This document shows positions 1-64,000 of a stretch of 64,000 nt of DNA, piece by piece. This stretch comes from an uncultured Verrucomicrobiae bacterium (GTDB taxonomy: Bacteria; Verrucomicrobiota; Verrucomicrobiia; Chthoniobacterales; UBA10450): NCBI GenBank assembly GCA_963834385.1, contig CAWIBO010000003.1, positions 1-64,000 on the forward strand. Direction: 5' to 3'. The position numbers and the translations under genes are program-made. Numbering within the stretch: position 1 is the stretch's first letter; each line of letters opens with the position of its first letter. Under the pieces are notes generated by a model that searched no databases, was not told the DNA's origin, and saw only the letters and a list, made by a program, of their open reading frames with translations.

Positions 1-1313
1 TCGAAGCCAGCTTGGCAAAGCCGGACTTGAACGCCTCCACCAGCGTGTCGATCTCCGCTTCGGTCATCGGCGTGGAGAACACGCACGCACCCGTGCTGAT
101 GATGCTGCAACCTTCGTTGTAGAGGTGATCGAGCAACGCCTTGAGTCGGCGCGACTCGTCGGGCGTCGGGTAGGCATCGCGGTAATTTCGTGGCGGCGTC
201 TGCTTCATGTGCACCAGGAACATCGAGCCCGCCCCGGTGACGCTCGCGGGCGCGCCCGTCGCGCGGATCGCGTCTTCGATGCCGTTCCTGGCCCGATCGG
301 TCAGCGCGTTCAGGCGCGCCACCGCGGGTCGGTCGAACTTCAGCATCGCCGCCATGCCCGCGGTCATGCTGATCGGGTTGGCCGTGAATGTTCCGGAGTG
401 CGGGAACACGTAGCGGGGCGACTGCGGGTTGAGCACATCCATGACTTCGGCGCGGCCGGCGACGGCGCCAATGGGAAATCCACCGCCGATGATCTTGCCC
501 AGCGCGGTCAGGTCGGGCGTGACGTCGTAGCGCGCTTGCAAGCCGGCGTGCTCGGCCCGGAACGTGATGACTTCATCGAACACCAACAGCACCCCGTGGC
601 GCGCGGACCACTCGCGCAGCGCGGTGACGAACTCCCTATCCGCCGGACACAAGCCGACGCGGTGCGGCATCAGATCGATCAAGACGCACGCGAGGTCGCT
701 TGGCGTGCTCGTCCAGGATCGCCAGCGTGCGCTCGGTGTCGTTGAACGGAAAGACAACGACGTCCTTGAGCGCGGACTCGGGTGTCCCGTGCACCAGCGG
801 AACGCTGCGCGGATGGTCCCTTTCGCCCCAGGTCGCCGGGGTGGAGCCCTGGCTCACCTCGGCGTAGTCGTAGACGCCGTGGTAGGCGCCCTCGGCCTTG
901 GCGATCTTCGGCCGCCCGGTAAAGGCGCGGGCCGCCTTCAGCGCGACCATGATCGCCTCCGTGCCCGAGTTCATGAAGCGCATCTTCTCGAACGAGCGGT
1001 TGCGGCTGCACAAGTGCTCGGCATAGCGCACCTCGATCTCGGTTCCCATCATGAACGCGGTGCCGCGGGTCATCTGCTCCGTCACCGCCTCGATGATCTC
1101 GGGGCAGGCGTGGCCGTGGATCAGGGACGCCATGTTGTTGGAGAAGTCGATGCGCGTGACGCCGTCGAGGTCGGTCACGCGGCAGCCTTTGCCGGACTCG
1201 ACGTAGGTCGGGTGATTCCCCCGCAGGATCGCGTTGCGGCTGACGCCGCCGGGAAGGACTTTGAGGGCCCGCTCGTAGAGGGCGGCGCTGCGTGAAGTGG
1301 TTTGCGTGGTCAT
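1..1313 (-). CDS. Class III PLP aminotransferase (glutamate-1-semialdehyde aminomutase-like / beta-amino acid transaminase-like); frameshift near 700; runs off the left edge
   Basis: ORF 636..1313 has LPGGVSR, DLDG..RIDF, HGHA, FMNSGTEA and EGAYHG motifs. Removing one base at ~700 continues the frame as DLACVLIDLMP..LLVFDEVITFR..PDLTALGKIIGGGFPIGA (PLP lysine) to position 1. Confidence 0.9.
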
Positions 1314-1774
1314 ATTAGGCTGCTTGGTTCGTCGCTGTTTTGAGTGGGCAATTCTCCCGCAGAGACGCTGAGACGCGGAGGGTTATATTCTTCCAGTCCA
1401 TTGACGCAGCGTGTGATACCGCTCTTCAGAACAGCTTCACCAAAGTTCAGGAGGTATCCTAGCTTCAGTCCGGTCAAACGCAGGTAGGTCTGCACCTGTT
1501 TCTTGTGTGCCGGCACGATTCGCTCGACCGACTTGAGTTCCAAAAGAACCTTATTCTCGATGATGATGTCGGCCCGAAAGCCCTCGTCAAATCTGATCCC
1601 TTTGAAGACGATCGGCACCGGGACCTGCCGCTGCACCATTAACCCACGGTCGGACAACTCACGGGCCAAAATGACTTCGTAAACCGTCTCCAGGAGCCCC
1701 GGTCCAAGCTCCCGATGAATATGGATAGCCGCTTCGAGCAGCGTCGTTCCAATTTCATTTTCTTTCACTTCCAT
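1310..1774 (-). CDS. GxxExxY protein (PD-(D/E)XK nuclease-like)
   Basis: LGPGLLETVYE, FRADIIIENKVLLELKSVE and QVQTYLRLTGLKLGYLLNFG motifs; visibly more AT-rich than its neighbours. Confidence 0.92.
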   Translation of the reverse strand: MEVKENEIGTTLLEAAIHIHRELGPGLLETVYEVILARELSDRGLMVQRQVPVPIVFKGIRFDEGFRADIIIENKVLLELKSVERIVPAHKKQVQTYLRLTGLKLGYLLNFGEAVLKSGITRCVNGLEEYNPPRLSVSAGELPTQNSDEPSSLI

Positions 1775-1807
1775 ACAAACTCTGCGCCTCGGCGTCTCTG
1801 CGCGAGA
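1353..1807. repeat. Imperfect 28-bp inverted repeats bracketing the GxxExxY gene
   Basis: 1353-1380 tctcccgcagagacgctgagacgcggag versus the reverse complement of 1780-1807, tctcgcgcagagacgccgaggcgcagag (24/28 match, internal ~9-bp periodicity). Confidence 0.8.
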
Positions 1808-2494
1808 TCATTTTCCTCGCCGCCTGCTTTGATCCGTCACGGGGTGCGAAGCAGAGGCGCAGCCGGTGCGCTCCTGCACGTAATCGAAATCGATGCCGGG
1901 GCTCAGTTCGACGAGCTGAAATCCGTTCGGCGTGACTTCGATCACGGCGAGATCGGTGTAGATGCGGTTCACGACGGCCAATCCCGTCAGCGGAAAGGTG
2001 CATTTTTGCACGAGCTTCGCCTCGCCTTCCCGGGTGCAATGCTGGGTGATGACGAAGATCGATTTTACTCCCGCGACCAGGTCCATGGCGCCGCCGACGG
2101 CGGGGATGGCGTCGGGCTCGCCCGTGGACCAGTTGGCCAGATCGCCGTTCTGCGCGACCTGGAGCGCGCCGAGCACGCAAAGATCGAGGTGGCCGCCGCG
2201 GATCATGGCGAAGCTGTCCGCGTGATGAAAGTAGGCGGCGCCCGGCAGCGCCGTCACGCGCTGTTTGCCCGCATTGAGCAGCTCGGGATCGCCTTCGCCG
2301 GGCTCGGGCGCGGGGCCCATGCCGAGCAGGCCATTTTCCGTGTGATAGATGAACGAGCGGCCCGCCGGCACGAACCTGGTGACCAGCTCCGGAATGCCAA
2401 TGCCCAGATTCACATAGGAGCCGTCGGGAATATCCTGCGCCAGGCGCTGCGCCATCTCCTCGCGCGTTCGCCCGATGGCCGCTGGCTTCGTCAT
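1808..2494 (-). CDS. pcaJ: 3-oxoadipate CoA-transferase subunit B
   Basis: YVNLGIGIP, HTENG (catalytic Glu), NAGKQ, FHHADSFAMIRGGHLD, DLANW..IPAVGGAMDL; closely resembles PcaJ. Confidence 0.88.
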   Translation of the reverse strand: MTKPAAIGRTREEMAQRLAQDIPDGSYVNLGIGIPELVTRFVPAGRSFIYHTENGLLGMGPAPEPGEGDPELLNAGKQRVTALPGAAYFHHADSFAMIRGGHLDLCVLGALQVAQNGDLANWSTGEPDAIPAVGGAMDLVAGVKSIFVITQHCTREGEAKLVQKCTFPLTGLAVVNRIYTDLAVIEVTPNGFQLVELSPGIDFDYVQERTGCASASHPVTDQSRRRGK

Positions 2495-3202
2495 GGGTAG
2501 GAGGCTCCTGCGGCGACGAGTTCCGATTCGTGGGCCGGGTTGGCGATGGCGACGACGCGATCCACGAAGATGCCGGGCGTGACGATCGACTCGGGGTCCA
2601 GCTTGCCCGGCTCGACGATCTCGGCGACCTGGACAATCGTGACCTTGCCCGCCATGGCCATCAGCGGGCTGAAGTTCCGCGCCGTCTTGTTGTAAAGGAT
2701 GTTGCCGTGGGTGTCGGCGACCCGCCCTTTGATGAGCGAGAAATCGGCGCGGAGACCGTGCTCAAGCAGATACTTTCGGTCGCCGAATTCCCGGCATTCC
2801 TTGCCTTCCGCCAGCGGCGTTCCCACCGCGGACGGGCGTGTAGAACGCCGGGATGCCCGCTCCGCCGGCGCGGATGCGCTCCGCGAGCGTTCCCTGCGGA
2901 ACCAATTCCAATTTCGTGCGCCCGCTGCGGTAGAGCTCGGGGAAGACGGTCGAGTTGGCGGTGCGCGGAAACGAACAGATGACCTTGGAAACGCGGCCCG
3001 CCTTGAGCAGCGCCGCGAGGCCGACCTGGCCGCTGCCGGTGTTGTTGCTGATCGTCGTCAGATTCGTGGCGCCCTGGTCGATCAGCGCGTGGATGAGCTC
3101 GACCGGACTGCCCGCCTCGCCGAAACCGCCGATCATGATGGTGGCGCCGTCGAAGATGTCCGCGACAGCCTCGGCCGCGCTCGCCACCCGCTTGTCGATC
3201 AT
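2491..3202 (-). CDS. pcaI: 3-oxoadipate CoA-transferase subunit A; frameshift near 2835
   Basis: ORFs 2762..3202 and 2491..2826 join: GGFGEAG, SNN, PcaI-type CSFPR, PQGTLAERIRAGG / GTPLAEGKE, KTARNFSPLMA, IVTPGIFVDRV. Confidence 0.88.
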
Positions 3203-3205
3203 CGA

Positions 3206-4693
3206 TTACGCGTCTGCGAGAGCGGCTTGAAGAGCGCCGAGACTCGACGCCTCTCCGGCCGCCGTGGCGTGACCCGGCGCCTGTCCGGGTTTCGACACAC
3301 GCGCGTAGTGATACAAGCCGGCCTCGTCGAACAGCACGCGGTCCTCGTAGTCGTCGAACCAGAGCGCCTCGGGGTTGCGGCCGACGATGCAGACCTTGCC
3401 GCGGTCGGGGGCGCTGCCGGCGTTCCGAAGAATCTTGAAGATCAGGACGCCATTCTCGCTGCCCGCGAGTCCCGGGATCCCCTCGTTGGTGACCGCCGCC
3501 ACTTCGGTCTTGCCTTTGTAATGCGTGATGGAAAGGCGCGCGTGAGTCTCGACGCCCGACAACCCCTTTTGCGAGGTGTTGAGGATATTCCACGCGGTCT
3601 CGATCGGCACGTTGAACGCCTTGTAGGCGATGATGTCGCGCCCGCAGAAGAAGTAATGGTTCTCGCCGCCGGCGCGCTTGAACTCGCGCTGCAGAATGCG
3701 GAGGGCGTCCGCGTCATCGTTGATGCCCTTCATGATCGGCGCCTGGTTCTCCACGGAGAGCCAGCCGCGCGCGGCCAGGCCCCGCATGCCTTCGCCCGTC
3801 GCGGGGACCCATTGCTTCAAGCCCTGCGCGTCCTCGAGGTAGTTTCCTTCCGCATCCTTGGCGAGGAACTCGTCCGGGTGCTCGAAGTGCAGCATCATGT
3901 GCAGGCCGACCTCCGGGTAGGTCTCGTGGAAGCGATCGAGCATCGAGAGGAAGGTGTGGTCGAAGCGCTGGGGATAGAACGCCATCTCCTTGGTGCCGAT
4001 GCGGATCGATTCGACGCCGGCTTCGGCGAGCGCGCCGAGCCAGGCCGCGATCTTGGAATTGTTCAGCACCATCGGGTCGCCGCCCGAAAGCAGGATCTCG
4101 CGCAGCTTCTCGCGTCCGCTTTCGGGGTGCACGCCGCCGTTCGCCGCGACCTCCGCGTTGTGCTGCTTGATGTAGGGGATGATCTCGGGGATCATCGCCA
4201 GACCCTTCTTTGCGATGGTGCCGTCCTTTCGCTTGATCTGCTTGCGGGCGATCAATTCTTCGCGGTAGCAGAAGCGGCAGTGGGCCGAGCAGGTCGCGAC
4301 GACATACATGAGTCCCATCTCGTACTTGTGCAGCAGGCCCTCGACGGGGCTGTAGTCCATCTGGTTCCCGGGATCCTCCGAGCCCGCAAGGTCCATCGTC
4401 TCGCCGGGGTCGGCCTTGACGATGCGCTGAATGGCGGCGCTGGTCCGGGCCAGGTCGTAGTAATGGCGCGTGATCTTCACCGGCATCCGGGATTCCACGT
4501 CACGCTCGGTGCCCTTGAGCGCTTGCAGGTTCGTCACCTCGTCCCTGGAGTAGAAGTTGAGCATGTCCGCCGGCGCCTTCTCGTGGAAGAAGGGGCCGAG
4601 CCCACTGATAATTTGCCGGTCGTAACGGCCTTCTTCGACGCTTTCGAGAAACTTCTGCTCGCGTGCGGTGGGGACGTGGGGTTGTGGTGTCAT
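3206..4693 (-). CDS. KamA-family radical SAM/PLP 2,3-aminomutase (divergent; substrate probably not lysine)
   Basis: DP..GLLHKY, CSAHCRFCYR (CxxxCxxC), REILLSGGDP, IRIGT, HFEHPDE, NQAPIMKGINDD and C-terminal YKGK (candidate PLP lysine), all collinear with lysine 2,3-aminomutase. Confidence 0.88.
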   Translation of the reverse strand: MTPQPHVPTAREQKFLESVEEGRYDRQIISGLGPFFHEKAPADMLNFYSRDEVTNLQALKGTERDVESRMPVKITRHYYDLARTSAAIQRIVKADPGETMDLAGSEDPGNQMDYSPVEGLLHKYEMGLMYVVATCSAHCRFCYREELIARKQIKRKDGTIAKKGLAMIPEIIPYIKQHNAEVAANGGVHPESGREKLREILLSGGDPMVLNNSKIAAWLGALAEAGVESIRIGTKEMAFYPQRFDHTFLSMLDRFHETYPEVGLHMMLHFEHPDEFLAKDAEGNYLEDAQGLKQWVPATGEGMRGLAARGWLSVENQAPIMKGINDDADALRILQREFKRAGGENHYFFCGRDIIAYKAFNVPIETAWNILNTSQKGLSGVETHARLSITHYKGKTEVAAVTNEGIPGLAGSENGVLIFKILRNAGSAPDRGKVCIVGRNPEALWFDDYEDRVLFDEAGLYHYARVSKPGQAPGHATAAGEASSLGALQAALADA

Positions 4694-4789
4694 CGTTCGG
4701 GCTCCTAAGGATTAATGTCGGTCGATCGGTTCGCGATTTTACGCCCAAATCCCCCTCCTATAAAGGCATTTTGTGGCGAAGCCGATCGT

Positions 4790-5029
4790 GCGAGGGACGT
4801 GCGGCGTTGCCTCTGGTGGGCGGGCGCCGGTGGTAGATCGGGGGGTCCCTCGCCGTCTGCGCGGCTCGGGATGACGCGCGCGCGGGGGGCGGTGCCTGCT
4901 CTTGCCTTGTCATCCTGAGCGGAGCGAAGGACCTCGCGAGGGACGTGCGGCGTTGCCTCTGGTGGGCGGGCGTCCGGTGGTAGATCGAGGGGTCCCTCGC
5001 CGTCTGCGCGGCTCGGGATGACGCGCGCG
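4790..5029. repeat. Two ~93-bp direct repeats containing REP-like palindromic units
   Basis: 4790-4882 and 4936-5029 are nearly identical (gcgagggacgtgcggcgttgcc...gctcgggatgacgcgcgcg). The spacer contains gtcatcctgagcggagcgaaggacctc (4909-4935), which is related in inverted orientation to ...ggtccctcgccgtctgcgcggctcgggatgac. Confidence 0.88.
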
Positions 5030-5162
5030 TGGGGGAGGGGTGCGACTTGCGACCGGCTTCCGGTGGAGGAATAGTGGCGGAGGTCGCTTCGCGTCAGACG
5101 TGAAAGCCGCATGAGGTTGTCCCTGCGGCGAGCTTCGCGAAGGGGCCAGAAAACTTACATTT

Positions 5163-6401
5163 ATGGAACCTGTCTACATTCTCGGCGGCGGCCGCACTGA
5201 TTTTAAACGCAACCTCAAAAAAGAGGGCAAAACCATCCGTGACCTGATCGTGGAGGCGGGGCAGGCGGCCCTGAAGGACGCGAAGATCGATCCCTCGCAT
5301 ATCGAAGCGGCCGCGGTGGGCAACTTCAACTCCGGCCAGTTCACCAAACAGCTTCATCTCGGCGCGTTTGTCCCGGAGATTGACCCGGCGCTCCATGGTA
5401 TTCCGACCATGCACACGGAGGCGGCCTGCGCCTCCGGCGCCCTCTCCGTCCTGCTTGGGGCGCAGTGGGTCATGGGCGGCTTCCACGACGCCGTGCTCGT
5501 CGTCGGCGCGGAACAGCAGAAAACGATGTCGTCCAAGGATGGCTCGGATGTGCTGGGAGCGGCGGCGGATTATCACGTCGAGCAGCCCGAATACGGCGAC
5601 TTTATGTTTCCGAAACTGTTCGGACGCATCGCGCAGATCTACATCGAGGAATACGGGGCTTCGGAGAAGGAACTTTCCTGGGTGGCTTACAAAAATTACG
5701 CGCATGCGCGGTTGAACCCGATGGCGCAAATGCGCGATGCGGATCTGACCTACGATTCCGCTTCCCAGGTGTCGGATAAAAACCCGAGCGTGGCGCCGCC
5801 GTTGAAAGTGTCGGATTGCTCGCAGATCACCGATGGCGGCGCGGCCCTCGTCCTCGTCTCAGGCAAATACATGGACAAGATGGGCCTCGATAAATCGAAG
5901 CACCCACGTCTCCTCGGCTTCGGCAGCTCGACTGATTATTTGGCGCTGGAGAAGAAAGACGCGCCGACGTTTTCGACTGCAAAAAAGGCAGCGGAAAAGG
6001 CATTCGGAATGGCAAATCTCACGCCAAAAGAGATGCATGGCGTCGAGGTGCACGATTGCTTTTCCATCACGGAAATCTGCGCCTACGAGATCCTCGGTCT
6101 GGCCGAGCGCGGCAAGGGCGCCGAGCTGGCGAAGAGCGGCGCGACCGCGCTCCCGCAGGTGCGGGGCGAGCACATCAAAGGCAAGGTCGGCTGGGAAATC
6201 CCGGTGAACGTGGGCGGCGGCCTGATTGGCGACGGTCATCCGGTCGGAGCGACCGGCGTGCGGCAGGTTTACGAGGCCTACCAGCAGCTCACCGGACAAG
6301 GTGGGAAGCGGCAGATTGAAGGCTGCCAGCGTTACCTGACCTTTAACATGGGCGGCAGCCTGACCACGGCCGTGGCCATGGTCTGGGGCGCGGGCGAGTA
6401 G
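5163..6401 (+). CDS. Thiolase, SCP2/SCP-x type (acetyl-CoA acyltransferase)
   Basis: EAACASG (catalytic Cys), CSQITDGGAA, EVHDCF and GHPVGATG motifs. Confidence 0.9.
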   Translation: MEPVYILGGGRTDFKRNLKKEGKTIRDLIVEAGQAALKDAKIDPSHIEAAAVGNFNSGQFTKQLHLGAFVPEIDPALHGIPTMHTEAACASGALSVLLGAQWVMGGFHDAVLVVGAEQQKTMSSKDGSDVLGAAADYHVEQPEYGDFMFPKLFGRIAQIYIEEYGASEKELSWVAYKNYAHARLNPMAQMRDADLTYDSASQVSDKNPSVAPPLKVSDCSQITDGGAALVLVSGKYMDKMGLDKSKHPRLLGFGSSTDYLALEKKDAPTFSTAKKAAEKAFGMANLTPKEMHGVEVHDCFSITEICAYEILGLAERGKGAELAKSGATALPQVRGEHIKGKVGWEIPVNVGGGLIGDGHPVGATGVRQVYEAYQQLTGQGGKRQIEGCQRYLTFNMGGSLTTAVAMVWGAGE

Positions 6402-6404
6402 AAA

Positions 6405-6452
6405 TTATGGAGGCCGGGTTGCCAAGACGGCTTACAAAGCCGTCCTCCATAA
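6405..6452. terminator. Hairpin between convergent genes (possible bidirectional terminator)
   Basis: ttatggagg...cctccataa outer stem with an inner gacggct/agccgtc stem. Confidence 0.45.
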
Positions 6453-6459
6453 AGCCTGG

Positions 6460-7629
6460 CTACGGCTTCATCACGACCTTGATGCAGCCATCTTCCTTGT
6501 CGCGGAATTTTTTGTACATCTCCGGTCCGTCATCGAGCCGGCAGCGGTGGGTGATGACGAAGGAAGGATCGATCTCGTTCTGCTGGATGCGCCGGAGGAG
6601 ATCGTCCGTCCAGCGGTTCACGTGCGTCTGGCCCATGCGAAAGGTGAGACCCTTGTTCATGGCCGCGCCGAAGGGGATTTTGTCGATCAATCCCCCGTAA
6701 ACGCCGGGGATCGAGAGAATGCCGGCGGGCCGGCAGACATACATCATCTCGCGCAGGACGTGCGGCCGGTCGGTCTCGAGCATGACCGCCTGTTTCAAGC
6801 GGTCGTAGATGTGCTCGAGCGAACTGGTGGCGTGCGCCTCCATGCCGACCGCGTCGATGCACTTGTCCGGGCCTTTCCCGCGGGTGAGATCGTTTAAACG
6901 TTCCAGGACGCTTTCCTCCTCGAAATTGATGGTGACGGCGCCGGCGGCGCGCGCCATGGCGAGGCGTTCCGGCACCCGGTCGATCGCCACCACCTGCTGG
7001 GCGCCGAGGAGGAGGGCGCTCCGGATGGCAAACTGCGCCACCGGCCCGCATCCCCAGATGGCGACGATGTCGCTCGACTGAATGTCGCATTGCGCGGCGG
7101 CCTGCCAGCCGGTCGGGAAAATGTCGCTCAGGAAAAGCACCTGCTCATCGGTCATGCCCTCCGGGACCTTGACCGGGGCGACATCGGCAAAGGGCACGCG
7201 GACATATTCCGCCTGGCCGCCGGCGTAGCCGCCGGTGAGATGGGTGTAGCCGAAAAGACCGGCGGTGGTGTGACCGAAGAGCTTGTCCGCCGTCTCCTTG
7301 TTGCGATTGGTCCGCTCGCAGACGGAATAATTGCCGCGCCGGCATTGCTCGCATTCGCCGCAGATGATGGTGAACGGGACGACGACCCGGTCGCCGACCT
7401 TGAGTTTCTTGTTCCCCTTGCCGACCTCGACGACCTCCCCCATGAACTCGTGGCCGATGATGTCGCCCTTCTCCATCCCGACCATGAAGTTGTTGTAGAG
7501 ATGGAGATCGCTGCCGCAGATGGCGGTGCTGGTGACCTTGACGATGGCGTCGCGCGGATCCTCGATGACGGGATCCGGGACTTTCTCCACGCGAACGTCT
7601 TCCTTGCCGTGCCAGCAGATTGCCCTCAT
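6460..7629 (-). CDS. Zinc-dependent alcohol dehydrogenase, formaldehyde dehydrogenase-like (YbdR-type)
   Basis: [41 protein letters not shown] and GCGPV motifs; start placed at ATG 7629. Confidence 0.9.
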
Positions 7630-7918
7630 AAAAAAATTTCCCGAAGCGACCGCGACGAAAGGCCGCGGGTTACTTGTAAGGAAACGCGCGCGCGAACGAT
7701 GCCGGTCGCTAGAAACGGCCCGGCACTGGCGTCGGCAGGGGCTGGTCGCTGAAGAACTGGCGTCCCGGATTCGAAACGGAGCTGTCCCGGAAGCGGCCCC
7801 ATTTGGCTCTTTTGCGCCCGCGCTGTTCATTCGCAAACCATACGACGGGAGACAGTTATAAATGTTGATGGCATCGTGGCACAGGCCCTGCGATAGGGGA
7901 GGCACCCTGCTTCTCCCA

Positions 7919-10412
7919 ATGATCCTTGATTCATTCCGCCAGGACGTTCGCGTCGGCTTCCGCGTCCTCTTCAAAGAAAAAGCGTTTTGCATCCTTGCCG
8001 TGACGGTGCTGGCCCTCGGCATCTGCGGCGTGACCACGCAGTTCACGGTGGTGAACGCCTTCCTGCTGCGCGGCTTTTCGTTTCCGAACCCGCACGAGCT
8101 GATGAATGTCGGCCTGCTCGATCCGCAGGCGAACCAGAACCAGAACAACGGCGGCCTCGGGTTCATCCCCACGGCGCAGGATTACGAAGACCTGCGGGAG
8201 GGTCAGAAATCGTTCGCGCTCATCGCGGGTTATCTCAACGGCTCGACCATCAACGTTACCCACGAAAACTCGCCCCAGCGTTACACCGGCGGCTACGTGA
8301 CGGAGGACTTTTTCAAGATCATCGGGGTCAACCCGATCCTGGGCCGCGACTTCACCGCGGCGGACAACCGGCAGGGCGCGGAGAAGGTGGCGCTTGCTCG
8401 GCCACGAGATCTGGCAGCGGGACTTCGGCGGCGACCCGGGCATCGTGGGGCAGGCCATCCGGATCAATGGGAAGGCGGCCACGATCATCGGGGTGATGCC
8501 GAAAGGGTTCAAGTTCCCGGTGTCGGAGCAGCTTTGGGTTCCCTATTACAATGAGTTCCCGCTAAAGCCGCGCGAGGATCCGTCCGCCAACGGCATGGCC
8601 ATCATGGGCCGGCTGAAGCCGGGCGTTTCGATTGACCAGGCGAACGCGGAGTTTATTGGCCTGGCCCGGCGCCTGGCGGAGGAATTTCCGAAGACGAACG
8701 GGCAACTGACGATGGCGAGCGTGCAGCCGCTGATCAACAACTTCGCCGGCCCGCAGTTGCGGCAGACGGTCTACGCCATGCTCGGCGCGGTCATCATCGT
8801 GCTGCTCATCGCCTGCGTGAACGTGATGAACATGCAGTTCGGGCGGGCGGCGCTGCGGGCGAAGGAACTGGCCATCCGGGGGGCGCTCGGGGCCTCGCGC
8901 TGGCGCATCGTCCGCCAGATGCTGACCGAGAGTTTTCTGGTGGCGGCGATGGGCGCGGTGGTGGGAGTGATGATGGCCTACTGGGCGGTCGAACTGTTGA
9001 GCCGTTCGCTCAAGGCGCTTCCTTTTCCTTTGCCCTACTGGGTTTCGTTTGAGATCGACGGAAGCGTGCTCCTCGTGACCGTGGGCGTGACCCTGCTGGC
9101 GACGCTGGTCTCCGGCTTTATCCCGGCCTACCTGAGCGCGCGGGCGAACCCGGCCGAAGTGATGAAGGAAGGGGGACGCGGGAACAGCAGCCGGCTGGTC
9201 AACGTCATCACCCGCGTCCTGGTGGTGGCGCAGATTGCGCTGACGGCGGCACTCCTCATCGCGGCGACCCTGCAGGTGAAGTCGGTCCGCAACCAGGTGA
9301 CCCTGGATTACGGCTATGACGAGGAGGCGGTCTACGCCGCGCGCATGGGATTAATGGAGGGCGACTATCCCGGGGACGAAGCGCGGAACCAATTTTACAT
9401 CAAGACCCTGCGTCATCTCCGGAACGATCCGCAATTTGAGAAAGCGGCCCTGAGCGGGCGGTTCCGGATGACGTTTGGCGGCTTTGGACAGTATGAGGTG
9501 GATGGTCAGACCTATGTCACCGATCGGGACCGGCCCCGGGGCAACTTCGAGTTCGTCTCCGACGGCTACTTCGACACCCTCGGACTGAAGATCCTGCAGG
9601 GGCGCGATTTCACGATTGATGACAGCGATGCGCGGCAGCCGGTCGCGATTGTAAACGCCGGGTTCGCCCGCAGATATTTCGGGAACGAAAGCCCGCTGGG
9701 GCGGCGGGTGCGTGTTTTCAATCCGGCCTCTCCCCAGCCGTGGCGGACAATCGTGGGCGTGGTGCCCGACACCCAGATGCAGGGACCATTCAACCAGCAG
9801 ACCGACAATACCGGATTCTATATTCCGATTCTGGGGACGCCGCCCGCCCCGCAGTTCTGCACCATTGTGGTGAAACCGCGGCCGGGCGTCCGCGCGGAAA
9901 CCCTGGGCCCGGTCCTGGGCCAGGCGGTGGCGCAGCTCGATTCGAACCTGCCTCTTTATTTCGGCGGGACGCCGGAGAAGCTGCACGACGAGATCCTCGG
10001 GGTGAACCGGGTGACCGCGACGCTTTTCACCATCTTTGGCATCATCGCCTTTGTTCTCTCCGCGGTCGGGCTTTACGGGGTGATGAGTTTCTCGGTGAAC
10101 CAGCGCACGCAGGAGATTGGAATTCGCATGGCGTTGGGCGCGGATTCATCCCGTATTTTCCGCATGGTCATGACCCAGGGGGCATGGCAGCTGGGGATCG
10201 GCCTGGCGATCGGGGCCAGTGGCATCGCGCTGCTGCTCCGTCTGGCGGGGGAGAATGTGCTGCAGACCTTTCTTTACGAGGTCAACGCGCACGATCCGGC
10301 GATTTACATTGCCGTCGGCGCCCTGCTGACCGCGGTGGCGGCCATTTCCTGCTTTGTCCCGGCGCGCCGGGCCACCCGGGTGAATCCGATGGTGGCGTTA
10401 CGGGCGGAGTAG
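7919..10412 (+). CDS. Duplicated MacB/FtsX-type ABC permease (ADOP family); frameshift near 8395
   Basis: [14 protein letters not shown]-terminus, [21 protein letters not shown], and a second [42 protein letters not shown]. Confidence 0.9.
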
Positions 10413-10423
10413 AACGCCCGCGC

Positions 10424-10810
10424 TTAAGCGGCGCGATTGCTTTCCTGGTGGGCGCGGGCCAACTGGGAGCGGAGCTGGGCCAGGCGAACGCGGACGGCCT
10501 GGCAACGCTGGCGCTGCGGCACGGCTTCGTTTTCCGGAAGTGACTGGACTTCGTAGGGCGGACGGGCGGGACGGAGAAACGTCTCGACCAGTTCGTTGGC
10601 GATGGAAACGCTGTCGATCGTGGCGGAGGCGGGCTGTTCTTCCGCCTCGGCGAGGAGAACGTCGCGGACCGCGACGTAGGCGTAAACCTCATGGGTGGCC
10701 GCGGTGGCGCCACCTTTCCATTCCGCCGCGTCCGGGGCGGGGGCGGTGCGCTGCGCAAAGGTTTTGCCCGAGACGACCGCGAGCCGTTGAAGACCTGCCT
10801 GCGTTTCCAT
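10424..10810 (-). CDS. Hypothetical protein
   Basis: 128-aa ORF filling the gap between two clear genes; no recognised motif. Confidence 0.45.
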   Translation of the reverse strand: METQAGLQRLAVVSGKTFAQRTAPAPDAAEWKGGATAATHEVYAYVAVRDVLLAEAEEQPASATIDSVSIANELVETFLRPARPPYEVQSLPENEAVPQRQRCQAVRVRLAQLRSQLARAHQESNRAA

Positions 10811-10843
10811 GCAGGCAGATTAAGCAGCTACCGTGCGAGGCTC

Positions 10844-12823
10844 TTACGGCAGGCGATAAACCTCGATCAGCCCGAGGCCGGTGGTGCTGTCGCGACCGCG
10901 GAGAATGGCCGTGTAATGGCCGCGCGGCAGGAGGAGACGGAGGGCGGATTCGCGGGCGTCGCCCGGGGCGAGGCCGGTCTCATTCACCGGAGCGGGATCA
11001 GGGTTCTGCCAGTCATCATTGAACCCGACCAGGCCGCCATCAGCGTTTCGGACCTCCAGGGTGGGATCGGAAAGGGTGTCAGAAAGTCCGAAGCCGGCCA
11101 GGGTCGGACCCAGGGCGCGAACCACCACCGCGGCGCGGCCGCTGCCATCGACGCCGTGGCCCTGCCCGACGATAAGGCCGCCGATGATGACTTCGTCGCC
11201 CGTGCGGGCATGTCCACGGGTGCTGATGTTGGCCAGGAGCGATGAAGTTCCCATCTCCGTGTCGTAAATCTCGAGCAGAGCAATGCCACTGGTGGCGTTC
11301 TTCCCTTTCACGATCGCGGTGTAATTGCCGGGCTCGACCTGCCGAAGAAGAGCGGCTTCCACGTCGTGCCCGGGCGCCAGACCGCTTGCCGTGATGGCCG
11401 CTTCATTGGTGCTGCGCCAGTCGTCGTTCGAAGCCAGCAGGCCGCTGGCGTTGTGCAGCTCGAGAACGGGATCCTGCAGGGGAGAAGCGACAAACGCCCC
11501 GAGTGACGGGCCGAGCGCGCGGATCATGACAACCTTGGCCGTGGGACCTGTGACAATGAAACCGCCGATGGCGACCGAATCGCCCGTTTCCACGGGGAGA
11601 CGGGTTGAGATGTTCAGGGCTTTCCCGCTATGGACGACCGAGCTGGAGTCGTGGGGCAGCGTGCCGTTGTAAAACTCGGAGAGATTGTCCTCGCCGTCAT
11701 CGTCCGGATCGCCTGCCGGGTCCGTGACGCTGTGGGTGGTTTCCCAGGCATCGGGCAAACCGTCGTTATCGGAATCGAGATTGCCGCGAATGACAAACTG
11801 ATAGGAGCCTTCGTTGGCGTCGTTATTGAGAATGGTGACGGTGGCGGTGCGTGTGCCCACCGCGGATGGATCGAAGGTGATCTGGAAGGTGGTGGAACCG
11901 TTCGCGGCCACGGGAGAACCGGGCTGGGCGGTGACCGAAAAGTCGCCGGAACCGGCGAGGGTCACCTTGGGCACTGCGGGCAGGGTCAGGGAGCCGGTGC
12001 CGGTGTTCGCGATGGTGAAGGTGCGGGTAACCTGTCCCTGCGCGATGCTGACCACGCCGAAATCCGTGCCGTCGGCGCTGCCCGGGGTGGCATCATTGTG
12101 GGGGATGGAAATGGCGTTGCCCCGCACATCGATCTCGGGGGCGAACCCGCCGGAGATGGTGAACTTGGTCCGGTGAATATTGTTGTCGTTGTTCGTTTCC
12201 AGCAGCCTGCCTTCAAAATCGACCTCCAGCTCCAGCCAGTAGGTGCCGGCGCTGACGCCGGTGATCACGATGTTCTGGTCGGGGAGGGTGTAATCGTAGA
12301 CATCGATCCAGCCGACCGAGATGCCCTGGAAAGTTTCGCAATCGCGGTATTGCGCGGTGGCCGGGGTGCCCGGCGGCGGCGGGTCGCTCTTGCGGACATC
12401 GAGCAGGCAAAAGCTGACTTTTTCGCTCGTGCCGAGCACGCCGCCGACGCCGTCATTGGCCAGGACCTCGCGCAGGCTGTAACGGGCGTAGCCCTGAAAA
12501 TGAATATGACCGTGGGTGGGATGATACTCGAAGGTGCCCACGCGATGATCGGTGTAGGTGCCGTCCGTGTTATAAACCCGCTGATCCACGTCCTGCAGAT
12601 CGCCGTGCACCGTGGCACCCCGCAGGTCGATCGGTCCGGGTCCGTTGTTCATCGACCAGGAACTGAAATAGAGGCGTCGCACGCCGTTGTTGTCGTAGGC
12701 GGTAAAGGGCGTCTTGCTTTGGATAACGAGGTCGGGCAGCAGCGGCGTCGGCGCCTGCGCCTGGGCAGGGTGCGGTGTCAGCAGACAAACCGCAGGCAGC
12801 AGGAGAAGGAAACGCCGGAACAT
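10844..12823 (-). CDS. Secreted lysyl-oxidase-like protein with Ig-like (choice-of-anchor D/ASH), Asp-rich Ca-binding and paired C-terminal NISTR domains
   Basis: Signal peptide; HPTHGHIHF copper motif, KVSFCLLD, QGISVGWIDVY; TDFG..TRTFTIANTG; DSDNDGLPDAWE; ALNISTR and LANISTR. Confidence 0.85.
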   Translation of the reverse strand: MFRRFLLLLPAVCLLTPHPAQAQAPTPLLPDLVIQSKTPFTAYDNNGVRRLYFSSWSMNNGPGPIDLRGATVHGDLQDVDQRVYNTDGTYTDHRVGTFEYHPTHGHIHFQGYARYSLREVLANDGVGGVLGTSEKVSFCLLDVRKSDPPPPGTPATAQYRDCETFQGISVGWIDVYDYTLPDQNIVITGVSAGTYWLELEVDFEGRLLETNNDNNIHRTKFTISGGFAPEIDVRGNAISIPHNDATPGSADGTDFGVVSIAQGQVTRTFTIANTGTGSLTLPAVPKVTLAGSGDFSVTAQPGSPVAANGSTTFQITFDPSAVGTRTATVTILNNDANEGSYQFVIRGNLDSDNDGLPDAWETTHSVTDPAGDPDDDGEDNLSEFYNGTLPHDSSSVVHSGKALNISTRLPVETGDSVAIGGFIVTGPTAKVVMIRALGPSLGAFVASPLQDPVLELHNASGLLASNDDWRSTNEAAITASGLAPGHDVEAALLRQVEPGNYTAIVKGKNATSGIALLEIYDTEMGTSSLLANISTRGHARTGDEVIIGGLIVGQGHGVDGSGRAAVVVRALGPTLAGFGLSDTLSDPTLEVRNADGGLVGFNDDWQNPDPAPVNETGLAPGDARESALRLLLPRGHYTAILRGRDSTTGLGLIEVYRLP

Positions 12824-12925
12824 GGGGGGTCTCTCGTTCTACCGTAAGAGGGGACCCCGGTCAAAGTATCCCCGGCCGCCGCGCCCCTGGCGCAACCGGG
12901 CCGCGTGGACGACCGTAAAGAAGGA

Positions 12926-13123
12926 ATGAAGCCGAATATTGGACCGGGAGGACGTCTCCTGCGCGCCGGCCTGGGCCTGGTTTGCCTGATCGGCGCCGCG
13001 TTCCTTTTCACCGAAAGCCGGTGGCTGGGCGTGGCGCTCCTGCTGGCGGGACTGTTTTGTCTTTTCGAGGCGCTCCGCGGCTGGTGTGCCCTGCGCGCCT
13101 GCGGCATGAAGACGCCGCTCTAG
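12926..13123 (+). CDS. DUF2892/YgaP-like small membrane protein
   Basis: MKPNIG..R..R, two transmembrane segments, GWC motif. Confidence 0.75.
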   Translation: MKPNIGPGGRLLRAGLGLVCLIGAAFLFTESRWLGVALLLAGLFCLFEALRGWCALRACGMKTPL

Positions 13124-14085
13124 TTCTTTGTTTCCCCGCCGTGCTTCAGCAGCCCGGTGTAGGTGATGCGGACGAACTGCTCCGATTTCAGGAAGCCACC
13201 GCCGAGGCGCGCATCGAACTCGCTGGTGGGCGCAGCCTTGACCACTTCGTCCGCGGTCCGGCCCTCTTCGCGGAATTTGCCGAGGCGTTCCGCCATCGTC
13301 TCGAGGAACTCGAGGTATTTTTGCAGGTCCGCTTTCGTGGCGAGCGGGCCGTGGCCGGGCACAATCCGGGTTTTGGCCCCGGCCATCCCGTCGATCTGGC
13401 GGAGGGCGGCGATCATTCCTCCGATCCAGCCGCCGCTGGAGTAATCAATGAAGGGATAGGTGCCGTTGAAGAAAAGATCGCCGGCGTGCAGGAGATCGGC
13501 GCCCGGAAAATGGACGAAAAGATCACCGTCGGTGTGAGCGGGGGGAACCGGCACAAGGCGAACTGTTTCCCCGTTGGTGTGAAGCATGGTCTCGCCGGTG
13601 ATGGCGAGCGCGGGCCGGCCGGCCGGGGCCAGGGCCGGGACCTTTTTGTCGAGGGATTCCATGAACTGGTCGGTGGCGAGGCGTTTGCGGCAATTCTCGG
13701 TGGAAAGGAGGCGCGCGCCGGCCGCGGCCAGGGCGGCGTTGGCCCCGGTATGATCGAAGTGCCAGTGCGTGTTGACCACGGTGGAAGGGGAGCCGGCCTT
13801 TTGGGCTGCGCCCGTGGTTTTGCTGGCGGCATCGGGGATGCCGCTGTCGATCACGAGCACGCCATCCTTGCCGGAGAAAAGGAGAATGTTGCCGCCGAAC
13901 CCCGTGAGCAGCCCGAGATTGGGACCGAGAGAAGTGACATTGCCGGGGGCGGGAGAGGGACTGGCGGCCTGGAGAGACCGCGGGAGGAAAGCGGGGAAGG
14001 CGGCGGCGCCGAGCGTGAGCGCGACCGTGCGAAGGGCGGCGCGCCGCGAGAGGACGATCGGATGAGAGATGGGCGAGGCGTTCAT
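13120..14085 (-). CDS. Tat-exported metallo-beta-lactamase-fold hydrolase (cyclase-like)
   Basis: LSRRAALR twin-arginine signal; NTHWHFDHTG, AHTDGD, HAGDL and PGHG motifs. Confidence 0.88.
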   Translation of the reverse strand: MNASPISHPIVLSRRAALRTVALTLGAAAFPAFLPRSLQAASPSPAPGNVTSLGPNLGLLTGFGGNILLFSGKDGVLVIDSGIPDAASKTTGAAQKAGSPSTVVNTHWHFDHTGANAALAAAGARLLSTENCRKRLATDQFMESLDKKVPALAPAGRPALAITGETMLHTNGETVRLVPVPPAHTDGDLFVHFPGADLLHAGDLFFNGTYPFIDYSSGGWIGGMIAALRQIDGMAGAKTRIVPGHGPLATKADLQKYLEFLETMAERLGKFREEGRTADEVVKAAPTSEFDARLGGGFLKSEQFVRITYTGLLKHGGETKN

Positions 14086-14123
14086 GCCGGCAATCTTGGC
14101 CTTCGCCCCGGTCCTCGCGCCAG

Positions 14124-14742
14124 CTATTTTGCGTTCGACCTTGGACGACGAGCGCAGTTGACCAGCAGAAGCTTCGAGCGCTTCCTGCAGGGTGGCGCCG
14201 AAACTGATCAGGCCGCCTTCGTGCCCGGCCATGGCAAAGAGCCCGGTGGTGGTGACACGGGTGGAGTGCAGGAGGCGCTGGACCTCGGCCGCCATGGCGG
14301 GCGTGCCGTATTCGATGCCGGCGTCCGTGGCCGGGACGCGGTCGAGCAGCAGGGTCCAAAGCTTGAGAGCGTGGCCGTGGATGATCGCGCCGACGCGCGG
14401 GGCGGCCTCATAAATGGCGGCGTGGGTGAGCGATTCGGAGGAAGCGACCGCTTCGCCCTCACAGCGAAGCCAGTTGCGCCCGAAATCGCAGGCGGTGACC
14501 CGCGCGCAATCCGCCGGGGAGAACCGTTCCTTTCCGCCGGTGCCCGAGCCGGTGATGATGAAACCGTGCGGGTGCTGGCGCAGGCTGATGTTGCCAAAGG
14601 CGATCCCGGAAGGATCGAGCCCGACCAGGCCGAGCTCGCGCAGGCGCGCGCGACAATCGCGCAGCGCGGCATAGCCGGGAAAACGCGCCAACGGTTTGCG
14701 CTGATGCTCGCAGGTGAACTTGATGACGCCGGTCTCGCTCAT
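14124..14742 (-). CDS. Class II aldolase/adducin family protein (MtnB/Ald2-like); probable 1-nt insertion near 14175
   Basis: FGNIS.R, FIITGSG, SSESLTH..IY, IIHGH, YGTP and GHEGG motifs; start overlaps the mtnA stop (ATGA). Removing one base gives ...ALELLLVNCARRPRSNAK* ending at 14124. Confidence 0.8.
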
Positions 14743-15833
14743 GGCGTCTGCTCCGGGAAAAGTTCGCGGATGCCCTCTTCGCTGGCCGGGCAGACACCGC
14801 GTTCCGTGATCAGGCCGGTGACGAGACGCCGCGGAGTGATGTCGAAACCGAAATTGGCCGCGGGAGTGTTCTCCGGTGCGACCGAGACGGAGACCGGCGC
14901 GCCGCCGGACCAACCCTCGACCATTTTTACCTCGTCGGCGCCGCGTTCCTCGATGGGAATCTTGGCGCCGTCGCGCTGGTGCCAGTCGAACGAGGTGGAG
15001 GGAAGCGCGACATAGAAGGGAATGTCATTGTCCCGGGCGGCCAGTGCCTTCAAATACGTTCCGATCTTGTTCGCGACGTCGCCGGTAAAGGTGGTGCGAT
15101 CCGTCCCGACAATGACGAGATCAACGTCACCGCGCTGCATCAAATGGCCGCCGGTGTTGTCGGCGATAAGAGTGTGCGGCACCCCGTGTTCCCCCAGCTC
15201 CCACGCGGTCAGTTTCGAGCCCTGGTTGCGCGGCCGCGTTTCGTCGACCCAGACGTGCACGGGCAGGCCTTCGTCGTGCGCGGCGTAGATCGGCGCCGTG
15301 GCGGAACCGTAATCGACAAAGGCGAGCCAGCCCGCGTTGCAGTGCGTCAGGACATTGACCGGTCGCCCTTTCTTCTCGCGGCTGAGGTGGCGCAGGAGGT
15401 CCACCCCGTGCTCGCCGATGCGGCGGCAGAAGGCTGCATCCTCATCGGTGATCATCCGGGCGGTCTCCCGCGCAAGGTGCATGCGGTCGGCTGCGGACTT
15501 TCCCGCGGAAATTTCGCGGAGCTGACGCTGGACCGCGGCGGCCAGGTTGACCGCGGTGGGCCGGGTGGCGCAGAGACGCTCGGCGGCGGCCTGGAGCCCC
15601 GCGGCGGAAGAATCCTGGCGGGCGGCGAGGGCCATGCCCCAGGCGGCCGCGGCCCCGATCAGCCCCGCGCCCCGCACATGCATTTCGCGGATGGCCCGGG
15701 CCATCTCCTCGACCGAGGCGATATCCTCGATGATGAACTGGTGCGGCAGGGCTCGCTGATCGATCAGTTGCACCACTCCTTCCTTCGCCGGGTGCGGCCA
15801 GATCGTTCGATAATGCCGGCCCTGCACTTTCAT
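14739..15833 (-). CDS. mtnA: S-methyl-5-thioribose-1-phosphate isomerase
   Basis: IDQRALP, VRGAGLIG, RPTAVNL, LTHCNAGWLA, DETRPRNQG and ANKIGTY motifs. Confidence 0.95.
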   Translation of the reverse strand: MKVQGRHYRTIWPHPAKEGVVQLIDQRALPHQFIIEDIASVEEMARAIREMHVRGAGLIGAAAAWGMALAARQDSSAAGLQAAAERLCATRPTAVNLAAAVQRQLREISAGKSAADRMHLARETARMITDEDAAFCRRIGEHGVDLLRHLSREKKGRPVNVLTHCNAGWLAFVDYGSATAPIYAAHDEGLPVHVWVDETRPRNQGSKLTAWELGEHGVPHTLIADNTGGHLMQRGDVDLVIVGTDRTTFTGDVANKIGTYLKALAARDNDIPFYVALPSTSFDWHQRDGAKIPIEERGADEVKMVEGWSGGAPVSVSVAPENTPAANFGFDITPRRLVTGLITERGVCPASEEGIRELFPEQTP

Positions 15834-15835
15834 GG

Positions 15836-16336
15836 TCAGACGAAGAGTTTGCTGGGCTCCTCGAACCCGGGAAGCTGAACCATGCGCTCAAAGCGCAGAC
15901 CCAGCTTTTCGATCAACCGGATCGAGCGCTCGTTCAAGGGCGAGGTGGCCGCGACCACGCGCGCGAGCCGCAGATCGTTCAGCGCGTGATCCCTGACGGC
16001 GCGCGCGGCCTCGAACGCGTAACCTTTGCCCCAGTATTTTTCGAGGAGCGACCAGCCGATCTCCACATCGTCCATCGTTTCCCGCTTGATCAGGCCGCAC
16101 ATCCCGACGGGATCGCCCGAGGCCCGTTCTGAGACGAGGTAAAACCCGAATCCATGCTCCTGGTAGCTCGGCCGGATTTTTTCCCGGATGTAATTCTCCG
16201 CGTCCGCCAGGGTGCGCACGCGCCGGTCGGCCACGAATCGAATAAAGGAAGGCTCGTTCAAGGCGGTGAGAATGTAGCGCGCGTCGCCTGTTTCCAGGCG
16301 GCGCAGGTGCAGGCGCTCGGTCTCAAGCACCGTCAT
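15836..16336 (-). CDS. GNAT N-acetyltransferase (RimJ/RimL family)
   Basis: LETERLHLR, EIGW, WGKGYAFEAA and N.RS.RLIEKLG motifs. Confidence 0.88.
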   Translation of the reverse strand: MTVLETERLHLRRLETGDARYILTALNEPSFIRFVADRRVRTLADAENYIREKIRPSYQEHGFGFYLVSERASGDPVGMCGLIKRETMDDVEIGWSLLEKYWGKGYAFEAARAVRDHALNDLRLARVVAATSPLNERSIRLIEKLGLRFERMVQLPGFEEPSKLFV

Positions 16337-16470
16337 GGGAAGAACATTTTGCAAAGATGCGCCGGAGCGCGCGTGGGAAGGAGAGCCTGCATGCAGCAAG
16401 GCTAACGATGGGAAAATGCCCTGCCAAGCGCGGGCTCGATCCGGCGGCGGCCGCCGGCTAAACTGCTGCG

Positions 16471-17079
16471 ATCGATCCGATCTTTCTTTTCGCGCCGGGA
16501 GCGGGCGCGCCCTCGTCTCATCCGTGGATGCAGGCCTGGCGCGACCGGCTGGCGTTGCTCGCCCCCGTGACAACCTTTGATTACGACTACATGCGTGAGG
16601 AGCGAAGACGCCCGGATCGTTTGCCGCAATTGGTGGCGGCGCACCGGGCTGCGCTGCAGAAGGCGCGTTCCCGCCGTGACCAGCCTGTTTTCCTCGCGGG
16701 GAAAAGCATGGGCGGACGGGTGGGCTGCCATCTTTCCCTGGAGGAACCGGTCACCGGCCTGATTTGCTTTGGTTATCCGCTCTGCGGCATGGGTGACCGG
16801 GCCCGGATGCGGGACGAGGTCCTGCGCGCGCTGCGGACGCCGATTCTTTTCCTGCAGGGCACGCGGGACCGGCTCTGTCCGCTCGACCTGCTGGAGGAGG
16901 TGCGACGGAAGATGGCCGCGCCCAATTTCCTTCATGTTGTGGAGGGAGGCGACCATTCGCTGATGGTTTCGCGCCGTCTGCTGGCGGCGCAGGGCAGGAC
17001 GGAGGAGGACCTCGCGCGAGAAATGATGGCGGCCATCACGCGCTTCCTGGAGGAAGCCGGGAAGTTGAAACCGGTTTAG
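16471..17079 (+). CDS. Alpha/beta hydrolase (KANL3/Tex30-like); start uncertain
   Basis: The frame opens at ~16462 with LFAPGAGAPSSHPWM; also GKSMGGR nucleophile elbow, GYPL, QGTRD and GGDHS. Confidence 0.82.
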   Translation: MDPIFLFAPGAGAPSSHPWMQAWRDRLALLAPVTTFDYDYMREERRRPDRLPQLVAAHRAALQKARSRRDQPVFLAGKSMGGRVGCHLSLEEPVTGLICFGYPLCGMGDRARMRDEVLRALRTPILFLQGTRDRLCPLDLLEEVRRKMAAPNFLHVVEGGDHSLMVSRRLLAAQGRTEEDLAREMMAAITRFLEEAGKLKPV

Positions 17080-17408
17080 CCGAGCGGGTTGCGCACCACG
17101 ATCCACTTCTTCACCGGGCGATCCTGCAAGAGATGTTCCTGCAGGATGCGCTCAAAGCGTTTGGGCGTGACTTTGTTGTACCAGATTCCGTCGGGGTAAA
17201 TGACGAGCCAGGGTCCGGCGTCGCAGATGCGGAAGCAAAGCGCCTTGGTGCGCATCACCTCGAGGTCGAGCTCGCGGGTGCGGTGCTTGATGTAATCCCA
17301 GACTTCCTCGCCCGCGGCCGGTTTGCAGCAATCCGGACCGAGACAGAGGAAGAGATGGCGTTTGGCGGTGCGCACCCGCGCCTTGGCCAGGCCTTTCTCA
17401 AGTCCCAT
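17076..17408 (-). CDS. Thioredoxin-like [2Fe-2S] ferredoxin
   Basis: HLFLC..CC and CFRICDAGPWLVIYPDGIWY motifs. Confidence 0.88.
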   Translation of the reverse strand: MGLEKGLAKARVRTAKRHLFLCLGPDCCKPAAGEEVWDYIKHRTRELDLEVMRTKALCFRICDAGPWLVIYPDGIWYNKVTPKRFERILQEHLLQDRPVKKWIVVRNPLG

Positions 17409-17471
17409 GGCCGCGAGAGGTGTGCGTCCAGCCTTCGGGAGGCGAAGCGTTGCCGCAGGAGCCGTATGCTC

Positions 17472-17801
17472 TCAGCTGAGATTCCCTTCGTTGAATAACT
17501 GCAGCCAGGCGAGGGCTCCGGCGCCGCAGATGAGGTTCAGCAGGGGTATTAGCGCGACCCAGCAGGCCGCACGCACACGTTTGCGTGTGTAAAGAATCCA
17601 GGCGGTGGCAATGGCGACCACGCAGACCACAGGGAAGGTAAAGGCACTCCAGAAAAGAAGGATGGTGCCGGGGTTCGAGGTTGAGCCGGGCGCGTCGAAA
17701 AGCATGGGAGCCATCAGGGCCGGCATGAGGCCGAGCACGGCGCCCGAGCCGAAAAGGACGGTGGCGATGAGCAGGAAAGTCGTGGCGCGCGAGGCAGGCA
17801 C
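17472..17801 (-). CDS. Small membrane protein (3 TM), unknown function
   Basis: Three hydrophobic segments; MLFDAPGS loop. Confidence 0.6.
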   Translation of the reverse strand: MPASRATTFLLIATVLFGSGAVLGLMPALMAPMLFDAPGSTSNPGTILLFWSAFTFPVVCVVAIATAWILYTRKRVRAACWVALIPLLNLICGAGALAWLQLFNEGNLS

Positions 17802-17943
17802 AGCGAGGGAGTGGCCTGCAGATTAAGGGAGAAAGGTCCGCCGGGGAAAGCGTCAATTTGTTTGGCGCCGACCAAACTAAAACCACGGGCCTCTGGTTTC
17901 GCGACAACGACGGCTATCGCTGGGAATTGAGCGTGCAGGGATC

Positions 17944-20227
17944 CTAGGCGCCGCGAATCCGGCCCGCGAGGTTGGCCACCATCGCGATCAGTTCCGAGGG
18001 TTCGACCGGCTTGGCCATGTGCAGTTGGAATCCGCTGAGGATGGCGCGCCGCCGATCCTCCGAGCGCGCGAAGGCCGTCAGGGCCAGGGCCGGAACCTCT
18101 CCTCCCTCCTCCGCGCTGAGCTGGCGCACCTGCCGGATCAGGGCGTAGCCATCCTCCCCGGGCATGCCGATGTCGGACACCAGCACGTCGGGTTTTCGTT
18201 CCCGCAGACAAACAAGCGCGGCCGCGACCGAATCCGCCTGGGCGACGGTGGCGCCGCAGGCGCCCAGAATGCGCTGGATCAAAACGCGCGCGTCGGTCTC
18301 ATCGTCGACCGCGAGGACATGGATACCGGTGAGATCGGGATTCTCCGCCGCCGAAGGGGCGGTCCCGCCGCCGGGATGGCGACGCTCGGGGTCGGTCTCG
18401 AGCCGCGCCGGGGCCAGCGGGAAGCACCAGCGTGAAAGTGGATCCCTGACCGGGCCCGGGGCTCCTCGCGAGAACGCTGCCGCCGTGCAATTCGGCCAGA
18501 TTCTTGACGATGGCGAGACCAAGGCCGAGGCCGCGTTGACGGCGGGTGGTGGAGGCGTCGGCCTGGCGGAAACGGTCAAAAACGTGGGGCAGAAACTCCG
18601 GGGCGATGCCTTCCCCGGTGTCGTTCACGCTGATCTCGAGGTGGGAATCGACCCGTTCGAGGAGGACGTGCACGCGGCCGCCCTTGGGAGTGAACTTGAG
18701 GGCATTGGTCAGGAGGTTCCAAAGGATTTGCTGAAGGCGGGCGGGGTCGCCCGCGATGGGGCCGGCAAGGGGATCGAGCACGGAAGAGAGCCGGATCTCG
18801 CGCGCCGCGGCGGTGGGCTGCACGGCTTCCATGGCGGCGCGGATCACGGGAACGAGATCGACGCGCTGGACATCGAGCCGGACGTTGCCCGAGACGATCC
18901 GGCTCATGTCGAGCAGGTCTTCGATGATCTGGGCCTGGAGACGCGCGTTGCGCTCGATGACTTCGAGGCCCTCAGCGATCTCGCTGCGATTTTCCGTGGT
19001 GCGGACGATGTTGGCCCAGCCGAGGATGGCGTTGAGCGGCGTCCGCAGTTCGTGGGAAAGGGTGGCCAGGAACTCGTCTTTCATGCGCGTTTCCCGCTCC
19101 GCCCGCTCGCGCGCCTCTTTTTCGCTGACGAGGAGCCGTTCCCGCTCGGCCTCGGCGGCCTTGCGCTGCCGGATCTCCCGCTGGGCGGCGTCGTAGAGGC
19201 GGGCGTTATCGATGGCAATGGCGGCCTGGGCGGCGACGCCGACGACAATGCGTTCGCTGCGTTCGGAAAACACGCCGGGCTCCGGATGCCCGAAGAAAAG
19301 TCCGCCGATGACGTCGCCGGCCCGCGAGGTCACGGGGGCGGCGAGGTAGCTGCGCACGGGGAGGTGCCCTTTGGGCATGCCGAAATGGGGACCCATGGTG
19401 CCGTAGCGGCTGTCCTTGGTCACATCGTCGACCCGGATCGGGGCTTCGCCGCGGAAGGTGGGACCAAAAAGAGCGGTGGCCCGGGGATGACCGAAGCGAT
19501 CGAAGGCCTCCTTGGGTGCACCGGAGAGGCTGTAGAGCAGGAGGGACTCTCCTTTTTCGTCGGTGATTTTGTAAAAGAAGGCGCCGAATTTAGCCCCGGT
19601 CAGTTCGGTGGCGGCATCGGTGACGATCTGGACGACCGCCTCGAGCTCGAGCTGGGCGGCGATGGCGCTCCCGGTGTTGTTCAAAAGTTGCAGCACCCTT
19701 TGTTCGTCGCGCAGGGTCTGTTCAATGCGGATGCGGGCGGTGATGTCGCGATAACTCCAGACACGGCCGGTGACTCGTTTTTCCACCCGTTGCACACGGG
19801 AAACCCGCTCGACCACGCGGCCATCGGTGAACTCGACCACATCGGAGGTTTCCGGGGGAGCCTCGGCATAAATTCGGGCGGTGGCGGCGCGGAACTCCTC
19901 CCCGTTCTTCACCCGGGAACAGGCATGCTCGAAAAGTTGCTCCCGGGTCAGGGTGCGCATCATCTCGCGCGACATGCCCCACATCTCGGCGAAGCGTTCG
20001 TTGTAATGCGTGATCACGCCTTCGCTGTCCACCGCGACGATGCCGTCGGTGGTCGACTCGAGCGTGGCCTTCATGATGGCGAGGGACTCGGCCAGTTCGC
20101 CTGTGCGTTTTTCCAGCGTTTCCTTGGCCCGGCGCAGCTCCGCCTCGGCCTTGTCCCGCGCCTGCAGCACGCTGGCCGCCGTTTTCAGGGCGGAGGAACG
20201 AAGGGCCTCTTCTTCCTTCCGATTCAT
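17944..20227 (-). CDS. Hybrid sensor histidine kinase (PAS-GAF-HisKA-HATPase-REC); frameshift near 18420
   Basis: FLATLSHELRTPL, NLLTNALKFT, DTGEGI and GLGLGL; the shifted frame has receiver motifs VLAVDD, DVLVSDIGMP and HMAKP. Confidence 0.92.
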
Positions 20228-21276
20228 CCCAGCTCCGCTGCGGCCATTTCTGTCCCCAGAACGCGGGCCCGGATCTTGGCGAAAGCGGTCTCGCGGCTGG
20301 TCGAGGTGTCATCGCAGAAGGGGGAGAACCCGCAGTCGTCGGTGGTGCCGAGTTGCGACACGGGAATATACTCCGCCGCTTCCAGGATGCGGTCGCGCAC
20401 TTCCTCGGGCGTTTCCAGGTGGGGATCGATAGGCGCCACCACGCCGACGAAAATCCGGTGCTCAGGCTTCATGTGCTGCCGGATGGTTTTCAGCACCCGG
20501 CGGCGATCTTTCTCCCCGGCCAGGGCGATGAAAAAGCTGCCGGCCTGCAGTTCGAAGAGGCTCGGCAGCAACTCCGCATAATCGACCTCGGCGCTGTGGG
20601 TGGAATCGCGGTCGGCCCCCGGGCAGGTGTGCACGCCGATAAGGCCGCGTTCCGAGGCGGAAAATCGAGCCAGCGCCAGATTGTTCAATTCAATGAAGCT
20701 GTTTAACAGGTTGCCGCTCGGGTCAATCTTGATCGCGAGGCGCCCCTCGGTGAAATCCACCTGCACGGAATGAGCTCCCGCGGTCAGGCAGGCGCGCACC
20801 TCCTTCTCATGCTCGGCCAGGAGGTCATCGAGGAACTGCTCCCGGGGATAATCGGCGATGCCTTCCTCGGGATACATCAGGCTCAGGGCCGAGGGAGCAA
20901 TCACGGCCTGTTTTACGGGCCGGTCCGTGAACTTCCGGGCGTATTTGAGAAAGCTGTCGGCGGAACGCTTGTAACGAAACGGCCCGGAAAGAAGGCGCGG
21001 CCAGCGCCGGGTATGACTGATGAAGGGAAGCTGAAAGCCGTCCGGCCCGATGTTATGCAAGCCGTCGACGCAGTAGGTCCCGAAGTTATGATATTTGCGT
21101 TGTTCGCCGTCGGTCACCACCGGGGAGCCGGTTTTCTCGAACTCGGCGATCGTTTCCCGGATGGCCCTCTCGTAGAGCGGCTCGAGGGCGGGATCATCGG
21201 GGTTGGTCTTTGAAAATGCCTCAATTAACCAGAGAGGGCGGGGGATGCTGCCGATCGGTTCGGTCGGTATTTTCAT
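20224..21276 (-). CDS. Cobalamin-independent methionine synthase II family (single-domain MetE-like)
   Basis: IGSIPRP, TDGE, VHTCPG and DDCGFSPF zinc-ligand motifs. Confidence 0.88.
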   Translation of the reverse strand: MKIPTEPIGSIPRPLWLIEAFSKTNPDDPALEPLYERAIRETIAEFEKTGSPVVTDGEQRKYHNFGTYCVDGLHNIGPDGFQLPFISHTRRWPRLLSGPFRYKRSADSFLKYARKFTDRPVKQAVIAPSALSLMYPEEGIADYPREQFLDDLLAEHEKEVRACLTAGAHSVQVDFTEGRLAIKIDPSGNLLNSFIELNNLALARFSASERGLIGVHTCPGADRDSTHSAEVDYAELLPSLFELQAGSFFIALAGEKDRRRVLKTIRQHMKPEHRIFVGVVAPIDPHLETPEEVRDRILEAAEYIPVSQLGTTDDCGFSPFCDDTSTSRETAFAKIRARVLGTEMAAAELG

Positions 21277-21405
21277 GCAATGTTGGGAATATCTAATTAT
21301 GCATCTCTCAGCCCCTTGACCAGATTATTCGCGGCTCCTCCTCCCGTTCGGTGGCAAAATCGCGCGGCTGGCGGGGTCGGTGAGGCTGCGTTATGCATGG
21401 GGACC

Positions 21406-21837
21406 ATGGAACCCGGCGGCCCGGTTGTTTATCGCGAGTTTTTGCCTGCGGATTACGAAGCTGCCGCGGCCTTGTGGGAACGTGCCGAGGGTGTGGAAAT
21501 TGCCGAGGGCGATTCCCAGGCGGAGATCGCCGCCTTTCTGGCCCGGAACCCGGGCCTGAGCCGCGTGGCCGAGGAAAACGGCGAGATGGTGGGGGTTGCG
21601 CTCTGCGGGCACGACGGACGACGCGGCTGGATTTATCACGTGGCAGTCCGGCAGGAAAAACGGCGGACGGGCGTAGCGCGCCGGCTGGTCGAGGAAGGTC
21701 TGCGCGGTTTGCGCGCTGCCGGCATCACCCGGGCCCTGATCCTGGTGAGCCGGGAGAACGAAAGCGGCCGCGCCTTCTGGCGGGGGTCGGGCTGGGAGGA
21801 AGTGGAGGCCGCGCTCCTGATGGGCGTGGATCTTTAA
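21406..21837 (+). CDS. GNAT N-acetyltransferase (YpeA-like)
   Basis: CGHDGRRGWIYHVAV..RRTGVA motif. Confidence 0.85.
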   Translation: MEPGGPVVYREFLPADYEAAAALWERAEGVEIAEGDSQAEIAAFLARNPGLSRVAEENGEMVGVALCGHDGRRGWIYHVAVRQEKRRTGVARRLVEEGLRGLRAAGITRALILVSRENESGRAFWRGSGWEEVEAALLMGVDL

Positions 21838-23774
21838 CCGGCGGCGCAGAGCTTTTGGAAAGCGGGTTCGTTCCGCAACGGGTCCCATTCCCGCTCCGCC
21901 CGGAGGAAACCCGAGGTGGGGCCGCCCGGGAGACGGTGCAACGATTCGAGGAGCGCGAGCGCGCGCTTTTTTTCGCCCGCCTGCAGGAGGATGACGGCAA
22001 AATTGGTGGCGACGAGCGGACCGTCGATGGCATCGAGGCCGGGCGGGAGAAGGGCGGCGGCGCGTTCGCCCAGGCGGACGGCCTCCTCGTTGTCCCCGAG
22101 GGCGGCCAGGATCAGGCCGAGCATGACCATGGTCTTTTCATCCTCGGGCCATTTGGCGAGATCTTCGGCGACTTCGTCGCGGGCGGCGGCGAAGGCTTCG
22201 CGGGCGGCGGCTTCCGCACCCCGGCCGCGGGCGATCAGGCCGCGATACCAGGCGCGCGGAATGGTATAACCGTCGAGAGCGCCGGCCAGACCGCTCAGGC
22301 CGGTGTCATTGCACCAATTATCCGAGGAGGCATTGAGGCGCGCCTCGGCCCGGTCGTAATCGCGCTCCATCAAGGCCACGCGCACCGCGATGCTGGTGAC
22401 GGCGCCGCCCGGATCGAAGCCCGCGGGGATTTTTTTCAAGACTTCGCAGAACGGCCCGGTCAGGCCGTCGCGCCGCAGCGCGATGCCCGCGCCGACGAGG
22501 GCGAGGAAATGGGCCTGGGGAAAAATGGCAAGGGCCTGGTCGATGACCTCCTGGGCGTCGTCGTAGCGTTTCACGAAGATGAGGGTCTCGAGGAGGTTCC
22601 AGAGTGAGGCGAGGTTGCGCGGATCGAGGGAGGAGGCCCGTTCCAGTTGTGCCACCGACTCATTCCATCGTCCCTGGCGGCGGGCGATGATGCCGAGGGC
22701 GCCAACGACTTCGGCGTCGTTGGGGGTGGCGCGGAGAGCGGGATCGAGTTCCTGCAGGGCGCGCCCGTAGTCGCGGGCCGAGTAATAATGATAAAATCCG
22801 CGCGCCAGATGTCCTTCGCCGAGCCCGGGCTGGAGCTGGAGGGAGGTCTCGGCTGCCTGGCGCGCCTGCTCGAGGCGAGCCGGTCGTTTGTCGCAGCCGA
22901 ACCAAAAGACTTCCGCGTGAATGCGGGAGATGAGGGCATGGGCGAGGGCAAAGCGGGGATCGCGCTCGATGGCGCGCTCGAGCAGGGGCAGGGCCCGGTC
23001 GCTGCTCTCCTGCGCGTCGCCCACGCCGCTCCAGTGAAAAATATCGCGGGCCCGGAGATAAAGCTCGTAGGCGCCGAGATCGGCCGTGGGGGATTGCTGG
23101 ATGTTCGCCCTTTCTCGCGGGGAAATTCTGGCTCGGAGCGCGAGGGTGATGTTTTCCGCGAGTTCGCTTTGCAGCTTGAAGAGATCGGTCAGCTCGCGGT
23201 CAAAGGATTCCCCCCAGACCTGCGCTTCCGTGCGGGCGTTGATGAGCTGCGCGTTGACCCGCACGCGGTTGCCGGCGCGGCGGACGGTCCCCTCGAGGAT
23301 GTGGGCGACACCGAGCGATTCCGCGATCAGGCGAAGGTTGCGGGCTCCGGTGCGAAACTGCTGCACGGAGGTGCGGCTGATGACCTTGAGATCCGCGACG
23401 CGGGCCAGGTTGGTCAGGATATCATCGTGCATCCCGTCGGCGAAATAGGCGTTCTGCGGATCGTCGCTCAGGTTCTCAAACGGGAGCACCGCCACGCTCT
23501 TTTCCGGGATGGCCTCCGGGGTCCGCGCCGGCAGATCGTCCGTGCGCTGAATCCCCGCCGGGGTCATGTCGAAAAGCCAGGAAAGGACCATGGCAAGGGG
23601 AAAGCCGGCGCAGACGCCGACGATGACAAGGCGCACCGTCCAGTCCGGGATGTCGAGAAAGGGAAAGGTCTGGGTGACCACCTGGATGACGACCCAGGCG
23701 GCGACGATATAGGCGGCTGCGACGCGGTAGACCTTGCGCCGTTGTAGTTCGCGAAAGAACCTGCGGACGTCCAC
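21834..23774 (-). CDS. Membrane-anchored TolB-like N-terminal domain / TPR protein
   Basis: FFRELQRRKVYRVAAAY, two TM segments, KSVAVLPFENLS..YFADG, KVISRTSV and TPR repeats; GTG start inferred. Confidence 0.85.
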   Translation of the reverse strand: MDVRRFFRELQRRKVYRVAAAYIVAAWVVIQVVTQTFPFLDIPDWTVRLVIVGVCAGFPLAMVLSWLFDMTPAGIQRTDDLPARTPEAIPEKSVAVLPFENLSDDPQNAYFADGMHDDILTNLARVADLKVISRTSVQQFRTGARNLRLIAESLGVAHILEGTVRRAGNRVRVNAQLINARTEAQVWGESFDRELTDLFKLQSELAENITLALRARISPRERANIQQSPTADLGAYELYLRARDIFHWSGVGDAQESSDRALPLLERAIERDPRFALAHALISRIHAEVFWFGCDKRPARLEQARQAAETSLQLQPGLGEGHLARGFYHYYSARDYGRALQELDPALRATPNDAEVVGALGIIARRQGRWNESVAQLERASSLDPRNLASLWNLLETLIFVKRYDDAQEVIDQALAIFPQAHFLALVGAGIALRRDGLTGPFCEVLKKIPAGFDPGGAVTSIAVRVALMERDYDRAEARLNASSDNWCNDTGLSGLAGALDGYTIPRAWYRGLIARGRGAEAAAREAFAAARDEVAEDLAKWPEDEKTMVMLGLILAALGDNEEAVRLGERAAALLPPGLDAIDGPLVATNFAVILLQAGEKKRALALLESLHRLPGGPTSGFLRAEREWDPLRNEPAFQKLCAAG

Positions 23775-23887
23775 GACCCGGAGGCTAGCGGGGGGAACGC
23801 CGGAATGGAAAACCAAACCGCGGTAGACCTGGCGAGCGGATTTCTTTGGGTTTAAGAATCGAAGGTGGTTATGGTCCGGCGGTGAGT

Positions 23888-24643
23888 GTGAAGGAACCGG
23901 ATGTGGCCTCGGCGGTGCCACGCCATCTCGACGCCTTGCCGCGGCTGGACGGCTTCAGGCTGCGGGGAATCGAGATGACGCGACTGGAGACGTTTATCGA
24001 TGCCGCTTTCGCCTTCGCCATCACCATGCTGGTGATCGCGGGGGACCAGGCGCCCAACAGCCTCGGCGAAGTTCTCGCTGCTTTCCGGGACGTGCCGGCC
24101 TTTGTCGCCAGCATCGCCGTGCTCGGCAGTTTCTGGCGCGGCCACTGGCTTTGGAGCCGCCGCTTTGGCCTGGAGGATGGACGCTCCATCACCATCAGTT
24201 GGGGGCTTCTCGTGACCATTCTGATCTATATTTATCCGCTTAAGATCGTCTTCAACGGGATGTGCTTTTTCCTGACCGACGGCGCGGTCGGGCGGCCCAT
24301 GGGCGCGACGACGGCCGAGGAGGTGCGGCAGATTTTCGCGCTGTTCGCGGCGGGATTCACCACGATCTCCGTCGAGATTCTGCTGCTCAACCTGCGCGGA
24401 TGGCAACTGCGCGAGGAACTGCGGTTGAACGATCACGAACGGACGCTGACCCGCCGCGAAGTGGCCGGCTGGTTCCTGCCCGTGGCGGTGGGGTTGATTT
24501 CCCTCGGCCTGGCCCTGCTTCTCCCCATCCGGTTTATCGCCTGGAGCGGCTGGATTTATGGCTCGCTTGCCGTGCTCGTGCCGCTGCATCGGGCCCTGTC
24601 GCAAGGCCACCGGCGTTCGGGAGAAAACCCGGGCGAAGGATAG
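23888..24643 (+). CDS. TMEM175/DUF1211 family membrane protein (K+ channel-like)
   Basis: RLETFIDAAFAFAITMLV and W..H motifs; about six TM segments. Confidence 0.8.
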   Translation: MKEPDVASAVPRHLDALPRLDGFRLRGIEMTRLETFIDAAFAFAITMLVIAGDQAPNSLGEVLAAFRDVPAFVASIAVLGSFWRGHWLWSRRFGLEDGRSITISWGLLVTILIYIYPLKIVFNGMCFFLTDGAVGRPMGATTAEEVRQIFALFAAGFTTISVEILLLNLRGWQLREELRLNDHERTLTRREVAGWFLPVAVGLISLGLALLLPIRFIAWSGWIYGSLAVLVPLHRALSQGHRRSGENPGEG

Positions 24644-24740
24644 CCTCGGCCCGCCTCCCTCCCGGTCGACAGGCGCTGCAAAAAACGGTGTTCAGGTTCC
24701 CGTCTTCGCCATCATCCGCCCACTGCGACGAAATTTCGCC

Positions 24741-27700
24741 TCAAAGTGGAATGCAAGTGCTGGGAGAGCCGATGCAGATGAAGCCTTCCTCCACCGAACA
24801 GGTGGCCGAACAGCCGTCAGCGGCGTCAGTGTTCCCGTCATCACACTCTTCGGAGCCCTCAACGATGCCGTTGCCGCATGTGTCCGCCTCCACCGAGCAG
24901 TTGGAGTCGCAGCCATCGCCGCTGACGGTGTTGCTGTCATCGCAGGTTTCTGAACCGGTGACCATGCCATCGCCGCAAATCGCCGTGCAGGCGCTGGGAG
25001 TGCCGGTGCAGGAGTAACCGGCTTCCACGGAGCAGCTGGAGTCACAGCCATCGCCGGAGACGCTGTTCCCGTCATCGCAGGTTTCCGCACCCGCCACGAT
25101 GCCATCGCCGCAGATCGCGGTGCAAGCGCTGGGAGTGCCGGTGCAGGAGTAACCGGCTTCCACGGAGCAGTTGGAGTCACAGCCATCGCCAGAGACGCTG
25201 TTCCCGTCATCGCAGGTTTCCGCACCCGCCACGATGCCGTCGCCGCAGATCGCGGTGCAGGCGCTGGGAGTGCCCGTGCAGGAGAAGCCTTCTTCTTCCG
25301 TGCAGTTGGAATCGCAGCCATCACCGGGGACGTTATTGCCGTCATCACAGGTTTCTGAACCGGCCACGATGCCATCGCCGCAGACCGGCGTGCAGGCGCT
25401 CGGCACGCCGGTGCAGGAATAACCGACTTCGACGGAGCAGACGGAGGCGCAGCCATCGCTGGACGTCGTGTTGCCATCGTCGCAGGTTTCACCCATCTCG
25501 ATGATCCCGTTGCCACAGGGCGGCGGGAGCGGATCCAGCCGATAGCCTTCGACAAGGCCAATCCCGGTGGTGTTGTTTTTGCCGCGCAGAATGGCGGTGT
25601 AATGGCCTGCTTCCGGGGTGATCAGGATGGCACTTTCCTCCGGGTCGAGCGGGGCGAGCCCGGTGGCCGCAATTTCCGCGCTGTTCGGCGCCTCCATCCA
25701 GTCGTCATTGAAGAGGAGGGAATTCCCGTTGGCATCGTAGAGCTGAAGAGTGGGATCCTGCAGGGGGCCGGGGACGCCATGGGCCGCCAGGGTGGGCCCG
25801 ATGCCGCGGAGAAGCAGTCTCCCGCGATCGCCACCGCTGATGATGGTGCCTCCGATGAGAACGTCATCGCCCGTGCCAACCTTCGCGCGGGTGGAGATGT
25901 TCGCCAGGTGCGATTCGGCGCGGTTGCCTTCCAGATCGTAAACTTCCACCAGGCCGATCCCGGTGGTGCTGGAAACTCCTTCCAGGAAGACCGTGTAGTT
26001 GCTGTCGGAATCGAGGTCGACCAGGAGGGCCGCCTCGGCATCGTTCGTCGGGGCAAGACCGGTCGCGATGATTTCGCTCTCCTGGGTATCGCGCCAGTCG
26101 TCGTTGAAGGCGAGCATGTCGCCGTTGCCGTTAAAGAGCTGGAGGGTCGGATCCATCAGACGACCCGGGAACGGCACACTGGGCGCGCTTTCGAGCGAGG
26201 GGCCGAGCCCGCGAATGAGGAGCTGCTTTGTTACGAGAGGAGGAGCGGCGCGCGCCAGCTCGACGCGATCGACGGTGAGGGCCAGCCCCGGTTTGCTCAT
26301 TTTGCTGGTGCGGAGCCTGCCATCGCCGCGCATCTCGGTCAGACAGATTCCGCTGTCTTCCGTCCGAATGATGAAACCGGCAATGGCGATTTCGTCGCCG
26401 GTCCCCACCTGGGCGCGGCTGGAGATATTAAGGAATTGCTGGTCGCCGGGCGGCGCCAACCGGGCCACGAAGACATCCTCCGACGCCGAGAAGGCGCGGA
26501 CAGGATCGCCCCAGGTGGTGGTGCTGTAGCCGATGAAATAGAGGTTGTTTGCGCCGTCGAGTCCCAATCCGCGGCCGGGCGAGACGGCATCACCGCCCAC
26601 AAAAGTGTTCCAGAGAAGAACGCCGGTGTCGGGCTCCAGTTCGGCCGCGAACGCCGCACTGGTCCCCGCGAAAGGCGATTCGGGGACGCCCCAGCTGTTG
26701 CGGCTGTCCCCGCCCACGAAAACGTTGCCCGCCGTGTCGAGTGCGATGTCCCAGCCGTCGTCAAATCCTGCCGCGCCGAGGAAGGTATTCCAGGCCAGGT
26801 TCCCATCCGCGTCGAGCCGGGCGGCAAAGGCATCGGTGCCCTCGTCATACGGACGGATCGCCATGCCCCAGTCGCCCCCGCTATTCCCGGTGACGTAGAT
26901 GTTTCCCAGCGCATCGAGCGTAAGCTCCCGCCCGGAATCAGTCGCCGTCCCGCCCAGAAAGGTATGCCAGAGAAGAGTGCCGGCGGAATTCAATTTGGCC
27001 ACCAGCACGTCGAACCCGCCCCCCAGGGCGCGCACCGGCATCCCGAAGGTCGCGCTGGCATCGCCGACGAGGTGGACGTTGCCGCCACCGTCCACGGAGA
27101 TTCCCCGACCGAAATCGTTCTCCGCGCCCCCGACAAAGGTGTTCCAAAGAAGGGCGCCATCGGTGGTCAGTTTCGCCACAAAAATATCGGCCTCGCCCAC
27201 GGTGGGGCTGACCGGCATGCCCCAGGTGGCCAGGCTCCAACCCGTGACATGAACGTTCCCGCTCCCATCAACATCAAGACCGAGAACAGTGTCGCTCTCC
27301 GAACTGCCGAGAAAGGTGTGCCAGAGGAGGGCACCGTCGTTATCGAGCTTGGCCGCAAATGCGCCCCCGACGTACGAGCTCAGCGGCATCCCCCAGGTGG
27401 CCTGGCTGCCGCCACCCACATAGATGTTTCCACCGGCATCAAGGTCGATGGCGTAGCCACCGTCTGAAGAAGCACCGCCCAGAAAGGTGCTCCAGACAAG
27501 GTTGCCGTCCGTATCCAGTTTCGCCACGAACGCATCCGACTCACCGCCGAATCCCGTCAGGGGAGTTCCCCAGGTCGCGTAGCTTGTCCCCACGACGTAA
27601 GCATTCCCGCTGGCGTCAAAAACCACGCCGTTCGGGCTGTCTTCCCCGGTCCCGCCGAGAAATGTATTCCAGTCGAGCGGCTGCGCGGACACGGCGGGCG

Positions 27701-27767
27701 CCGTGGCCAGGCAGCAGAAAGCAAACAGCAGGGATTTCGCGACAGCGGTGAAGCGGGAACAATTCAT
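24741..27767 (-). CDS. Secreted SBBP beta-propeller protein with paired NISTR domains and C-terminal cysteine-rich (Myxococcus-type/DUF4215-like) repeats
   Basis: Signal peptide; seven W.TFLGG..D.SGN.YV.G..DAFVAKL repeats; LNISSR and LANISTR; six CG(D/N)G..E.CDDGN...DGC repeats. Confidence 0.88.
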   Translation of the reverse strand: MNCSRFTAVAKSLLFAFCCLATAPAVSAQPLDWNTFLGGTGEDSPNGVVFDASGNAYVVGTSYATWGTPLTGFGGESDAFVAKLDTDGNLVWSTFLGGASSDGGYAIDLDAGGNIYVGGGSQATWGMPLSSYVGGAFAAKLDNDGALLWHTFLGSSESDTVLGLDVDGSGNVHVTGWSLATWGMPVSPTVGEADIFVAKLTTDGALLWNTFVGGAENDFGRGISVDGGGNVHLVGDASATFGMPVRALGGGFDVLVAKLNSAGTLLWHTFLGGTATDSGRELTLDALGNIYVTGNSGGDWGMAIRPYDEGTDAFAARLDADGNLAWNTFLGAAGFDDGWDIALDTAGNVFVGGDSRNSWGVPESPFAGTSAAFAAELEPDTGVLLWNTFVGGDAVSPGRGLGLDGANNLYFIGYSTTTWGDPVRAFSASEDVFVARLAPPGDQQFLNISSRAQVGTGDEIAIAGFIIRTEDSGICLTEMRGDGRLRTSKMSKPGLALTVDRVELARAAPPLVTKQLLIRGLGPSLESAPSVPFPGRLMDPTLQLFNGNGDMLAFNDDWRDTQESEIIATGLAPTNDAEAALLVDLDSDSNYTVFLEGVSSTTGIGLVEVYDLEGNRAESHLANISTRAKVGTGDDVLIGGTIISGGDRGRLLLRGIGPTLAAHGVPGPLQDPTLQLYDANGNSLLFNDDWMEAPNSAEIAATGLAPLDPEESAILITPEAGHYTAILRGKNNTTGIGLVEGYRLDPLPPPCGNGIIEMGETCDDGNTTSSDGCASVCSVEVGYSCTGVPSACTPVCGDGIVAGSETCDDGNNVPGDGCDSNCTEEEGFSCTGTPSACTAICGDGIVAGAETCDDGNSVSGDGCDSNCSVEAGYSCTGTPSACTAICGDGIVAGAETCDDGNSVSGDGCDSSCSVEAGYSCTGTPSACTAICGDGMVTGSETCDDSNTVSGDGCDSNCSVEADTCGNGIVEGSEECDDGNTDAADGCSATCSVEEGFICIGSPSTCIPL
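24750..25516 (-). repeat. 135-bp tandem coding repeat (45-aa Cys-rich unit), about six copies
   Basis: Equivalent positions at 24961, 25096, 25231, 25366 and 25501; central copies nearly identical at the DNA level. Confidence 0.92.
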
Positions 27768-27940
27768 AAGAGCAGCCTTTTTGCAGGTTCTTCCCGCCCC
27801 GTGATTCGCTGGAACAGTGCCACTCCCTCTTATCTCCCGGCCCTCCTGACGAGTCGTCGGAGAACGGATGAGCGGGATTTATCGGAAAGCGGCAATCAGG
27901 TCAATGCCGATGTGGACCCTCTGCGGCCCGGCCTTCCCGG

Positions 27941-29351
27941 TCAGGCGCCGCTGCCGTTTTGACGCAGACGGGCGAGGAGCTTTTCGTGGATGTTATCGAA
28001 GCCGCCGTTGCTGAAAACAGCCACGACATCATCCTTTTGCAGGAGCGGTTCGAGGCGGTTGACGATGGCCTCGGCGTGCTCCTCGTAAAAGGCGGGGCGC
28101 CCGGCGGCCTCGATCGCGGCCACGACCGCTTCCGGGTTCAGGCGTTCCTCCTCCGGGATCTGGTCCAGCCGCGCGACCTGGGAGAGGAAGACGCCGTCGG
28201 CCAGGCCGAGCGACTCCACCAGGTCGCCCTGGAGCACAGCCCGGCGCGTGGTGTTGGAGCGCGGCTCGAAGACCGCCCAGATGCGATGGCCCGGATAGCG
28301 ATGACGCAGCGCCCGGATGGTCTCGGCAATCGCGGTGGGATGATGGCCGAAATCATCGATCACGCGCACCCCGCGCGCTTCGCCGCGCACTTCCTGCCGG
28401 CGGGCAATCCCCTTGAACTCCGCGAGCCCGCGGCGGACCGCCTCGAGCGTGACCCCATAGAAACGGGCCGCGGTGATGGCCATGGCGGTGTTGCGCACAT
28501 TGAACTCGCCGATGAGCGGCGTCTCGAACTGTTCGTCCCCGAGGGTGAAGTGGGAGCCATCGGCGGAATAACCGGTGTCGCGGATGCGTTGCGCACAATT
28601 GGCGGAAAAGCCGACCTCGACGATGGGCGCGAGTGATTTCCTGGCCGACCTCGACGCAGTTGGCGTCGTCGCCGTTGAGCAGGATCATCCCGTTTTGCGG
28701 GACGAGATTGACGAGGCGCCGGAAGCTCACCTTGATCTCCTCCAGGTTGCTGAAGATATCGGCGTGGTCGAACTCGATGTTGTTCAGGATGAGCAGCTCG
28801 GGCAGGTAATGCAGGAACTTTGAGCGCTTGTCGAAAAACGCGGTGTCGTATTCGTCGCCCTCGATGACGAAGTGGCGTGAATCGTTGAAACGGGCGCCCT
28901 GCCCGAGGTTGCGCGGGATGCCGCCGATGAGGTAGCCGGGGGCGAGCCCGCCGCTTTCCAAAAGCCAGGCGAGCAGGGCCGTGGTGGTGGTTTTGCCGTG
29001 GGTGCCGGTGACAACAAGGTTGTGCCGGCCGCGGAGGAAGAACTGTTTCACCACCTCGGGCAGGGCCAGGCAGTAGAGCTTGCGGTTGAGCACGGCTTCC
29101 AGCTCCGGGTTCCCGCGCGTGATGGCGTTGCCGACCACGACGACGTCGGCCGCCGGCGGGATGTTGTCGGGGCTGAACCCCTTGGACAGAGCAATGCCGC
29201 GTTCCTCGAGAAAGGTGGACATGGGCGGGTAGACGTTGTCATCCGAGCCGGTGACCGTGAACTCGCGTTCGCGCAGGGCCGCGGCCACGGCGCCCATGGC
29301 GGTGCCGCAGATCCCGAGAAAATGAAAATGTCGCGGCGCGCCTTCCACCAC
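27941..29351 (-). CDS. mpl: Murein peptide ligase; frameshift near 28640
   Basis: HFLGICGTAMG, GTHGKTTT, EGDEYDTAFFDKRSKF and NNIEFDHADIF; the shifted frame has DDFGHHPTAI and FEPRSNT. Confidence 0.92.
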
Positions 29352-29481
29352 GATCCTTTACACTGCGCCGGTGAAATCGCCAGTGCGGGATGGTCGGAAG
29401 TCGGTGGGAAACGCGGTTTTATTGCCGAATTGTCCCCGGCCGCGGATTGACGCCCGCCCGGGTGGGTTTAGATTGATGGAC

Positions 29482-29877
29482 ATGAAAAAATTAACAGCGT
29501 TTGTGATGACACTGGCGGTCTCCGCCGCCCTCGCGGTGGCCGGTGACAAGGAAGCGAAATTTGACGACATCCAGCATGACGACCTGAAGAAGGCGATGCA
29601 GGAAAACAAGGTCACGCTCATCGATGTGAACGGGACGGAGAGCTACGAAAAGGCACACATCCCGGGCGCGATCAACTTTGACGCGGAGAAGGACAATCTC
29701 GCGGCCAAGCTGCCGAGCGACAAGGACGCGCTCGTGGTGGCCTATTGCGGCAACGAGAAGTGCAAGGCCTACAAGCAGGCCGCGGTTAAAGCCAAGGAAC
29801 TCGGCTACACCAACGTGAAGCACTACTCCAAGGGTATTGCCGGGTGGAAAGCCGCCGGCGAAAAGACCGATAGCTAA
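29482..29877 (+). CDS. Secreted rhodanese-like domain protein
   Basis: Signal peptide; LIDV, HIPGAIN, VAYCG and GIAGW motifs. Confidence 0.88.
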   Translation: MKKLTAFVMTLAVSAALAVAGDKEAKFDDIQHDDLKKAMQENKVTLIDVNGTESYEKAHIPGAINFDAEKDNLAAKLPSDKDALVVAYCGNEKCKAYKQAAVKAKELGYTNVKHYSKGIAGWKAAGEKTDS

Positions 29878-29892
29878 GCCAGCTGAATTCAC

Positions 29893-29928
29893 AAAAAGGC
29901 CGGGGCGGTTCGCCCCGGCCTTTTTTTT
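29893..29928 (+). terminator. Rho-independent terminator
   Basis: aaaaa ggccggggcg gtt cgccccggcc tttttttt: perfect 10-bp GC stem followed by a T8 tail. Confidence 0.9.
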
Positions 29929-30059
29929 GCCCGCGCACGGATACGTCCGCCCGGGTCGGCCTCGCCGAATCGTCTTTAGCCCCCGTGACACCTTTTTGGG
30001 AGTCGGGAACCGGGAAAGATCAGGTGCCGCTGGGATTTAACCCATGAAAGGATCCTGAA

Positions 30060-30374
30060 ATGCGAAAGTTAACAGTGACGCTGGCCGTGCTGGCGGCCGC
30101 CCTCGTCGTTTTCAACGTCGTGGCGGAGGAGAAAAAAGCAGGCTCGGCCAGGGCAAAGCAGACCGAGGTGAAGGGCACACTCGTGCCGCAGGGGAAGGTC
30201 TATGTGCGCCTGGATAAGAACAAGAAGGAGCTCGACCGGTTCAGCGCCGGCCAGAGCATGAAGACGGTGAACTGCGCGAAGATCGCGTGTCCCTCCACCT
30301 TCCCGGCTAATTATGTTTGCTGGGAATGCCGGGACGAACCCGAAACCACGAACACCGGGACAAAATCCCAGTAA
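30060..30374 (+). CDS. Small secreted hypothetical protein with four C-terminal cysteines
   Basis: Signal peptide, upstream aaagga, typical codon usage, downstream terminator. Confidence 0.7.
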   Translation: MRKLTVTLAVLAAALVVFNVVAEEKKAGSARAKQTEVKGTLVPQGKVYVRLDKNKKELDRFSAGQSMKTVNCAKIACPSTFPANYVCWECRDEPETTNTGTKSQ

Positions 30375-30394
30375 CCGCAACAGGCACTCAGCAG

Positions 30395-30431
30395 GCGGCC
30401 GGAGCCATTCGTTCCGGCCGCTTTTGCTTTT
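30395..30431 (+). terminator. Rho-independent terminator
   Basis: gcggccgga...tccggccgc followed by ttttgctttt. Confidence 0.7.
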
Positions 30432-32555
30432 CTACTTCTTCTTGAAGACCTCGACCGCGTTCCAGGCCTCGTCCGGCGGTTCCTTTTCGTATTCGAGGCA
30501 GCGGTCGAGATACATCCGGGCCAGAAAATCCTCGGGATAAAACTCGAGAAACCGGGAGAGCAGGATCTTCGCGTCGGTAAATTTGCGTGCGCGGAATTTT
30601 TCCATCGCCTCCTCATAGGAACCGAGCCACTTCAGCAGTTCCTCGTCGAACGGTTCATCCTTCGCCCCGAGCAACGCGCCCACCTCGACCGGTTGCGTTT
30701 TTCCCTTCACCTGGACCAGGGCCACGCTGCGCAGATGGAAATCATCGCGCAATAACGGGAGGACGTTCGCGCCCACCAGAATATCGACGCCGTAGGTGCG
30801 GGTCAGGCTTTCCAAACGCGAGGCGAGGTTAACCGAGTCACCAATCACGGTGAGGTCGGCCCGTTCGGTGGAACCGATGTTCCCCGCGAGGACTTCACCC
30901 TGGTTGAGGCCGATGCCAATGCCGAGCGGGACCGAGCCTTCCGCGGCCCACATCTTGTTCAGCCCGGCCAGTTCCTTCTTCATCCCGAGCGCCGACCGGG
31001 CTGCCAGCTTGGCGTCACCCGCCACCCCGGCGCTGCGGGTCATGCCCCAGACGGCCATGACGGCGTCGCCAATGAACTTGTCGAGCGTGCCCTCATATTT
31101 GAAGACCATGGCCACCATGCGGTCGAGGTATTGGTTGAGCTGGAGGACCAGTTGTTCCGGGTCGGCCGTCTCCGTCATGTTGGTGAACCCGACGATATCG
31201 GAGAAGAGGATGGTGGCCGGTTTCCGCACCCCCTTGAGGGTGTTGTAATAGCTTTCCGGGTTCTCCAGAATCTCGGCCACGAGGTTTTTCGAGACGTAAC
31301 GCTCGAGGGTGCGGCGGGTCCGGGTTCGTTCAATGCGTTCGAGGACGTATTCCACGCCCATGGAGGTGAGCCCGCTGAGGAGGAAGGCGCTAAGCACGGG
31401 CACGGTGAGAAGGAACAGGCCCTGGAAGTCGTAGAAAAGCCGGGCCACCACGAGGTAAACCGCGGTCACGCCGAGGAGGGCCAGGAGGGAGACCAGCGGC
31501 CGCCGGATAAATCCGATCAGGATCCAGGCGAGAAGACCGGCGCCGCCGACCAGCAGGTAACGCACGGTGGGCGGCGTGAAGCTGAGGAACTCGTGGCGCA
31601 GCGCCGCGGCGAAGGCGTGCAAATGGAGCGCCGGCCCCGGCGTGTCGGGACTCATCGGCGTGGCAAAGACGTCGTGCGCGACCTGGGAGGAGGCGCCGAT
31701 GACGATGATCCGGTCCTTGAAAAATTCGCCGTTGCCGTAGTTGGCCTTCCAGATGGCGGGATCAAAGATCTGCCAGACCGGGATGGGCTGGAAGCGGTCG
31801 AGCGGTGAAAAGCGGATGTGATGGGGAAAGAGGTCGCGCGGAACGGCCTCGCCGTGGCCGATCTTTTCCAGGCCGCGGCCGACCATGGAAACATAAGGGA
31901 CTTCGCCGGGATGCGGCATCTGTCCGGCGAGCTGGAGATCGGTGATGGTGTAACGCACGCTCCGAATCCGTTCGTCAAGCGGGTCGGGGAAAAGGACGAT
32001 GTAACCGACCCGATCGTCGAGCATCTGCGGCGGCGGGATCAGGGTGGCATTGGGCACGACGGTTTTGACCGCCCCTCCTTCATCCTCGACCGCGGCGAAA
32101 TCGAAGTTCGCGCCGAGGACCACCTTGTCGCGATGGCGCTCGATGGCGGCGGCAAAGGCGGCGTCACCCTCGTTGGGATTGTTGAAGATCAGGTCGAACA
32201 TGACGAGACGGGCGCCCGCGCCGATGACGCGGTCGAGGAAGAGGGCCCAGACCTCGCGCGACCAGGGGAAGGGCTTTGCTGCCATCAATTGCAGGGCGCG
32301 GTTGTTCTCCAGCTGGGCTTCGTCGAACGGCTTGAACTCGAGCGAAGTTTGGTCGATGCCGACGAAGGTGAGCTCCGGCGGCGAATCGGTCTTGCGCCCT
32401 TCGCGCTGCATCAGGTCGTAGAAGGCCTGTTCGCCCGACCAGACCGCGGAGAGGAAGGGAATCTGCGGAACTTTCTGGACCAGAAGAACGCCGCCGGTCC
32501 AGAGCAGGCAAATGCCGGCAAGAAGCCAGAGCCGGTGTCGCATCATCCAGTGCAT
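30432..32555 (-). CDS. CHASE2-domain adenylate/guanylate cyclase
   Basis: PWSR..FDLIF CHASE2 region and TM segments; ILFSDIVGFT, DKFIGDAVMAVW and TVIGDSVNLASRLE. Confidence 0.92.
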   Translation of the reverse strand: MHWMMRHRLWLLAGICLLWTGGVLLVQKVPQIPFLSAVWSGEQAFYDLMQREGRKTDSPPELTFVGIDQTSLEFKPFDEAQLENNRALQLMAAKPFPWSREVWALFLDRVIGAGARLVMFDLIFNNPNEGDAAFAAAIERHRDKVVLGANFDFAAVEDEGGAVKTVVPNATLIPPPQMLDDRVGYIVLFPDPLDERIRSVRYTITDLQLAGQMPHPGEVPYVSMVGRGLEKIGHGEAVPRDLFPHHIRFSPLDRFQPIPVWQIFDPAIWKANYGNGEFFKDRIIVIGASSQVAHDVFATPMSPDTPGPALHLHAFAAALRHEFLSFTPPTVRYLLVGGAGLLAWILIGFIRRPLVSLLALLGVTAVYLVVARLFYDFQGLFLLTVPVLSAFLLSGLTSMGVEYVLERIERTRTRRTLERYVSKNLVAEILENPESYYNTLKGVRKPATILFSDIVGFTNMTETADPEQLVLQLNQYLDRMVAMVFKYEGTLDKFIGDAVMAVWGMTRSAGVAGDAKLAARSALGMKKELAGLNKMWAAEGSVPLGIGIGLNQGEVLAGNIGSTERADLTVIGDSVNLASRLESLTRTYGVDILVGANVLPLLRDDFHLRSVALVQVKGKTQPVEVGALLGAKDEPFDEELLKWLGSYEEAMEKFRARKFTDAKILLSRFLEFYPEDFLARMYLDRCLEYEKEPPDEAWNAVEVFKKK

Positions 32556-32728
32556 GTGAGGGCAGTTTAGGATGAAGGGCGGGGAGAGGAAGGGGAAACA
32601 TCCTCCGCGGGCGAGGTCTTGCCGGCTGAAACCAGAAAAACGGTTGCAGAGGCGGAGGCAGTGGCTATGGTGCCGGCCCGTGACGCTGGCTACAGCGTCC
32701 GTCAGGTCTGCCCACCTGCCCCGCCACG

Positions 32729-32818
32729 CGGGGCTCTTTCGCGAGTGAGGTCGGGGAGACCACCTGAAATAACAACCCGCGAAAAAAGGAGCCCCGGAGC
32801 GATCCGGGGAATAACAAA
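32729..32818 (+). promoter_or_regulatory. Candidate structured 5' leader of rplT
   Basis: 32729-32743 pairs with 32778-32796; an alternative overlapping hairpin at 32792-32809 covers the probable ribosome-binding site. Confidence 0.45.
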
Positions 32819-33205
32819 ATGCCCAGAGCAACCAACGCCCCGGCCAGCCGGGAGCGCCGCAAACGTGTCATCAACGCCGCGAAAGGCTATCGCGGCCGCC
32901 GGTCCAAACTCTTCCGTTACGCGAAAGACGCGACGATGAAGGGGAAATACTGGGCCTACCGGGATCGCAAGACCCGCAAACGCAATTTCCGCATGCTCTG
33001 GGTGCAGCGTCTTAACGCCGCTGTCCGCGCCCAGGGTCTGACCTACAGCCGCTTCGCCGAGGGCCTCAAGGCCGCCGCGATCGGGCTCGACCGCAAGATT
33101 CTTTCCGACCTCGCCATCACCGACGAGAAGGCTTTCGCCACCATCGTGGAAAAGGTGAAATCCGCGCTGGAAACGAAGAATTCGGAGAAAAAGAAAGCCG
33201 CTTAG
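32819..33205 (+). CDS. rplT: 50S ribosomal protein L20
   Basis: [33 protein letters not shown] and [10 protein letters not shown]. Confidence 0.97.
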
Positions 33206-33320
33206 CGGATTGCCGAAGCTTCCCGCGGGAGTCGTGCCCGCGCCGGGTTTGTCCCGCGCCGGGTCGTCCGCGCCGCTTTCAGAATTGCGACGGCCGGTGA
33301 CTGCCGTTACAGGATTGCCC

Positions 33321-34337
33321 ATGTCCCATCCGCTCGAGGAATTGCGCGAGACCGCCCTGCGCGACATCGCCGGGGCGGCCGACGCCCCCGCGCTGGATGC
33401 GGTCCGGGTGCGCTACCTTGGCCGGAACGGCACCATCACGGCCTGGGGCGAGCAGATGAAGTCGCTCGGGAAAGAGGAGCGCCCGGTGGTGGGCCGCCTT
33501 CTCAACGAAGCCCGCACGTCGGTGACGGCGGCGCTGGAAGAGGCGGCGGCAAAACTGCAGAGCCGGCAGGAAGAGGCGGAGCTGGCCGGGATCGATCTTT
33601 CCCTGCCGGGCACGCCCTTCGAGATGGGCGCGCTCCATCCGCTCACGCAAATGCTCGCGAGAGGCATCGAGATTTTTCGCCGAATGGGCTTTGCCATCGC
33701 CCATGGCCCGGACGTGGAGGACGAGTGGCACTGCTTCGATGCGCTGAATACCGCGCCTGATCATCCGGCGCGGAACGAGCAGGACACCTTTTATCTGCAG
33801 GATGGCCGGCTCCTGCGCACCCATACTTCCAGCGTGCAAATCCGCACCATGCAATCGGCCCCGCCGCCCATTCGCGTCATTGCCCCGGGGGCGGCCTATC
33901 GCCGCGACGAGGTGGACGCGACCCACAGCGCGCAGTTCCACCAGATCGAGGGCCTTTACGTGGATGAAAAGGTGAGCGTGGCCGACCTGAAAGGGACGCT
34001 CGAATTTTTCCTGCGCGAACTTTTCGGCCCGGATACCGCCGTCCGGTTTCGTCCCCATTATTTTCCCTTCACCGAGCCGAGCTTCGAGATCGATGTGAAA
34101 TCGAAGGCGCTCCGGAGCGGCGAAAAATGGCTGGAGGTTTGCGGCTGCGGCATGGTGCACCCGGCCGTTTTCGAGCAGGTGAACAAGACGCGGGGCGACG
34201 CGGCCTACGACCCGGAAAAATGGACCGGCTTCGCCTTTGGCCTCGGCATGGACCGCCTGGCCATGATCCTTTTCGGAATACCCGACATTCGTCTTTTCGC
34301 GCAGAACGACCTGCGTTTCCTGCGGCAGTTTGCCTGA
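33321..34337 (+). CDS. pheS: Phenylalanine-tRNA ligase alpha subunit
   Basis: FDALN..HPAR..QDTFY, LRTHTS, FRPHYFPFTEPS and GFAFGLG. Confidence 0.97.
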   Translation: MSHPLEELRETALRDIAGAADAPALDAVRVRYLGRNGTITAWGEQMKSLGKEERPVVGRLLNEARTSVTAALEEAAAKLQSRQEEAELAGIDLSLPGTPFEMGALHPLTQMLARGIEIFRRMGFAIAHGPDVEDEWHCFDALNTAPDHPARNEQDTFYLQDGRLLRTHTSSVQIRTMQSAPPPIRVIAPGAAYRRDEVDATHSAQFHQIEGLYVDEKVSVADLKGTLEFFLRELFGPDTAVRFRPHYFPFTEPSFEIDVKSKALRSGEKWLEVCGCGMVHPAVFEQVNKTRGDAAYDPEKWTGFAFGLGMDRLAMILFGIPDIRLFAQNDLRFLRQFA

Positions 34338-34358
34338 AATGCGCGCGCCCGAACCCCG

Positions 34359-36708
34359 ATGAAATTCTCCGTCAACTGGCTGCGTGAACTGGTGGAGCTG
34401 CCGCCCGGCGTGGAGGAACTGGCGGACCTGCTGACCCGGGCCGGGGTGGAGATCGAGGGAATGGCGCAGCGGGGCGCCGATTTTCCCGGGGTGGTCGTGG
34501 CGCAGATCAAGGAATCCGCCCAGCACCCGAACGCGGACCGGCTCAGTGTCTGCCAGGTGGATGACGGGTCGGGCACGTTGCGCCAGATTGTTTGCGGGGC
34601 AAAAAATTATCAGGTAGGCGACAAGGTGCCGCTGGCGCAGCCGGGCGCGAACCTGCCCGGCGACCTGAAAATTCGGGCGAGCAAGCTGCGCGGGGTGGAA
34701 TCGCAGGGCATGCTTTGCAGCGCGAAGGAGCTGAACCTGGCCGAGGAGGCCGCCGGGCTCCTGATTCTCTCCCCGGAGGCCTCCGTGGGCGCGCCCATTT
34801 CCTCGCTTTACCCGGCCGACACCATTCTTGATGTCGAGATCACGCCGAACCGGCCGGACCTGCTCAGTTACCGTGGCCTGGCCCGCGAGATCGCAGCCCT
34901 GACCGGCAAAAGGCTTGCCCAAAGCGGAGAACAAACCGCCGTCCCTGCGGAAACGGACGGGAAGGTGGTCACGATCTCGGCGACGGACGAATGCCCGTTC
35001 TTTTCCCTTCGCCGCATTGAGGGGATCACGGTGGGCCCGAGCCCGGAATGGCTGCGGCTGAAGCTCGAAGCCAGCGGCCTGCGCGCGATCAACAACATCG
35101 TGGACATCACGAATTACGTGATGCTCGAGCTGGGCCAGCCGCTGCACGCGTTTGACGCCGACAAGCTGGAGGGCGCGATCAGGGTGCGGCTGGCAAATGA
35201 AGGGGAAACTTTTCTTGCCCTTGATGGGCGCACCTATGCGCTGGCGCCGGAAGATCTCATGGTGACCGACCAGGCGCGGGCGGTCGGCATTGCGGGGGTG
35301 ATGGGCGGTGAAGAAACCGGCGTGACCGGTGAGACGCGAAACGTTCTTCTTGAAGCGGCCTGGTTTTTACCTGCGGCGATCCGGCGGACGGCGCGCCGCC
35401 TCAACCTGCCGAGCGACGCCAGCTACCGGTTCGAACGCGGAGTGGATCCGCAGGGGACATTGCGCGCCTCGGCGCGTGCCGCGGAACTGATGCGCGAAGT
35501 GGCCGGGGGCCGGCCGGTGGAGCGGGTGGCGGTGGCAGGCGCGCCCCTGCCGGATCCGGTGCCGGTGCGGTTGCGCGAAGCGCGCTGCGCCGAGCTGCTG
35601 GGGGTGCCTCTGGAGCGCGGGACGATCAAGCCGATCCTCGAGGGGCTGGGCTTGCACGCCGCAGAGGAGGAGAAAGAGGCGCTGGTCTGGAGCATTCCGA
35701 GTTATCGGCGCGACCTCCAGCGTGAAGTGGACCTGATCGAGGAAGTCATTCGTGTGCATGGGATCGACCGGGTCCCGGGAAGCGACCGGAGCCGTTTCAC
35801 GCCGGTGAGCGCGGCCGACCGCACCTTTGACCGGGAGAATGGGTTGCGCCGGCGCCTGGTGGCGCGCGGTTTTTTCGAGGCGCGCACCTCGGCCCTGGTG
35901 TCGCGGGCCTCGTTGCAGGAGGAGGAAGCGGTGCCGGTGCGCAATCCGCTAAGCGAAGACCACGTGGCCCTGCGGCCGAGCCTGCTGCGCGGGTTGCTCG
36001 AGGTTCTGCGGCATAACGCGGCCATGGGCGCGACCACCGTGCGCCTGTTCGAGGTGGGCCGGATCTTTCGCCCGCCCGGCGCGGCCGAGGAACGAACGCT
36101 CGGTCTCCTGCTTTCGGGCGCGGTGGTCTCGGGGCCGCACTGGCGCGGGGGAGAAAAGCGCCTGCTCGATTTCTATGATCTGCGCAGCGCGCTGGAGGTG
36201 CTTGGTCTCGATGATCTGGCCTGGGAGCGCGCCGGGCACGAGCGGTTCGCCCTCGCGGCGGAGGTGAAAAGCGGCGGGGTGGTGCTGGGCCTGGCCGGGC
36301 AACTGAGCGCGGCGGAGGCGGCGCCGTCTCGGGGCGCACGCGCCGGTTTACCTGGCGCAGATCAATCTCGAGGCGGCGGCCAGGGCGAACGAAAAACAGT
36401 TTGCGCCGATGGATCGGTTCCCGGCGGTGACGCGGGACATTGCGATGTTTGTGCCGGCGGCGGTGCGGCACGAGCAGATTGTTGCGAGCCTGCGCGGGGC
36501 GAAGGAATCGCTTCTGGAAGGGATCGAGCTGTTCGATCTTTTCGCGGGAAAGCAAGATGAAAATGGAAAAGAAACGCGCAAGTCGATGGCTTACACATTG
36601 ACATACCGCGACCGGAACCGGACACTGACCAACGACGAAGTCACCGCGGTCCACACGAAGATTCGTGAACGATTGCAGACGGAGCTGGGAGTGGAACTGC
36701 GGGAATAG
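34359..36708 (+). CDS. pheT: Phenylalanine-tRNA ligase beta subunit; frameshift near 36330
   Basis: HPNADRL, ITPNRPD, DITNYVMLELGQPLHAFD and DLIEEV; the anticodon-binding domain (RFPAVTRDIA..RTLT) is in ORF 36409..36708. Confidence 0.95.
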
Positions 36709-36798
36709 TTCTTTGAAAGCGCGCGGGGAGTTGCCCGCTGAGGGCTGGGTTTGAAACCAGTGCTTTCGCTCAGCCTTCAACCGGCAAATTCCCGCAAA

Positions 36799-36980
36799 TT
36801 TACCCTGCGGTGTTCGAGATTACAGGTGTGAATCCCGAACCGATAATTCAGTTACCAGGAGGCTTGGCCGGTGGCGGAAGATGACATGCCTTAATTGGAA
36901 GTCAGACGCCGCGCCGGTGGTCATCCGCCCGTTACCGATAGGGAACGGGAGTTCCACCTAAACGGCATTGGCGGGGTAAA
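36799..36980 (+). ncRNA. ssrS: 6S RNA
   Basis: ~180-nt rod: 5' tttaccctgcggtgttcg pairs with 3' cggcattggcggggtaaa, and aggtgtgaatcccg pairs with cgggagttccacct; gaaccgata central-bubble motif; lies downstream of pheT and is followed by a terminator. Confidence 0.8.
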
Positions 36981-36986
36981 AACCTT

Positions 36987-37024
36987 AAACGCCCCGGCAC
37001 CGGCCGCGGGCGTTTTTTGCTTTT
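36987..37024 (+). terminator. Rho-independent terminator after 6S RNA
   Basis: aaacgccc...gggcgttttttgctttt. Confidence 0.75.
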
Positions 37025-37085
37025 GTCCGGCACGGCCGGCAGATCGCGGGTTGAAAAGCTTCCACGCCGGAGGGACTGTCGCCCG

Positions 37086-38223
37086 ATGCGCGCCCTGCTT
37101 GTGCTCGAGGATGGACGATGCTTCGAGGGCGTTTCCTTCGGCGCCACCGGCACGGTCCTGGGCGAGATCTGTTTCAACACTTCCATGACCGGTTACCAGG
37201 AAGTGCTGACCGATCCCTCCTACCGGGGACAGATCGTGGCCATGACCTACCCGTTGATCGGCAACTACGGCATCAACCAGCTCGACCAGGAGAGCGCCTC
37301 GCCGCATGTGCGCGGGTTCGTCATTGAAGAGTTAAGCGAAGCGCCGAGCAACTGGCGGAGCGAGATGTCGCTCGATGATTATCTGCGCCAGTGGAACATC
37401 CCCGGGCTCCAGGGCGTGGACACGCGCGCGCTGACCCGGCACCTGCGGACCCGGGGAGCGATGAAAGCCTGCCTGACCACCGAGGAGATGACTCCGGAGG
37501 AAGCGGCCGGGCGCGCCCGGGAAGGCAAAGGGGTCGTGGGCATGGATTATGTGCACGAGGTGACGACAAAGGCGCCCTACCGCTGGGACGAGGGGGACAC
37601 GCTCAGTGCGCCCTGGTCGGTCGCCACGGGCGAGGCGAAACCCGGTTTGCCGCCGCTCCGGCACCGCGTGGTGGCCTATGATTACGGGATCAAGCAAAAC
37701 ATCCTGCGGCAACTCCGGCAGCATGGCTTCGAGGTCACGGTGGTGCCGGCCACGACCACGGCGGAGGAGGCGTTGCGCCATGAGCCCGACGGAATTTTTC
37801 TTTCCAACGGCCCGGGCGACCCGGGAGCGCTCGATTACGCGCACGAAGCCGTCCGGGGATTGATGGGCAGGAAACCGATCTTTGGCATCTGCCTCGGGCA
37901 CCAGGTGCTCGGGCTACGCCTTTGGCGGACGCACCTTCAAGCTGAAGTTCGGACACCGCGGCGGGAACCAGCCGGTGCAGGATTTGCAGACCGGGAAAGT
38001 GGCGATCACTTCGCAGAACCACGGTTTCGCCGTCGATCCGAAATCGCTCCCGACGAACGTGGAGGTGACGCACGTGAACCTGAACGACGGAACGGTCGAG
38101 GGGATGAAACACCGCGAGTTGCCGATCTTCAGCGTGCAATATCACCCGGAAGCCGCGCCCGGCCCGCACGACGCCAGCTATTTCTTCGAGGAATTCGCGC
38201 GCCTGATCGACCGTTCCCGTTAA
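37086..38223 (+). CDS. carA: Carbamoyl-phosphate synthase small subunit; frameshift near 37910
   Basis: [24 protein letters not shown] and GICLGHQ; the shifted frame has [16 protein letters not shown] and [10 protein letters not shown]. Confidence 0.95.
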
Positions 38224-38990
38224 TCCGCGGCGCGGGAGGGCGCGGTCGCGGCGGAGGCATTTGCCGGGCCGGTCCCGGTGCGCCCGCGGAGGGCGACGAT
38301 TTCCTTGAGCATGCGCAGGCTGTCCCGGGCAAAATCGACCTTGCTCCCCTCGCAATGGTTCCAGTGCACCGGCACTTCGCGCAGGCGCAACCCGGCCTGG
38401 TGGGCCAGGTAGAGAAGCTCCACGTCAAAACCGAATCCATCGGTGCGGGCGGCCTCGAAGAGCGGACGACAGGTGGACATCCGGAAAGCCTTGCAACCGC
38501 ATTGCGTGTCCCAGAAAGGCAGGCCGGTGGCGAGACGGACAATGAGATTGAAGATGCGCCCGCCCTGTTCCCGCCGCCAGGGCTGGCGATGGCCGATCAG
38601 GCTGCGATCCAGCGCGCGCGAGCCGAAGGCGACGTCGACCTCGCCGGCGGCAATCGGGTCAACCAGCCGCGAGATTTCCTCGATCGGGGTGGAGAGATCC
38701 GCATCGGTAAAGACCGCGATGGGGCGGCTGGCCGCGAGGAAACCGGCGCGCACGGCCGCTCCCTTGCCGCGGTTCGGGTAATTCTCGAGCAGGCGCGTCT
38801 GCAACGGGCTGCCAAGGGCAAAGGTGGCGTGAACCACTTCGCCGGTGGCGTCGGTCGAGCCGTCGTTGACCACGATCACCTCGGCCTCGGGGCTGTTGCG
38901 CTCGAGCCAGGCCATGATGATGTGCAGGGTCTGCCCGATGCGTTCCGCCTCGTTATAGGCGGGGATGACAAGGGAGAATCCCGGGGACAT
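38220..38990 (-). CDS. GT2 glycosyltransferase, dolichyl-phosphate beta-glucosyltransferase-like
   Basis: VIPAYNE, VNDGSTD, NRGKG, DADLS, DTQCG.K and FDVE. Confidence 0.9.
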
Positions 38991-39015
38991 GAAGGAGAAC
39001 GTGGCGCCGTTTTAC

Positions 39016-40038
39016 TCAGCGATAGATTGCGGTGGTTATCTTTCCGGAGGCATCAATGGAGCCGCGATACATGCCGTTGGTGTTGAAAGGCATGGCGATA
39101 TTCCCTTTGGCATCGAGCGCGATCAAGCCGCCGGTTCCGCCCAGCCGGCCCACCTCCTCGATCACCGCCCGGGCCGCCTCGGCCAGGGGCGTGCCGGCAT
39201 ACTGCATGCGCGCGGCCACATCGTAGGCCGCCACGGCGCGGATAAAGTATTCGCCGTCGCCGGTCGCGCTCACCGCGCAGCTCTCATTGGAGGCGTAGGT
39301 CCCGCTGCCCAGCACGGGTGAATCACCAATCCGCCCGGGTCGCTTGTTCGTCATGCCGCCGGTGGAAGTGGCCGCAGCCAGATTGCCTTCGGCATCCAGC
39401 GCCACCGCGCCGACCGTGCCATGGCGGTCTTCGTCGGAGACCATCTCCTTTTTGCCGCCGCCGGCGCCTTGCTCAACCTTCTCCTGCACGCGGCGCAGGG
39501 CCTCGCGGCGCTCCGGCGTGTCGAAAAAGGAGGGTTCCACCAGCTCCAGTTTGTTTTCACGGGCGAAAGCCTCGGCCCCTGCCCCCGCCATCATGACGTG
39601 CGGAGATTTTTCCATGACGGCGCGCGCCGCGGCGATGGGGTGGCGCACGCGGGTGAGACCCGCGACTGCTCCGGCCTGGAGGGTTTTTCCATCCATGATC
39701 GAGGCATCCAGCTCATGGGTGGCGTCGCGCGTGAAAACAGCCCCGCGGCCGGCATTGAAAAGAGGGTTGTCCTCCAGGACAAGCACCGCCGCTTCCACCG
39801 CCTCGAGGCTGCGGCCGCCGCGTTTAAGAATGGCGTGACCGGCGCGCAGCCCGGCTTCCAGGCCTTCGCGGTAGGCGCGTTCTTTTTCCGGCGTCATGCT
39901 CGCGGGGTCGATGGTGCCGGCGCCTCCGTGCACGACGAGGACGATGGACGGTTCAGGCATGGCTTTCGGCTCCGCCGCGGCCTGCGCCGCGCCCAGGGCA
40001 ACGGCAGCAAACGCCAGCGAAAGCAGAAACGGTTTCAC
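39016..40038 (-). CDS. iaaA: Isoaspartyl peptidase/L-asparaginase (Ntn hydrolase) with signal peptide
   Basis: [24 protein letters not shown] and GRIGDSP. Confidence 0.9.
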
Positions 40039-40880
40039 TCGCGGGCAGGCCGGCCTTCCGCCGGCGACGACGGCGCGCTCTGGGGATCGGCATTGAGGAT
40101 CACCGGCAGCCCGTCCTTGCCGGCGCCAATGATGACGACCTTGGCGTTCTGGCTCAGGGCCAGTTCCTTGGTTGCCTCGATCCCCTTCCATTTCAGGAGA
40201 TTCTCGTTAATCCCCTCGGCCACGATTTTCTGAAAGCTGGAGATGCCTTCGGCCTCGATCTTCTTGCGCTCGGCTTCCTGTCGTTCCTTCGAGAGGACGA
40301 ACTGCATCCGGGAGGCTTCCTGCTCCGCGCCCAGTTTTTCCTGGATGGCCCGCTGCAGGCGCTCAGGCAGGGCAACGTCGCGCATCAGCATTTTTTCCAC
40401 GAGGATTCCGCGCGGTTCCAGGGAACTTTCGATCTGGTGGGTGATCTGCATGCTTAACTTTTCGCGTTCCGGCGAGTAAAGGGCCTTGGCCTCGTAGGAG
40501 CTGGTCACCTCACGCACCGCGCTCCGCACGGTCGGACCCACGAGGACGTCATCGTAGTTCATCCCGATGCTGCGATAAACCTCGGGCGCGCGTTTGGGGT
40601 CGAGATGAAAGAGCAGGCTGACGTCCAGATGAACGATCAGGCCTTCACTTGAGGGAGTATCCATCTTCTCCTTCACCTCGCGGGTCTGGACCGACATCCG
40701 GCGGATTTTGACCAGCGGATTGACCAGGTGCATCCCGGCCGGGATGGGGTTGTCCCGCACATTGCCGAAGAGATCGACCACGCCGACGTGACCGGCGGGC
40801 ACGGTGCGGACGGCGCGCAGGAGCAGAAAGGCGACCACGAGGAGGAGAACAAAGGCGACAGCGGGGAAACGGGATTTCAC
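40035..40880 (-). CDS. SPFH/prohibitin family membrane protein
   Basis: N-terminal TM, VPAGHVGV, coiled coil AEQE..QEAERKKIEAEG; stop overlaps the next start. Confidence 0.88.
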   Translation of the reverse strand: MKSRFPAVAFVLLLVVAFLLLRAVRTVPAGHVGVVDLFGNVRDNPIPAGMHLVNPLVKIRRMSVQTREVKEKMDTPSSEGLIVHLDVSLLFHLDPKRAPEVYRSIGMNYDDVLVGPTVRSAVREVTSSYEAKALYSPEREKLSMQITHQIESSLEPRGILVEKMLMRDVALPERLQRAIQEKLGAEQEASRMQFVLSKERQEAERKKIEAEGISSFQKIVAEGINENLLKWKGIEATKELALSQNAKVVIIGAGKDGLPVILNADPQSAPSSPAEGRPARE

Positions 40881-40997
40881 ACAGGAAAGGTAGCGACGGG
40901 TGCGCGGCGTTGTCGACCGCATTCCTTTTCCCGGAGGAGGGGGGCGCGCGCCTTTTCGCTTTCGCCCGCCTGTTTCTGGAGCAAAATCCCTTTCGAC

Positions 40998-41843
40998 ATG
41001 GCCGACGAGGAGAAACAGAGCAACGGGGGAATCGAGACCAACGCGGTCGCGGTGGTCCAGGATGTCGGCAAACGGAGCCAGGACTTCTTCTTCCAGATCG
41101 GGAGCCTGTTCTGGTTCATCATCAACACCGTCACCGAGACGGTGGAGAACATGCGCCGGGGCCGGGCTCCCTTTAAGGCCTCCAGTTTTTTCCGGCACAC
41201 CGAGCGGGCCGGGGTCGGCTCCGTGCCCCTGGTCGCGATGGTTTCCTTCTTCCTCGGGCTGACCATGGCCCTGCTGACCGGCTACCAACTGGAACGCTTC
41301 GGGACGGAACGGCTCGTGCCGGGCCTGGTGGCCATCGCCTTTACCCGGGAACTGGGGCCGCTCCTGACCGGCATCATGCTGGCGGCCCGGATTGGCGCGG
41401 CCTTCACGGCGGAACTGGGCACGATGCAGGTCTCGGAGGAGGTGGAGGCGATTGAGGCCATGGGCATCAGTCCCCTGCGGTTCCTGGTCGCGCCCCGGGT
41501 CCTGGCTCTTTTCGCCCTCATGCCCTGCCTTGCGATCATCTCGAGCCTGGCCGCGATCATCGCCACCGCCCTGATCTCGCGGGCCTACTTCAATATTGTC
41601 TTCAGCTATTACAGCGAGCTGGTCCTGAACGCCCTCCTGATCCGCGACATCATCACCGGCATTGTGAAGAGCTTCCTCTTTGGCCTGCTGATCTCGTCCA
41701 TTGCCTGTTATCGCGGGCTGAATGTGAAAGGGGGCGCCGCGGGCGTCGGCACCTCCACCACCTCGAGCGTGGTCACGGCCATCACCACCGTGATCGGTTT
41801 CGACACGCTCTTTAACGTCGTTTACGTGGTCTTTTTCCCATGA
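40998..41843 (+). CDS. mlaE: MlaE-family ABC permease
   Basis: RELGPLLTG..RIGAAFTAELGTMQVSEEVEA. Confidence 0.9.
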   Translation: MADEEKQSNGGIETNAVAVVQDVGKRSQDFFFQIGSLFWFIINTVTETVENMRRGRAPFKASSFFRHTERAGVGSVPLVAMVSFFLGLTMALLTGYQLERFGTERLVPGLVAIAFTRELGPLLTGIMLAARIGAAFTAELGTMQVSEEVEAIEAMGISPLRFLVAPRVLALFALMPCLAIISSLAAIIATALISRAYFNIVFSYYSELVLNALLIRDIITGIVKSFLFGLLISSIACYRGLNVKGGAAGVGTSTTSSVVTAITTVIGFDTLFNVVYVVFFP

Positions 41844-42631
41844 GCGCCTCGACTCCCCCCGTGGTCGAGCTGCGCGACGTCGCGCTCACCTTTGGCGACA
41901 AGCACGTCCTGCGCGGTGTCAATCTCGAGGTCGAGCCGCTTGATCGCGTAGTCATCATGGGGCAGAGCGGCAGCGGCAAGAGCACCATCCTGCGGTTGAT
42001 CCTGGGGATCCTGCCGCCCACCGCCGGCTCCGTCTTTTTCAAGCAGTTCGAGATCGGTCGGCTTTCCCGCCGGAAACTGCAGCGGCTGCGCACCCAGATG
42101 GGCATGGTCTATCAGTATTCCGCCCTGCTCAGCTCGCGCAACGTGCACGATAACATCGCGCTCCCGCTGGAGGAACTGACCGACAAGACCAAGGCCGAGA
42201 TCAATGAGGTGGTTGAGGAAAAGCTGAGCCTGGTCGGGTTGAGCGAGGCCCGCGACAAGATGCCCTCCGAGCTTAGCGGCGGCATGCGCAAACGCGTCTC
42301 CCTGGCGCGGGCCCTCGTCATGGACCCCGAGCTCATCCTTTTCGATGAACCCTCCGCCGGTCTGGATCCCGTCATCAGCTCGGTCATCGACGAGCTGATC
42401 ATCAGCCTGACCGAGAACTCCAAGGTGACCTCCATCATCGTGACCCACGAAATGGACAGCGCCTTTCGCATCGGCACTAAAATGGCTATGCTTTACAAGG
42501 GCCAGATCATCGAAGCTTCTGATCCCGAGACATTCAAACAATCCAACAATCCCGTGGTCGCTCAATTTTTGAGCGGCAGCACCGAAGGCCCCATCCTGGA
42601 AGGAACAACTGATGCAATTGCGACGAAATGA
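41840..42631 (+). CDS. mlaF: MlaF-family ABC ATPase
   Basis: GQSGSGKS, LSGGMRKRVSLARA and DEPSAGLDP. Confidence 0.92.
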   Translation: MSASTPPVVELRDVALTFGDKHVLRGVNLEVEPLDRVVIMGQSGSGKSTILRLILGILPPTAGSVFFKQFEIGRLSRRKLQRLRTQMGMVYQYSALLSSRNVHDNIALPLEELTDKTKAEINEVVEEKLSLVGLSEARDKMPSELSGGMRKRVSLARALVMDPELILFDEPSAGLDPVISSVIDELIISLTENSKVTSIIVTHEMDSAFRIGTKMAMLYKGQIIEASDPETFKQSNNPVVAQFLSGSTEGPILEGTTDAIATK

Positions 42632-43724
42632 AGTCCTGACCGGGCTGCTGGTCCTCGGCACGCTGGCTGTCCTGACCGGCATTCTGATCTTGCTGGGCGC
42701 GCCGGGGCTCTTCAAGTCGCTCGTAACCTACAAGATCTATTTCGACAACGCTTCCGGCATCAAGCAGGGCGCGCCCGTCCTCCTCGCCGGCCGCAAGATC
42801 GGCCAGGTGGTCAAGCTTTCCTCCCCGGTCACGGACGAGGAAGCCGCCCGCGCCCTGCAGGCCGCCAACGCGCCCCGGACCGACAAGGGCAAAGCCGAGA
42901 AGGAGCGGGTGGAGAAGGGTGAAACCCAGAAGGCGGCGAATGACGTCCTCGAGAAAAAGGAGATCGAGGTCCGGATCGACGTGCAGGTGGACGAGGATTC
43001 ACAGGTCTTCCGCGACGCCATCCCGCGCCTGGTCACCCTGGGGCTGCTGGGCGAAACCGCGATCGACTTCAGTGCCGGCAACCAGAGCGCGGGCCTCGCC
43101 ACCGACGGCGAAATCTTCCTCGGCGAACGCGTGCCCGATTTCGGCGAGGCGATCGCCGGCATGCTCGATATCATCAAGCCGGTGGCGACCGAGGCCACCG
43201 CGACCCTGAAGGAATTGCAGGTGACCGCCCAGAATTTCAGCAAGATCACGGACGAGACCTCCCAGTTGAACATGGCCATCGCGCAGTTCCGGACCTTTGC
43301 CGAGAACCTGACCAACCTGACGGCGCGGGACAGTTCGCTCTCGCTCGCCCTCAAGAACGTGGAGGAAATCAGTGCCAGCCTGACGGCCGATGACAATCTC
43401 AAGGTCACCCTGCAGAATTTCCGGGACTCGTCCGAGAAATTGAAGAATGCGATGGACGATCTTGGGCCCGACCTGCGGCAAACCGGCCGGAACGTGGCCG
43501 ACCTGACCGACACGGTGAAGCGGCAGCCCTGGCGGCTCGTCTGGCCCAGCACAAAATCCTATCCTGATGACGGACCGGATGCCGCGACCGAGATTTCCGC
43601 GCCGAGCCGGTTGCGCGCGCGGGGACGGGCCGACGAGACAATTACGGTGCGAAAAACGGCGCGTCGTCCCTCGGCCTCGCCGACGCCTTCCGCGCGCGGC
43701 GGACGTTTCCTGGAAACGCCCTAG
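42612..43724 (+). CDS. mlaD: MlaD/MCE family protein
   Basis: N-terminal TM, FDNASGIKQGAPV..G..IGQV, GLLGE and a helical C-terminus. Confidence 0.88.
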   Translation: MQLRRNEVLTGLLVLGTLAVLTGILILLGAPGLFKSLVTYKIYFDNASGIKQGAPVLLAGRKIGQVVKLSSPVTDEEAARALQAANAPRTDKGKAEKERVEKGETQKAANDVLEKKEIEVRIDVQVDEDSQVFRDAIPRLVTLGLLGETAIDFSAGNQSAGLATDGEIFLGERVPDFGEAIAGMLDIIKPVATEATATLKELQVTAQNFSKITDETSQLNMAIAQFRTFAENLTNLTARDSSLSLALKNVEEISASLTADDNLKVTLQNFRDSSEKLKNAMDDLGPDLRQTGRNVADLTDTVKRQPWRLVWPSTKSYPDDGPDAATEISAPSRLRARGRADETITVRKTARRPSASPTPSARGGRFLETP

Positions 43725-44821
43725 GCGGCTTTCTGCGTCAGGCGTTCCTGGAGAAAGGCCAGGACGGCGGCCTCGGCCGGGCGCAGGACCTCGAGTTTCT
43801 CCTCGAGCGCTTCCTCGGTTTTCTGTTTCAGGCCGGCGATGGCGTTGCCATCGAGATAATTTTCCAGCACGGCCGGGTGGATATAACACTTCCGGCAGAC
43901 CGCCGGGGTGTTCCCCAGCACGGTGGCCACCGCGCCAATGGCCGTCTTGATGTTCTTTTTCGCCTGGCTCTTGTTCTCGAACGGCTCCACCGCATGGAGC
44001 GCCATCGCGGCCAGGACCGTTCCCGCCCAGGTCCGGAAATCCTTGGCGGTGAATTCTTCGCCCGTGATCTCTTGCAAATACTCGTTCACTTCGTCGGAGG
44101 TGACGTCGCGGACCTCGCCGTCGTCATCGACGTAGCCGAAGAGTTCCTGCCCGGGCAAATCCTGGAGCCGGCGCACCACCCGGGCCAGGCGCGGATCTTC
44201 CAGGTCGACCTCGTGCCGGATGCCGCTTTTGCCGCGAAACCGGAAGGTCATGGTGCCGCCCTTTACCTGGACGTGCGTGTTGCGGATGGTGGTAAGCCCG
44301 TAGGATTTGTTGGTGCGCGCGTATTCGTCGTTGCCGATCCGGATGAGGGTGCGCTCCAGCAGCCAGACCACGGTGGCGAGCACTTTTTCGCGCGGCAAGC
44401 CGCGCTTTTTCAGATCGCGCGCAACCCGGGCGCGGATTTTCGGCAGCATCGAACCGAAGAGCGCCATACGCTCGTATTTGCTCTCGTCGCGCACTTCGCG
44501 CCAGCGTTCGTGGTAGCGGTATTGTTTGCGGCCGCGGGCATCGCGGCCGGTCGCCTGCAGATGGCCGTTCGTAGCCGGGCAGATCCAGACATCGGTGTAG
44601 GCCGGCGGAATCGCGAGCCGGCGCAGACGGAGAACACGCGTTTCGTCGCTGATTTTCTTGCCCTTGGTGTCGAAAAAATCGAAAGCGTCCCCCCGGCGTT
44701 TCCGGGTGTAACCGGGCTGGTCGTCACTGACGTAACGGAGGCCGGCCTCGGCCGCGGCCTTTTCGGGATCGTTTTCGACGAGAGCGGGCGTTTTCCGGCG
44801 GCGGGAAGATTTGGCGGGCAC
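43721..44821 (-). CDS. DNA topoisomerase IB (bacterial/poxvirus-like)
   Basis: IPPAYTDVWIC, GRDARGRKQYRYH, IRIGN, FRGKSG, KDFRTW and LGNTPAVCRKCY. Confidence 0.93.
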   Translation of the reverse strand: MPAKSSRRRKTPALVENDPEKAAAEAGLRYVSDDQPGYTRKRRGDAFDFFDTKGKKISDETRVLRLRRLAIPPAYTDVWICPATNGHLQATGRDARGRKQYRYHERWREVRDESKYERMALFGSMLPKIRARVARDLKKRGLPREKVLATVVWLLERTLIRIGNDEYARTNKSYGLTTIRNTHVQVKGGTMTFRFRGKSGIRHEVDLEDPRLARVVRRLQDLPGQELFGYVDDDGEVRDVTSDEVNEYLQEITGEEFTAKDFRTWAGTVLAAMALHAVEPFENKSQAKKNIKTAIGAVATVLGNTPAVCRKCYIHPAVLENYLDGNAIAGLKQKTEEALEEKLEVLRPAEAAVLAFLQERLTQKAA

Positions 44822-44861
44822 GTCTCTTATACGCGGCTCGTCCCGCCTTAGGCTGCCGCGG

Positions 44862-45302
44862 TCAGGCGCCGTAGCTCTTGGTGAACTTTTTGCGGGACTC
44901 GCCTTCGCCGGGGGCGGAGGGATTCCCGGTCGTGGGCTCGGCGGCGCCGGAGGCAGGGGCGGGAGCATCGTCGGGTGCCGGCGGGGCGGACGGGGAAGCC
45001 GGCACGGCGCCTCCTCCTTTTTGGGCCTGCGCCACTTCGACGAAGACCATCTGGAGATTGGAGAGGGCGTTGCGGAGGACGGTGGCTTCCTCCTGCGAAA
45101 GATTGCCGCGCGTCTTTTCCTGGATCATGCCGAGCTGATCCACAAACATCCGGGCCAGCTCGAGGTTGACCTCAGGCTGCCCGGTCTGTGGGTTCGGGAT
45201 CTGGCCAAGGAACAGGGCGGCGTTCTGCGCCTGCATCATGACGAACTCGATGAATCGCTGGGAAAGCTCGCCCGACTGGTTGGTGGTTTGGACTTCAGCC
45301 AT
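44862..45302 (-). CDS. DUF1844 domain protein
   Basis: LGQIPNP..NLELAR..D.L..IQEKTRGNLS.EE..L. Confidence 0.85.
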   Translation of the reverse strand: MAEVQTTNQSGELSQRFIEFVMMQAQNAALFLGQIPNPQTGQPEVNLELARMFVDQLGMIQEKTRGNLSQEEATVLRNALSNLQMVFVEVAQAQKGGGAVPASPSAPPAPDDAPAPASGAAEPTTGNPSAPGEGESRKKFTKSYGA

Positions 45303-45306
45303 ATTT

Positions 45307-47901
45307 TTATTCCTCCGAAGCGGCCGCGCCGGCCGCAGGTGGTCGCACGACGGCTATCACATGGGGTTGCTGCCGGAAGTAGCGGGCCGCCACCTCCCTG
45401 ACCTGGGCCAGGGTCACGGCCTCGATTTCACGTTCCAGCTTCTGATGATGATCAAAGCCCAGGCCATAGAGCTCGTCCAGGGCGGATATGTAGCCAAAGG
45501 TTTCGTTGCTCTGGTTGCTGATCTGCTGCTGGCCGATGAATTTTTTCTTGGCCCGCGCCAGTTCCTCCGCGGTCAGGCCATCCTCCGCCAGCTTCCGGAT
45601 TTCATCGAGCAGTGCGGCTCGCACCGGCTCGATCTTTTGCGGATCGGTCCCGAGGTAAAAGGCAAAGAGACCCGGGGCCAGACCCTGGAGCTGGGTTGAC
45701 CCGACAAAGTAAGCCAGGCCCATCTCCTCGCGGATGCGGACAAAGAAACGCGAACCGAGATCGCTGCAGGCTTCGTTGATCAGCTCCAAGGCCGGCCGGT
45801 CGGGGCTGAAGAGATCGGCGCCGCGATAGCCTGCCATCAGGACCGCCTGGGCTTTCTCCTTCAGGCACTCGACCATGGCCGTCTCGAGAGGGGGCGGTGG
45901 GGGTGGCAGCTTTTGCAGGGCCAGATCGCCGGGAGGCAGAGCCGCCAACGCTTTTTCGCACAGGGCGCGCACCTCGGCGGCGCGGACGTTGCCGAAAATG
46001 GCGATGACGCCGTTGCGGGCCACCAGATGGCGATCGCGGAAGGCCACCAGATCCTCCCGGGTCAGGCGCGCGACGGATTCCGGCGTGCCGTTGCCGCGCA
46101 AGCCGTAGGGATGATCGCGGAAAAGCGCCTCGCGCATGGCGTTGCGCGCGACGGTGGTGAGGTGTTCGTCATCCTCCTTGATCCGGGCGAGCTGGATCTC
46201 CTTCTCGCGGACCACCGCCGCCTCCGGCAGGGTGGCATGGAGGAGAATGTCCGAGAGGAGATCGAGACCAAGGGCCAGGTCGGGCTGGGTCACATCAAGG
46301 TGAAGGGTGAACGAGTTGTTGCCGGACTCGATGGAAAGGGCGCCGCCGACCGATTCCAGTTCGTCGGCGATTTCTTCCGCGGTCCGGTTCGTGGTCCCCT
46401 TGGCCAGCATCTTGGCGGTTAACCGGGTGATGCCGCTGGTTGCGGGCGTCTCGGCAAGCAGGCCGGCGCGGAACACGGCGGAGATGGCCACCAGCGGAAG
46501 CCGGGGATCCTCGCGCACCAGGAGCCGCAAGCCATTCTCGAGGGTGAATTGTTGAATCTCCCCCACGGGCGAGGGGACAGGCCGGGTGCGGGTGTGATCG
46601 AGCGCCCCCTCAGGATCAAGCGAGGCCAGGGTCAGGTTCCGGTCGACCAGATAGGTGCGGGCGACCCGTTGAAGGTCTTCCAGGGTGACGCGCTGGAGAG
46701 CGTCAAGGTAGTCGCGGCTGAAATCGAGGTTGCGGGTGAAGAACCAGTTGGAGCCGAGGTCAGAAGCCTGGCCGCGCATGGTGGTGAGCTGGCCCAGGTG
46801 CTCGGCGACCGACATCTTCCGGGCCTTGACCAGCTCCTGCGTGGTGGCCATTCCGGTTTTCAACTCCTCCACCAGTTGCAGGATCAATTCCTGCACGGCC
46901 TCGCGGTTTTCCGGGTCAAGGGTGGCATCGATCCCGAAGATGCCCGGTTCGCCCGGGGTATAGGAAAAAGCGGAGACGCTGTGGGCCAGCCCGGCTTCCC
47001 GCACCCGCAGGTAGAGACGCGAACTGCGGCCCGCGCCAAGAACGGTGGAAAGAAGATCAAGCGCCGGAACGTCGGGATGGGTGACCCGCGGGATATGCCA
47101 GGCCAGGGCGAGGCGGGTCAGCTCGGTCTTGAAATCCTGGTGAACTTCACGGCGGCCCAACTGGGGCGGTTCCCCGGGGCGATAAACGGGCTGGAGCGAC
47201 CGGGCCGGAAATTTGGCGAAGGCTTCTTCGAGTTGCCGGCGCACCGCGGCGGTCTCGACGTCGCCCACGACGATGAAGGTGATGTTGTTGGGAACGTAGC
47301 GCGCCTTGTAATAGGCCATGACCTCGTCGCGCGTGAGCTGGTTGAAGATGTCGAGATGGCCAATGACCGGGAGCCCGTAGGGATGCCGCTGGTAGGCGGT
47401 GGCAAACATGAGCTGGCCGATCATCCGGTCAGGATCATCGAAGCCCATGGCGAACTCGCGCCGGATCACCTCCTGTTCCTTGATGAACTCGTCCCGGGGA
47501 AGGGTGGAATTCATGGTGGCGTCGGCCAGGAGATCGATCGCGGTCTCCACGCCGGCGCGGGGGACGTCGATCCAGTAGACCGTGCGATCGAACGAGGTGT
47601 AGGCGTTGATGTACCCGCCCACGTCCTGGATGCTTTGGGCGATGGCGTTGGCCGGGCGGGTCTCGGTCCCTTTGAAGAGCATGTGCTCGAGCAGGTGGGA
47701 CAGGCCGGACCCGAGGTGCGCGTCCTCATCGATGCTGCCGGTGGCGACCCAGGCCTGCACACTGGCGACAGGCGCGCTGTGGTCCTCCTGCACGATGACG
47801 TTCAGCCCGTTCGGCAGGGTCGAGCGGACGGCCGTGACCGGCGGAAAAGTGAGGACGGCGGATGGTTCCGGGCTGTTCCCGGAAAGCTCGGCGCTGATCA
47901 T
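45307..47901 (-). CDS. M16 family zinc peptidase (fused two-half pitrilysin-like)
   Basis: LPNGL, GS..E, HLLEHMLFKGT and NAYTSFDRT; the second half lacks HxxEH. Confidence 0.92.
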   Translation of the reverse strand: MISAELSGNSPEPSAVLTFPPVTAVRSTLPNGLNVIVQEDHSAPVASVQAWVATGSIDEDAHLGSGLSHLLEHMLFKGTETRPANAIAQSIQDVGGYINAYTSFDRTVYWIDVPRAGVETAIDLLADATMNSTLPRDEFIKEQEVIRREFAMGFDDPDRMIGQLMFATAYQRHPYGLPVIGHLDIFNQLTRDEVMAYYKARYVPNNITFIVVGDVETAAVRRQLEEAFAKFPARSLQPVYRPGEPPQLGRREVHQDFKTELTRLALAWHIPRVTHPDVPALDLLSTVLGAGRSSRLYLRVREAGLAHSVSAFSYTPGEPGIFGIDATLDPENREAVQELILQLVEELKTGMATTQELVKARKMSVAEHLGQLTTMRGQASDLGSNWFFTRNLDFSRDYLDALQRVTLEDLQRVARTYLVDRNLTLASLDPEGALDHTRTRPVPSPVGEIQQFTLENGLRLLVREDPRLPLVAISAVFRAGLLAETPATSGITRLTAKMLAKGTTNRTAEEIADELESVGGALSIESGNNSFTLHLDVTQPDLALGLDLLSDILLHATLPEAAVVREKEIQLARIKEDDEHLTTVARNAMREALFRDHPYGLRGNGTPESVARLTREDLVAFRDRHLVARNGVIAIFGNVRAAEVRALCEKALAALPPGDLALQKLPPPPPPLETAMVECLKEKAQAVLMAGYRGADLFSPDRPALELINEACSDLGSRFFVRIREEMGLAYFVGSTQLQGLAPGLFAFYLGTDPQKIEPVRAALLDEIRKLAEDGLTAEELARAKKKFIGQQQISNQSNETFGYISALDELYGLGFDHHQKLEREIEAVTLAQVREVAARYFRQQPHVIAVVRPPAAGAAASEE

Positions 47902-47935
47902 CGCAGGTGGCGTCGGTGGGCGCGCCCGGGCGGCC

Positions 47936-48370
47936 TCATGTGGCCCGGGGCGCGGGCAGGGGCAGCCCCGGTTTCGTTTCGGTGCGGCGGTTCGGCGCGA
48001 ACGGTTTCACGAACGCCTCCTCGAAATCGTAGATGTTCTTGAAGTCCTCGATCGAGTCCTGCTCGGTCTTCCCAAAGATGCCGGCGCCGATGAGATTAAA
48101 GACCATGTGGCCGATGTCCTCCGTGCGGGTGACGCCCCAGGAGGAGAAAACGGTCATGACCATCGGGCCAAATTCCCGCAGGGCATACTGGCGCACGCCA
48201 TCGAGCAGTTCCGGCCCGGAGACATGGCGGACCGTGGCCCCTTTGGTCTTCTTTTGCTGCTTGGTCGTGTAGTCGAGCGCGTCCCGCAAAAAGACGTAGC
48301 TGTCCCGGTGGTAACGCGGATCGGTTGTGACGATCGAGTCGAGAGCTTCCCCAAATCCAATTTTCTGCAT
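47936..48370 (-). CDS. Minf_1886-like conserved protein (PVC group)
   Basis: DPRY..Y.FLR.AL, HVSGPELL, EFGPM..WGV..TEDIG and K...DSIEDF. Confidence 0.8.
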   Translation of the reverse strand: MQKIGFGEALDSIVTTDPRYHRDSYVFLRDALDYTTKQQKKTKGATVRHVSGPELLDGVRQYALREFGPMVMTVFSSWGVTRTEDIGHMVFNLIGAGIFGKTEQDSIEDFKNIYDFEEAFVKPFAPNRRTETKPGLPLPAPRAT

Positions 48371-48487
48371 GCAGGTAAGGCGGGCCGGGTTCAACCAGCG
48401 CGGTGGATATGATACTCAGCAACGTTCATGCGAGCAACCCCGGGCACAGAGGCGTCCCTGGTTGACCATGCTGATACGCTCACCGGC

Positions 48488-48895
48488 ATGACCTGGCTTC
48501 ACTCCCTCACGGGGACTTTCCTCCCGGCCCAGATTCTCCTGGCCGCCCTCCTCGCCATCCTTTTCCTCCAGTCAGGGCTCGACAAGCTCCTGCATTGGAA
48601 GGGAAACCTCGAATGGCTCACCGGCCATTTCTCGAAAACCCCGCTCGCCGGGCAGGTGCCCATCCTGCTCGCGCTTTTGACCGGGCTCGAGGTGGCGGCG
48701 GGCGCGTTCAGCGCCGCGGGCGTTCTTCTGCTCGTCGCCGGGTTCGGCAGTTTCGTCGCCTACCTCGGCGCCCTGCTTTCCGCCCTCGCCCTCCTCGCGC
48801 TCTTCTTTGGCCAGCGGGTGGCGAAGGATTATCCCGGCGCAGCCAGTCTGGTGCCGTATTTCCTGGTCGCGCTCCTCGGCCTTTTCATTCTCTAG
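48488..48895 (+). CDS. DoxX-like membrane protein
   Basis: FLQSGLDK..W.GN..WL..HF and FGQRVAKDY.GA. Confidence 0.8.
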   Translation: MTWLHSLTGTFLPAQILLAALLAILFLQSGLDKLLHWKGNLEWLTGHFSKTPLAGQVPILLALLTGLEVAAGAFSAAGVLLLVAGFGSFVAYLGALLSALALLALFFGQRVAKDYPGAASLVPYFLVALLGLFIL

Positions 48896-49989
48896 GCCGG
48901 CTCGTCATTCAGGAAGCGGGCGAGCAACCGGTGAAAATGGTGCGTGCCCACTTCGCGGCGCGGTGAGTAACGGCCCCGGCGGGCCAGGCGCGATTTCACC
49001 CCGCGCTGGACCGATTCCACCACCGCTTCGTCTTCCATCTCCACCCGGTGCAGGTCGGTCCCCACGCCCTCCGCCCGCCGGGTTTCGTCCCAGACGTAAC
49101 TCAGGAAGGAGACACGGGTGCGATCGGGTCCGAGCGGGCAGACCACATTCACCGAGATGCCCCACGGATAAAAATTCAGCATCAGGTTCGGGAAGAGCCA
49201 GTAATAAAAAGCGGCCACGTGCTGTCCCGCCTCCGGGTGCCCCGGCGGCAGATCAAAGGTGCCGCCGGCCGATTTGGTCAGCCCCAGTTGCAGGCTCGCC
49301 AGGGGATAAAGTTCCGTGCGGTATTCCCCGTAGTCGAGCCCGGCCAGGCTGGTGCCGTGCACATGCGGGATGTGAAATTCCTCGAGGTAATTGTCACAGT
49401 AGAGCGCCCAGTTCGCCTTGATCAGGTAATCACGGCTCGAGGCGGGATCGAGCCGGGCCTCTTCCAGCGGCAGGAAGGCGACGCGCGCCGCCAGCGGCCC
49501 GATCCAGTCCGCCAGGCTGAAGGCCGGCGCCAGGCTGCTGAAGAGAAACGGCCCCCAGCGTTCCAGGGGAAGGCGCCGCAGGTCGTCCTCCCCGGATGGA
49601 AAATCCTTCACCTCCTCGAACTCGGGCATGGAGGTGAACCGGCCATCGAGGCAGAAACGGCGGCCGTGGTAGCGGCAGCGCAACGCTTTCAGGTGACCGT
49701 CTCCCTCCACCACCAGCGCGGCGCGATGGGTGCAGACATTGGAGAGGCAATGGACCTGCAGGGAATCGTCCACCGTCAGGACAAGCGGTTCATCCAGGCA
49801 GCCTTCGAGCAGGGTGAAGGGATGAACGTGGCCCGGGGCCTTCGCCTGGTCGGCGGGACCGACAAGGTGCCAGGAGCGGGCGAAGATTTTTTCCAGCGCA
49901 CGGGCGTGCCAGGCGGGATCGGCATAGACTTCAGGCGGGGGCGTGGAAGCCCGCGTGATGTCCCCGGCGATGACAAACTCCTGCGGCAT
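48892..49989 (-). CDS. Rieske non-heme iron oxygenase alpha subunit (choline monooxygenase-like)
   Basis: NVCTHR..CRYHG, NW..DNYLEEFHIPHVH and ED..VESVQRG. Confidence 0.9.
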   Translation of the reverse strand: MPQEFVIAGDITRASTPPPEVYADPAWHARALEKIFARSWHLVGPADQAKAPGHVHPFTLLEGCLDEPLVLTVDDSLQVHCLSNVCTHRAALVVEGDGHLKALRCRYHGRRFCLDGRFTSMPEFEEVKDFPSGEDDLRRLPLERWGPFLFSSLAPAFSLADWIGPLAARVAFLPLEEARLDPASSRDYLIKANWALYCDNYLEEFHIPHVHGTSLAGLDYGEYRTELYPLASLQLGLTKSAGGTFDLPPGHPEAGQHVAAFYYWLFPNLMLNFYPWGISVNVVCPLGPDRTRVSFLSYVWDETRRAEGVGTDLHRVEMEDEAVVESVQRGVKSRLARRGRYSPRREVGTHHFHRLLARFLNDEPA

Positions 49990-50000
49990 GGCGTGGTGGC

Positions 50001-51314
50001 TTAGCGCACCTGCGTTTCCATGGCCGAAAGATAATTCGAGATGGCGTCGCGCCGCGGCGCCACCAGTTCGTCGCGCTCGGCCGCGGCCTTCAGGTAACCG
50101 CGAAAATTGCCGCTCGCACTCTCGAGCCGGGTGGCTTCGAACCAGTTCAGGTAATCATCCATCGCTTCGGCCTGCGCGGAGAGCTGCTTCCGCATTTTTT
50201 CCGCCGCGGCGATTCGTTTCGCCATCCCGCCTGTCTTGCCACCGGCCAGGCGATCGACGATCGCCTGGTATTCCGCCACCAGCGGCTGGTAAAGCGGATT
50301 GGCCCGCACGGCCAGGCCCATCAGGGCCTGACGATGTTCCCGCAGAAGCCGGGTGCGACCCGGGCGCGCAACAAAACGCTCGAACTGGTCCAGCGCAAAA
50401 CTCTTTTCCTCACCCGGGAACTGCACCCGCAGCAAGGGCGCAAGACGCGCCTCGGATTGCGCCATGGTCAGCGGCTGGAATTGGCGGGAAGCGGCCATGC
50501 GTTGCACGGCCGCAGGCCACCAGGCGGGTCCTTCCCCGGCGGGGCTCGCAAAAAGACCGGGGAAAGCCGCGCGCAAAGCCTGCTCAGGATCCGCCGAAGC
50601 GCCCGGCAGTGCGGCAATAAACTGCGCCAGCGCCGCCCGGGCCGGTGCGGTTTTCGTCAGTTCCGTCACCAGCACCAGCGCGTAGGCCCGGTAGAGCTGG
50701 GCGGAAGGCCCGTCGAGCAGCTCCGGTTTCTGGCGCAGAAATTCGGCAAGCGGCAGGGTTCGCTCCGCCGTGGCCACAACCGCGAGCGCCGCCGGGAGGG
50801 CGGAGGAATGCCGGGTCTCGGCGGAAGCGAGGACACCGGTGAGCAGCCAGTCGGGCGGCTGGGCGTAACGTGACCCGACGGCGGCCAGGGGGCCACCGCG
50901 ATACATGCGCTCGAGCAACACGGCCCGCAACAGTTCGCGCTCGATGGCCCGGACGTCGATCTCCCTCTCGATGAGCAACTCGAGCTGAAGTTTCAAGCCG
51001 AACCCGGTCTGGCTTACCTGCAGCGAGGCCGGGGCTTGCGGCGCCATGTTTGCCCGGGGATGCCGCAGGCTGATCACGATCGGCGTTTCCCAGTGATCGG
51101 GCGTTTGCAACAGATCAAGCAGTGCCTTCTTTGTCCGCTCGCCCGCTTCCGCCATGGCGCCGCGCAAACGCATCTCCTCCCCGTAAACGATGAACTGGCG
51201 CGACGTGCTCACGCTGCGCGAAGGCGGGACTTCCGCATTCGCACCGCCCCACGGGTGGACGAGGAGACAGCAAAGAAGGAGGCGGAGCGGAAAAGCCACG
51301 GTGGGGGATGGCAT
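50001..51314 (-). CDS. Secreted hypothetical protein
   Basis: Long ORF with a signal-like N-terminus, SRQFIVYG and DDYLNWFEAT; lies directly upstream of the Rieske gene on the same strand. Confidence 0.7.
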   Translation of the reverse strand: MPSPTVAFPLRLLLCCLLVHPWGGANAEVPPSRSVSTSRQFIVYGEEMRLRGAMAEAGERTKKALLDLLQTPDHWETPIVISLRHPRANMAPQAPASLQVSQTGFGLKLQLELLIEREIDVRAIERELLRAVLLERMYRGGPLAAVGSRYAQPPDWLLTGVLASAETRHSSALPAALAVVATAERTLPLAEFLRQKPELLDGPSAQLYRAYALVLVTELTKTAPARAALAQFIAALPGASADPEQALRAAFPGLFASPAGEGPAWWPAAVQRMAASRQFQPLTMAQSEARLAPLLRVQFPGEEKSFALDQFERFVARPGRTRLLREHRQALMGLAVRANPLYQPLVAEYQAIVDRLAGGKTGGMAKRIAAAEKMRKQLSAQAEAMDDYLNWFEATRLESASGNFRGYLKAAAERDELVAPRRDAISNYLSAMETQVR

Positions 51315-51421
51315 AGCGGAAACGGGGCGCGGAAACGAGCGCGAAACTGGCGGAGGTGGCAAATTTTTCACGTAAAAATTCGCAACTTTTCCGTCTGGGC
51401 GGTGTCCAATGTAAGCACCCC

Positions 51422-51919
51422 ATGAAAACAAAATTCACACTTCTCCTGGCAGCGCTGGTGGCCCTGTCGACCATGGTTCCCGTGGCGGCCGAGGCCGGGC
51501 GGCGCGATCGCGGCGGGCATGGTTTCAAGAAAGGCGGTCATCATGGCCGGCATTTCGGGAATCACCGGCACCGCCATCATCGGCATCATCACCGGCATCA
51601 CCATCGCGGCGGAACCCGCTTTTATGTTGGCCTCGGTTTCCCGAGCTACGGCTACGGTTACTATCCTTACAACCATTACCCATACGCCTACTCGACCAGT
51701 TATTACCGGCCGGTTTACCAGGGCGGATATGTGGGACGCGGCGGCGTGGTCGCGCAGGTCCAGATTCGACTGGCGCGCGCCGGTTATTATCACGGCGCCA
51801 TTGATGGCATCATCGGGCCGGCCACGCGACGGGCGATCTATCGCTGGGAACAGCGGCATGGCCTTTACGCCGATGGACGCATCGACGGCCGGTTGCTCGC
51901 CCGGATGGGTCTGAGCTAA
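51422..51919 (+). CDS. Secreted His/Tyr-rich protein with C-terminal peptidoglycan-binding domain
   Basis: Signal peptide, HRHRHHRHHHRHHHR tract, and VQIRLARAGYYHGAIDGIIGPATRRAI..GL..DG. Confidence 0.85.
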   Translation: MKTKFTLLLAALVALSTMVPVAAEAGRRDRGGHGFKKGGHHGRHFGNHRHRHHRHHHRHHHRGGTRFYVGLGFPSYGYGYYPYNHYPYAYSTSYYRPVYQGGYVGRGGVVAQVQIRLARAGYYHGAIDGIIGPATRRAIYRWEQRHGLYADGRIDGRLLARMGLS

Positions 51920-51983
51920 GTCACAACTTTCCCTGTGTGGGTGAAACGGGTCGCGGCCCCCGGGCGGCGGCCCGTTTTCTTTG

Positions 51984-52727
51984 TCAGGGTCCCGGGGCGG
52001 TCAGCACCACGGCCTTGGACTCAATCCTGACGTCGGCCATCTTGCGCACCGCCGCCTGTTCGCGTTCGAGCGCCTTCTGGACATCGGCGAAGAGGAACCC
52101 GAGGTACGGCATCAGTTTGGCGTGGATGTTGAGGCGCCCAAGGCGTCCTCCCTTTTCGGCAAACGCGAATTTGCCCTCGGAAGAGACCGGGCTGTAGGAA
52201 GCCGAATGCGACAGGGGAAAACCCTGGACGGAGCGCATGACCGTGAAATGGAGCAAGCCATCCTCGAGGCCGACGAAAGCGCGCTCGAATTTCAGGCCGG
52301 GCTTGTCGAGGGCCTTCTGCTTGTTCTTGAGGGCGGAGAGGAGGAAGGCGTTGACCTCGGGCTCGGCGTAGCGGAGCTGGCCGCCGCGGCGGGCGAGGAG
52401 GGCGTTCTCGAGGTCGAGGGTAACCTGCGAGGCGAGCATGAGATCCTGCGACCGCTCGGGAGGGGCGGGCGAGAGGAGCATTTGCACGAGCGCGGCCAGG
52501 GCGACGGCCGCAAGGATGAGTTTGGCCACCTTGAAAAAGAGGTGCTGCATGGGCGACCAACGCGGCCCGAGCATGCGCCGCAGGCGTTTCTGCGTGGCCT
52601 GCGGCTGTTCCGGGCCTTCCTTGCCCAGCTTGATCTTGGAACGGTCCAGGCGGGTGCCGCACTCGTGACAATAAATTCGTTCCACCTCGTTCTCGTGGCG
52701 GCACTCCGGGCAGATGAGTTTGTTCAT
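51984..52727 (-). CDS. Zinc-ribbon membrane protein, unknown function
   Basis: CPEC..N..CHECG followed by a TM segment; start overlaps the upstream stop. Confidence 0.75.
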   Translation of the reverse strand: MNKLICPECRHENEVERIYCHECGTRLDRSKIKLGKEGPEQPQATQKRLRRMLGPRWSPMQHLFFKVAKLILAAVALAALVQMLLSPAPPERSQDLMLASQVTLDLENALLARRGGQLRYAEPEVNAFLLSALKNKQKALDKPGLKFERAFVGLEDGLLHFTVMRSVQGFPLSHSASYSPVSSEGKFAFAEKGGRLGRLNIHAKLMPYLGFLFADVQKALEREQAAVRKMADVRIESKAVVLTAPGP

Positions 52728-53074
52728 CCCGTGGAATCCTTCCTGGGCGCCGGGGTGGGAGCGGCGGGTGCGGCCGGTGCTGGCGCGACCTTTTTTGTTT
52801 CCTTGTTCTCCTTGCCGCCCGTGGGGGAGGAGGATGCCGTCTCTTTCTTCGCGCCTTCCTTGTAGGAATTGCTCCGGTAATCCGTGATGTAGAAGCCGGA
52901 CCCCTTGAAAATCAGGCCGGCCCCGGTGCCGAGCAGGCGTTTGACCCGGCCATGACCCCATTCGGCCATGCGGCAATGCGTCTGCGGACATTCGCGAAAA
53001 GCTTCGTCGCGCATGGACTGAAACGCCTCAAAGTTCTGCCCGCATTTTTCGCAGGAATATTCGTAGGTGGGCAT
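52724..53074 (-). CDS. FmdB-family zinc ribbon protein
   Basis: MPTYEYSCEKCG and FKGSGFYITDY. Confidence 0.9.
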   Translation of the reverse strand: MPTYEYSCEKCGQNFEAFQSMRDEAFRECPQTHCRMAEWGHGRVKRLLGTGAGLIFKGSGFYITDYRSNSYKEGAKKETASSSPTGGKENKETKKVAPAPAAPAAPTPAPRKDSTG

Positions 53075-53246
53075 GAGAGGTCGCCGGGCGGTGGCGGCAT
53101 TGTGAAGGAAAAAAAGCAGAATTCAAGCCGCCCGGTCGGGCGGCTTGCGCCGCGACCGACGCCACCGCGGGAGAGACGCGACCGGGCGCCACCTTGACTT
53201 CACGGGGTGCGCGAAGTAGAGGACCAAAGCAGTTTCCCCCCTGATT

Positions 53247-53864
53247 ATGATGAAGATTTTGCAGTTTTCCCCACGGATATCCCTCATCGCCGCCGGCTTC
53301 TTCCTCGCTGGTTGCGCCATGGACGATCCGCGTTACAGCGCGGAGACCCAGTATCTCGGTGGCATTTATTCCGGTCACGCGGTCTCGGCCTCAGCCCCGT
53401 CCGACAGCATTTCCTACTGGGATGGCGACGGCGTTTCGGGCTCGCCCTCGGTCAAGATCAGCATCTCCGAACAGCGCGCTTATTTCTACAAGGGCGGCAA
53501 ACTGGTGGGCATCTCCCAGCTCTCGACCGGCCAGGAGGGACGCGACACCCCGGTGGGCAAATTCAAGATCATGCAGAAGGACAAGGACCATGCCTCGAAT
53601 CTCTACGGCGATTATGTCGACTCGACCGGCACGGTGGTGAAGTCGAACATTGGCATCAAGGAAGACCCGAAGCCGCCCGGCACCCGCTTCAAGGGCGCGC
53701 CCATGCCCTATTTCATGCGCATTACTTCCGGGGGCGTCGGCCTGCATGCCGGTTATCTCCCCGGGTATCCCGCTTCGCACGGGTGCATCCGCATGCCGGA
53801 ATACATGGCTGAGGCTTTCTTTGCCAACGTCTCCATCGGGACTCCGGTCACGATCGTCCGCTGA
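53247..53864 (+). CDS. L,D-transpeptidase (YkuD family) lipoprotein
   Basis: LAGC lipobox, STG..TP.G and HAG..ASHGCIRM. Confidence 0.92.
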   Translation: MMKILQFSPRISLIAAGFFLAGCAMDDPRYSAETQYLGGIYSGHAVSASAPSDSISYWDGDGVSGSPSVKISISEQRAYFYKGGKLVGISQLSTGQEGRDTPVGKFKIMQKDKDHASNLYGDYVDSTGTVVKSNIGIKEDPKPPGTRFKGAPMPYFMRITSGGVGLHAGYLPGYPASHGCIRMPEYMAEAFFANVSIGTPVTIVR

Positions 53865-53940
53865 TGGCCACGGGCGGGGCGGGGCGAGTCTTGCATAACA
53901 CCGCGCCGGACGGCATTCTCTGGCGGGCTCAGGCCGCGCC

Positions 53941-54957
53941 ATGATGATCATTACCAAACCGCAGGCGACGGAGGAACAGATCGAGCAGATCGTCGCGCGC
54001 GTGCGCGAGATGGGTCTGCAGCCGCAGGTCAATCGCGAGGCGGCGCGCGTCAGCATCGGTCTTTCCGGAGCGGACGAACTCGTGCGGGAGAAGCCGCTCG
54101 CCTCACTCCCGGGCGTGGAGGCCATCGTGCCGTTCTCGCCCCCCTACAAACTCGCCGCCTCCGGCAACGGTCACGCCACTTCCTTTGTCTCGGTCGGCGA
54201 CGTCCGAATCGGGCGCCGCGAAAAGATTGTCCTTATTTCGGGGCCCTGTGCGGTGGAAAGCGCGGAGCAGATTGCTTCCATTGCCGGGACGGTGAAGGAA
54301 TCAGGCGCGCGCGTCCTCCGCGGGGGCGCCTTCAAACCCCGGACTTCGCCCTACACCTTCCAGGGATTGCGGGAGGAGGGCCTGCGTTACCTGGCCGAGG
54401 CGCGGGCGCGTACCGGCCTGCCGGTTATCACCGAGATCATGGACCCGCGCGACCTGCCTCTCCTGGAGCAGTATGCCGATTGTCTCCAGATCGGCGCGCG
54501 GAACATGCAAAACTATTCGCTGCTGCGCGAGGTGGGCCGGAGCCGTCTCCCGGTGCTGCTCAAACGCGGCTTCAGCGCCACCCTGAACGACCTCATGCTC
54601 AGCGCGGAGTATATCCTGAGCGAGGGCAACATGCAGGTCATGCTCTGCGAACGGGGCGTGCGCACCTTCGAGACGGCCACCCGTTACACCCTCGACCTCA
54701 GTGCCGTCCCCATTCTCAAGGCCAAGACCCATCTTCCTGTCGTGGTGGATCCCACCCACGCGGTCGGGTTGCGCGAGTTTGTTCCCGCCATGGCCCTGGC
54801 CGCGGTGGCGGCCGGTGCTGACGCCCTCCTGATCGAGGTTCATCATACTCCCGAGCTGGCGCGGAGCGACGGCGAGCAGGCCCTGGTGCCGGAGGCCTTC
54901 CAGGAACTCGTGCCGCGCCTGCGCGCGGTGGCCGAGGCCGTGGGTCGCGGCTTGTAG
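53941..54957 (+). CDS. aroF: DAHP synthase, type I-beta with N-terminal regulatory domain
   Basis: [37 protein letters not shown] and DPTH. Confidence 0.93.
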
Positions 54958-55015
54958 CCGCGGCAATTCCCCTCGCCACGGCGTTTTATCCCGGCGCCGT
55001 TGCAGTCGCCCGCAA

Positions 55016-58000
55016 GTGAAGGAACCGTCGCGCGTGTCCCATCCTCCCGACCTGATCGAACTGGCCGCAGCTTCCCCCGCGCTCGCGGGCAAGGTCGAGC
55101 AGATCAGGCTCGGCCAGACCCCCGTGCTTTTTTCGCACGTCACCGAATCGGCCCACGGTTTTTTGGCGGCCCTGCTGGCGCGCCGGCTCGAGCGGACGCT
55201 CTGGATCGTCTGCGCCAATGTCCGTTCCCAGGAGCTGCTCTTCGAGACGCTGATCAACTGGAAGCCGGACGCGCTCTTTCTGCCCGAGGCCGAGTTCGCT
55301 GCCGTCGAGACCGTGCTCCCCGATCCGGAAATCACCGCGGAACGACTGGCTCTGCTGGGCCGGTTGGAAAAGGAGAAGAGTCCGCAGCTCGTCGTTGCCA
55401 CCGCGGCCAGCCTTGACCAGGCTGCGCCGAAACCGGGAACGCTTAAGGCCGCCTCCCTTACCTTGCGCCGGCAGACCCGGCAGGAAATGGAGCAGGTGCT
55501 GGCACGGCTGGCCGACGCCGGATACGAGCGGGTCGCGCAGGTGACCACGCGCGGCCAGTTCGCGGTCCGCGGCGGCATCCTGGATCTTTTTTCCTGGCAA
55601 ACGGCCGTTCCTCTGCGCATCGAGTTCCTCGACGACGAGATCGAGTCGCTGCGCGAGTTCGACGTCGATGCGCAGACGGCCCTGCGCAACCTGCAATCGG
55701 CGGAAGTCCTGCTCGGCGGGAGCGACGATCACCGCGGGCGGGTCCGCGATTACATCGCGCCGAGTCATCTGGTGGTCGCGGTGGAAACGGAGGCGGTCGA
55801 GGCTGCTCCGATCCGGATCAGCGAAGGCTGGCTTGAGGGAGAGGATGGTCCGGAGGATTTCGCGGGCGCCTTCCAGGACTGCGCCGTCGGTGATTTTGCC
55901 GTGGGCGAGTTTCTCCTCGCGGAAGCGAAACGGGCTGATTTTTGCGCGCGCCTCCGGGATTGGCGAGAGGAGGGGGCGACCGTGGTCATCTATTTTCAGA
56001 CCGAGGGAGAGATTGAGCGGTTCCGCGAGATTTTCGAGACAGGGAAGGACGACCTGCAGGGGGCGGTCCTGAGCGAAGGTTCGCTCGCGCGAAGGTTTTG
56101 CCTGCCGGATGCCGGCCTGGTGGTTCTCTCCGGGGCGGAACTCTTCGGGCGCTCGCCCGCGCACGGGCGGCGCCGGTTGCAGCGGGCCGAGCGGCTGGGG
56201 CGGAACCGCGCCCAGATTGATTTCAGCGAACTGAACGAGGGGGACCACGTGGTGCACCTCGAGCACGGGATCGGCCGCTTCCTGCAACTGACGAAGATGC
56301 CGGCGGCGGGCGGGGCGGAACAGGAAGTGTTGGTTCTTGAGTTTGCCGAGGAAGCCCGGCTCTACGTGCCGCTGGAGCAGGCCTATCTGGTTTCGCGCTA
56401 CGTCGGCGTGGGAAAAAAGTCGCCGCCCCTCAGCTCACTGGCGGACGCCAAATGGGCGAAGGCCAAGAAGAACGCGGCCGCGGCCATTTTCGACTACGCC
56501 GGCAAGATGCTCGCCGTCCAGGCGGAGCGTGAGACCGAGGCGGGCTATACCTTCGGGCCCGACACAAAATGGCAGGAGGAGTTTGAGCACTCCTTTCTCT
56601 TCCGGGAGACGCCGGATCAGCTCAAGGCCATCGCCGAGACCAAGCGCGACATGGAATCGACCCGCCGATGGACCGGCTGATCTGCGGCGATGTGGGGTTT
56701 GGCAAGACGGAGGTGGCCATTCGCGCCGCCTTCAAGGCGGTCATGGACGGGAAACAGGTCGCCATGCTCGCGCCGACCACCGTGCTGGCGCAGCAGCACT
56801 ATCGAAACTTTCCGGCGAGCGCATGCTCGACTACCCGGTGCGGATCGAAATGCTGAGCCGCTTCCGCACGCCGGCCGAGCAGCGCGAGGTGCTGCGGCAG
56901 TTGCACGACGGCAGCGTGGATATCGTCATCGGCACGCACCGCCTGATTTCCGAGGATGTCGTTTTCAAGGATCTCGGCCTGGTCGTGATCGACGAGGAGC
57001 AGCGCTTCGGCGTGATGCACAAGGAGAAGTTCAAGGAGCTCTTCCGGCTGGTGGACGTGCTCACCCTCTCCGCCACGCCGATTCCGCGCACGCTTTACCT
57101 CTCGCTCGATGGGCGTGAGGGACATGTCCACCATCGAGACCCCGCCGCCGAACCGGCATCCCGGTCGAGACGATCATCTGCGCCTATGACGAGCGCGTCA
57201 TCCGCGACGCCATCGAGCGCGAGATGGAGCGGCAGGGCCAGGTCTTCTTCCTGCACAACCGCGTCGAAACCATCGAGCGCATGCGCGACCGGATCGCTGA
57301 GCTGTGCCCCGGCGCCCGGGTCGACATCGGCCACGGCCAGATGGACGAGGACGACCTGGAGGAGGTCATGGCCCGCTTCGTCGCGGGCGAGATCGATGTG
57401 CTGGTCTGCACCACCATCATCGAGAGCGGCCTCGATATTCCGAACGCCAACACCATCATCATCGATCGCGCCGACCGCTTCGGCCTGGCCGACCTCTACC
57501 AGCTGCGCGGCCGGGTCGGGCGGGCCGAGACACAAGGCCTACGCCTATCTCCTGCTCCCGCGCGAGATGATGACGGTGGGGGCGGCGCGCAAACGGATCA
57601 ACGCCATCAAGCAGTACACCTCGCTCGGAGCCGGCTTCAAAATCGCCATGCGCGACCTCGAGATCCGCGGCGCCGGCAATCCTTCTCGGCACCGCCGCAG
57701 AGCGGCCACATCGTCCAGATCGGCTTCGATCTCTATTGCCAGCTGCTGAAGCAGGCGGTGGCGCAGTTGAAGGGCGAGAAATTCAAACCCCGGCTCGAGG
57801 TCGAATTGCGCCTGGATTTCGTCGCCACCAACCAGGCCGAGTTCCTTGAGACCGACGCCGGACGGCGCCTCCCGGCCTTCCTTCCGGCCGGCTTCGTCAG
57901 CGACACCACCCTGCGCATCCAGGCTTACCGCGGCCTGGCCGAGGTCACCACCCGGGAACAGCTCGATCGCCTGCGCAAGGGGTGGCGGGACCGGTTCGGC

Positions 58001-58216
58001 CGATTCCCCGCCGCGGTTGACAATTTGCTTCTTCTCGCCGAAATCAGACTGGCCGCGACAAAGGCTGCTGTCAGCCGGGTCGAAGTGCGCGAGCGCAAGC
58101 TGATGCTGACGCGCCATGGGCATTTCATCCTTGTCGGCGGCAAATTCCCCCGTTTAGTTGCCGAGACCCTCGAACAGCATCTTTCTGAAGTGCTTGCCCT
58201 GATCAAAAAACTTTAG
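55016..58216 (+). CDS. mfd: Transcription-repair coupling factor; several frameshifts between ~56660 and ~57700
   Basis: [67 protein letters not shown] and a TRCF tail, spread across successive frames. Confidence 0.93.
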
Positions 58217-58221
58217 CTGCA

Positions 58222-59202
58222 ATGACCCGACCACTTCTTCTCGTTCTTGGCGCCATCCTGCTCTGGTCTTCTTCGCCGGTTTGCAACGGCGCGCTCGCCG
58301 CGCAACAGGAGGTGGTTGATGGCATCGCCGCCGTCGTGAATGGCGACGTCATTACCTTCTCGCAGGTGCGCGAGCTCGTGCTGCCGCGCGAGAAAGCCCT
58401 GCGCGCGCAATACACCGGCGAGGAACTGGCCGCCAAGGTCAAGGAGGTCCGGGTCGCCGCCCTGCAGGATTTGATCGACCGGCAGCTCATCATCCAGGCT
58501 TTTGCCAAGGAGAGCTTCCAGATCCCGGATATCTACGTCGATAACCACATCAAGACGATCATCCGCGAAAATTTCGGCGGTGACCGCCAGACATTTATCA
58601 AGGCCTTGAACGCGCAGAATTTCACCCTCGGCGAGTTCAAGAAACTGGAGAAAGAGAAGATCATCGTGCAGGCCATGCGCGGCCGGAATGTGCAGATGAA
58701 CACGATCATCCCCCCGACCAAGGTGGACGAGTATTACCGCACCCACCGCGAGGAGTTCTCGAGCAAGGAACGCGTCCGCCTGCGCCTGATCATGATCCCC
58801 GGCGGCGAGGACAGCGGCAAAACCGCGGCGCAAAAGGCCCTGGCCGAGGAGATCATGGCCAAGATCGTCAAGGGGTCCGATTTCGAGCGCATGGCCCAGA
58901 TGTATTCCGAGGACAGCACCCGCGATTCTGGCGGCGACTGGGGCTGGATCGACCGGAACACGCTGGCCGAGCCGCTCGAGAAAATCGCCTTTAATCTTCC
59001 GGTCGGGAAAATCAGCAACATCATCGAGCTCGGCGGCTCCTTTTACATCCTGAAGGTGGAGGAAAAAGAGGGCGGCGTGACCAAGCCGCTGGCTGAGGTC
59101 CGCACCGAGATCGAGAAAAAGCTGAAGCAGGAGGAATCGCAGCGCTTGCAGGAGCGCTGGCTCGCCAGCCTGCGCGAGAAGGCCTACATCAAGACCTTCT
59201 AG
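58222..59202 (+). CDS. surA: SurA-like PpiC-type peptidyl-prolyl isomerase chaperone
   Basis: VDGIAAVVNGDVIT, F..MA..YSED..GGDWGW; located between mfd and pdxA. Confidence 0.85.
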   Translation: MTRPLLLVLGAILLWSSSPVCNGALAAQQEVVDGIAAVVNGDVITFSQVRELVLPREKALRAQYTGEELAAKVKEVRVAALQDLIDRQLIIQAFAKESFQIPDIYVDNHIKTIIRENFGGDRQTFIKALNAQNFTLGEFKKLEKEKIIVQAMRGRNVQMNTIIPPTKVDEYYRTHREEFSSKERVRLRLIMIPGGEDSGKTAAQKALAEEIMAKIVKGSDFERMAQMYSEDSTRDSGGDWGWIDRNTLAEPLEKIAFNLPVGKISNIIELGGSFYILKVEEKEGGVTKPLAEVRTEIEKKLKQEESQRLQERWLASLREKAYIKTF

Positions 59203-59279
59203 GTTCGCCGGCGGCCCCCGCCGGAAAGAGTCCTTTTGCCGCGGCTTGCCGTGCGCTCCCCCTTTCGTGACAATGCGCG

Positions 59280-60161
59280 ATGCCGCGCATCGGAATCACC
59301 CTCGGCGACCAGGCCGGAATTGGCCCCGAGATCGTGGCGGCGGCCCTCCGTTCGCCCGAGGTTGCCACCCAGGCGGAGTTTCGGCTGATCGGCGAGAAGA
59401 TCGAGGCGATGCCGGGTCAGCCCACCCCCGACTCGGCGCGCGCCGCCCGGGCGGCGCTCGAGGAAGCCGTGGCGGCGGCCCGGGCCGGCGAGATCGATGC
59501 CGTGGTCACCGGTCCGATTCACAAGGCGCGCCTCTACCAGGCCGGATTCGAGTTTGCCGGTCAGACGGAGTTTTTTGCCGAACGCTGCGGCGTGGAGAAC
59601 TACGCCATGCTCCTGACCGGGGGCAGGATCACCGTTGCGCTGGTGACGACGCACCTGCCCCTGCGTGAGGTTGCCGGCCGCCTGCGGGAAAGCGAGATCG
59701 TCCGCGTCGGCCTTCTTTTGCGAGACTTTCTTCGACAGCGCGGCCATGCCCGGCCGCGGCTGGCCGTGGCTGGATTGAACCCGCATGCCGGCGAGGAGGG
59801 GGCGCTCGGCCGGGAGGAAATCGAAATCGTGCAGCCGGCGGTGGCAAAGCTGCAGGCGGCCGCGGGTCATCCCGAGAGCGCGTTCTGCGCCGGACCGTTT
59901 TCGCCCGACACCCTTTTTCACCATGCCGCCGAGGGAGCCTGGGATGGGGTGGTCTGTCTTTATCACGACCAGGGCCTGATTCCGCTGAAGCTGCATGCCT
60001 TTCATTCCGGGGTGAACGTCACCCTGGGCCTTCCTTTTCCGCGGACCAGCCCCGATCACGGCACCGCCTTTGAGATCGCGGGAAAAGGAGTGGCCCGGCC
60101 CGACAGCATGATTGCCGCCATCCGGCTGGCCATTGAACTGGCCGGAAGTCCGCAAAAATGA
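59280..60161 (+). CDS. pdxA: 4-hydroxythreonine-4-phosphate dehydrogenase
   Basis: GD.AGIGPE, GLNPHAGE, YHDQGLIPLK and RTSPDHGTAF. Confidence 0.93.
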   Translation: MPRIGITLGDQAGIGPEIVAAALRSPEVATQAEFRLIGEKIEAMPGQPTPDSARAARAALEEAVAAARAGEIDAVVTGPIHKARLYQAGFEFAGQTEFFAERCGVENYAMLLTGGRITVALVTTHLPLREVAGRLRESEIVRVGLLLRDFLRQRGHARPRLAVAGLNPHAGEEGALGREEIEIVQPAVAKLQAAAGHPESAFCAGPFSPDTLFHHAAEGAWDGVVCLYHDQGLIPLKLHAFHSGVNVTLGLPFPRTSPDHGTAFEIAGKGVARPDSMIAAIRLAIELAGSPQK

Positions 60162-60793
60162 AATCGCTGCTCCGCTCCGTTCCGTTATCGCATTTTTGTC
60201 TGCTCGGCCTGGTCCTGTTGGTTTTTGGATGGTCGGGCTGGCGGCCCCATGATCGCCTCACCTGGTGGCTCGAGACCGCCCCCACCATCGCGGGGGTCCT
60301 TCTTCTCCTGGCCACCTATCGCCGCTTCACTTTCACCACCTTCACTTACTTTTTTATCGCCCTGCACATGGTGCTTCTCTGCATTGGCGGCCATCACACT
60401 TATGCGCGCGAGCCTTTCTTCGGCTGGCTGCAGACGGAGTTCGACCTGGCGCGCAACCATTTCGATCGCCTCGGGCACTTCGTGCAGGGCTTCGTCCCGG
60501 CGCTGGTGGCGCGCGAACTTTTTCTCCGGCTTGGGGTTTTGCAACGGGAACGCTGGCAGCCGTTCCTGATTGTCTGCATCTGTGCCGCCATCAGCGCGGT
60601 CTATGAGCTGATCGAATGGGCGGCGGCCGAGCTGAGCGGGAGCGCGGCGGTCGAGTTTCTGGCCACCCAGGGCGACGTTTGGGACACGCAAAAGGACATG
60701 GGGCTGGCCATCATCGGTGCCGTCAGCGCCCTCGCGCTGCTGGCACGCTGGCAGGACCGGGCCCTGCGCCGGCGGCGGGAGGTGGAACCATGA
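60158..60793 (+). CDS. DUF2238 (YjdF-like) membrane protein
   Basis: TWWLE, RNHFDRLGHF, YELIEW and QGDVWDTQKDM. Confidence 0.88.
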   Translation: MKSLLRSVPLSHFCLLGLVLLVFGWSGWRPHDRLTWWLETAPTIAGVLLLLATYRRFTFTTFTYFFIALHMVLLCIGGHHTYAREPFFGWLQTEFDLARNHFDRLGHFVQGFVPALVARELFLRLGVLQRERWQPFLIVCICAAISAVYELIEWAAAELSGSAAVEFLATQGDVWDTQKDMGLAIIGAVSALALLARWQDRALRRRREVEP

Positions 60794-61596
60794 ACCTGGC
60801 CAAGTACGGCACGGTCTTCAACATCGGGATCCAAAACACGTTTGTTTACCGCTGGAACTATTTCCTGCGCGCGCTTTTCGGCCTGATCCCGCTCGCCGGC
60901 ACGGTGTTTCTCTGGCGGGCCGTCTTTGCCGAGAAAGGGGGCGGCATGCAGGGCTACGACTACGCCTCCATGATTCACTATTACCTGCTGACCATCCTCG
61001 TCTCGAACCTGGTCACGCCCACCGAGGACGAATGGCAGATCGCCGCCGATATCCGCGAAGGACAGATCAACTCCTTCCTGACCAAGCCGCTGAACTACCT
61101 GGGTTACCGCTTTTGCATCTTCCTCAGCGGCCGGCTCGTCTACACCCTCGTCACCATTTTTCCGATCGCCCTGATCTTTTTCTATTTTCGCGATTACCTC
61201 AGCTTTCCGGAGCACGGGTCCACCTGGTTCTGGGCCCTGCTTTCCCTGCTCATGTCGGCCTGCATCCAGTTTTTCATCACCTACACCCTGGCCATGCTTG
61301 CCTTCTGGATTCTCGAAATTTCGACCATCGTCTTCATCGTTTATTCCTTTGAGTACTTCCTCGGGGGCCAGATGTTCCCGGTCGATATCATGCCGCCGGT
61401 GGTGCAGGCGGTGATGAAATGGCTCCCCTTTTATTACGAGCTCTTTTGCCCGATTGCGATCTACCTCGAACGACTCCAGGGCGCGGAGATGGCCGAGGCG
61501 CTTGTGATCCAGACCGGCTGGCTGGTCCTGACCGGCCTGGCCGCCCACGGCATGTGGCGTCGCGGGCTGAACCACTACCAGGCCGTCGGCGGCTGA
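60790..61596 (+). CDS. ABC-2 family permease
   Basis: YRWN, IREGQINSFLTKP, about six TM segments, C-terminal Y..VGG. Confidence 0.85.
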   Translation: MNLAKYGTVFNIGIQNTFVYRWNYFLRALFGLIPLAGTVFLWRAVFAEKGGGMQGYDYASMIHYYLLTILVSNLVTPTEDEWQIAADIREGQINSFLTKPLNYLGYRFCIFLSGRLVYTLVTIFPIALIFFYFRDYLSFPEHGSTWFWALLSLLMSACIQFFITYTLAMLAFWILEISTIVFIVYSFEYFLGGQMFPVDIMPPVVQAVMKWLPFYYELFCPIAIYLERLQGAEMAEALVIQTGWLVLTGLAAHGMWRRGLNHYQAVGG

Positions 61597-61605
61597 CCTT
61601 TCGTG

Positions 61606-62400
61606 ATGCGACGCTACCTCGACATCTACTCCATCATGCTGCGCAACTCCCTCATCCGGGAGATGAACTTCAAGGCCAACTTCATTCTCTGGCTCATCGT
61701 GGAAGTGCTCTGGTTCTGCGGCCAGATCTTCTTCTTCGGGATCATCTTCGGTCAGGTCGACCGGATTGGCGACTGGACGAAATGGGAGGTGGTGCTGCTG
61801 GTCGGGACGCACCAGATCATCGCCCAGCTTTTCCAGGCCTTCTTTTTCATGAACGTCTCGAACATCCCGGAACTCGTCCGGACCGGGAAGCTTGACACCC
61901 TCCTTGCGCTCCCGATCGACAGCCAGTTTGCCGTCTCCACCAAACAGTTCGGCCTCGACAGCATCATCAACGCTCTTCTCGGCGCGCTCGTGGTGATCGT
62001 GTCGCTGGTGCAGCTTCGCCTCACGCCGGGGCCCGGCGCCGTTCTTCTCTATTTCATCGCGCTCGGTTTCGGCGTGGCCGTGCATTACTCGATCATGCTC
62101 AGCCTCGCCGCGGTCAGCTTCTGGATCGTGCGGGCGCAGGGGCTCGTCTACGGCTACTTCAACTTCCTCCAGATCGCGCGCTATCCCGACGCGATTTTCC
62201 CCCGGCTTTTTCGCTTTGTTTTCGGCTGGATCATTCCGGTCATCATTGTTGCCAATATCCCCGCCCGGCTCCTGATAAAACCGCTGGAAAACCCGGCCGC
62301 CCTCATGTTTCACCTGGTCGTGGCCGCCTCAATTGCCTTCCTGCTTTCGCGCTTATTCTGGCGGTTCGCCCTCCGCCGTTACTCCAGTGCGAGTTCATAG
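61606..62400 (+). CDS. ABC-2 family permease
   Basis: VRTGKLDTLL..P, RYP..F and C-terminal RRYSSASS. Confidence 0.85.
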   Translation: MRRYLDIYSIMLRNSLIREMNFKANFILWLIVEVLWFCGQIFFFGIIFGQVDRIGDWTKWEVVLLVGTHQIIAQLFQAFFFMNVSNIPELVRTGKLDTLLALPIDSQFAVSTKQFGLDSIINALLGALVVIVSLVQLRLTPGPGAVLLYFIALGFGVAVHYSIMLSLAAVSFWIVRAQGLVYGYFNFLQIARYPDAIFPRLFRFVFGWIIPVIIVANIPARLLIKPLENPAALMFHLVVAASIAFLLSRLFWRFALRRYSSASS

Positions 62401-62532
62401 GCCGGTTTAATACCCTGTCGGGGAGGTGGTTAAACCCCGGGCAGGGAAGGGGAAATCTACCCTTGCGCGACAGGGGAATTGACCTTAATTATCGCTCCCT
62501 TTTTCGCGCCGCTCAGGGCGCTTGTTTCATTT

Positions 62533-63267
62533 ATGGCCCCGAAGAAATCCAAATCCCCCAAAAAAGCGGCTGCCGCCAAAGCGTCGCCGAAGAAAAAACC
62601 TGTTTCGGCGAAGAAACCGGCCGCGAAAAAGGCCGCCCCGAAGAAGGCTGCGCCGAAAAAAGCGGTGACAAAGAAGCCGGTCGCAAAGAAGAGCGCGCCC
62701 GCCAGGGCTTCGAAGCCGGCGAAGATCACCACGCGCCGGGAACTTCAGCAGGACCCGATGGCTTTCCTGGGGAACAATCACAAGGAACGCCGGCTCGATC
62801 CCTTTACCAAGGGCCAGAAGCAGAAGCTCCTGCACCTGCGTGACGCCATGGTCGATTCCATGGCCGGGGTTGCGCAGGACACCCTCCGCTCGCGCGCAGA
62901 GGGAAGTGAAGCTTCCGCCTTCGGCATGCACCAGGCCGACGCCGGCAGCGACGCTTACGATCGTGATTTTGCCCTCAGCCTTCTTTCCCAGGAACAGGAT
63001 GCTCTTTACGAGATCGACCAGGCGCTCAAGCGCATCGAGCTCGGCACCTATGGCGTTTGCGAAATGTCGGGCAAGAACATCCCGCATGCCCGCCTGGAGG
63101 CGATCCCGTTCGCCCGCTTCACCGTTGAGTGCCAGGCCCAGCTCGAGAAACAGAACAAGGCCTCGCGCGTTCGCCAGTCCGTCACCTCGCTTTTCGGCCT
63201 GACCGACGACGAGGGCGGCGAGGGCGAGGAAGAAGAATCAGCCACGCCGGAACCGGCCAAGGACTAA
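62533..63267 (+). CDS. dksA: DksA/TraR family protein with Lys/Ala/Pro-rich N-terminal tail
   Basis: [39 protein letters not shown] repeats. Confidence 0.85.
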
Positions 63268-63272
63268 TCATC

Positions 63273-63446
63273 ATGCCACAGGAAATCATCACGCTGGAGT
63301 GCACCGAGGCCAAGGCGCTCGGGAAACCGGTTTCGCGCTACATGAGCACGCGAAACAAGAAGAGCCCGCGCACGCCCAACCGGCTCGAGAAAAAGAAATA
63401 CAATCCCTTCCTCAAGAAGCACACCCTGCACCGGGAGACCCGCTAA
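63273..63446 (+). CDS. rpmG: 50S ribosomal protein L33
   Basis: [31 protein letters not shown]. Confidence 0.95.
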
Positions 63447-63449
63447 ATC

Positions 63450-63689
63450 ATGCAACCGAAAACCGCCAAACGCCGGTCCGCCTTTCGCCGGGCCAACCGC
63501 ACCATGCCCCGCCGCCGCATCGATATCGCGGCCGAGGCCATCGATTACAAGAACCCCGACCTGCTGAAAAAGTTCGTCACCGAGAGCGGCAAGATCCTCC
63601 CGCGTCGCGTCACCGGCATGCCGGCGCACATGCACCGGAAGATCACTCGCGAGATCAAGCGCAGCCGCTCGGTTCTCCTGATGAAGTAG
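63450..63689 (+). CDS. rpsR: 30S ribosomal protein S18
   Basis: [26 protein letters not shown]. Confidence 0.96.
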
Positions 63690-63717
63690 CGGCAGACGCT
63701 GCCTGTTTCGTCCCGTT

Positions 63718-63750
63718 AAAACGCCGGCTCCGCCCGGCGTTTTTGCTTTT
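63718..63750 (+). terminator. Rho-independent terminator
   Basis: aaaacgccgg..ccggcgtttttgctttt. Confidence 0.8.
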
Positions 63751-63783
63751 GCCCGGTCCCGGGCAGGTGTTAGACCCGGCAAT

Positions 63784-64000
63784 ATGAGATTCTGCAGGTG
63801 CGGCGCCCTGCTGCTTTTCTTCTGGCTCGGAGTTCCCGTGGGCGGTTCCGAGGAGGTCACGCCTTTGGAGCGGCGCCACTCGAAGCATTATGGGAAAGCG
63901 ATGGCGGACGACGCTGCCGCTCTGAGGTGGCTCTTTCGTTTCACGACTTCGTCCGACATGGTCGGCGCCATGGGCGAGATCCATTCCGCCTGTCTGCTCA
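63784..64000 (+). CDS. Possible start of a secreted protein, truncated by the window edge
   Basis: ATG at 63784 with an open frame to the edge, MRFCRCGALLLFFWLG... Confidence 0.35.
   Translation, partial: MRFCRCGALLLFFWLGVPVGGSEEVTPLERRHSKHYGKAMADDAAALRWLFRFTTSSDMVGAMGEIHSACLL

What the first reader, a model, noticed from the sequence alone, without database searches (positions are those of the whole stretch)
1..6401. Candidate new catabolic pathway: radical-SAM aminomutase, beta-transaminase, PcaIJ and thiolase (2-aminoadipate -> 3-aminoadipate -> 3-oxoadipate)
Seen in the sequence: a tightly packed minus-strand operon of KamA-like gene, pcaI, pcaJ, an inserted GxxExxY gene and a class III aminotransferase. 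The gaps are 3 bp between KamA-like and pcaI, and a 4-bp overlap between pcaI and pcaJ. A thiolase is transcribed divergently. No aromatic ring-cleavage or lactone genes are in view, nor lysine-fermentation (kamDE, kdd, kce) or efp/epmA genes. Established knowledge: KamA-family enzymes convert alpha- to beta-amino acids; characterised beta-amino-acid transaminases are GSA-like class III enzymes; PcaIJ activates 3-oxoadipate; thiolysis of 3-oxoadipyl-CoA yields succinyl-CoA and acetyl-CoA. Inference: the four activities form a complete route for an amino acid, best matched by L-2-aminoadipate (a lysine catabolite and fungal lysine precursor). It would feed the lower beta-ketoadipate pathway without an aromatic substrate and regenerate the succinyl-CoA donor. 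I know of no described 2-aminoadipate 2,3-aminomutase.
Basis: partly seen in the sequence, partly recalled or inferred. Interest (0 to 1): 0.92.

Follow-up and report, generated by a model that had tools for sequence, protein, structure and literature searches.

The report
Predicted 2-aminoadipate aminomutase breakdown operon
A gene cluster shared by soil and marine bacteria probably burns the lysine product 2-aminoadipate by moving its amino group one carbon over with a radical enzyme and then splitting the chain into succinyl-CoA and acetyl-CoA, a route I could not find described in print.

Summary
The genes are there in the stated order, with the stated 3-bp gap and 4-bp overlap. However, pcaI, the aminotransferase and the tail of pcaJ each carry one extra base that breaks the frame. 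Housekeeping genes in the window are broken the same way, and short-read contigs from four studies lack exactly these bases, so I read them as assembly errors. KamA-like > pcaI > pcaJ > aminotransferase is colinear in 61 of 61 related loci that hold all four genes (Chthoniobacterales and Phycisphaerales). The divergent thiolase is not PcaF-type. A PcaF-like thiolase follows the operon in relatives and lies at the start of another contig of this genome. New here: that contig also carries L-lysine 6-transaminase and piperideine-6-carboxylate dehydrogenase, both above their curated cut-offs, and together they make L-2-aminoadipate. In one relative these two genes sit directly upstream of the KamA-like gene on the same strand. 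The module occurs almost only in genomes with that dehydrogenase (5 of 5 and 24 of 25). No aromatic or lysine-fermentation genes were found in the genome. The scan had flagged this module four times before on other DNA. I found no paper describing it.

The parts
3206..4693 (-). KamA-family radical SAM / PLP aminomutase, 495 aa, intact. Proposed L-2-aminoadipate 2,3-aminomutase.
   Evidence: ORF. Best NCBIfam hit TIGR00238, 84.9 bits (cut-off 199.2); no Pfam hit. Cluster cysteines C135/C139/C142, G204-G205-D206 and K395 are invariant in alignment A2. AlphaFold model pLDDT 89.8; best PDB match is lysine 2,3-aminomutase 2A5H, E 7e-16. The lysine-binding D293 and D330 of 2A5H are replaced by R352 and the S388-T390 stretch.
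2491..3202 (-). 3-oxoacid CoA-transferase subunit A (pcaI/scoA family). Frame broken by one extra base near 2834-2837.
   Evidence: Two pieces, 2762..3202 and 2491..2826, match TIGR02429 positions 1-127 and 127-221 (189.1 and 132.9 bits, cut-off 128.5). Sequence at the break. Contigs of 4 runs lack one letter at 2834 or 2837. Relatives read straight through.
1808..2494 (-). 3-oxoacid CoA-transferase subunit B (pcaJ/scoB family). The last ~18 codons are shifted by one extra base near 1862-1863.
   Evidence: TIGR02428 291.4 bits, above the cut-off of 243.55. Nearest solved structure is SCOT subunit B, 3RRL, 221 bits. The indel is seen in 4 runs. The tail found in relatives is present in another frame of the window.
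1310..1774 (-). GxxExxY / PD-(D/E)XK protein. An inserted passenger gene, not a pathway step.
   Evidence: TIGR04256 134.9 bits and PF13366. GC falls to 0.588 in 1001-2000. Found at 50% identity or more in only 6 of 40 Chthoniobacterales loci and 0 of 40 Phycisphaerales loci.
2..1313 (-). GSA-like class III aminotransferase, proposed 3-aminoadipate (beta) transaminase. Frame broken by one extra base near 698-700. Reaches the contig's first bases.
   Evidence: Two pieces, 636..1313 and 2..757, match PF00202 positions 9-133 and 189-400. The intact orthologue L003:14301-15614 best matches PDB 6K8H (388 bits) and ForI 6SSD (359 bits), ahead of GSA aminomutases (~240 bits) and beta-phenylalanine aminotransferase 4AO9 (213 bits). 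Indel; relatives read through.
4694..5162 (.). Divergent intergenic region holding a promoter-like site for the KamA-like operon and a ~147-bp tandem duplication.
   Evidence: Sigma-70-like site at 4764-4736 on the minus strand, a consensus match only. Direct repeats 4790-4888 and 4936-5035, 97-100% identical.
5163..6401 (+). SCP2-type thiolase, divergent. Whether it belongs to the pathway is uncertain.
   Evidence: PF22691 and PF00108. Best family NF004936 at 352.2 bits (cut-off 375). Lies upstream of the KamA-like gene in 30 of 40 Chthoniobacterales loci and 0 of 40 Phycisphaerales loci.

Best explanation
The window holds the core of a catabolic module for L-2-aminoadipate, the product of lysine breakdown.

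Proposed steps:
1. L-lysine is converted to piperideine-6-carboxylate/allysine by L-lysine 6-transaminase, encoded on contig C1 of the same genome.
2. Piperideine-6-carboxylate dehydrogenase oxidises this to L-2-aminoadipate (also on C1).
3. The KamA-like radical SAM/PLP enzyme (3206..4693) moves the amino group from C2 to C3, giving 3-aminoadipate.
4. The GSA-like class III aminotransferase (2..1313) converts 3-aminoadipate to 3-oxoadipate.
5. The PcaIJ-like CoA-transferase (1808..3202) makes 3-oxoadipyl-CoA from succinyl-CoA.
6. A PcaF-like thiolase (start of C1, convergent with the operon in relatives) splits it into succinyl-CoA and acetyl-CoA.

All six carbons of lysine would be kept, whereas the 2-oxoadipate/glutaryl-CoA route loses two as CO2.

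Shown here: the gene families, their conserved order, the linkage to the lysine genes, and the co-occurrence.
Inferred: every substrate, the direction of flux, and the join of the two contigs.

The three frame breaks in the window are most likely assembly errors, so the module is probably functional in this organism.
For: (1) Conserved module. 446 of 459 candidate stretches in genome contigs encode a relative, and the best 80 were kept. In 61 of 61 loci that hold all four genes, they are colinear on one strand. In 17 of the 19 other loci, the locus ends before the missing gene.

(2) Thiolase. A PcaF-like gene lies convergent after the aminotransferase in 26 of 40 Phycisphaerales loci (9-135 bp away, one at 1.5 kb) and in 18 of 40 Chthoniobacterales loci (110 bp to 5.8 kb away). 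L056:14207-15412 scores 564.6 bits on TIGR02430 (cut-off 597), against 311.9 on PhaA. G000's own copy is at C1:1024-2231, at the start of that contig.

(3) Link to lysine. In G000, C1:8492-10039 scores 795.2 bits on NF050084 (cut-off 730) and C1:10191-11585 scores 585.5 bits on TIGR03251 (cut-off 520.8). In L025 the array ACAD, LAT, P6C dehydrogenase, KamA-like, pcaI, pcaJ, aminotransferase is contiguous on one strand. In the same genome, G331, the dehydrogenase (788.8 bits) ends 285 bp before the KamA-like gene. In L030 and L065 the pair is 2.2 and 4.0 kb upstream. On shared contigs elsewhere the distance is 11-46 kb (G315, G094, G075, G003).

(4) Co-occurrence. In the order-level sample around G000, the module is in 5 of 151 genomes and all 5 hold the dehydrogenase, against 26 of 146 without the module. 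In the Phycisphaerales-order sample the figures are 24 of 25 against 52 of 96. Fisher p is 3e-4 and 5e-5, but related genomes are not independent.

(5) Active site. The carboxylate-binding R134 of lysine 2,3-aminomutase is kept as R144. The lysine-binding D293 is R352 and D330 falls in S388-T390. The PLP lysine K337 is K395. The roles of the 2A5H residues are recalled from the literature.

(6) No other source of 3-oxoadipate. pcaD scores 97 bits at best (cut-off 256), and there is no match for pcaH or PaaA in G000, which is 89.6% complete.

(7) Frame breaks are errors. A MacB-type permease, a Mur ligase, CarA, MlaD and Mfd are split as well. Contigs from 4 runs of 4 studies lack exactly the extra bases.
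Against: - No enzyme of the module has been assayed, and substrate assignment rests on context.
- The PcaF-like thiolase scores just below its equivalog cut-off (564.6 against 597).
- The CoA-transferase cannot be told apart from acetoacetate-specific ScoAB. Its nearest solved structures are SCOT enzymes.
- Arginine at the D293 position is not special to this family. It is nearly invariant (90% or more) across the 30 KamA relatives in alignment A2, including short uncharacterised ones, so it does not point to 2-aminoadipate in particular.
- In Phycisphaerales the dehydrogenase is unlinked, 400 kb or more away in 5 of 5 genomes. It is also common in genomes without the module (52 of 96), so co-occurrence there is weak.
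- One module-bearing genome, G206, showed no dehydrogenase.
- 11 of 16 genomes of the same family in the order-level sample have the dehydrogenase without the module, so another outlet for 2-aminoadipate exists in this lineage.
- The join between the left end of C3 and the start of C1 is inferred from synteny, not seen.
- The regulator next to the module in L054 is RpiR-type, which is more usual for sugar-phosphate than for amino-acid pathways.
- The frame breaks could be real mutations of this strain, because the contigs laid on the window come from relatives (90-99% alike).
Confidence: 0.62

Rival explanations
1. The enzyme logic is the same, but the substrate is L-glutamate. Glutamate becomes beta-glutamate and then 3-oxoglutarate. 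That is either activated and cleaved to malonyl-CoA and acetyl-CoA, or it decarboxylates to acetoacetate, which a ScoAB-type transferase and a thiolase turn into two acetyl-CoA.
For: An acidic substrate fits the loss of both lysine-binding aspartates and the arginine at the D293 position. The CoA-transferase belongs to the pcaI/scoA and pcaJ/scoB subfamilies, which include acetoacetate enzymes, and its nearest solved structures are SCOT. Glutamate 2,3-aminomutase is a known activity of the family (TIGR04368 exists).
Against: The protein scores 73.4 bits on TIGR04368, against a cut-off of 650. The conserved thiolase scores far better as 3-oxoadipyl-CoA thiolase (564.6 bits) than as PhaA-type acetoacetyl-CoA thiolase (311.9). 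The linked genes make 2-aminoadipate, not glutamate. Glutamate has a direct one-step outlet to the TCA cycle (general knowledge).
Confidence: 0.12
2. The enzyme logic is the same, but the substrate is another amino acid. Examples are 2-aminopimelate (giving glutaryl-CoA and acetyl-CoA), or lysine or arginine through their beta-isomers.
For: The family is uncharacterised and falls below every equivalog cut-off. Sequence alone cannot fix the chain length of the substrate.
Against: A basic substrate fits poorly with the loss of D293 and D330. No BKACE (Kce) match was found in G000, and no KamD match either, though that search had no positive control. No gene that would make 2-aminopimelate is linked to the module, whereas the 2-aminoadipate-forming pair is.
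Confidence: 0.1
3. In this particular genome the module is a decaying pseudogene cluster. The single-base insertions in pcaI, pcaJ, the aminotransferase and the PcaF-like gene would then be real.
For: There are three breaks in 5.2 kb of the window and two more in the PcaF-like gene on C1. The KamA-like gene and the SCP2-type thiolase are unbroken. The contigs laid on the window are from related strains, not shown to be from this strain.
Against: Essential or housekeeping genes in the same window are broken in the same way: Mur ligase, CarA, Mfd, MlaD and a MacB-type permease. The assembly is 2.9 Mb in 5 contigs, which I take as typical of long-read assemblies with residual indel errors; the sequencing method is not stated anywhere. 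All breaks are +1 insertions relative to short-read contigs from 4 studies.
Confidence: 0.1
4. The genes are unrelated neighbours. pcaIJ and pcaF would serve an aromatic beta-ketoadipate or phenylacetate pathway, and the KamA-like gene would do something else.
For: PcaIJ and PcaF are best known from aromatic catabolism (general knowledge). One Rieske ring-hydroxylating oxygenase alpha-like ORF lies 44 kb away at 48892..49989.
Against: The four genes are colinear on one strand in 61 of 61 loci across two phyla, and in the window they have a 3-bp gap and a 4-bp overlap. No pcaD, pcaH or PaaA was found in G000. No such genes are among the conserved neighbours.
Confidence: 0.03

Closest known systems
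Lysine 2,3-aminomutase (KamA/LAM, Clostridium subterminale, PDB 2A5H) and the KamA family (AblA, EpmB, glutamate and arginine 2,3-aminomutases)
   Same: Same fold: 2A5H is the top PDB match at E 7e-16, with the next match (viperin) at 3.5e-5. The CxxxCxxC cluster motif, the GGD motif, the PLP lysine (K395, equivalent to K337) and the carboxylate arginine (R144, equivalent to R134) are all kept. It should therefore use the same radical 1,2-amino shift.
   Different: About 80 residues longer than 2A5H's 416 (495 aa). It is below every family cut-off: TIGR00238 84.9 against 199.2, LAM 66.4 against 525.4, glutamate aminomutase 73.4 against 650, arginine aminomutase 81.5 against 600, EpmB 72.6 against 369.3. 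Both lysine-binding aspartates are replaced. It has only 5 cysteines, so the C-terminal zinc site that I recall for LAM cannot be formed. Its gene context is catabolic (CoA-transferase, transaminase, thiolase), not lysine fermentation, osmolyte synthesis or EF-P modification.
Lower beta-ketoadipate pathway (PcaIJ 3-oxoadipate:succinyl-CoA transferase and PcaF 3-oxoadipyl-CoA thiolase)
   Same: The same two enzyme families in the same order of action. pcaJ is above its subfamily cut-off and the thiolase scores best as TIGR02430. The succinyl-CoA produced can serve again as CoA donor.
   Different: There is no ring-cleavage, cycloisomerase, decarboxylase or enol-lactonase partner in the genome. 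The feed would be an amino acid. The thiolase is just under the equivalog cut-off.
Known bacterial routes from lysine through 2-aminoadipate (LAT and piperideine-6-carboxylate dehydrogenase, then 2-oxoadipate to glutaryl-CoA, or HglS to 2-hydroxyglutarate)
   Same: The first two enzymes are the same, and in G000 both are above their equivalog cut-offs.
   Different: After 2-aminoadipate the amino group would be shifted, not removed at C2. There is no decarboxylation, and the products are succinyl-CoA and acetyl-CoA. HglS (PF07063) was not found in 0 of 81 genomes of the family.
Lysine fermentation of anaerobes (KamA, KamDE, Kdd, Kce, Kal, AtoAD) and its beta-transaminase variant (Perret et al. 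2011, PMC3149608; seen only in the search listing)
   Same: It also starts with a KamA enzyme and also uses a family I CoA-transferase, a thiolase and, in the variant, a class III beta-transaminase.
   Different: No BKACE (Kce) or KamD match was found in G000. The aminomutase lacks the lysine-binding residues. In that variant the transaminase acts on an acyl-CoA, whereas here the CoA-transferase would act after transamination.
Beta-amino-acid transaminases of the GSA-aminomutase-like subgroup (4AO9, 2YKU) and ForI (6SSD)
   Same: The intact orthologue matches this subgroup of fold-type I class III enzymes: 6K8H 388 bits, ForI 359, GSA aminomutases about 240, 4AO9 213.
   Different: It is not a close relative of any characterised beta-transaminase, and its substrate is unknown. 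It is below the hemL equivalog cut-off even when its two pieces are summed (about 330 against 527).

Membership tests
KamA family radical SAM aminomutases | CxxxCxxC motif for the [4Fe-4S] cluster | tested here: met
   C135, C139 and C142 are invariant in 30 of 30 sequences of A2 and align with the cluster motif of 2A5H.
KamA family radical SAM aminomutases | PLP-binding lysine (K337 of 2A5H) and the SAM-binding GGD motif | tested here: met
   K395 in GKTEV aligns with K337 in GGKTPV, bridged by P0265. G204, G205 and D206 are invariant and align with LSGGD of 2A5H. The roles of these residues are recalled from the literature.
KamA family radical SAM aminomutases | Curated family score (TIGR00238, cut-off 199.2 bits) | tested here: not met
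   84.9 bits, and no Pfam family at E up to 0.001. This is a divergent branch outside the curated model.
KamA family radical SAM aminomutases | Fold of lysine 2,3-aminomutase | tested here: met
   Model pLDDT 89.8, pTM 0.87. 2A5H is the top match at E 7.2e-16, TM-score on the target 0.67 over 430-452 columns; the next fold scores E 3.5e-5.
Lysine 2,3-aminomutase (TIGR03820) | Equivalog score, and the two aspartates (D293, D330) that hold the lysine epsilon-amino group | tested here: not met
   66.4 bits against a cut-off of 525.4. D293 aligns with R352 and D330 with the S388-T390 stretch, which has no acidic residue.
Glutamate 2,3-aminomutase (TIGR04368) | Equivalog score | tested here: not met
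   73.4 bits against a cut-off of 650.
EpmB (EF-P beta-lysylation) | Equivalog score | tested here: not met
   72.6 bits against a cut-off of 369.3. I did not search the genome for epmA or efp.
3-oxoacid CoA-transferase, pcaIJ/scoAB subfamilies | Subfamily scores for subunits A and B | tested here: met
   Subunit B: 291.4 bits against 243.55. The two pieces of subunit A: 189.1 and 132.9 bits against 128.5.
3-oxoacid CoA-transferase, pcaIJ/scoAB subfamilies | Specificity for 3-oxoadipate rather than acetoacetate | not testable with these tools
   NCBIfam has only the joint subfamily. The solved relatives are SCOT and AtoAD-type enzymes. I could not fetch any characterised PcaIJ for a tree.
3-oxoadipyl-CoA thiolase PcaF (TIGR02430) | Equivalog score (cut-off 597) | tested here: not met
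   L056:14207-15412 scores 564.6 bits. This is its best family by a wide margin over PhaA (311.9) but lies under the cut-off. The G000 copy scores 319.9 and 201.8 bits in two pieces.
Aromatic beta-ketoadipate / phenylacetate pathways | Presence of upstream genes (pcaH/G, pcaD, paaA) | tested here: not met
   pcaD scores 97.3 bits at best (cut-off 255.85). No match for pcaH or PaaA in G000, which is 89.6% complete.
Lysine fermentation pathway | Kce (BKACE, PF05853) and KamD (PF09043) | tested here: not met
   No match in G000. The KamD search had no positive control, so that half is weak.
Lysine-to-2-aminoadipate upper pathway (LAT and P6C dehydrogenase) | Both equivalogs present and linked to the module | tested here: met
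   TIGR03251 585.5 bits against 520.8 and NF050084 795.2 bits against 730, at G000:C1:8492-11585. Directly upstream of the KamA-like gene in L025/G331.

The most novel reading that the evidence does not exclude
A third, carbon-conserving branch of bacterial lysine catabolism: lysine, 2-aminoadipate, 3-aminoadipate, 3-oxoadipate, then succinyl-CoA plus acetyl-CoA. It would be opened by the first 2-aminoadipate 2,3-aminomutase, a deep and highly conserved branch of the KamA family (77-95% identical between two phyla). It would work in soil and marine PVC bacteria that are not obligate fermenters. That would make the lower beta-ketoadipate pathway an amino-acid pathway as well as an aromatic one, and 3-aminoadipate a natural metabolite.
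Probability: 0.55. Interest if true: 0.85.

Novelty: new variant of a known kind. Interest (0 to 1): 0.8.

Why it matters
- Lysine breakdown in bacteria is still incompletely mapped, and the step after 2-aminoadipate has few assigned genes.
- If the reading holds, the KamA family gains a new substrate class.
- 3-Aminoadipate would become a natural metabolite. I found no paper containing '3-aminoadipate', and no biochemical use of the related terms (listing only, one reference-list mention read).
- The PcaIJ/PcaF steps would be shown to serve amino-acid as well as aromatic catabolism.
- The route loses no CO2 between lysine and succinyl-CoA plus acetyl-CoA. This matters for carbon budgets of oligotrophic soil and marine bacteria.
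- It also matters for engineered routes from lysine to adipate-type C6 diacids.
- It is directly testable, because a genome labelled as an isolate rather than a MAG (CP159477.1, locus L054) carries the compact form of the module.

Tried and rejected
- HglS (PF07063), as a possible complementary outlet for 2-aminoadipate in relatives that lack the module, was found in 0 of 81 genomes of the family. This gave no information.
- Saccharopine dehydrogenase (PF03435) gave one weak match at C3:233299 (28.9 bits). I did not follow it.
- The right flank of the window is not conserved with the module: ADH 0 loci, MacB-type permease 3 loci above 70% identity, and only partial C-terminal hits for the lysyl-oxidase-domain protein. 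I rejected these as parts of the system.
- ORF 6407..6700 (97 aa) after the thiolase was a possible DUF35 partner. It has no family match and no hit in any of the 80 loci, so I treat it as spurious. The same holds for ORF 4705..5112, which overlies the tandem repeat.
- A tree to separate PcaIJ from ScoAB could not be made, because no characterised PcaIJ sequence was available. The plasmid search gave only generic names.
- The ESM Atlas gave only an unnamed cluster and generic radical SAM clusters.
- The representatives search returned no protein above any equivalog cut-off among the 24 I scanned. I therefore had no true glutamate or arginine aminomutase to compare residue by residue.
- Conserved 'ORFs' without a family in the neighbourhood clustering (clusters 12, 17, 22, 25 and others) mostly lie antisense to real genes in this GC-rich DNA. 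I did not pursue them.
- Depth of metagenome contigs over the window was not used to rank genes.
- Literature searches found nothing on this route. The one mention of 'beta-aminoadipic' was a misprint in a reference list (passage read).

Full report
WHAT IS IN THE WINDOW

The window is the first 64 kb of contig C3 of a 2.9-Mb, five-contig genome that is 89.6% complete. Its closest relatives are MAGs labelled Chthoniobacterales or Verrucomicrobiae.

On the minus strand lie, in order of transcription:
- a KamA-like ORF, 3206..4693, 495 aa and intact;
- pcaI-like, 2491..3202;
- pcaJ-like, 1808..2494;
- a GxxExxY / PD-(D/E)XK gene, 1310..1774;
- a GSA-like class III aminotransferase, 2..1313.

A thiolase, 5163..6401, is transcribed the other way.

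FRAME BREAKS

- pcaI is read in two frames that meet near 2826-2837.
- The aminotransferase is read in two frames that meet near 690-700.
- The last ~18 codons of pcaJ are shifted.

I read these as assembly errors, for two reasons. First, housekeeping genes elsewhere in the window are split in the same way: a Mur ligase, CarA, MlaD, Mfd and a MacB-type permease. Second, contigs of four public soil or root metagenome runs from four studies, laid on 1-5200, each lack one letter at exactly these places: 698 or 700, 1862 or 1863, and 2834 or 2837. Relatives read straight through all three places. The laid contigs are 90-99% alike, so they come from relatives and are not proven to be this strain. 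Real decay in this strain therefore remains a minor rival.

THE MODULE IS CONSERVED

Of 459 candidate stretches in one-genome-per-species contigs, 446 encode a relative of the KamA-like protein, and the best 80 were returned. I split these 80 by identity into two groups.
- 40 are at 89-95% identity. All are labelled Verrucomicrobiota, Chthoniobacterales or Spartobacteria, except L076, which is labelled Burkholderiales.
- 40 are at 77-85% identity. All are labelled Phycisphaerales or Planctomycetota, except L050, which is labelled Alphaproteobacteria.

In 61 of 61 loci that hold all four genes at 50% identity or more, the order KamA-like, pcaI, pcaJ, aminotransferase is kept on one strand. In 17 of the other 19, the locus ends before the missing gene; the exceptions are L024 and L076.

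The module is patchy. It was found in 5 of 151 genomes of an order-level sample, all in one family. Within that family it was in 14 of 81 genomes and 10 of 36 genera. It was in 25 of 121 genomes of the Phycisphaerales-order sample. Near-80% identity between two phyla, together with this patchiness, suggests horizontal spread.

WHAT THE PROTEINS ARE

The KamA-like protein has no Pfam hit. It is far below every NCBIfam cut-off of the family: TIGR00238 84.9 against 199.2, LAM 66.4 against 525.4, glutamate aminomutase 73.4 against 650, arginine aminomutase 81.5 against 600, and EpmB 72.6 against 369.3.

Its AlphaFold model is nevertheless confident (pLDDT 89.8, pTM 0.87). Its best PDB match is lysine 2,3-aminomutase 2A5H (E 7e-16, 430-452 columns), eleven orders of magnitude ahead of the next radical SAM fold.

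I mapped the active site using the numbering printed for 2A5H, together with alignment A2.
- The cluster cysteines are C135, C139 and C142.
- The LSGGD motif (G204-D206) is kept.
- The PLP lysine K337 corresponds to K395.
- R134 corresponds to R144.
- D293 aligns with R352.
- D330 aligns with the S388-T390 stretch, which has no acidic residue.

The roles of the 2A5H residues are recalled from the literature, not taken from a call.

One caution applies. Arginine at the D293 position is nearly invariant among all 30 KamA relatives in A2, including short uncharacterised ones. It argues against lysine as substrate, but it does not point specifically to 2-aminoadipate.

The CoA-transferase subunits meet the pcaI/scoA and pcaJ/scoB subfamily cut-offs. 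Their nearest solved relatives are SCOT enzymes. I could not separate 3-oxoadipate specificity from acetoacetate specificity.

The intact aminotransferase of L003 is nearest to PDB 6K8H (388 bits) and ForI (359 bits). GSA aminomutases (about 240 bits) and beta-phenylalanine aminotransferase 4AO9 (213 bits) come next. This places it in the GSA-like subgroup that holds the known beta-transaminases.

TWO THIOLASES

The divergent thiolase in the window is of the SCP2 / 'thiolase domain-containing' type (NF004936 352.2 bits, cut-off 375). It accompanies the module in 30 of 40 Chthoniobacterales loci and in none of 40 Phycisphaerales loci.

A different, canonical thiolase lies convergent after the aminotransferase.
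- In Phycisphaerales it is present in 26 of 40 loci, 9-135 bp away, with one at 1.5 kb.
- In Chthoniobacterales it is present in 18 of 40 loci, 110 bp to 5.8 kb away.

It scores 564.6 bits on the PcaF equivalog TIGR02430 (cut-off 597), against 311.9 on PhaA.

In this genome the PcaF-like gene is at C1:1024-2231. That is at the start of another contig, in the orientation expected if the start of C1 follows the left end of C3. It carries two more frame breaks. The join itself is inferred.

On the same contig, 6-9 kb from the PcaF-like gene, lie two adjacent genes:
- piperideine-6-carboxylate dehydrogenase, C1:8492-10039, NF050084 795.2 bits against a cut-off of 730;
- L-lysine 6-transaminase, C1:10191-11585, TIGR03251 585.5 bits against a cut-off of 520.8.

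Together they convert lysine to L-2-aminoadipate.

In relatives the linkage is as follows.
- In L025 the genes for a FadB-like protein, an acyl-CoA dehydrogenase, the transaminase, the dehydrogenase, the KamA-like protein, pcaI, pcaJ and the aminotransferase form one co-directional array. In that genome (G331) the dehydrogenase scores 788.8 bits and ends 285 bp before the KamA-like gene.
- In L030 and L065 the pair lies 2.2 and 4.0 kb upstream on the same strand.
- In L006 the dehydrogenase appears about 9.6 kb downstream.
- On shared contigs elsewhere the distances are 11 kb (G315), 15.5 kb (G094), 23 kb (G003) and 46 kb (G075).
- In five Phycisphaerales genomes the dehydrogenase is present (4 of 5 above the cut-off) but 400 kb or more away.

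CO-OCCURRENCE

In the order-level sample around G000, 5 of 5 module carriers hold the dehydrogenase, against 26 of 146 non-carriers. In the Phycisphaerales-order sample the figures are 24 of 25 against 52 of 96; the exception is G206, and the 52 include the unpublished G264. Fisher p values are 3e-4 and 5e-5. Related genomes are not independent, so these overstate the case. What the data show is nesting of the module within dehydrogenase-bearing genomes.

OTHER CONTEXTS EXCLUDED

G000 gave no match for pcaH or PaaA, and only 97 bits for pcaD (cut-off 256). It gave no BKACE (Kce) match. It gave no KamD match either, but that search rang in no control genome. It has no second KamA-family gene: the only other match has E 4e-4 over 44 residues.

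MECHANISM

I propose this sequence: lysine, then (LAT) allysine/P6C, then (P6C dehydrogenase) L-2-aminoadipate, then (KamA-like enzyme, SAM/PLP radical 1,2-shift) 3-aminoadipate, then (class III aminotransferase) 3-oxoadipate, then (PcaIJ-like, using succinyl-CoA) 3-oxoadipyl-CoA, then (PcaF-like) succinyl-CoA plus acetyl-CoA.

Shown: the family assignments, the conserved order, the linkage and the co-occurrence. Inferred: all substrates and the direction of flux.

The main rival is glutamate through beta-glutamate. The PcaF-like score and the lysine-gene linkage count against it. The ScoAB-like transferase does not exclude it.

LITERATURE AND EARLIER NOTES

- No paper in the library holds '3-aminoadipate'.
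- Searches that combined aminomutase, CoA-transferase, thiolase, aminoadipate and 3-oxoadipate, that used several names for the proposed enzyme, and that covered beta-glutamate gave nothing that describes such a route. I saw listings and abstract starts only.
- One passage was read in PMC9854754 and proved to be a misprint.
- Papers outside the library cannot be excluded.
- The scan's own index holds four earlier AI notes on the same module in other genomes, all reading it as a 2-aminoadipate route. None mentions the LAT and dehydrogenase linkage. I treated them as leads only.

VERDICT

This is a real, strongly conserved module. It is a new variant of known kinds of enzyme and pathway. It is of high interest and directly testable.

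Noticed in passing
L003, L005, L017, L020, L024, L035, L036, L038, L040 (between pcaI and pcaJ); L008, L013, L033, L040 (between pcaJ and the aminotransferase); window 1310-1774: In Chthoniobacterales the junctions inside this operon are a hot spot for inserted cassettes of lower GC (0.54-0.58). The cassettes carry a NotI-like endonuclease with a methylase (L038), a BglII-like endonuclease with a methylase (L040), RelB (L005), ParE (L024), a TIR Pycsar/CAP12-like protein (L020), Ser/Thr kinase-TPR proteins (L005, L035), a PEP-CTERM protein (L003) and the GxxExxY gene (window and 6 loci). Phycisphaerales loci have none.
   Followed up: partly
window 4790-5035: Tandem duplication of about 147 bp (4790-4888 and 4936-5035, 97-100% identical) in the divergent intergenic region. 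Many metagenome contigs pile up and break here, which suggests a dispersed repeat. ORF 4705..5112 is probably its translation artefact.
   Followed up: partly
window 7862-10412, 27941-29351, 37017-39086, 42612-43724, 55016-57749: Housekeeping and transport genes (MacB-type permease, Mur ligase, CarA, MlaD, Mfd) are split or truncated by frame changes. The assembly carries many single-base indel errors.
   Followed up: partly
window 10844-12823 (-): A 659-aa protein with a lysyl oxidase domain (PF01186, E 2.8e-11) and Ig-like domains. Lysyl oxidases make peptidyl allysine, a precursor of 2-aminoadipate. It is not a conserved neighbour of the module; only partial C-terminal hits were found in 2 loci.
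   Followed up: partly
window 48892-49989 (-): A lone Rieske / ring-hydroxylating oxygenase alpha-subunit-like gene, 44 kb from the operon. No partner genes were seen.
   Followed up: no
G000:C1:4680-5936 (L092); L006:18436-19686; L065:6377-7858: A ~418-aa ORF with no Pfam or NCBIfam family travels with the PcaF-like gene or the KamA-like gene in 6 of 40 Chthoniobacterales loci and in G000. Its function is unknown. It could be a transporter or an accessory protein of the module.
   Followed up: partly
L054:9057-9887 (-): In the genome labelled as an isolate (CP159477.1), an RpiR-family regulator (HTH_6 and SIS domains) is divergent from the KamA-like gene.
   Followed up: no
L093 (Tistrella mobilis plasmid pTM2, NC_017966.1:337565-352188): The closest plasmid-borne homologue of PcaJ (67.8% identity) sits with its subunit A next to a DUF1338 (HglS-family) gene, an aldehyde dehydrogenase, a PLP aminotransferase and a GcvA regulator. 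This may be another 2-aminoadipate/2-oxoadipate context for this CoA-transferase clade.
   Followed up: no
window 1292-1861: In all four metagenome runs the stretch carrying the GxxExxY gene is a separate contig that ends at about 1292-1299 and 1861. Its depth is lower than that of the flanking contigs. This hints that only part of the population carries the cassette, but contig depth is a poor measure.
   Followed up: no

Follow-up and report, generated by a model that had tools for sequence, protein, structure and literature searches.

A putative 2-aminoadipate 2,3-aminomutase heading a 3-oxoacid CoA-transferase operon in soil Verrucomicrobiota and other phyla: a proposed route of lysine degradation

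Introduction

To our knowledge, only a few substrates (lysine, glutamate, and arginine) have been established for the radical SAM 2,3-aminomutases, and an archaeal glutamate 2,3-aminomutase was reportedly described by Tunckanat in 2022. The locus described here raises the question of which amino acid is used by a divergent member of this family, encoded in a stretch of 64,000 nucleotides from an uncultured Verrucomicrobiae bacterium (GCA_963834385.1 CAWIBO010000003.1:1-64000, hereafter referred to as the window, to which coordinates refer unless a contig or locus is named). A first-pass annotation of this sequence had claimed that the substrate pocket of the enzyme is charge-reversed with respect to lysine 2,3-aminomutase (LAM), pointing to a dicarboxylic amino acid, that it differs from the pocket of the glutamate enzyme, and that the protein may belong to a separate subfamily.

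A divergent KamA-type protein

The open reading frame runs exactly from position 4693 to 3206 on the minus strand (3206..4693) and its 495-aa product is proposed, from the ORF, family profiles, PDB match, structural model and phylogeny, to be a KamA-like radical SAM/PLP 2,3-aminomutase with 2-aminoadipate as its putative substrate. A Pfam search with this product returned no family at E 0.001, and the first match in the Atlas was an unnamed 509-member cluster that added nothing on its identity. All six KamA-type NCBIfam models matched it, each far below its cut-off: TIGR00238 (KamA family; 84.9 bits, cut-off 199.2), TIGR04468 (arginine 2,3-aminomutase; 81.5, cut-off 600), TIGR04368 (glutamate 2,3-aminomutase; 73.4, cut-off 650), the AblA-like model (73.1, cut-off 396), TIGR03821 (EpmB; 72.6, cut-off 369.3) and TIGR03820 (lysine 2,3-aminomutase; 66.4, cut-off 525.4). 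The neighboring genes encode a CoA-transferase and not efp, the gene context of EpmB.

The sole significant PDB sequence match was LAM from Clostridium subterminale (2A5H). An AlphaFold2 model (pLDDT 93, built from 115 sequences) superposed on 2A5H with a Z score of 33.9 and an rmsd of 2.3 Å over 313 residues at 23% identity, the runner-up structure having a Z score of 13.8, and Foldseek agreed on 2A5H; the predicted fold is therefore that of a KamA-type radical SAM/PLP enzyme. The CxxxCxxC motif of the [4Fe-4S] cluster (Cys135, Cys139 and Cys142; invariant in a 59-sequence alignment) and the following Arg144 are encoded at 4262..4291 on the minus strand. Arg144 corresponds in the alignments to Arg134 of LAM, which we take to bind the alpha-carboxylate; the roles of the LAM residues used in this mapping are those known from crystal structures.

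The substrate pocket

In the phmmer search, a weak segment matched HYFFCGRDIIAYKAF of the aminomutase to PYYIYQCDLSLGLEHF of 2A5H and was free of gaps. The same register was obtained with a 28-sequence profile against residues 26-322 of 2A5H (E 7.9e-66, high posterior) and in a MAFFT L-INS-i alignment with annotated AblA, BlsG, EpmB and AblA-like proteins, so that the arginine placed by the first-pass annotation at the position of Asp293 was found there by all three methods. This residue is Arg352 (codon 3638..3640, minus strand). Because the structural superposition gives no residue pairs, the register was taken from the alignments of sequences and profile, and the numbering through Asp330 and Lys337 was taken from the canonical KamA paralogue of the same genome aligned to 2A5H. 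The annotation had named the adjacent Asp of the GRD motif (Asp353) as the competing candidate for position 293. Asp353 corresponds instead to Leu294 in the profile and MAFFT alignments, and the anchors on both sides of Arg352 are in register (Tyr347=Tyr288, Phe360=Phe301 and Pro363=Pro304). Moreover, Arg352 is conserved in 45 of 51 rows that are more distant or lack the HYFFCGRD motif, position 353 being variable in these (P in 20, E in 14, D in 8), which also excludes Asp353. The HYFFCGRD motif itself was present in 151 of 161 loci, GGR[ND] in seven, and three gave no match.

The second lysine-binding aspartate is likewise absent, as the annotation had stated: Thr390 occupies the Asp330 position, and the segment from Thr390 to Lys395, the equivalent of the PLP lysine Lys337, is encoded at 3509..3526 (minus strand). 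This PLP loop was described in the annotation as replaced; it is indeed altered, but by being two residues shorter than in LAM, as in annotated BlsG (VLTTK--IGK; TIGR04468), and it is therefore compatible with an aminomutase. BlsG also has Thr at position 330, and differs in keeping Asp293. Both lysines of the YKGK motif had been put forward as targets for mutation, and only one of these stands as a catalytic candidate: Lys393 varies among homologues and is ruled out, so Lys395 is the only PLP lysine.

The other LAM residues with equivalents in the MAFFT alignment are Ser169 (Ser203), Asp172 (Asp206), Arg198 (Arg231), His230 (His269) and Gln258 (Gln317), which, with the fold, the CxxxCxxC motif, Arg134 and Lys337, are common to both enzymes. 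In contrast to LAM, the enzyme described here has Lys235 in place of Arg202, three insertions and a different C-terminus, and it lacks the equivalent of Cys268 and the C-terminal cysteines, which have a zinc role in LAM. The annotation had noted the change in the C-terminal region; the loss of all these cysteines is real, but it does not serve as a subfamily marker, since an annotated Cytobacillus AblA lacks them too. The subfamily has features of its own, namely an invariant basic insertion (Arg155, Lys162 and Lys163) and the replacement of QC by CG just before Arg352.

With both lysine-binding aspartates replaced, one of them by an arginine, the alignments support a charge-reversed pocket. 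Such a pocket points to an acidic substrate, not to the length of its chain. The part played by these aspartates in specificity is supported by the SFLD description of the glutamate enzyme (below) and by the D331G variant, which shifts B. subtilis LAM towards alanine according to the available part of PMC9850924.

Phylogeny and the glutamate alternative

The claim that the pocket is unlike that of the glutamate enzyme held only in part. Clostridial glutamate 2,3-aminomutase (TIGR04368) likewise has the KamA fold and both aspartates replaced, one of them by a basic residue, but the SFLD description, in the accessible text of PMC3965090, gives Lys and Asn where Arg and Thr are found here; the comparison was made by this description and by the TIGR04368 score. 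The claim does not extend to an IdnL4-like putative glutamate aminomutase (locus L190, a label inferred from its gene content), which shares Arg293-Asp294, Ser/Thr330, Lys202 and a shortened xxGK loop with the protein described here and differs in its identity (28%), its separate clade and its biosynthetic PKS context.

A quick tree was built from 54 rows, none of them a true glutamate aminomutase of clostridial or archaeal origin; in it, our protein fell in a 15-row clade (SH-aLRT 99) within a 34-row group (SH-aLRT 100). The LAM/EpmB/BlsG/AblA-like group (SH-aLRT 100) excluded it, and the IdnL4-like group (SH-aLRT 100) was also apart. The alignment and phylogeny with KamA, EpmB and BlsG that had been proposed as a check thus place it away from the true lysine aminomutases and, together with NCBIfam scores of 66–85 bits against cut-offs of 199–650, support the suggestion of a separate subfamily.

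The main rival explanation is an Arg293-type glutamate 2,3-aminomutase, with glutamate converted to beta-glutamate, 3-oxoglutarate and 3-oxoglutaryl-CoA, and this last cleaved to malonyl-CoA and acetyl-CoA. It draws on the IdnL4-like protein, with the same Arg-Asp pair and Ser330, whose PKS cluster also has a PLP enzyme, an adenylation enzyme and a proline-iminopeptidase-family hydrolase, and on a Methanospirillum homologue that is also Arg293/Ser330. The part of PMC11284099 that could be consulted describes IdnL4 as probably a glutamate 2,3-aminomutase; by genetic evidence it is needed for a starter unit derived from beta-glutamate, and no activity was shown in vitro. However, our protein is only 28% identical to the IdnL4-like protein, sits on a separate long branch and scores 73 bits against the TIGR04368 cut-off of 650. 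We consider this explanation unlikely, also in view of the downstream enzymes and neighboring genes described below. Arg352 cannot by itself separate glutamate from aminoadipate, because the IdnL4-like enzyme and many homologues share Arg293 with Ser or Thr at 330; this combination was also found in homologues from rhizobial plasmids, Paenibacillus and Methanospirillum and in a protein of a Streptomyces PKS cluster similar in gene content to the starter-unit genes of incednine. Its wide distribution therefore supports an acidic side chain and weakens the case against glutamate. Thousands of proteins with the label lysine 2,3-aminomutase have Arg at the Asp293 position, and this label is probably wrong.

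The substrate could still be lysine or a lysine-derived semialdehyde, or the enzyme could catalyze other PLP-radical chemistry. Six wider-clade homologues (P0133, P0135, P0141, P0143, P0144 and P0169) keep Arg293 and have Gln or Val in place of the Arg134 equivalent (Arg144 here), a change that points to substrates lacking a free alpha-carboxylate and to a functionally diverse clade, and the lysine 6-transaminase and piperideine-6-carboxylate dehydrogenase encoded near the operon (see below) could act after a beta-lysine step. Both lysine-binding aspartates are nevertheless absent, with Arg at one of the positions, and the source genome has a separate canonical KamA on contig C2, so we regard this explanation as very unlikely. 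The C2 gene (655049-656122; L081-L084), which occurs as three frameshifted pieces, encodes the YQCD and VIDAPGGGGK motifs and serves as an internal control for a lysine-type pocket.

Several other Arg293-type homologues were seen in distinct contexts. In a distant Arg293 clade (P0154, P0167, P0172, P0176 and P0178), a C-terminal extension with the pattern CxxxxxCxxC...C resembles a 2Fe-2S ferredoxin by eye, and a Pfam search found nothing; a 7Fe-type ferredoxin gene lies beside other members in 12 of the 80 metagenome loci listed. On rhizobial plasmids, Arg293-type KamA homologues are flanked by ATP-grasp genes in L173 and L193, the former also holding ectB, asd and a second KamA of the Asp293 type; these loci are probably small-peptide biosynthesis clusters. 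On a plasmid of Amycolatopsis sp. AA4 (L191), the gene for an IdnL4-like aminomutase has neighbors encoding a CoA transferase, CoA-ester lyases and MaoC dehydratases, and this may be a further catabolic cluster that has not been described. At 9512-10924 of L092, a homologue with 49% identity (FQCR, MSTEQGK) is found on its own, without the operon described below, between genes that by eye are aminoacyl-tRNA synthetase-like.

Operon organization and conservation

The aminomutase gene heads an operon and is followed, on the same strand, by genes for CoA-transferase subunits A and B, a PD-(D/E)XK protein and a class III aminotransferase. Subunit A of the 3-oxoacid CoA-transferase (2491..3202, minus strand) is of the PcaI type with a CSFPR motif, its ORF being split by an extra base near 2837, and subunit B (1808..2494, minus strand) is of the PcaJ type (TIGR02428, 291 bits, cut-off 243.55), its end altered by an extra base near 1862. 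The beta-transaminase-like class III PLP aminotransferase (1..1313, minus strand) reaches the contig end and has an extra base near 701. These single bases, which disturb the three ORFs relative to homologues, are absent from related soil-run contigs (the base near 701 in all four runs compared) and are therefore probably assembly errors. The PD-(D/E)XK gene (PF13366; 1310..1774, minus strand) has a GC content of 53%, against 64–66%, was found in five of the 80 GTDB loci listed, and is a passenger rather than part of the pathway. In relatives, different inserts, the longest of about 6.7 kb, occur between pcaI, pcaJ and the transaminase gene, so that the operon is a hotspot for insertion in this family.

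A divergent, non-PcaF, PRK06289-like thiolase is encoded at 5163..6401 on the plus strand; its proximity to the operon is restricted to Verrucomicrobiota-type loci, and it is probably a resident neighbor rather than a pathway member. Between this gene and the aminomutase, positions 4790-5035 contain two copies of a repeat of about 100 bp, about 147 bp apart, which looks like an intergenic repeat element.

Conservation was assessed in the best 80 of 446 relatives from a GTDB scan and the best 80 of 99 from a metagenome scan, operon counts being limited to loci whose downstream sequence extends for 3.5 kb or more; many of these loci are kin and some are near-duplicates. On this basis, PcaI was encoded in 57/57 GTDB loci, PcaJ in 56/57, the transaminase in 56/57 and a PcaF-like thiolase in 33/57, the corresponding metagenome counts being 26/34, 26/34, 27/34 and 12/34. 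Among 61 relatives, seven genomes had the aminomutase; the transaminase (>90% identity) was found in six of these and, outside them, as a single fragment, whereas the thiolase (at least 95%) was found in five of the seven and in no other genome. No partner genes were seen at the seven loci with the drifted GGR[ND] motif, two of which have less than 1.2 kb downstream, and locus L115 had none of the four partner genes. An RpiR regulator gene lies upstream in Phycisphaerales loci (26/57) and was not found in the source genome by tblastn. Contigs from RNA libraries of three soil studies cover operon genes; as the comparison had no silent control stretch, this coverage is not read as expression.

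Partner enzymes

The subunit A motif CS[FY]P[RK] was present in all 133 segments found. In a quick tree of 17 rows, with references labeled by annotated context and not by assay, subunit A grouped with PcaI of the Sphingobium and Acinetobacter cat/pca operons and with annotated pcaI of R. etli (SH-aLRT 95), apart from the Sco/AtoD types, of which the source genome has a separate copy. The nearest solved structures to the class III transaminase were 6K8H, which we take to act on beta-amino acids, and ForI; the matches listed also included the beta-transaminases 4AO9 and 2YKU. Arg23 and Arg207 of ForI, as given in the available portion of PMC6927412, have conserved equivalents in the operon's transaminase. 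A plasmid of Mesorhizobium sp. 113-3-3 carries genes for the aminomutase, a ferredoxin, the transaminase and, instead of PcaIJ, a glutaconate-CoA-transferase-like enzyme, of a family that presumably also holds 3-oxoadipate transferases.

The PcaF-like thiolase of the source lineage has TIGR02430 (PcaF) as its best family, with 568–572 bits against a cut-off of 597, whereas the partner thiolases in L110 and L131 exceed this equivalog cut-off (682 and 667). The pcaI genes of the latter two loci are 55% and 66% identical, respectively, and the gene order and identity show that pcaI was recruited separately there.

These partners bear on the chain length of the substrate. Being of 3-oxoadipate types, they argue against glutamate. 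Another acidic amino acid, such as 2-aminopimelate or a longer or substituted dicarboxylate, might pass through the same beta-oxo-acid end steps, and we judge this quite unlikely. The source-lineage thiolase, below the PcaF cut-off and equally close to 8GQH, to 1ULQ and to the beta-ketoadipyl-CoA thiolase 6PCA, would fit such a substrate, as would the subfamily-specific insertion and the CG-for-QC swap, but true PcaF equivalogs partner the aminomutase in L110 and L131, and supply genes were seen nearby for 2-aminoadipate only.

The operon thus shares the PcaI clade and motif and a PcaF-like or true PcaF thiolase with the end steps of the beta-ketoadipate pathway. It differs in that no ring-cleavage genes were found with it, and it would be fed by the aminomutase and the transaminase. 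Neither an intradiol dioxygenase nor a PcaD above cut-off was found in the source genome (89.6% complete), and no pcaH was found in five other aminomutase carriers.

Lysine catabolism genes

The start of contig C1 of the source genome carries a PcaF-like gene (1027-2231), a gene for piperideine-6-carboxylate dehydrogenase (pcd; 8495-10039) and lat, encoding lysine 6-transaminase (TIGR03251, 585.5 bits, cut-off 520.8). This gene order is continuous with the operon in locus L166, so the ends of the operon contig and C1 probably join. Genes of lysine catabolism (lat, pcd and a saccharopine-dehydrogenase-family gene) adjoin the operon in three lineages, which also argues against glutamate: lat-pcd lies upstream of the aminomutase and co-oriented with it in L023 (where pcd ends 258 bp before it), L028, L063 and L169; a saccharopine-dehydrogenase-family gene and pcd face or abut the operon in L117; and pcd faces the transaminase gene across 225 bp in G521. 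Such adjacency concerns a minority of loci, pcd being within the fetched flanks in 6/171 and lat in 5/171.

At the genome level, lat was present in 33 of 36 family members (a tally including two genomes flagged unpublished) and, being nearly universal in the family, says little. In a 401-genome sample of the phylum, 10 of the 11 genomes with the aminomutase had pcd, as did 154 of the other 390, with a Fisher p of 0.0008 that overstates the association because kin are not independent. Mutual exclusion with an acyl-CoA dehydrogenase gene (identified by its Pfam label only), which we presume to encode glutaryl-CoA dehydrogenase, was not seen: it occurs in three of seven carriers, against 22 of 36 family members overall, and the usual route may therefore coexist. 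A link to HglS (PF07063) showed no pattern, this gene being found in one of five carriers and not in the source genome. The best plasmid match to the operon PcaI (66%), on pTM2 of Tistrella mobilis (L091), has pcd and genes for a DUF1338 (HglS) protein and an aminotransferase as neighbors; the 12.7 kb fetched held no aminomutase, making this another link between pcaIJ and lysine catabolism.

All steps are reversible in principle, and the enzymes could instead build 3-oxoadipate from succinyl-CoA and acetyl-CoA, and then 3-aminoadipate as a solute or 2-aminoadipate for lysine synthesis. The beta-amino acids made by this enzyme class do serve as osmolytes, according to the accessible text of bioRxiv 2025.11.21.689712. 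Nevertheless, the source genome has lysA above cut-off, none of five carriers has LysX above cut-off, and the neighbors lat and pcd are degradative. The lysA and LysX results favor the degradative direction, and we hold the building direction to be the least probable of the alternatives.

Proposed pathway

From the fold, residues, operon, family labels and co-location observed here, we infer the substrates and the direction of the degradative route as follows. Tracing back from 3-oxoadipate through a transamination and a 2,3-amino shift leads to 2-aminoadipate, which matches the basic pocket and the lat and pcd neighbors; the gene context thus independently favors aminoadipate, which the first-pass annotation had named as a candidate for docking. 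It is likely that the aminomutase acts on L-2-aminoadipate, in a route leading to 3-aminoadipate, 3-oxoadipate and, finally, succinyl-CoA and acetyl-CoA. Lysine 6-aminotransferase and piperideine-6-carboxylate dehydrogenase would supply 2-aminoadipate from lysine. By analogy with LAM, this substrate would form an aldimine with the PLP released from Lys395, its alpha-carboxylate held by Arg144 and its distal carboxylate by Arg352, with Thr390 replacing the second Asp; the 5'-deoxyadenosyl radical would take the C3 hydrogen and the imine would migrate from C2 to C3, giving 3-aminoadipate. The class III transaminase would then yield 3-oxoadipate, PcaIJ would convert this to 3-oxoadipyl-CoA, and the PcaF-like thiolase would cleave the latter to succinyl-CoA and acetyl-CoA.

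Such a route would keep all six carbons and yield a C4 unit, unlike the 2-oxoadipate/glutaryl-CoA route. [quoted passage not shown] However, the substrate and enzymes differ and the operon has no lysine 5,6-aminomutase step. The matches listed in our literature search, which lay mostly outside subscription papers, included no aminoadipate aminomutase and no biological catabolism of 3-aminoadipate, and a prior description is possible; a Mycetohabitans paper (PMC9802438) concerns, in its available text, a phenylalanine aminomutase of another class and has no bearing on the KamA-type family.

Implications

A cultured carrier exists, with the aminomutase on the plasmid of Mesorhizobium sp. 113-3-3. 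In work on lysine-to-adipate engineering, the removal of the amino group from 2-aminoadipate is described as a missing step in the available part of PMC7241714. Our reading of the aminomutase bears on such engineering and, if true, would mean that lysine and 3-oxoadipate are connected by enzymes found in nature. With an enzyme for aminoadipate, the 2,3-aminomutases would gain a reaction, and lysine catabolism would be joined by a route to the end steps of the beta-ketoadipate pathway. As these steps usually count as a sign that aromatic compounds are degraded, pcaIJF annotations in these genomes would mislead, and the presence of orphan pcaIJF in bacteria without ring-cleavage genes would be explained. 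A little more cautiously, we think it likely that an undescribed 2-aminoadipate 2,3-aminomutase is the defining enzyme of a new route for lysine degradation, which is spread as a module through soil Verrucomicrobiota, the Phycisphaerales and further phyla.
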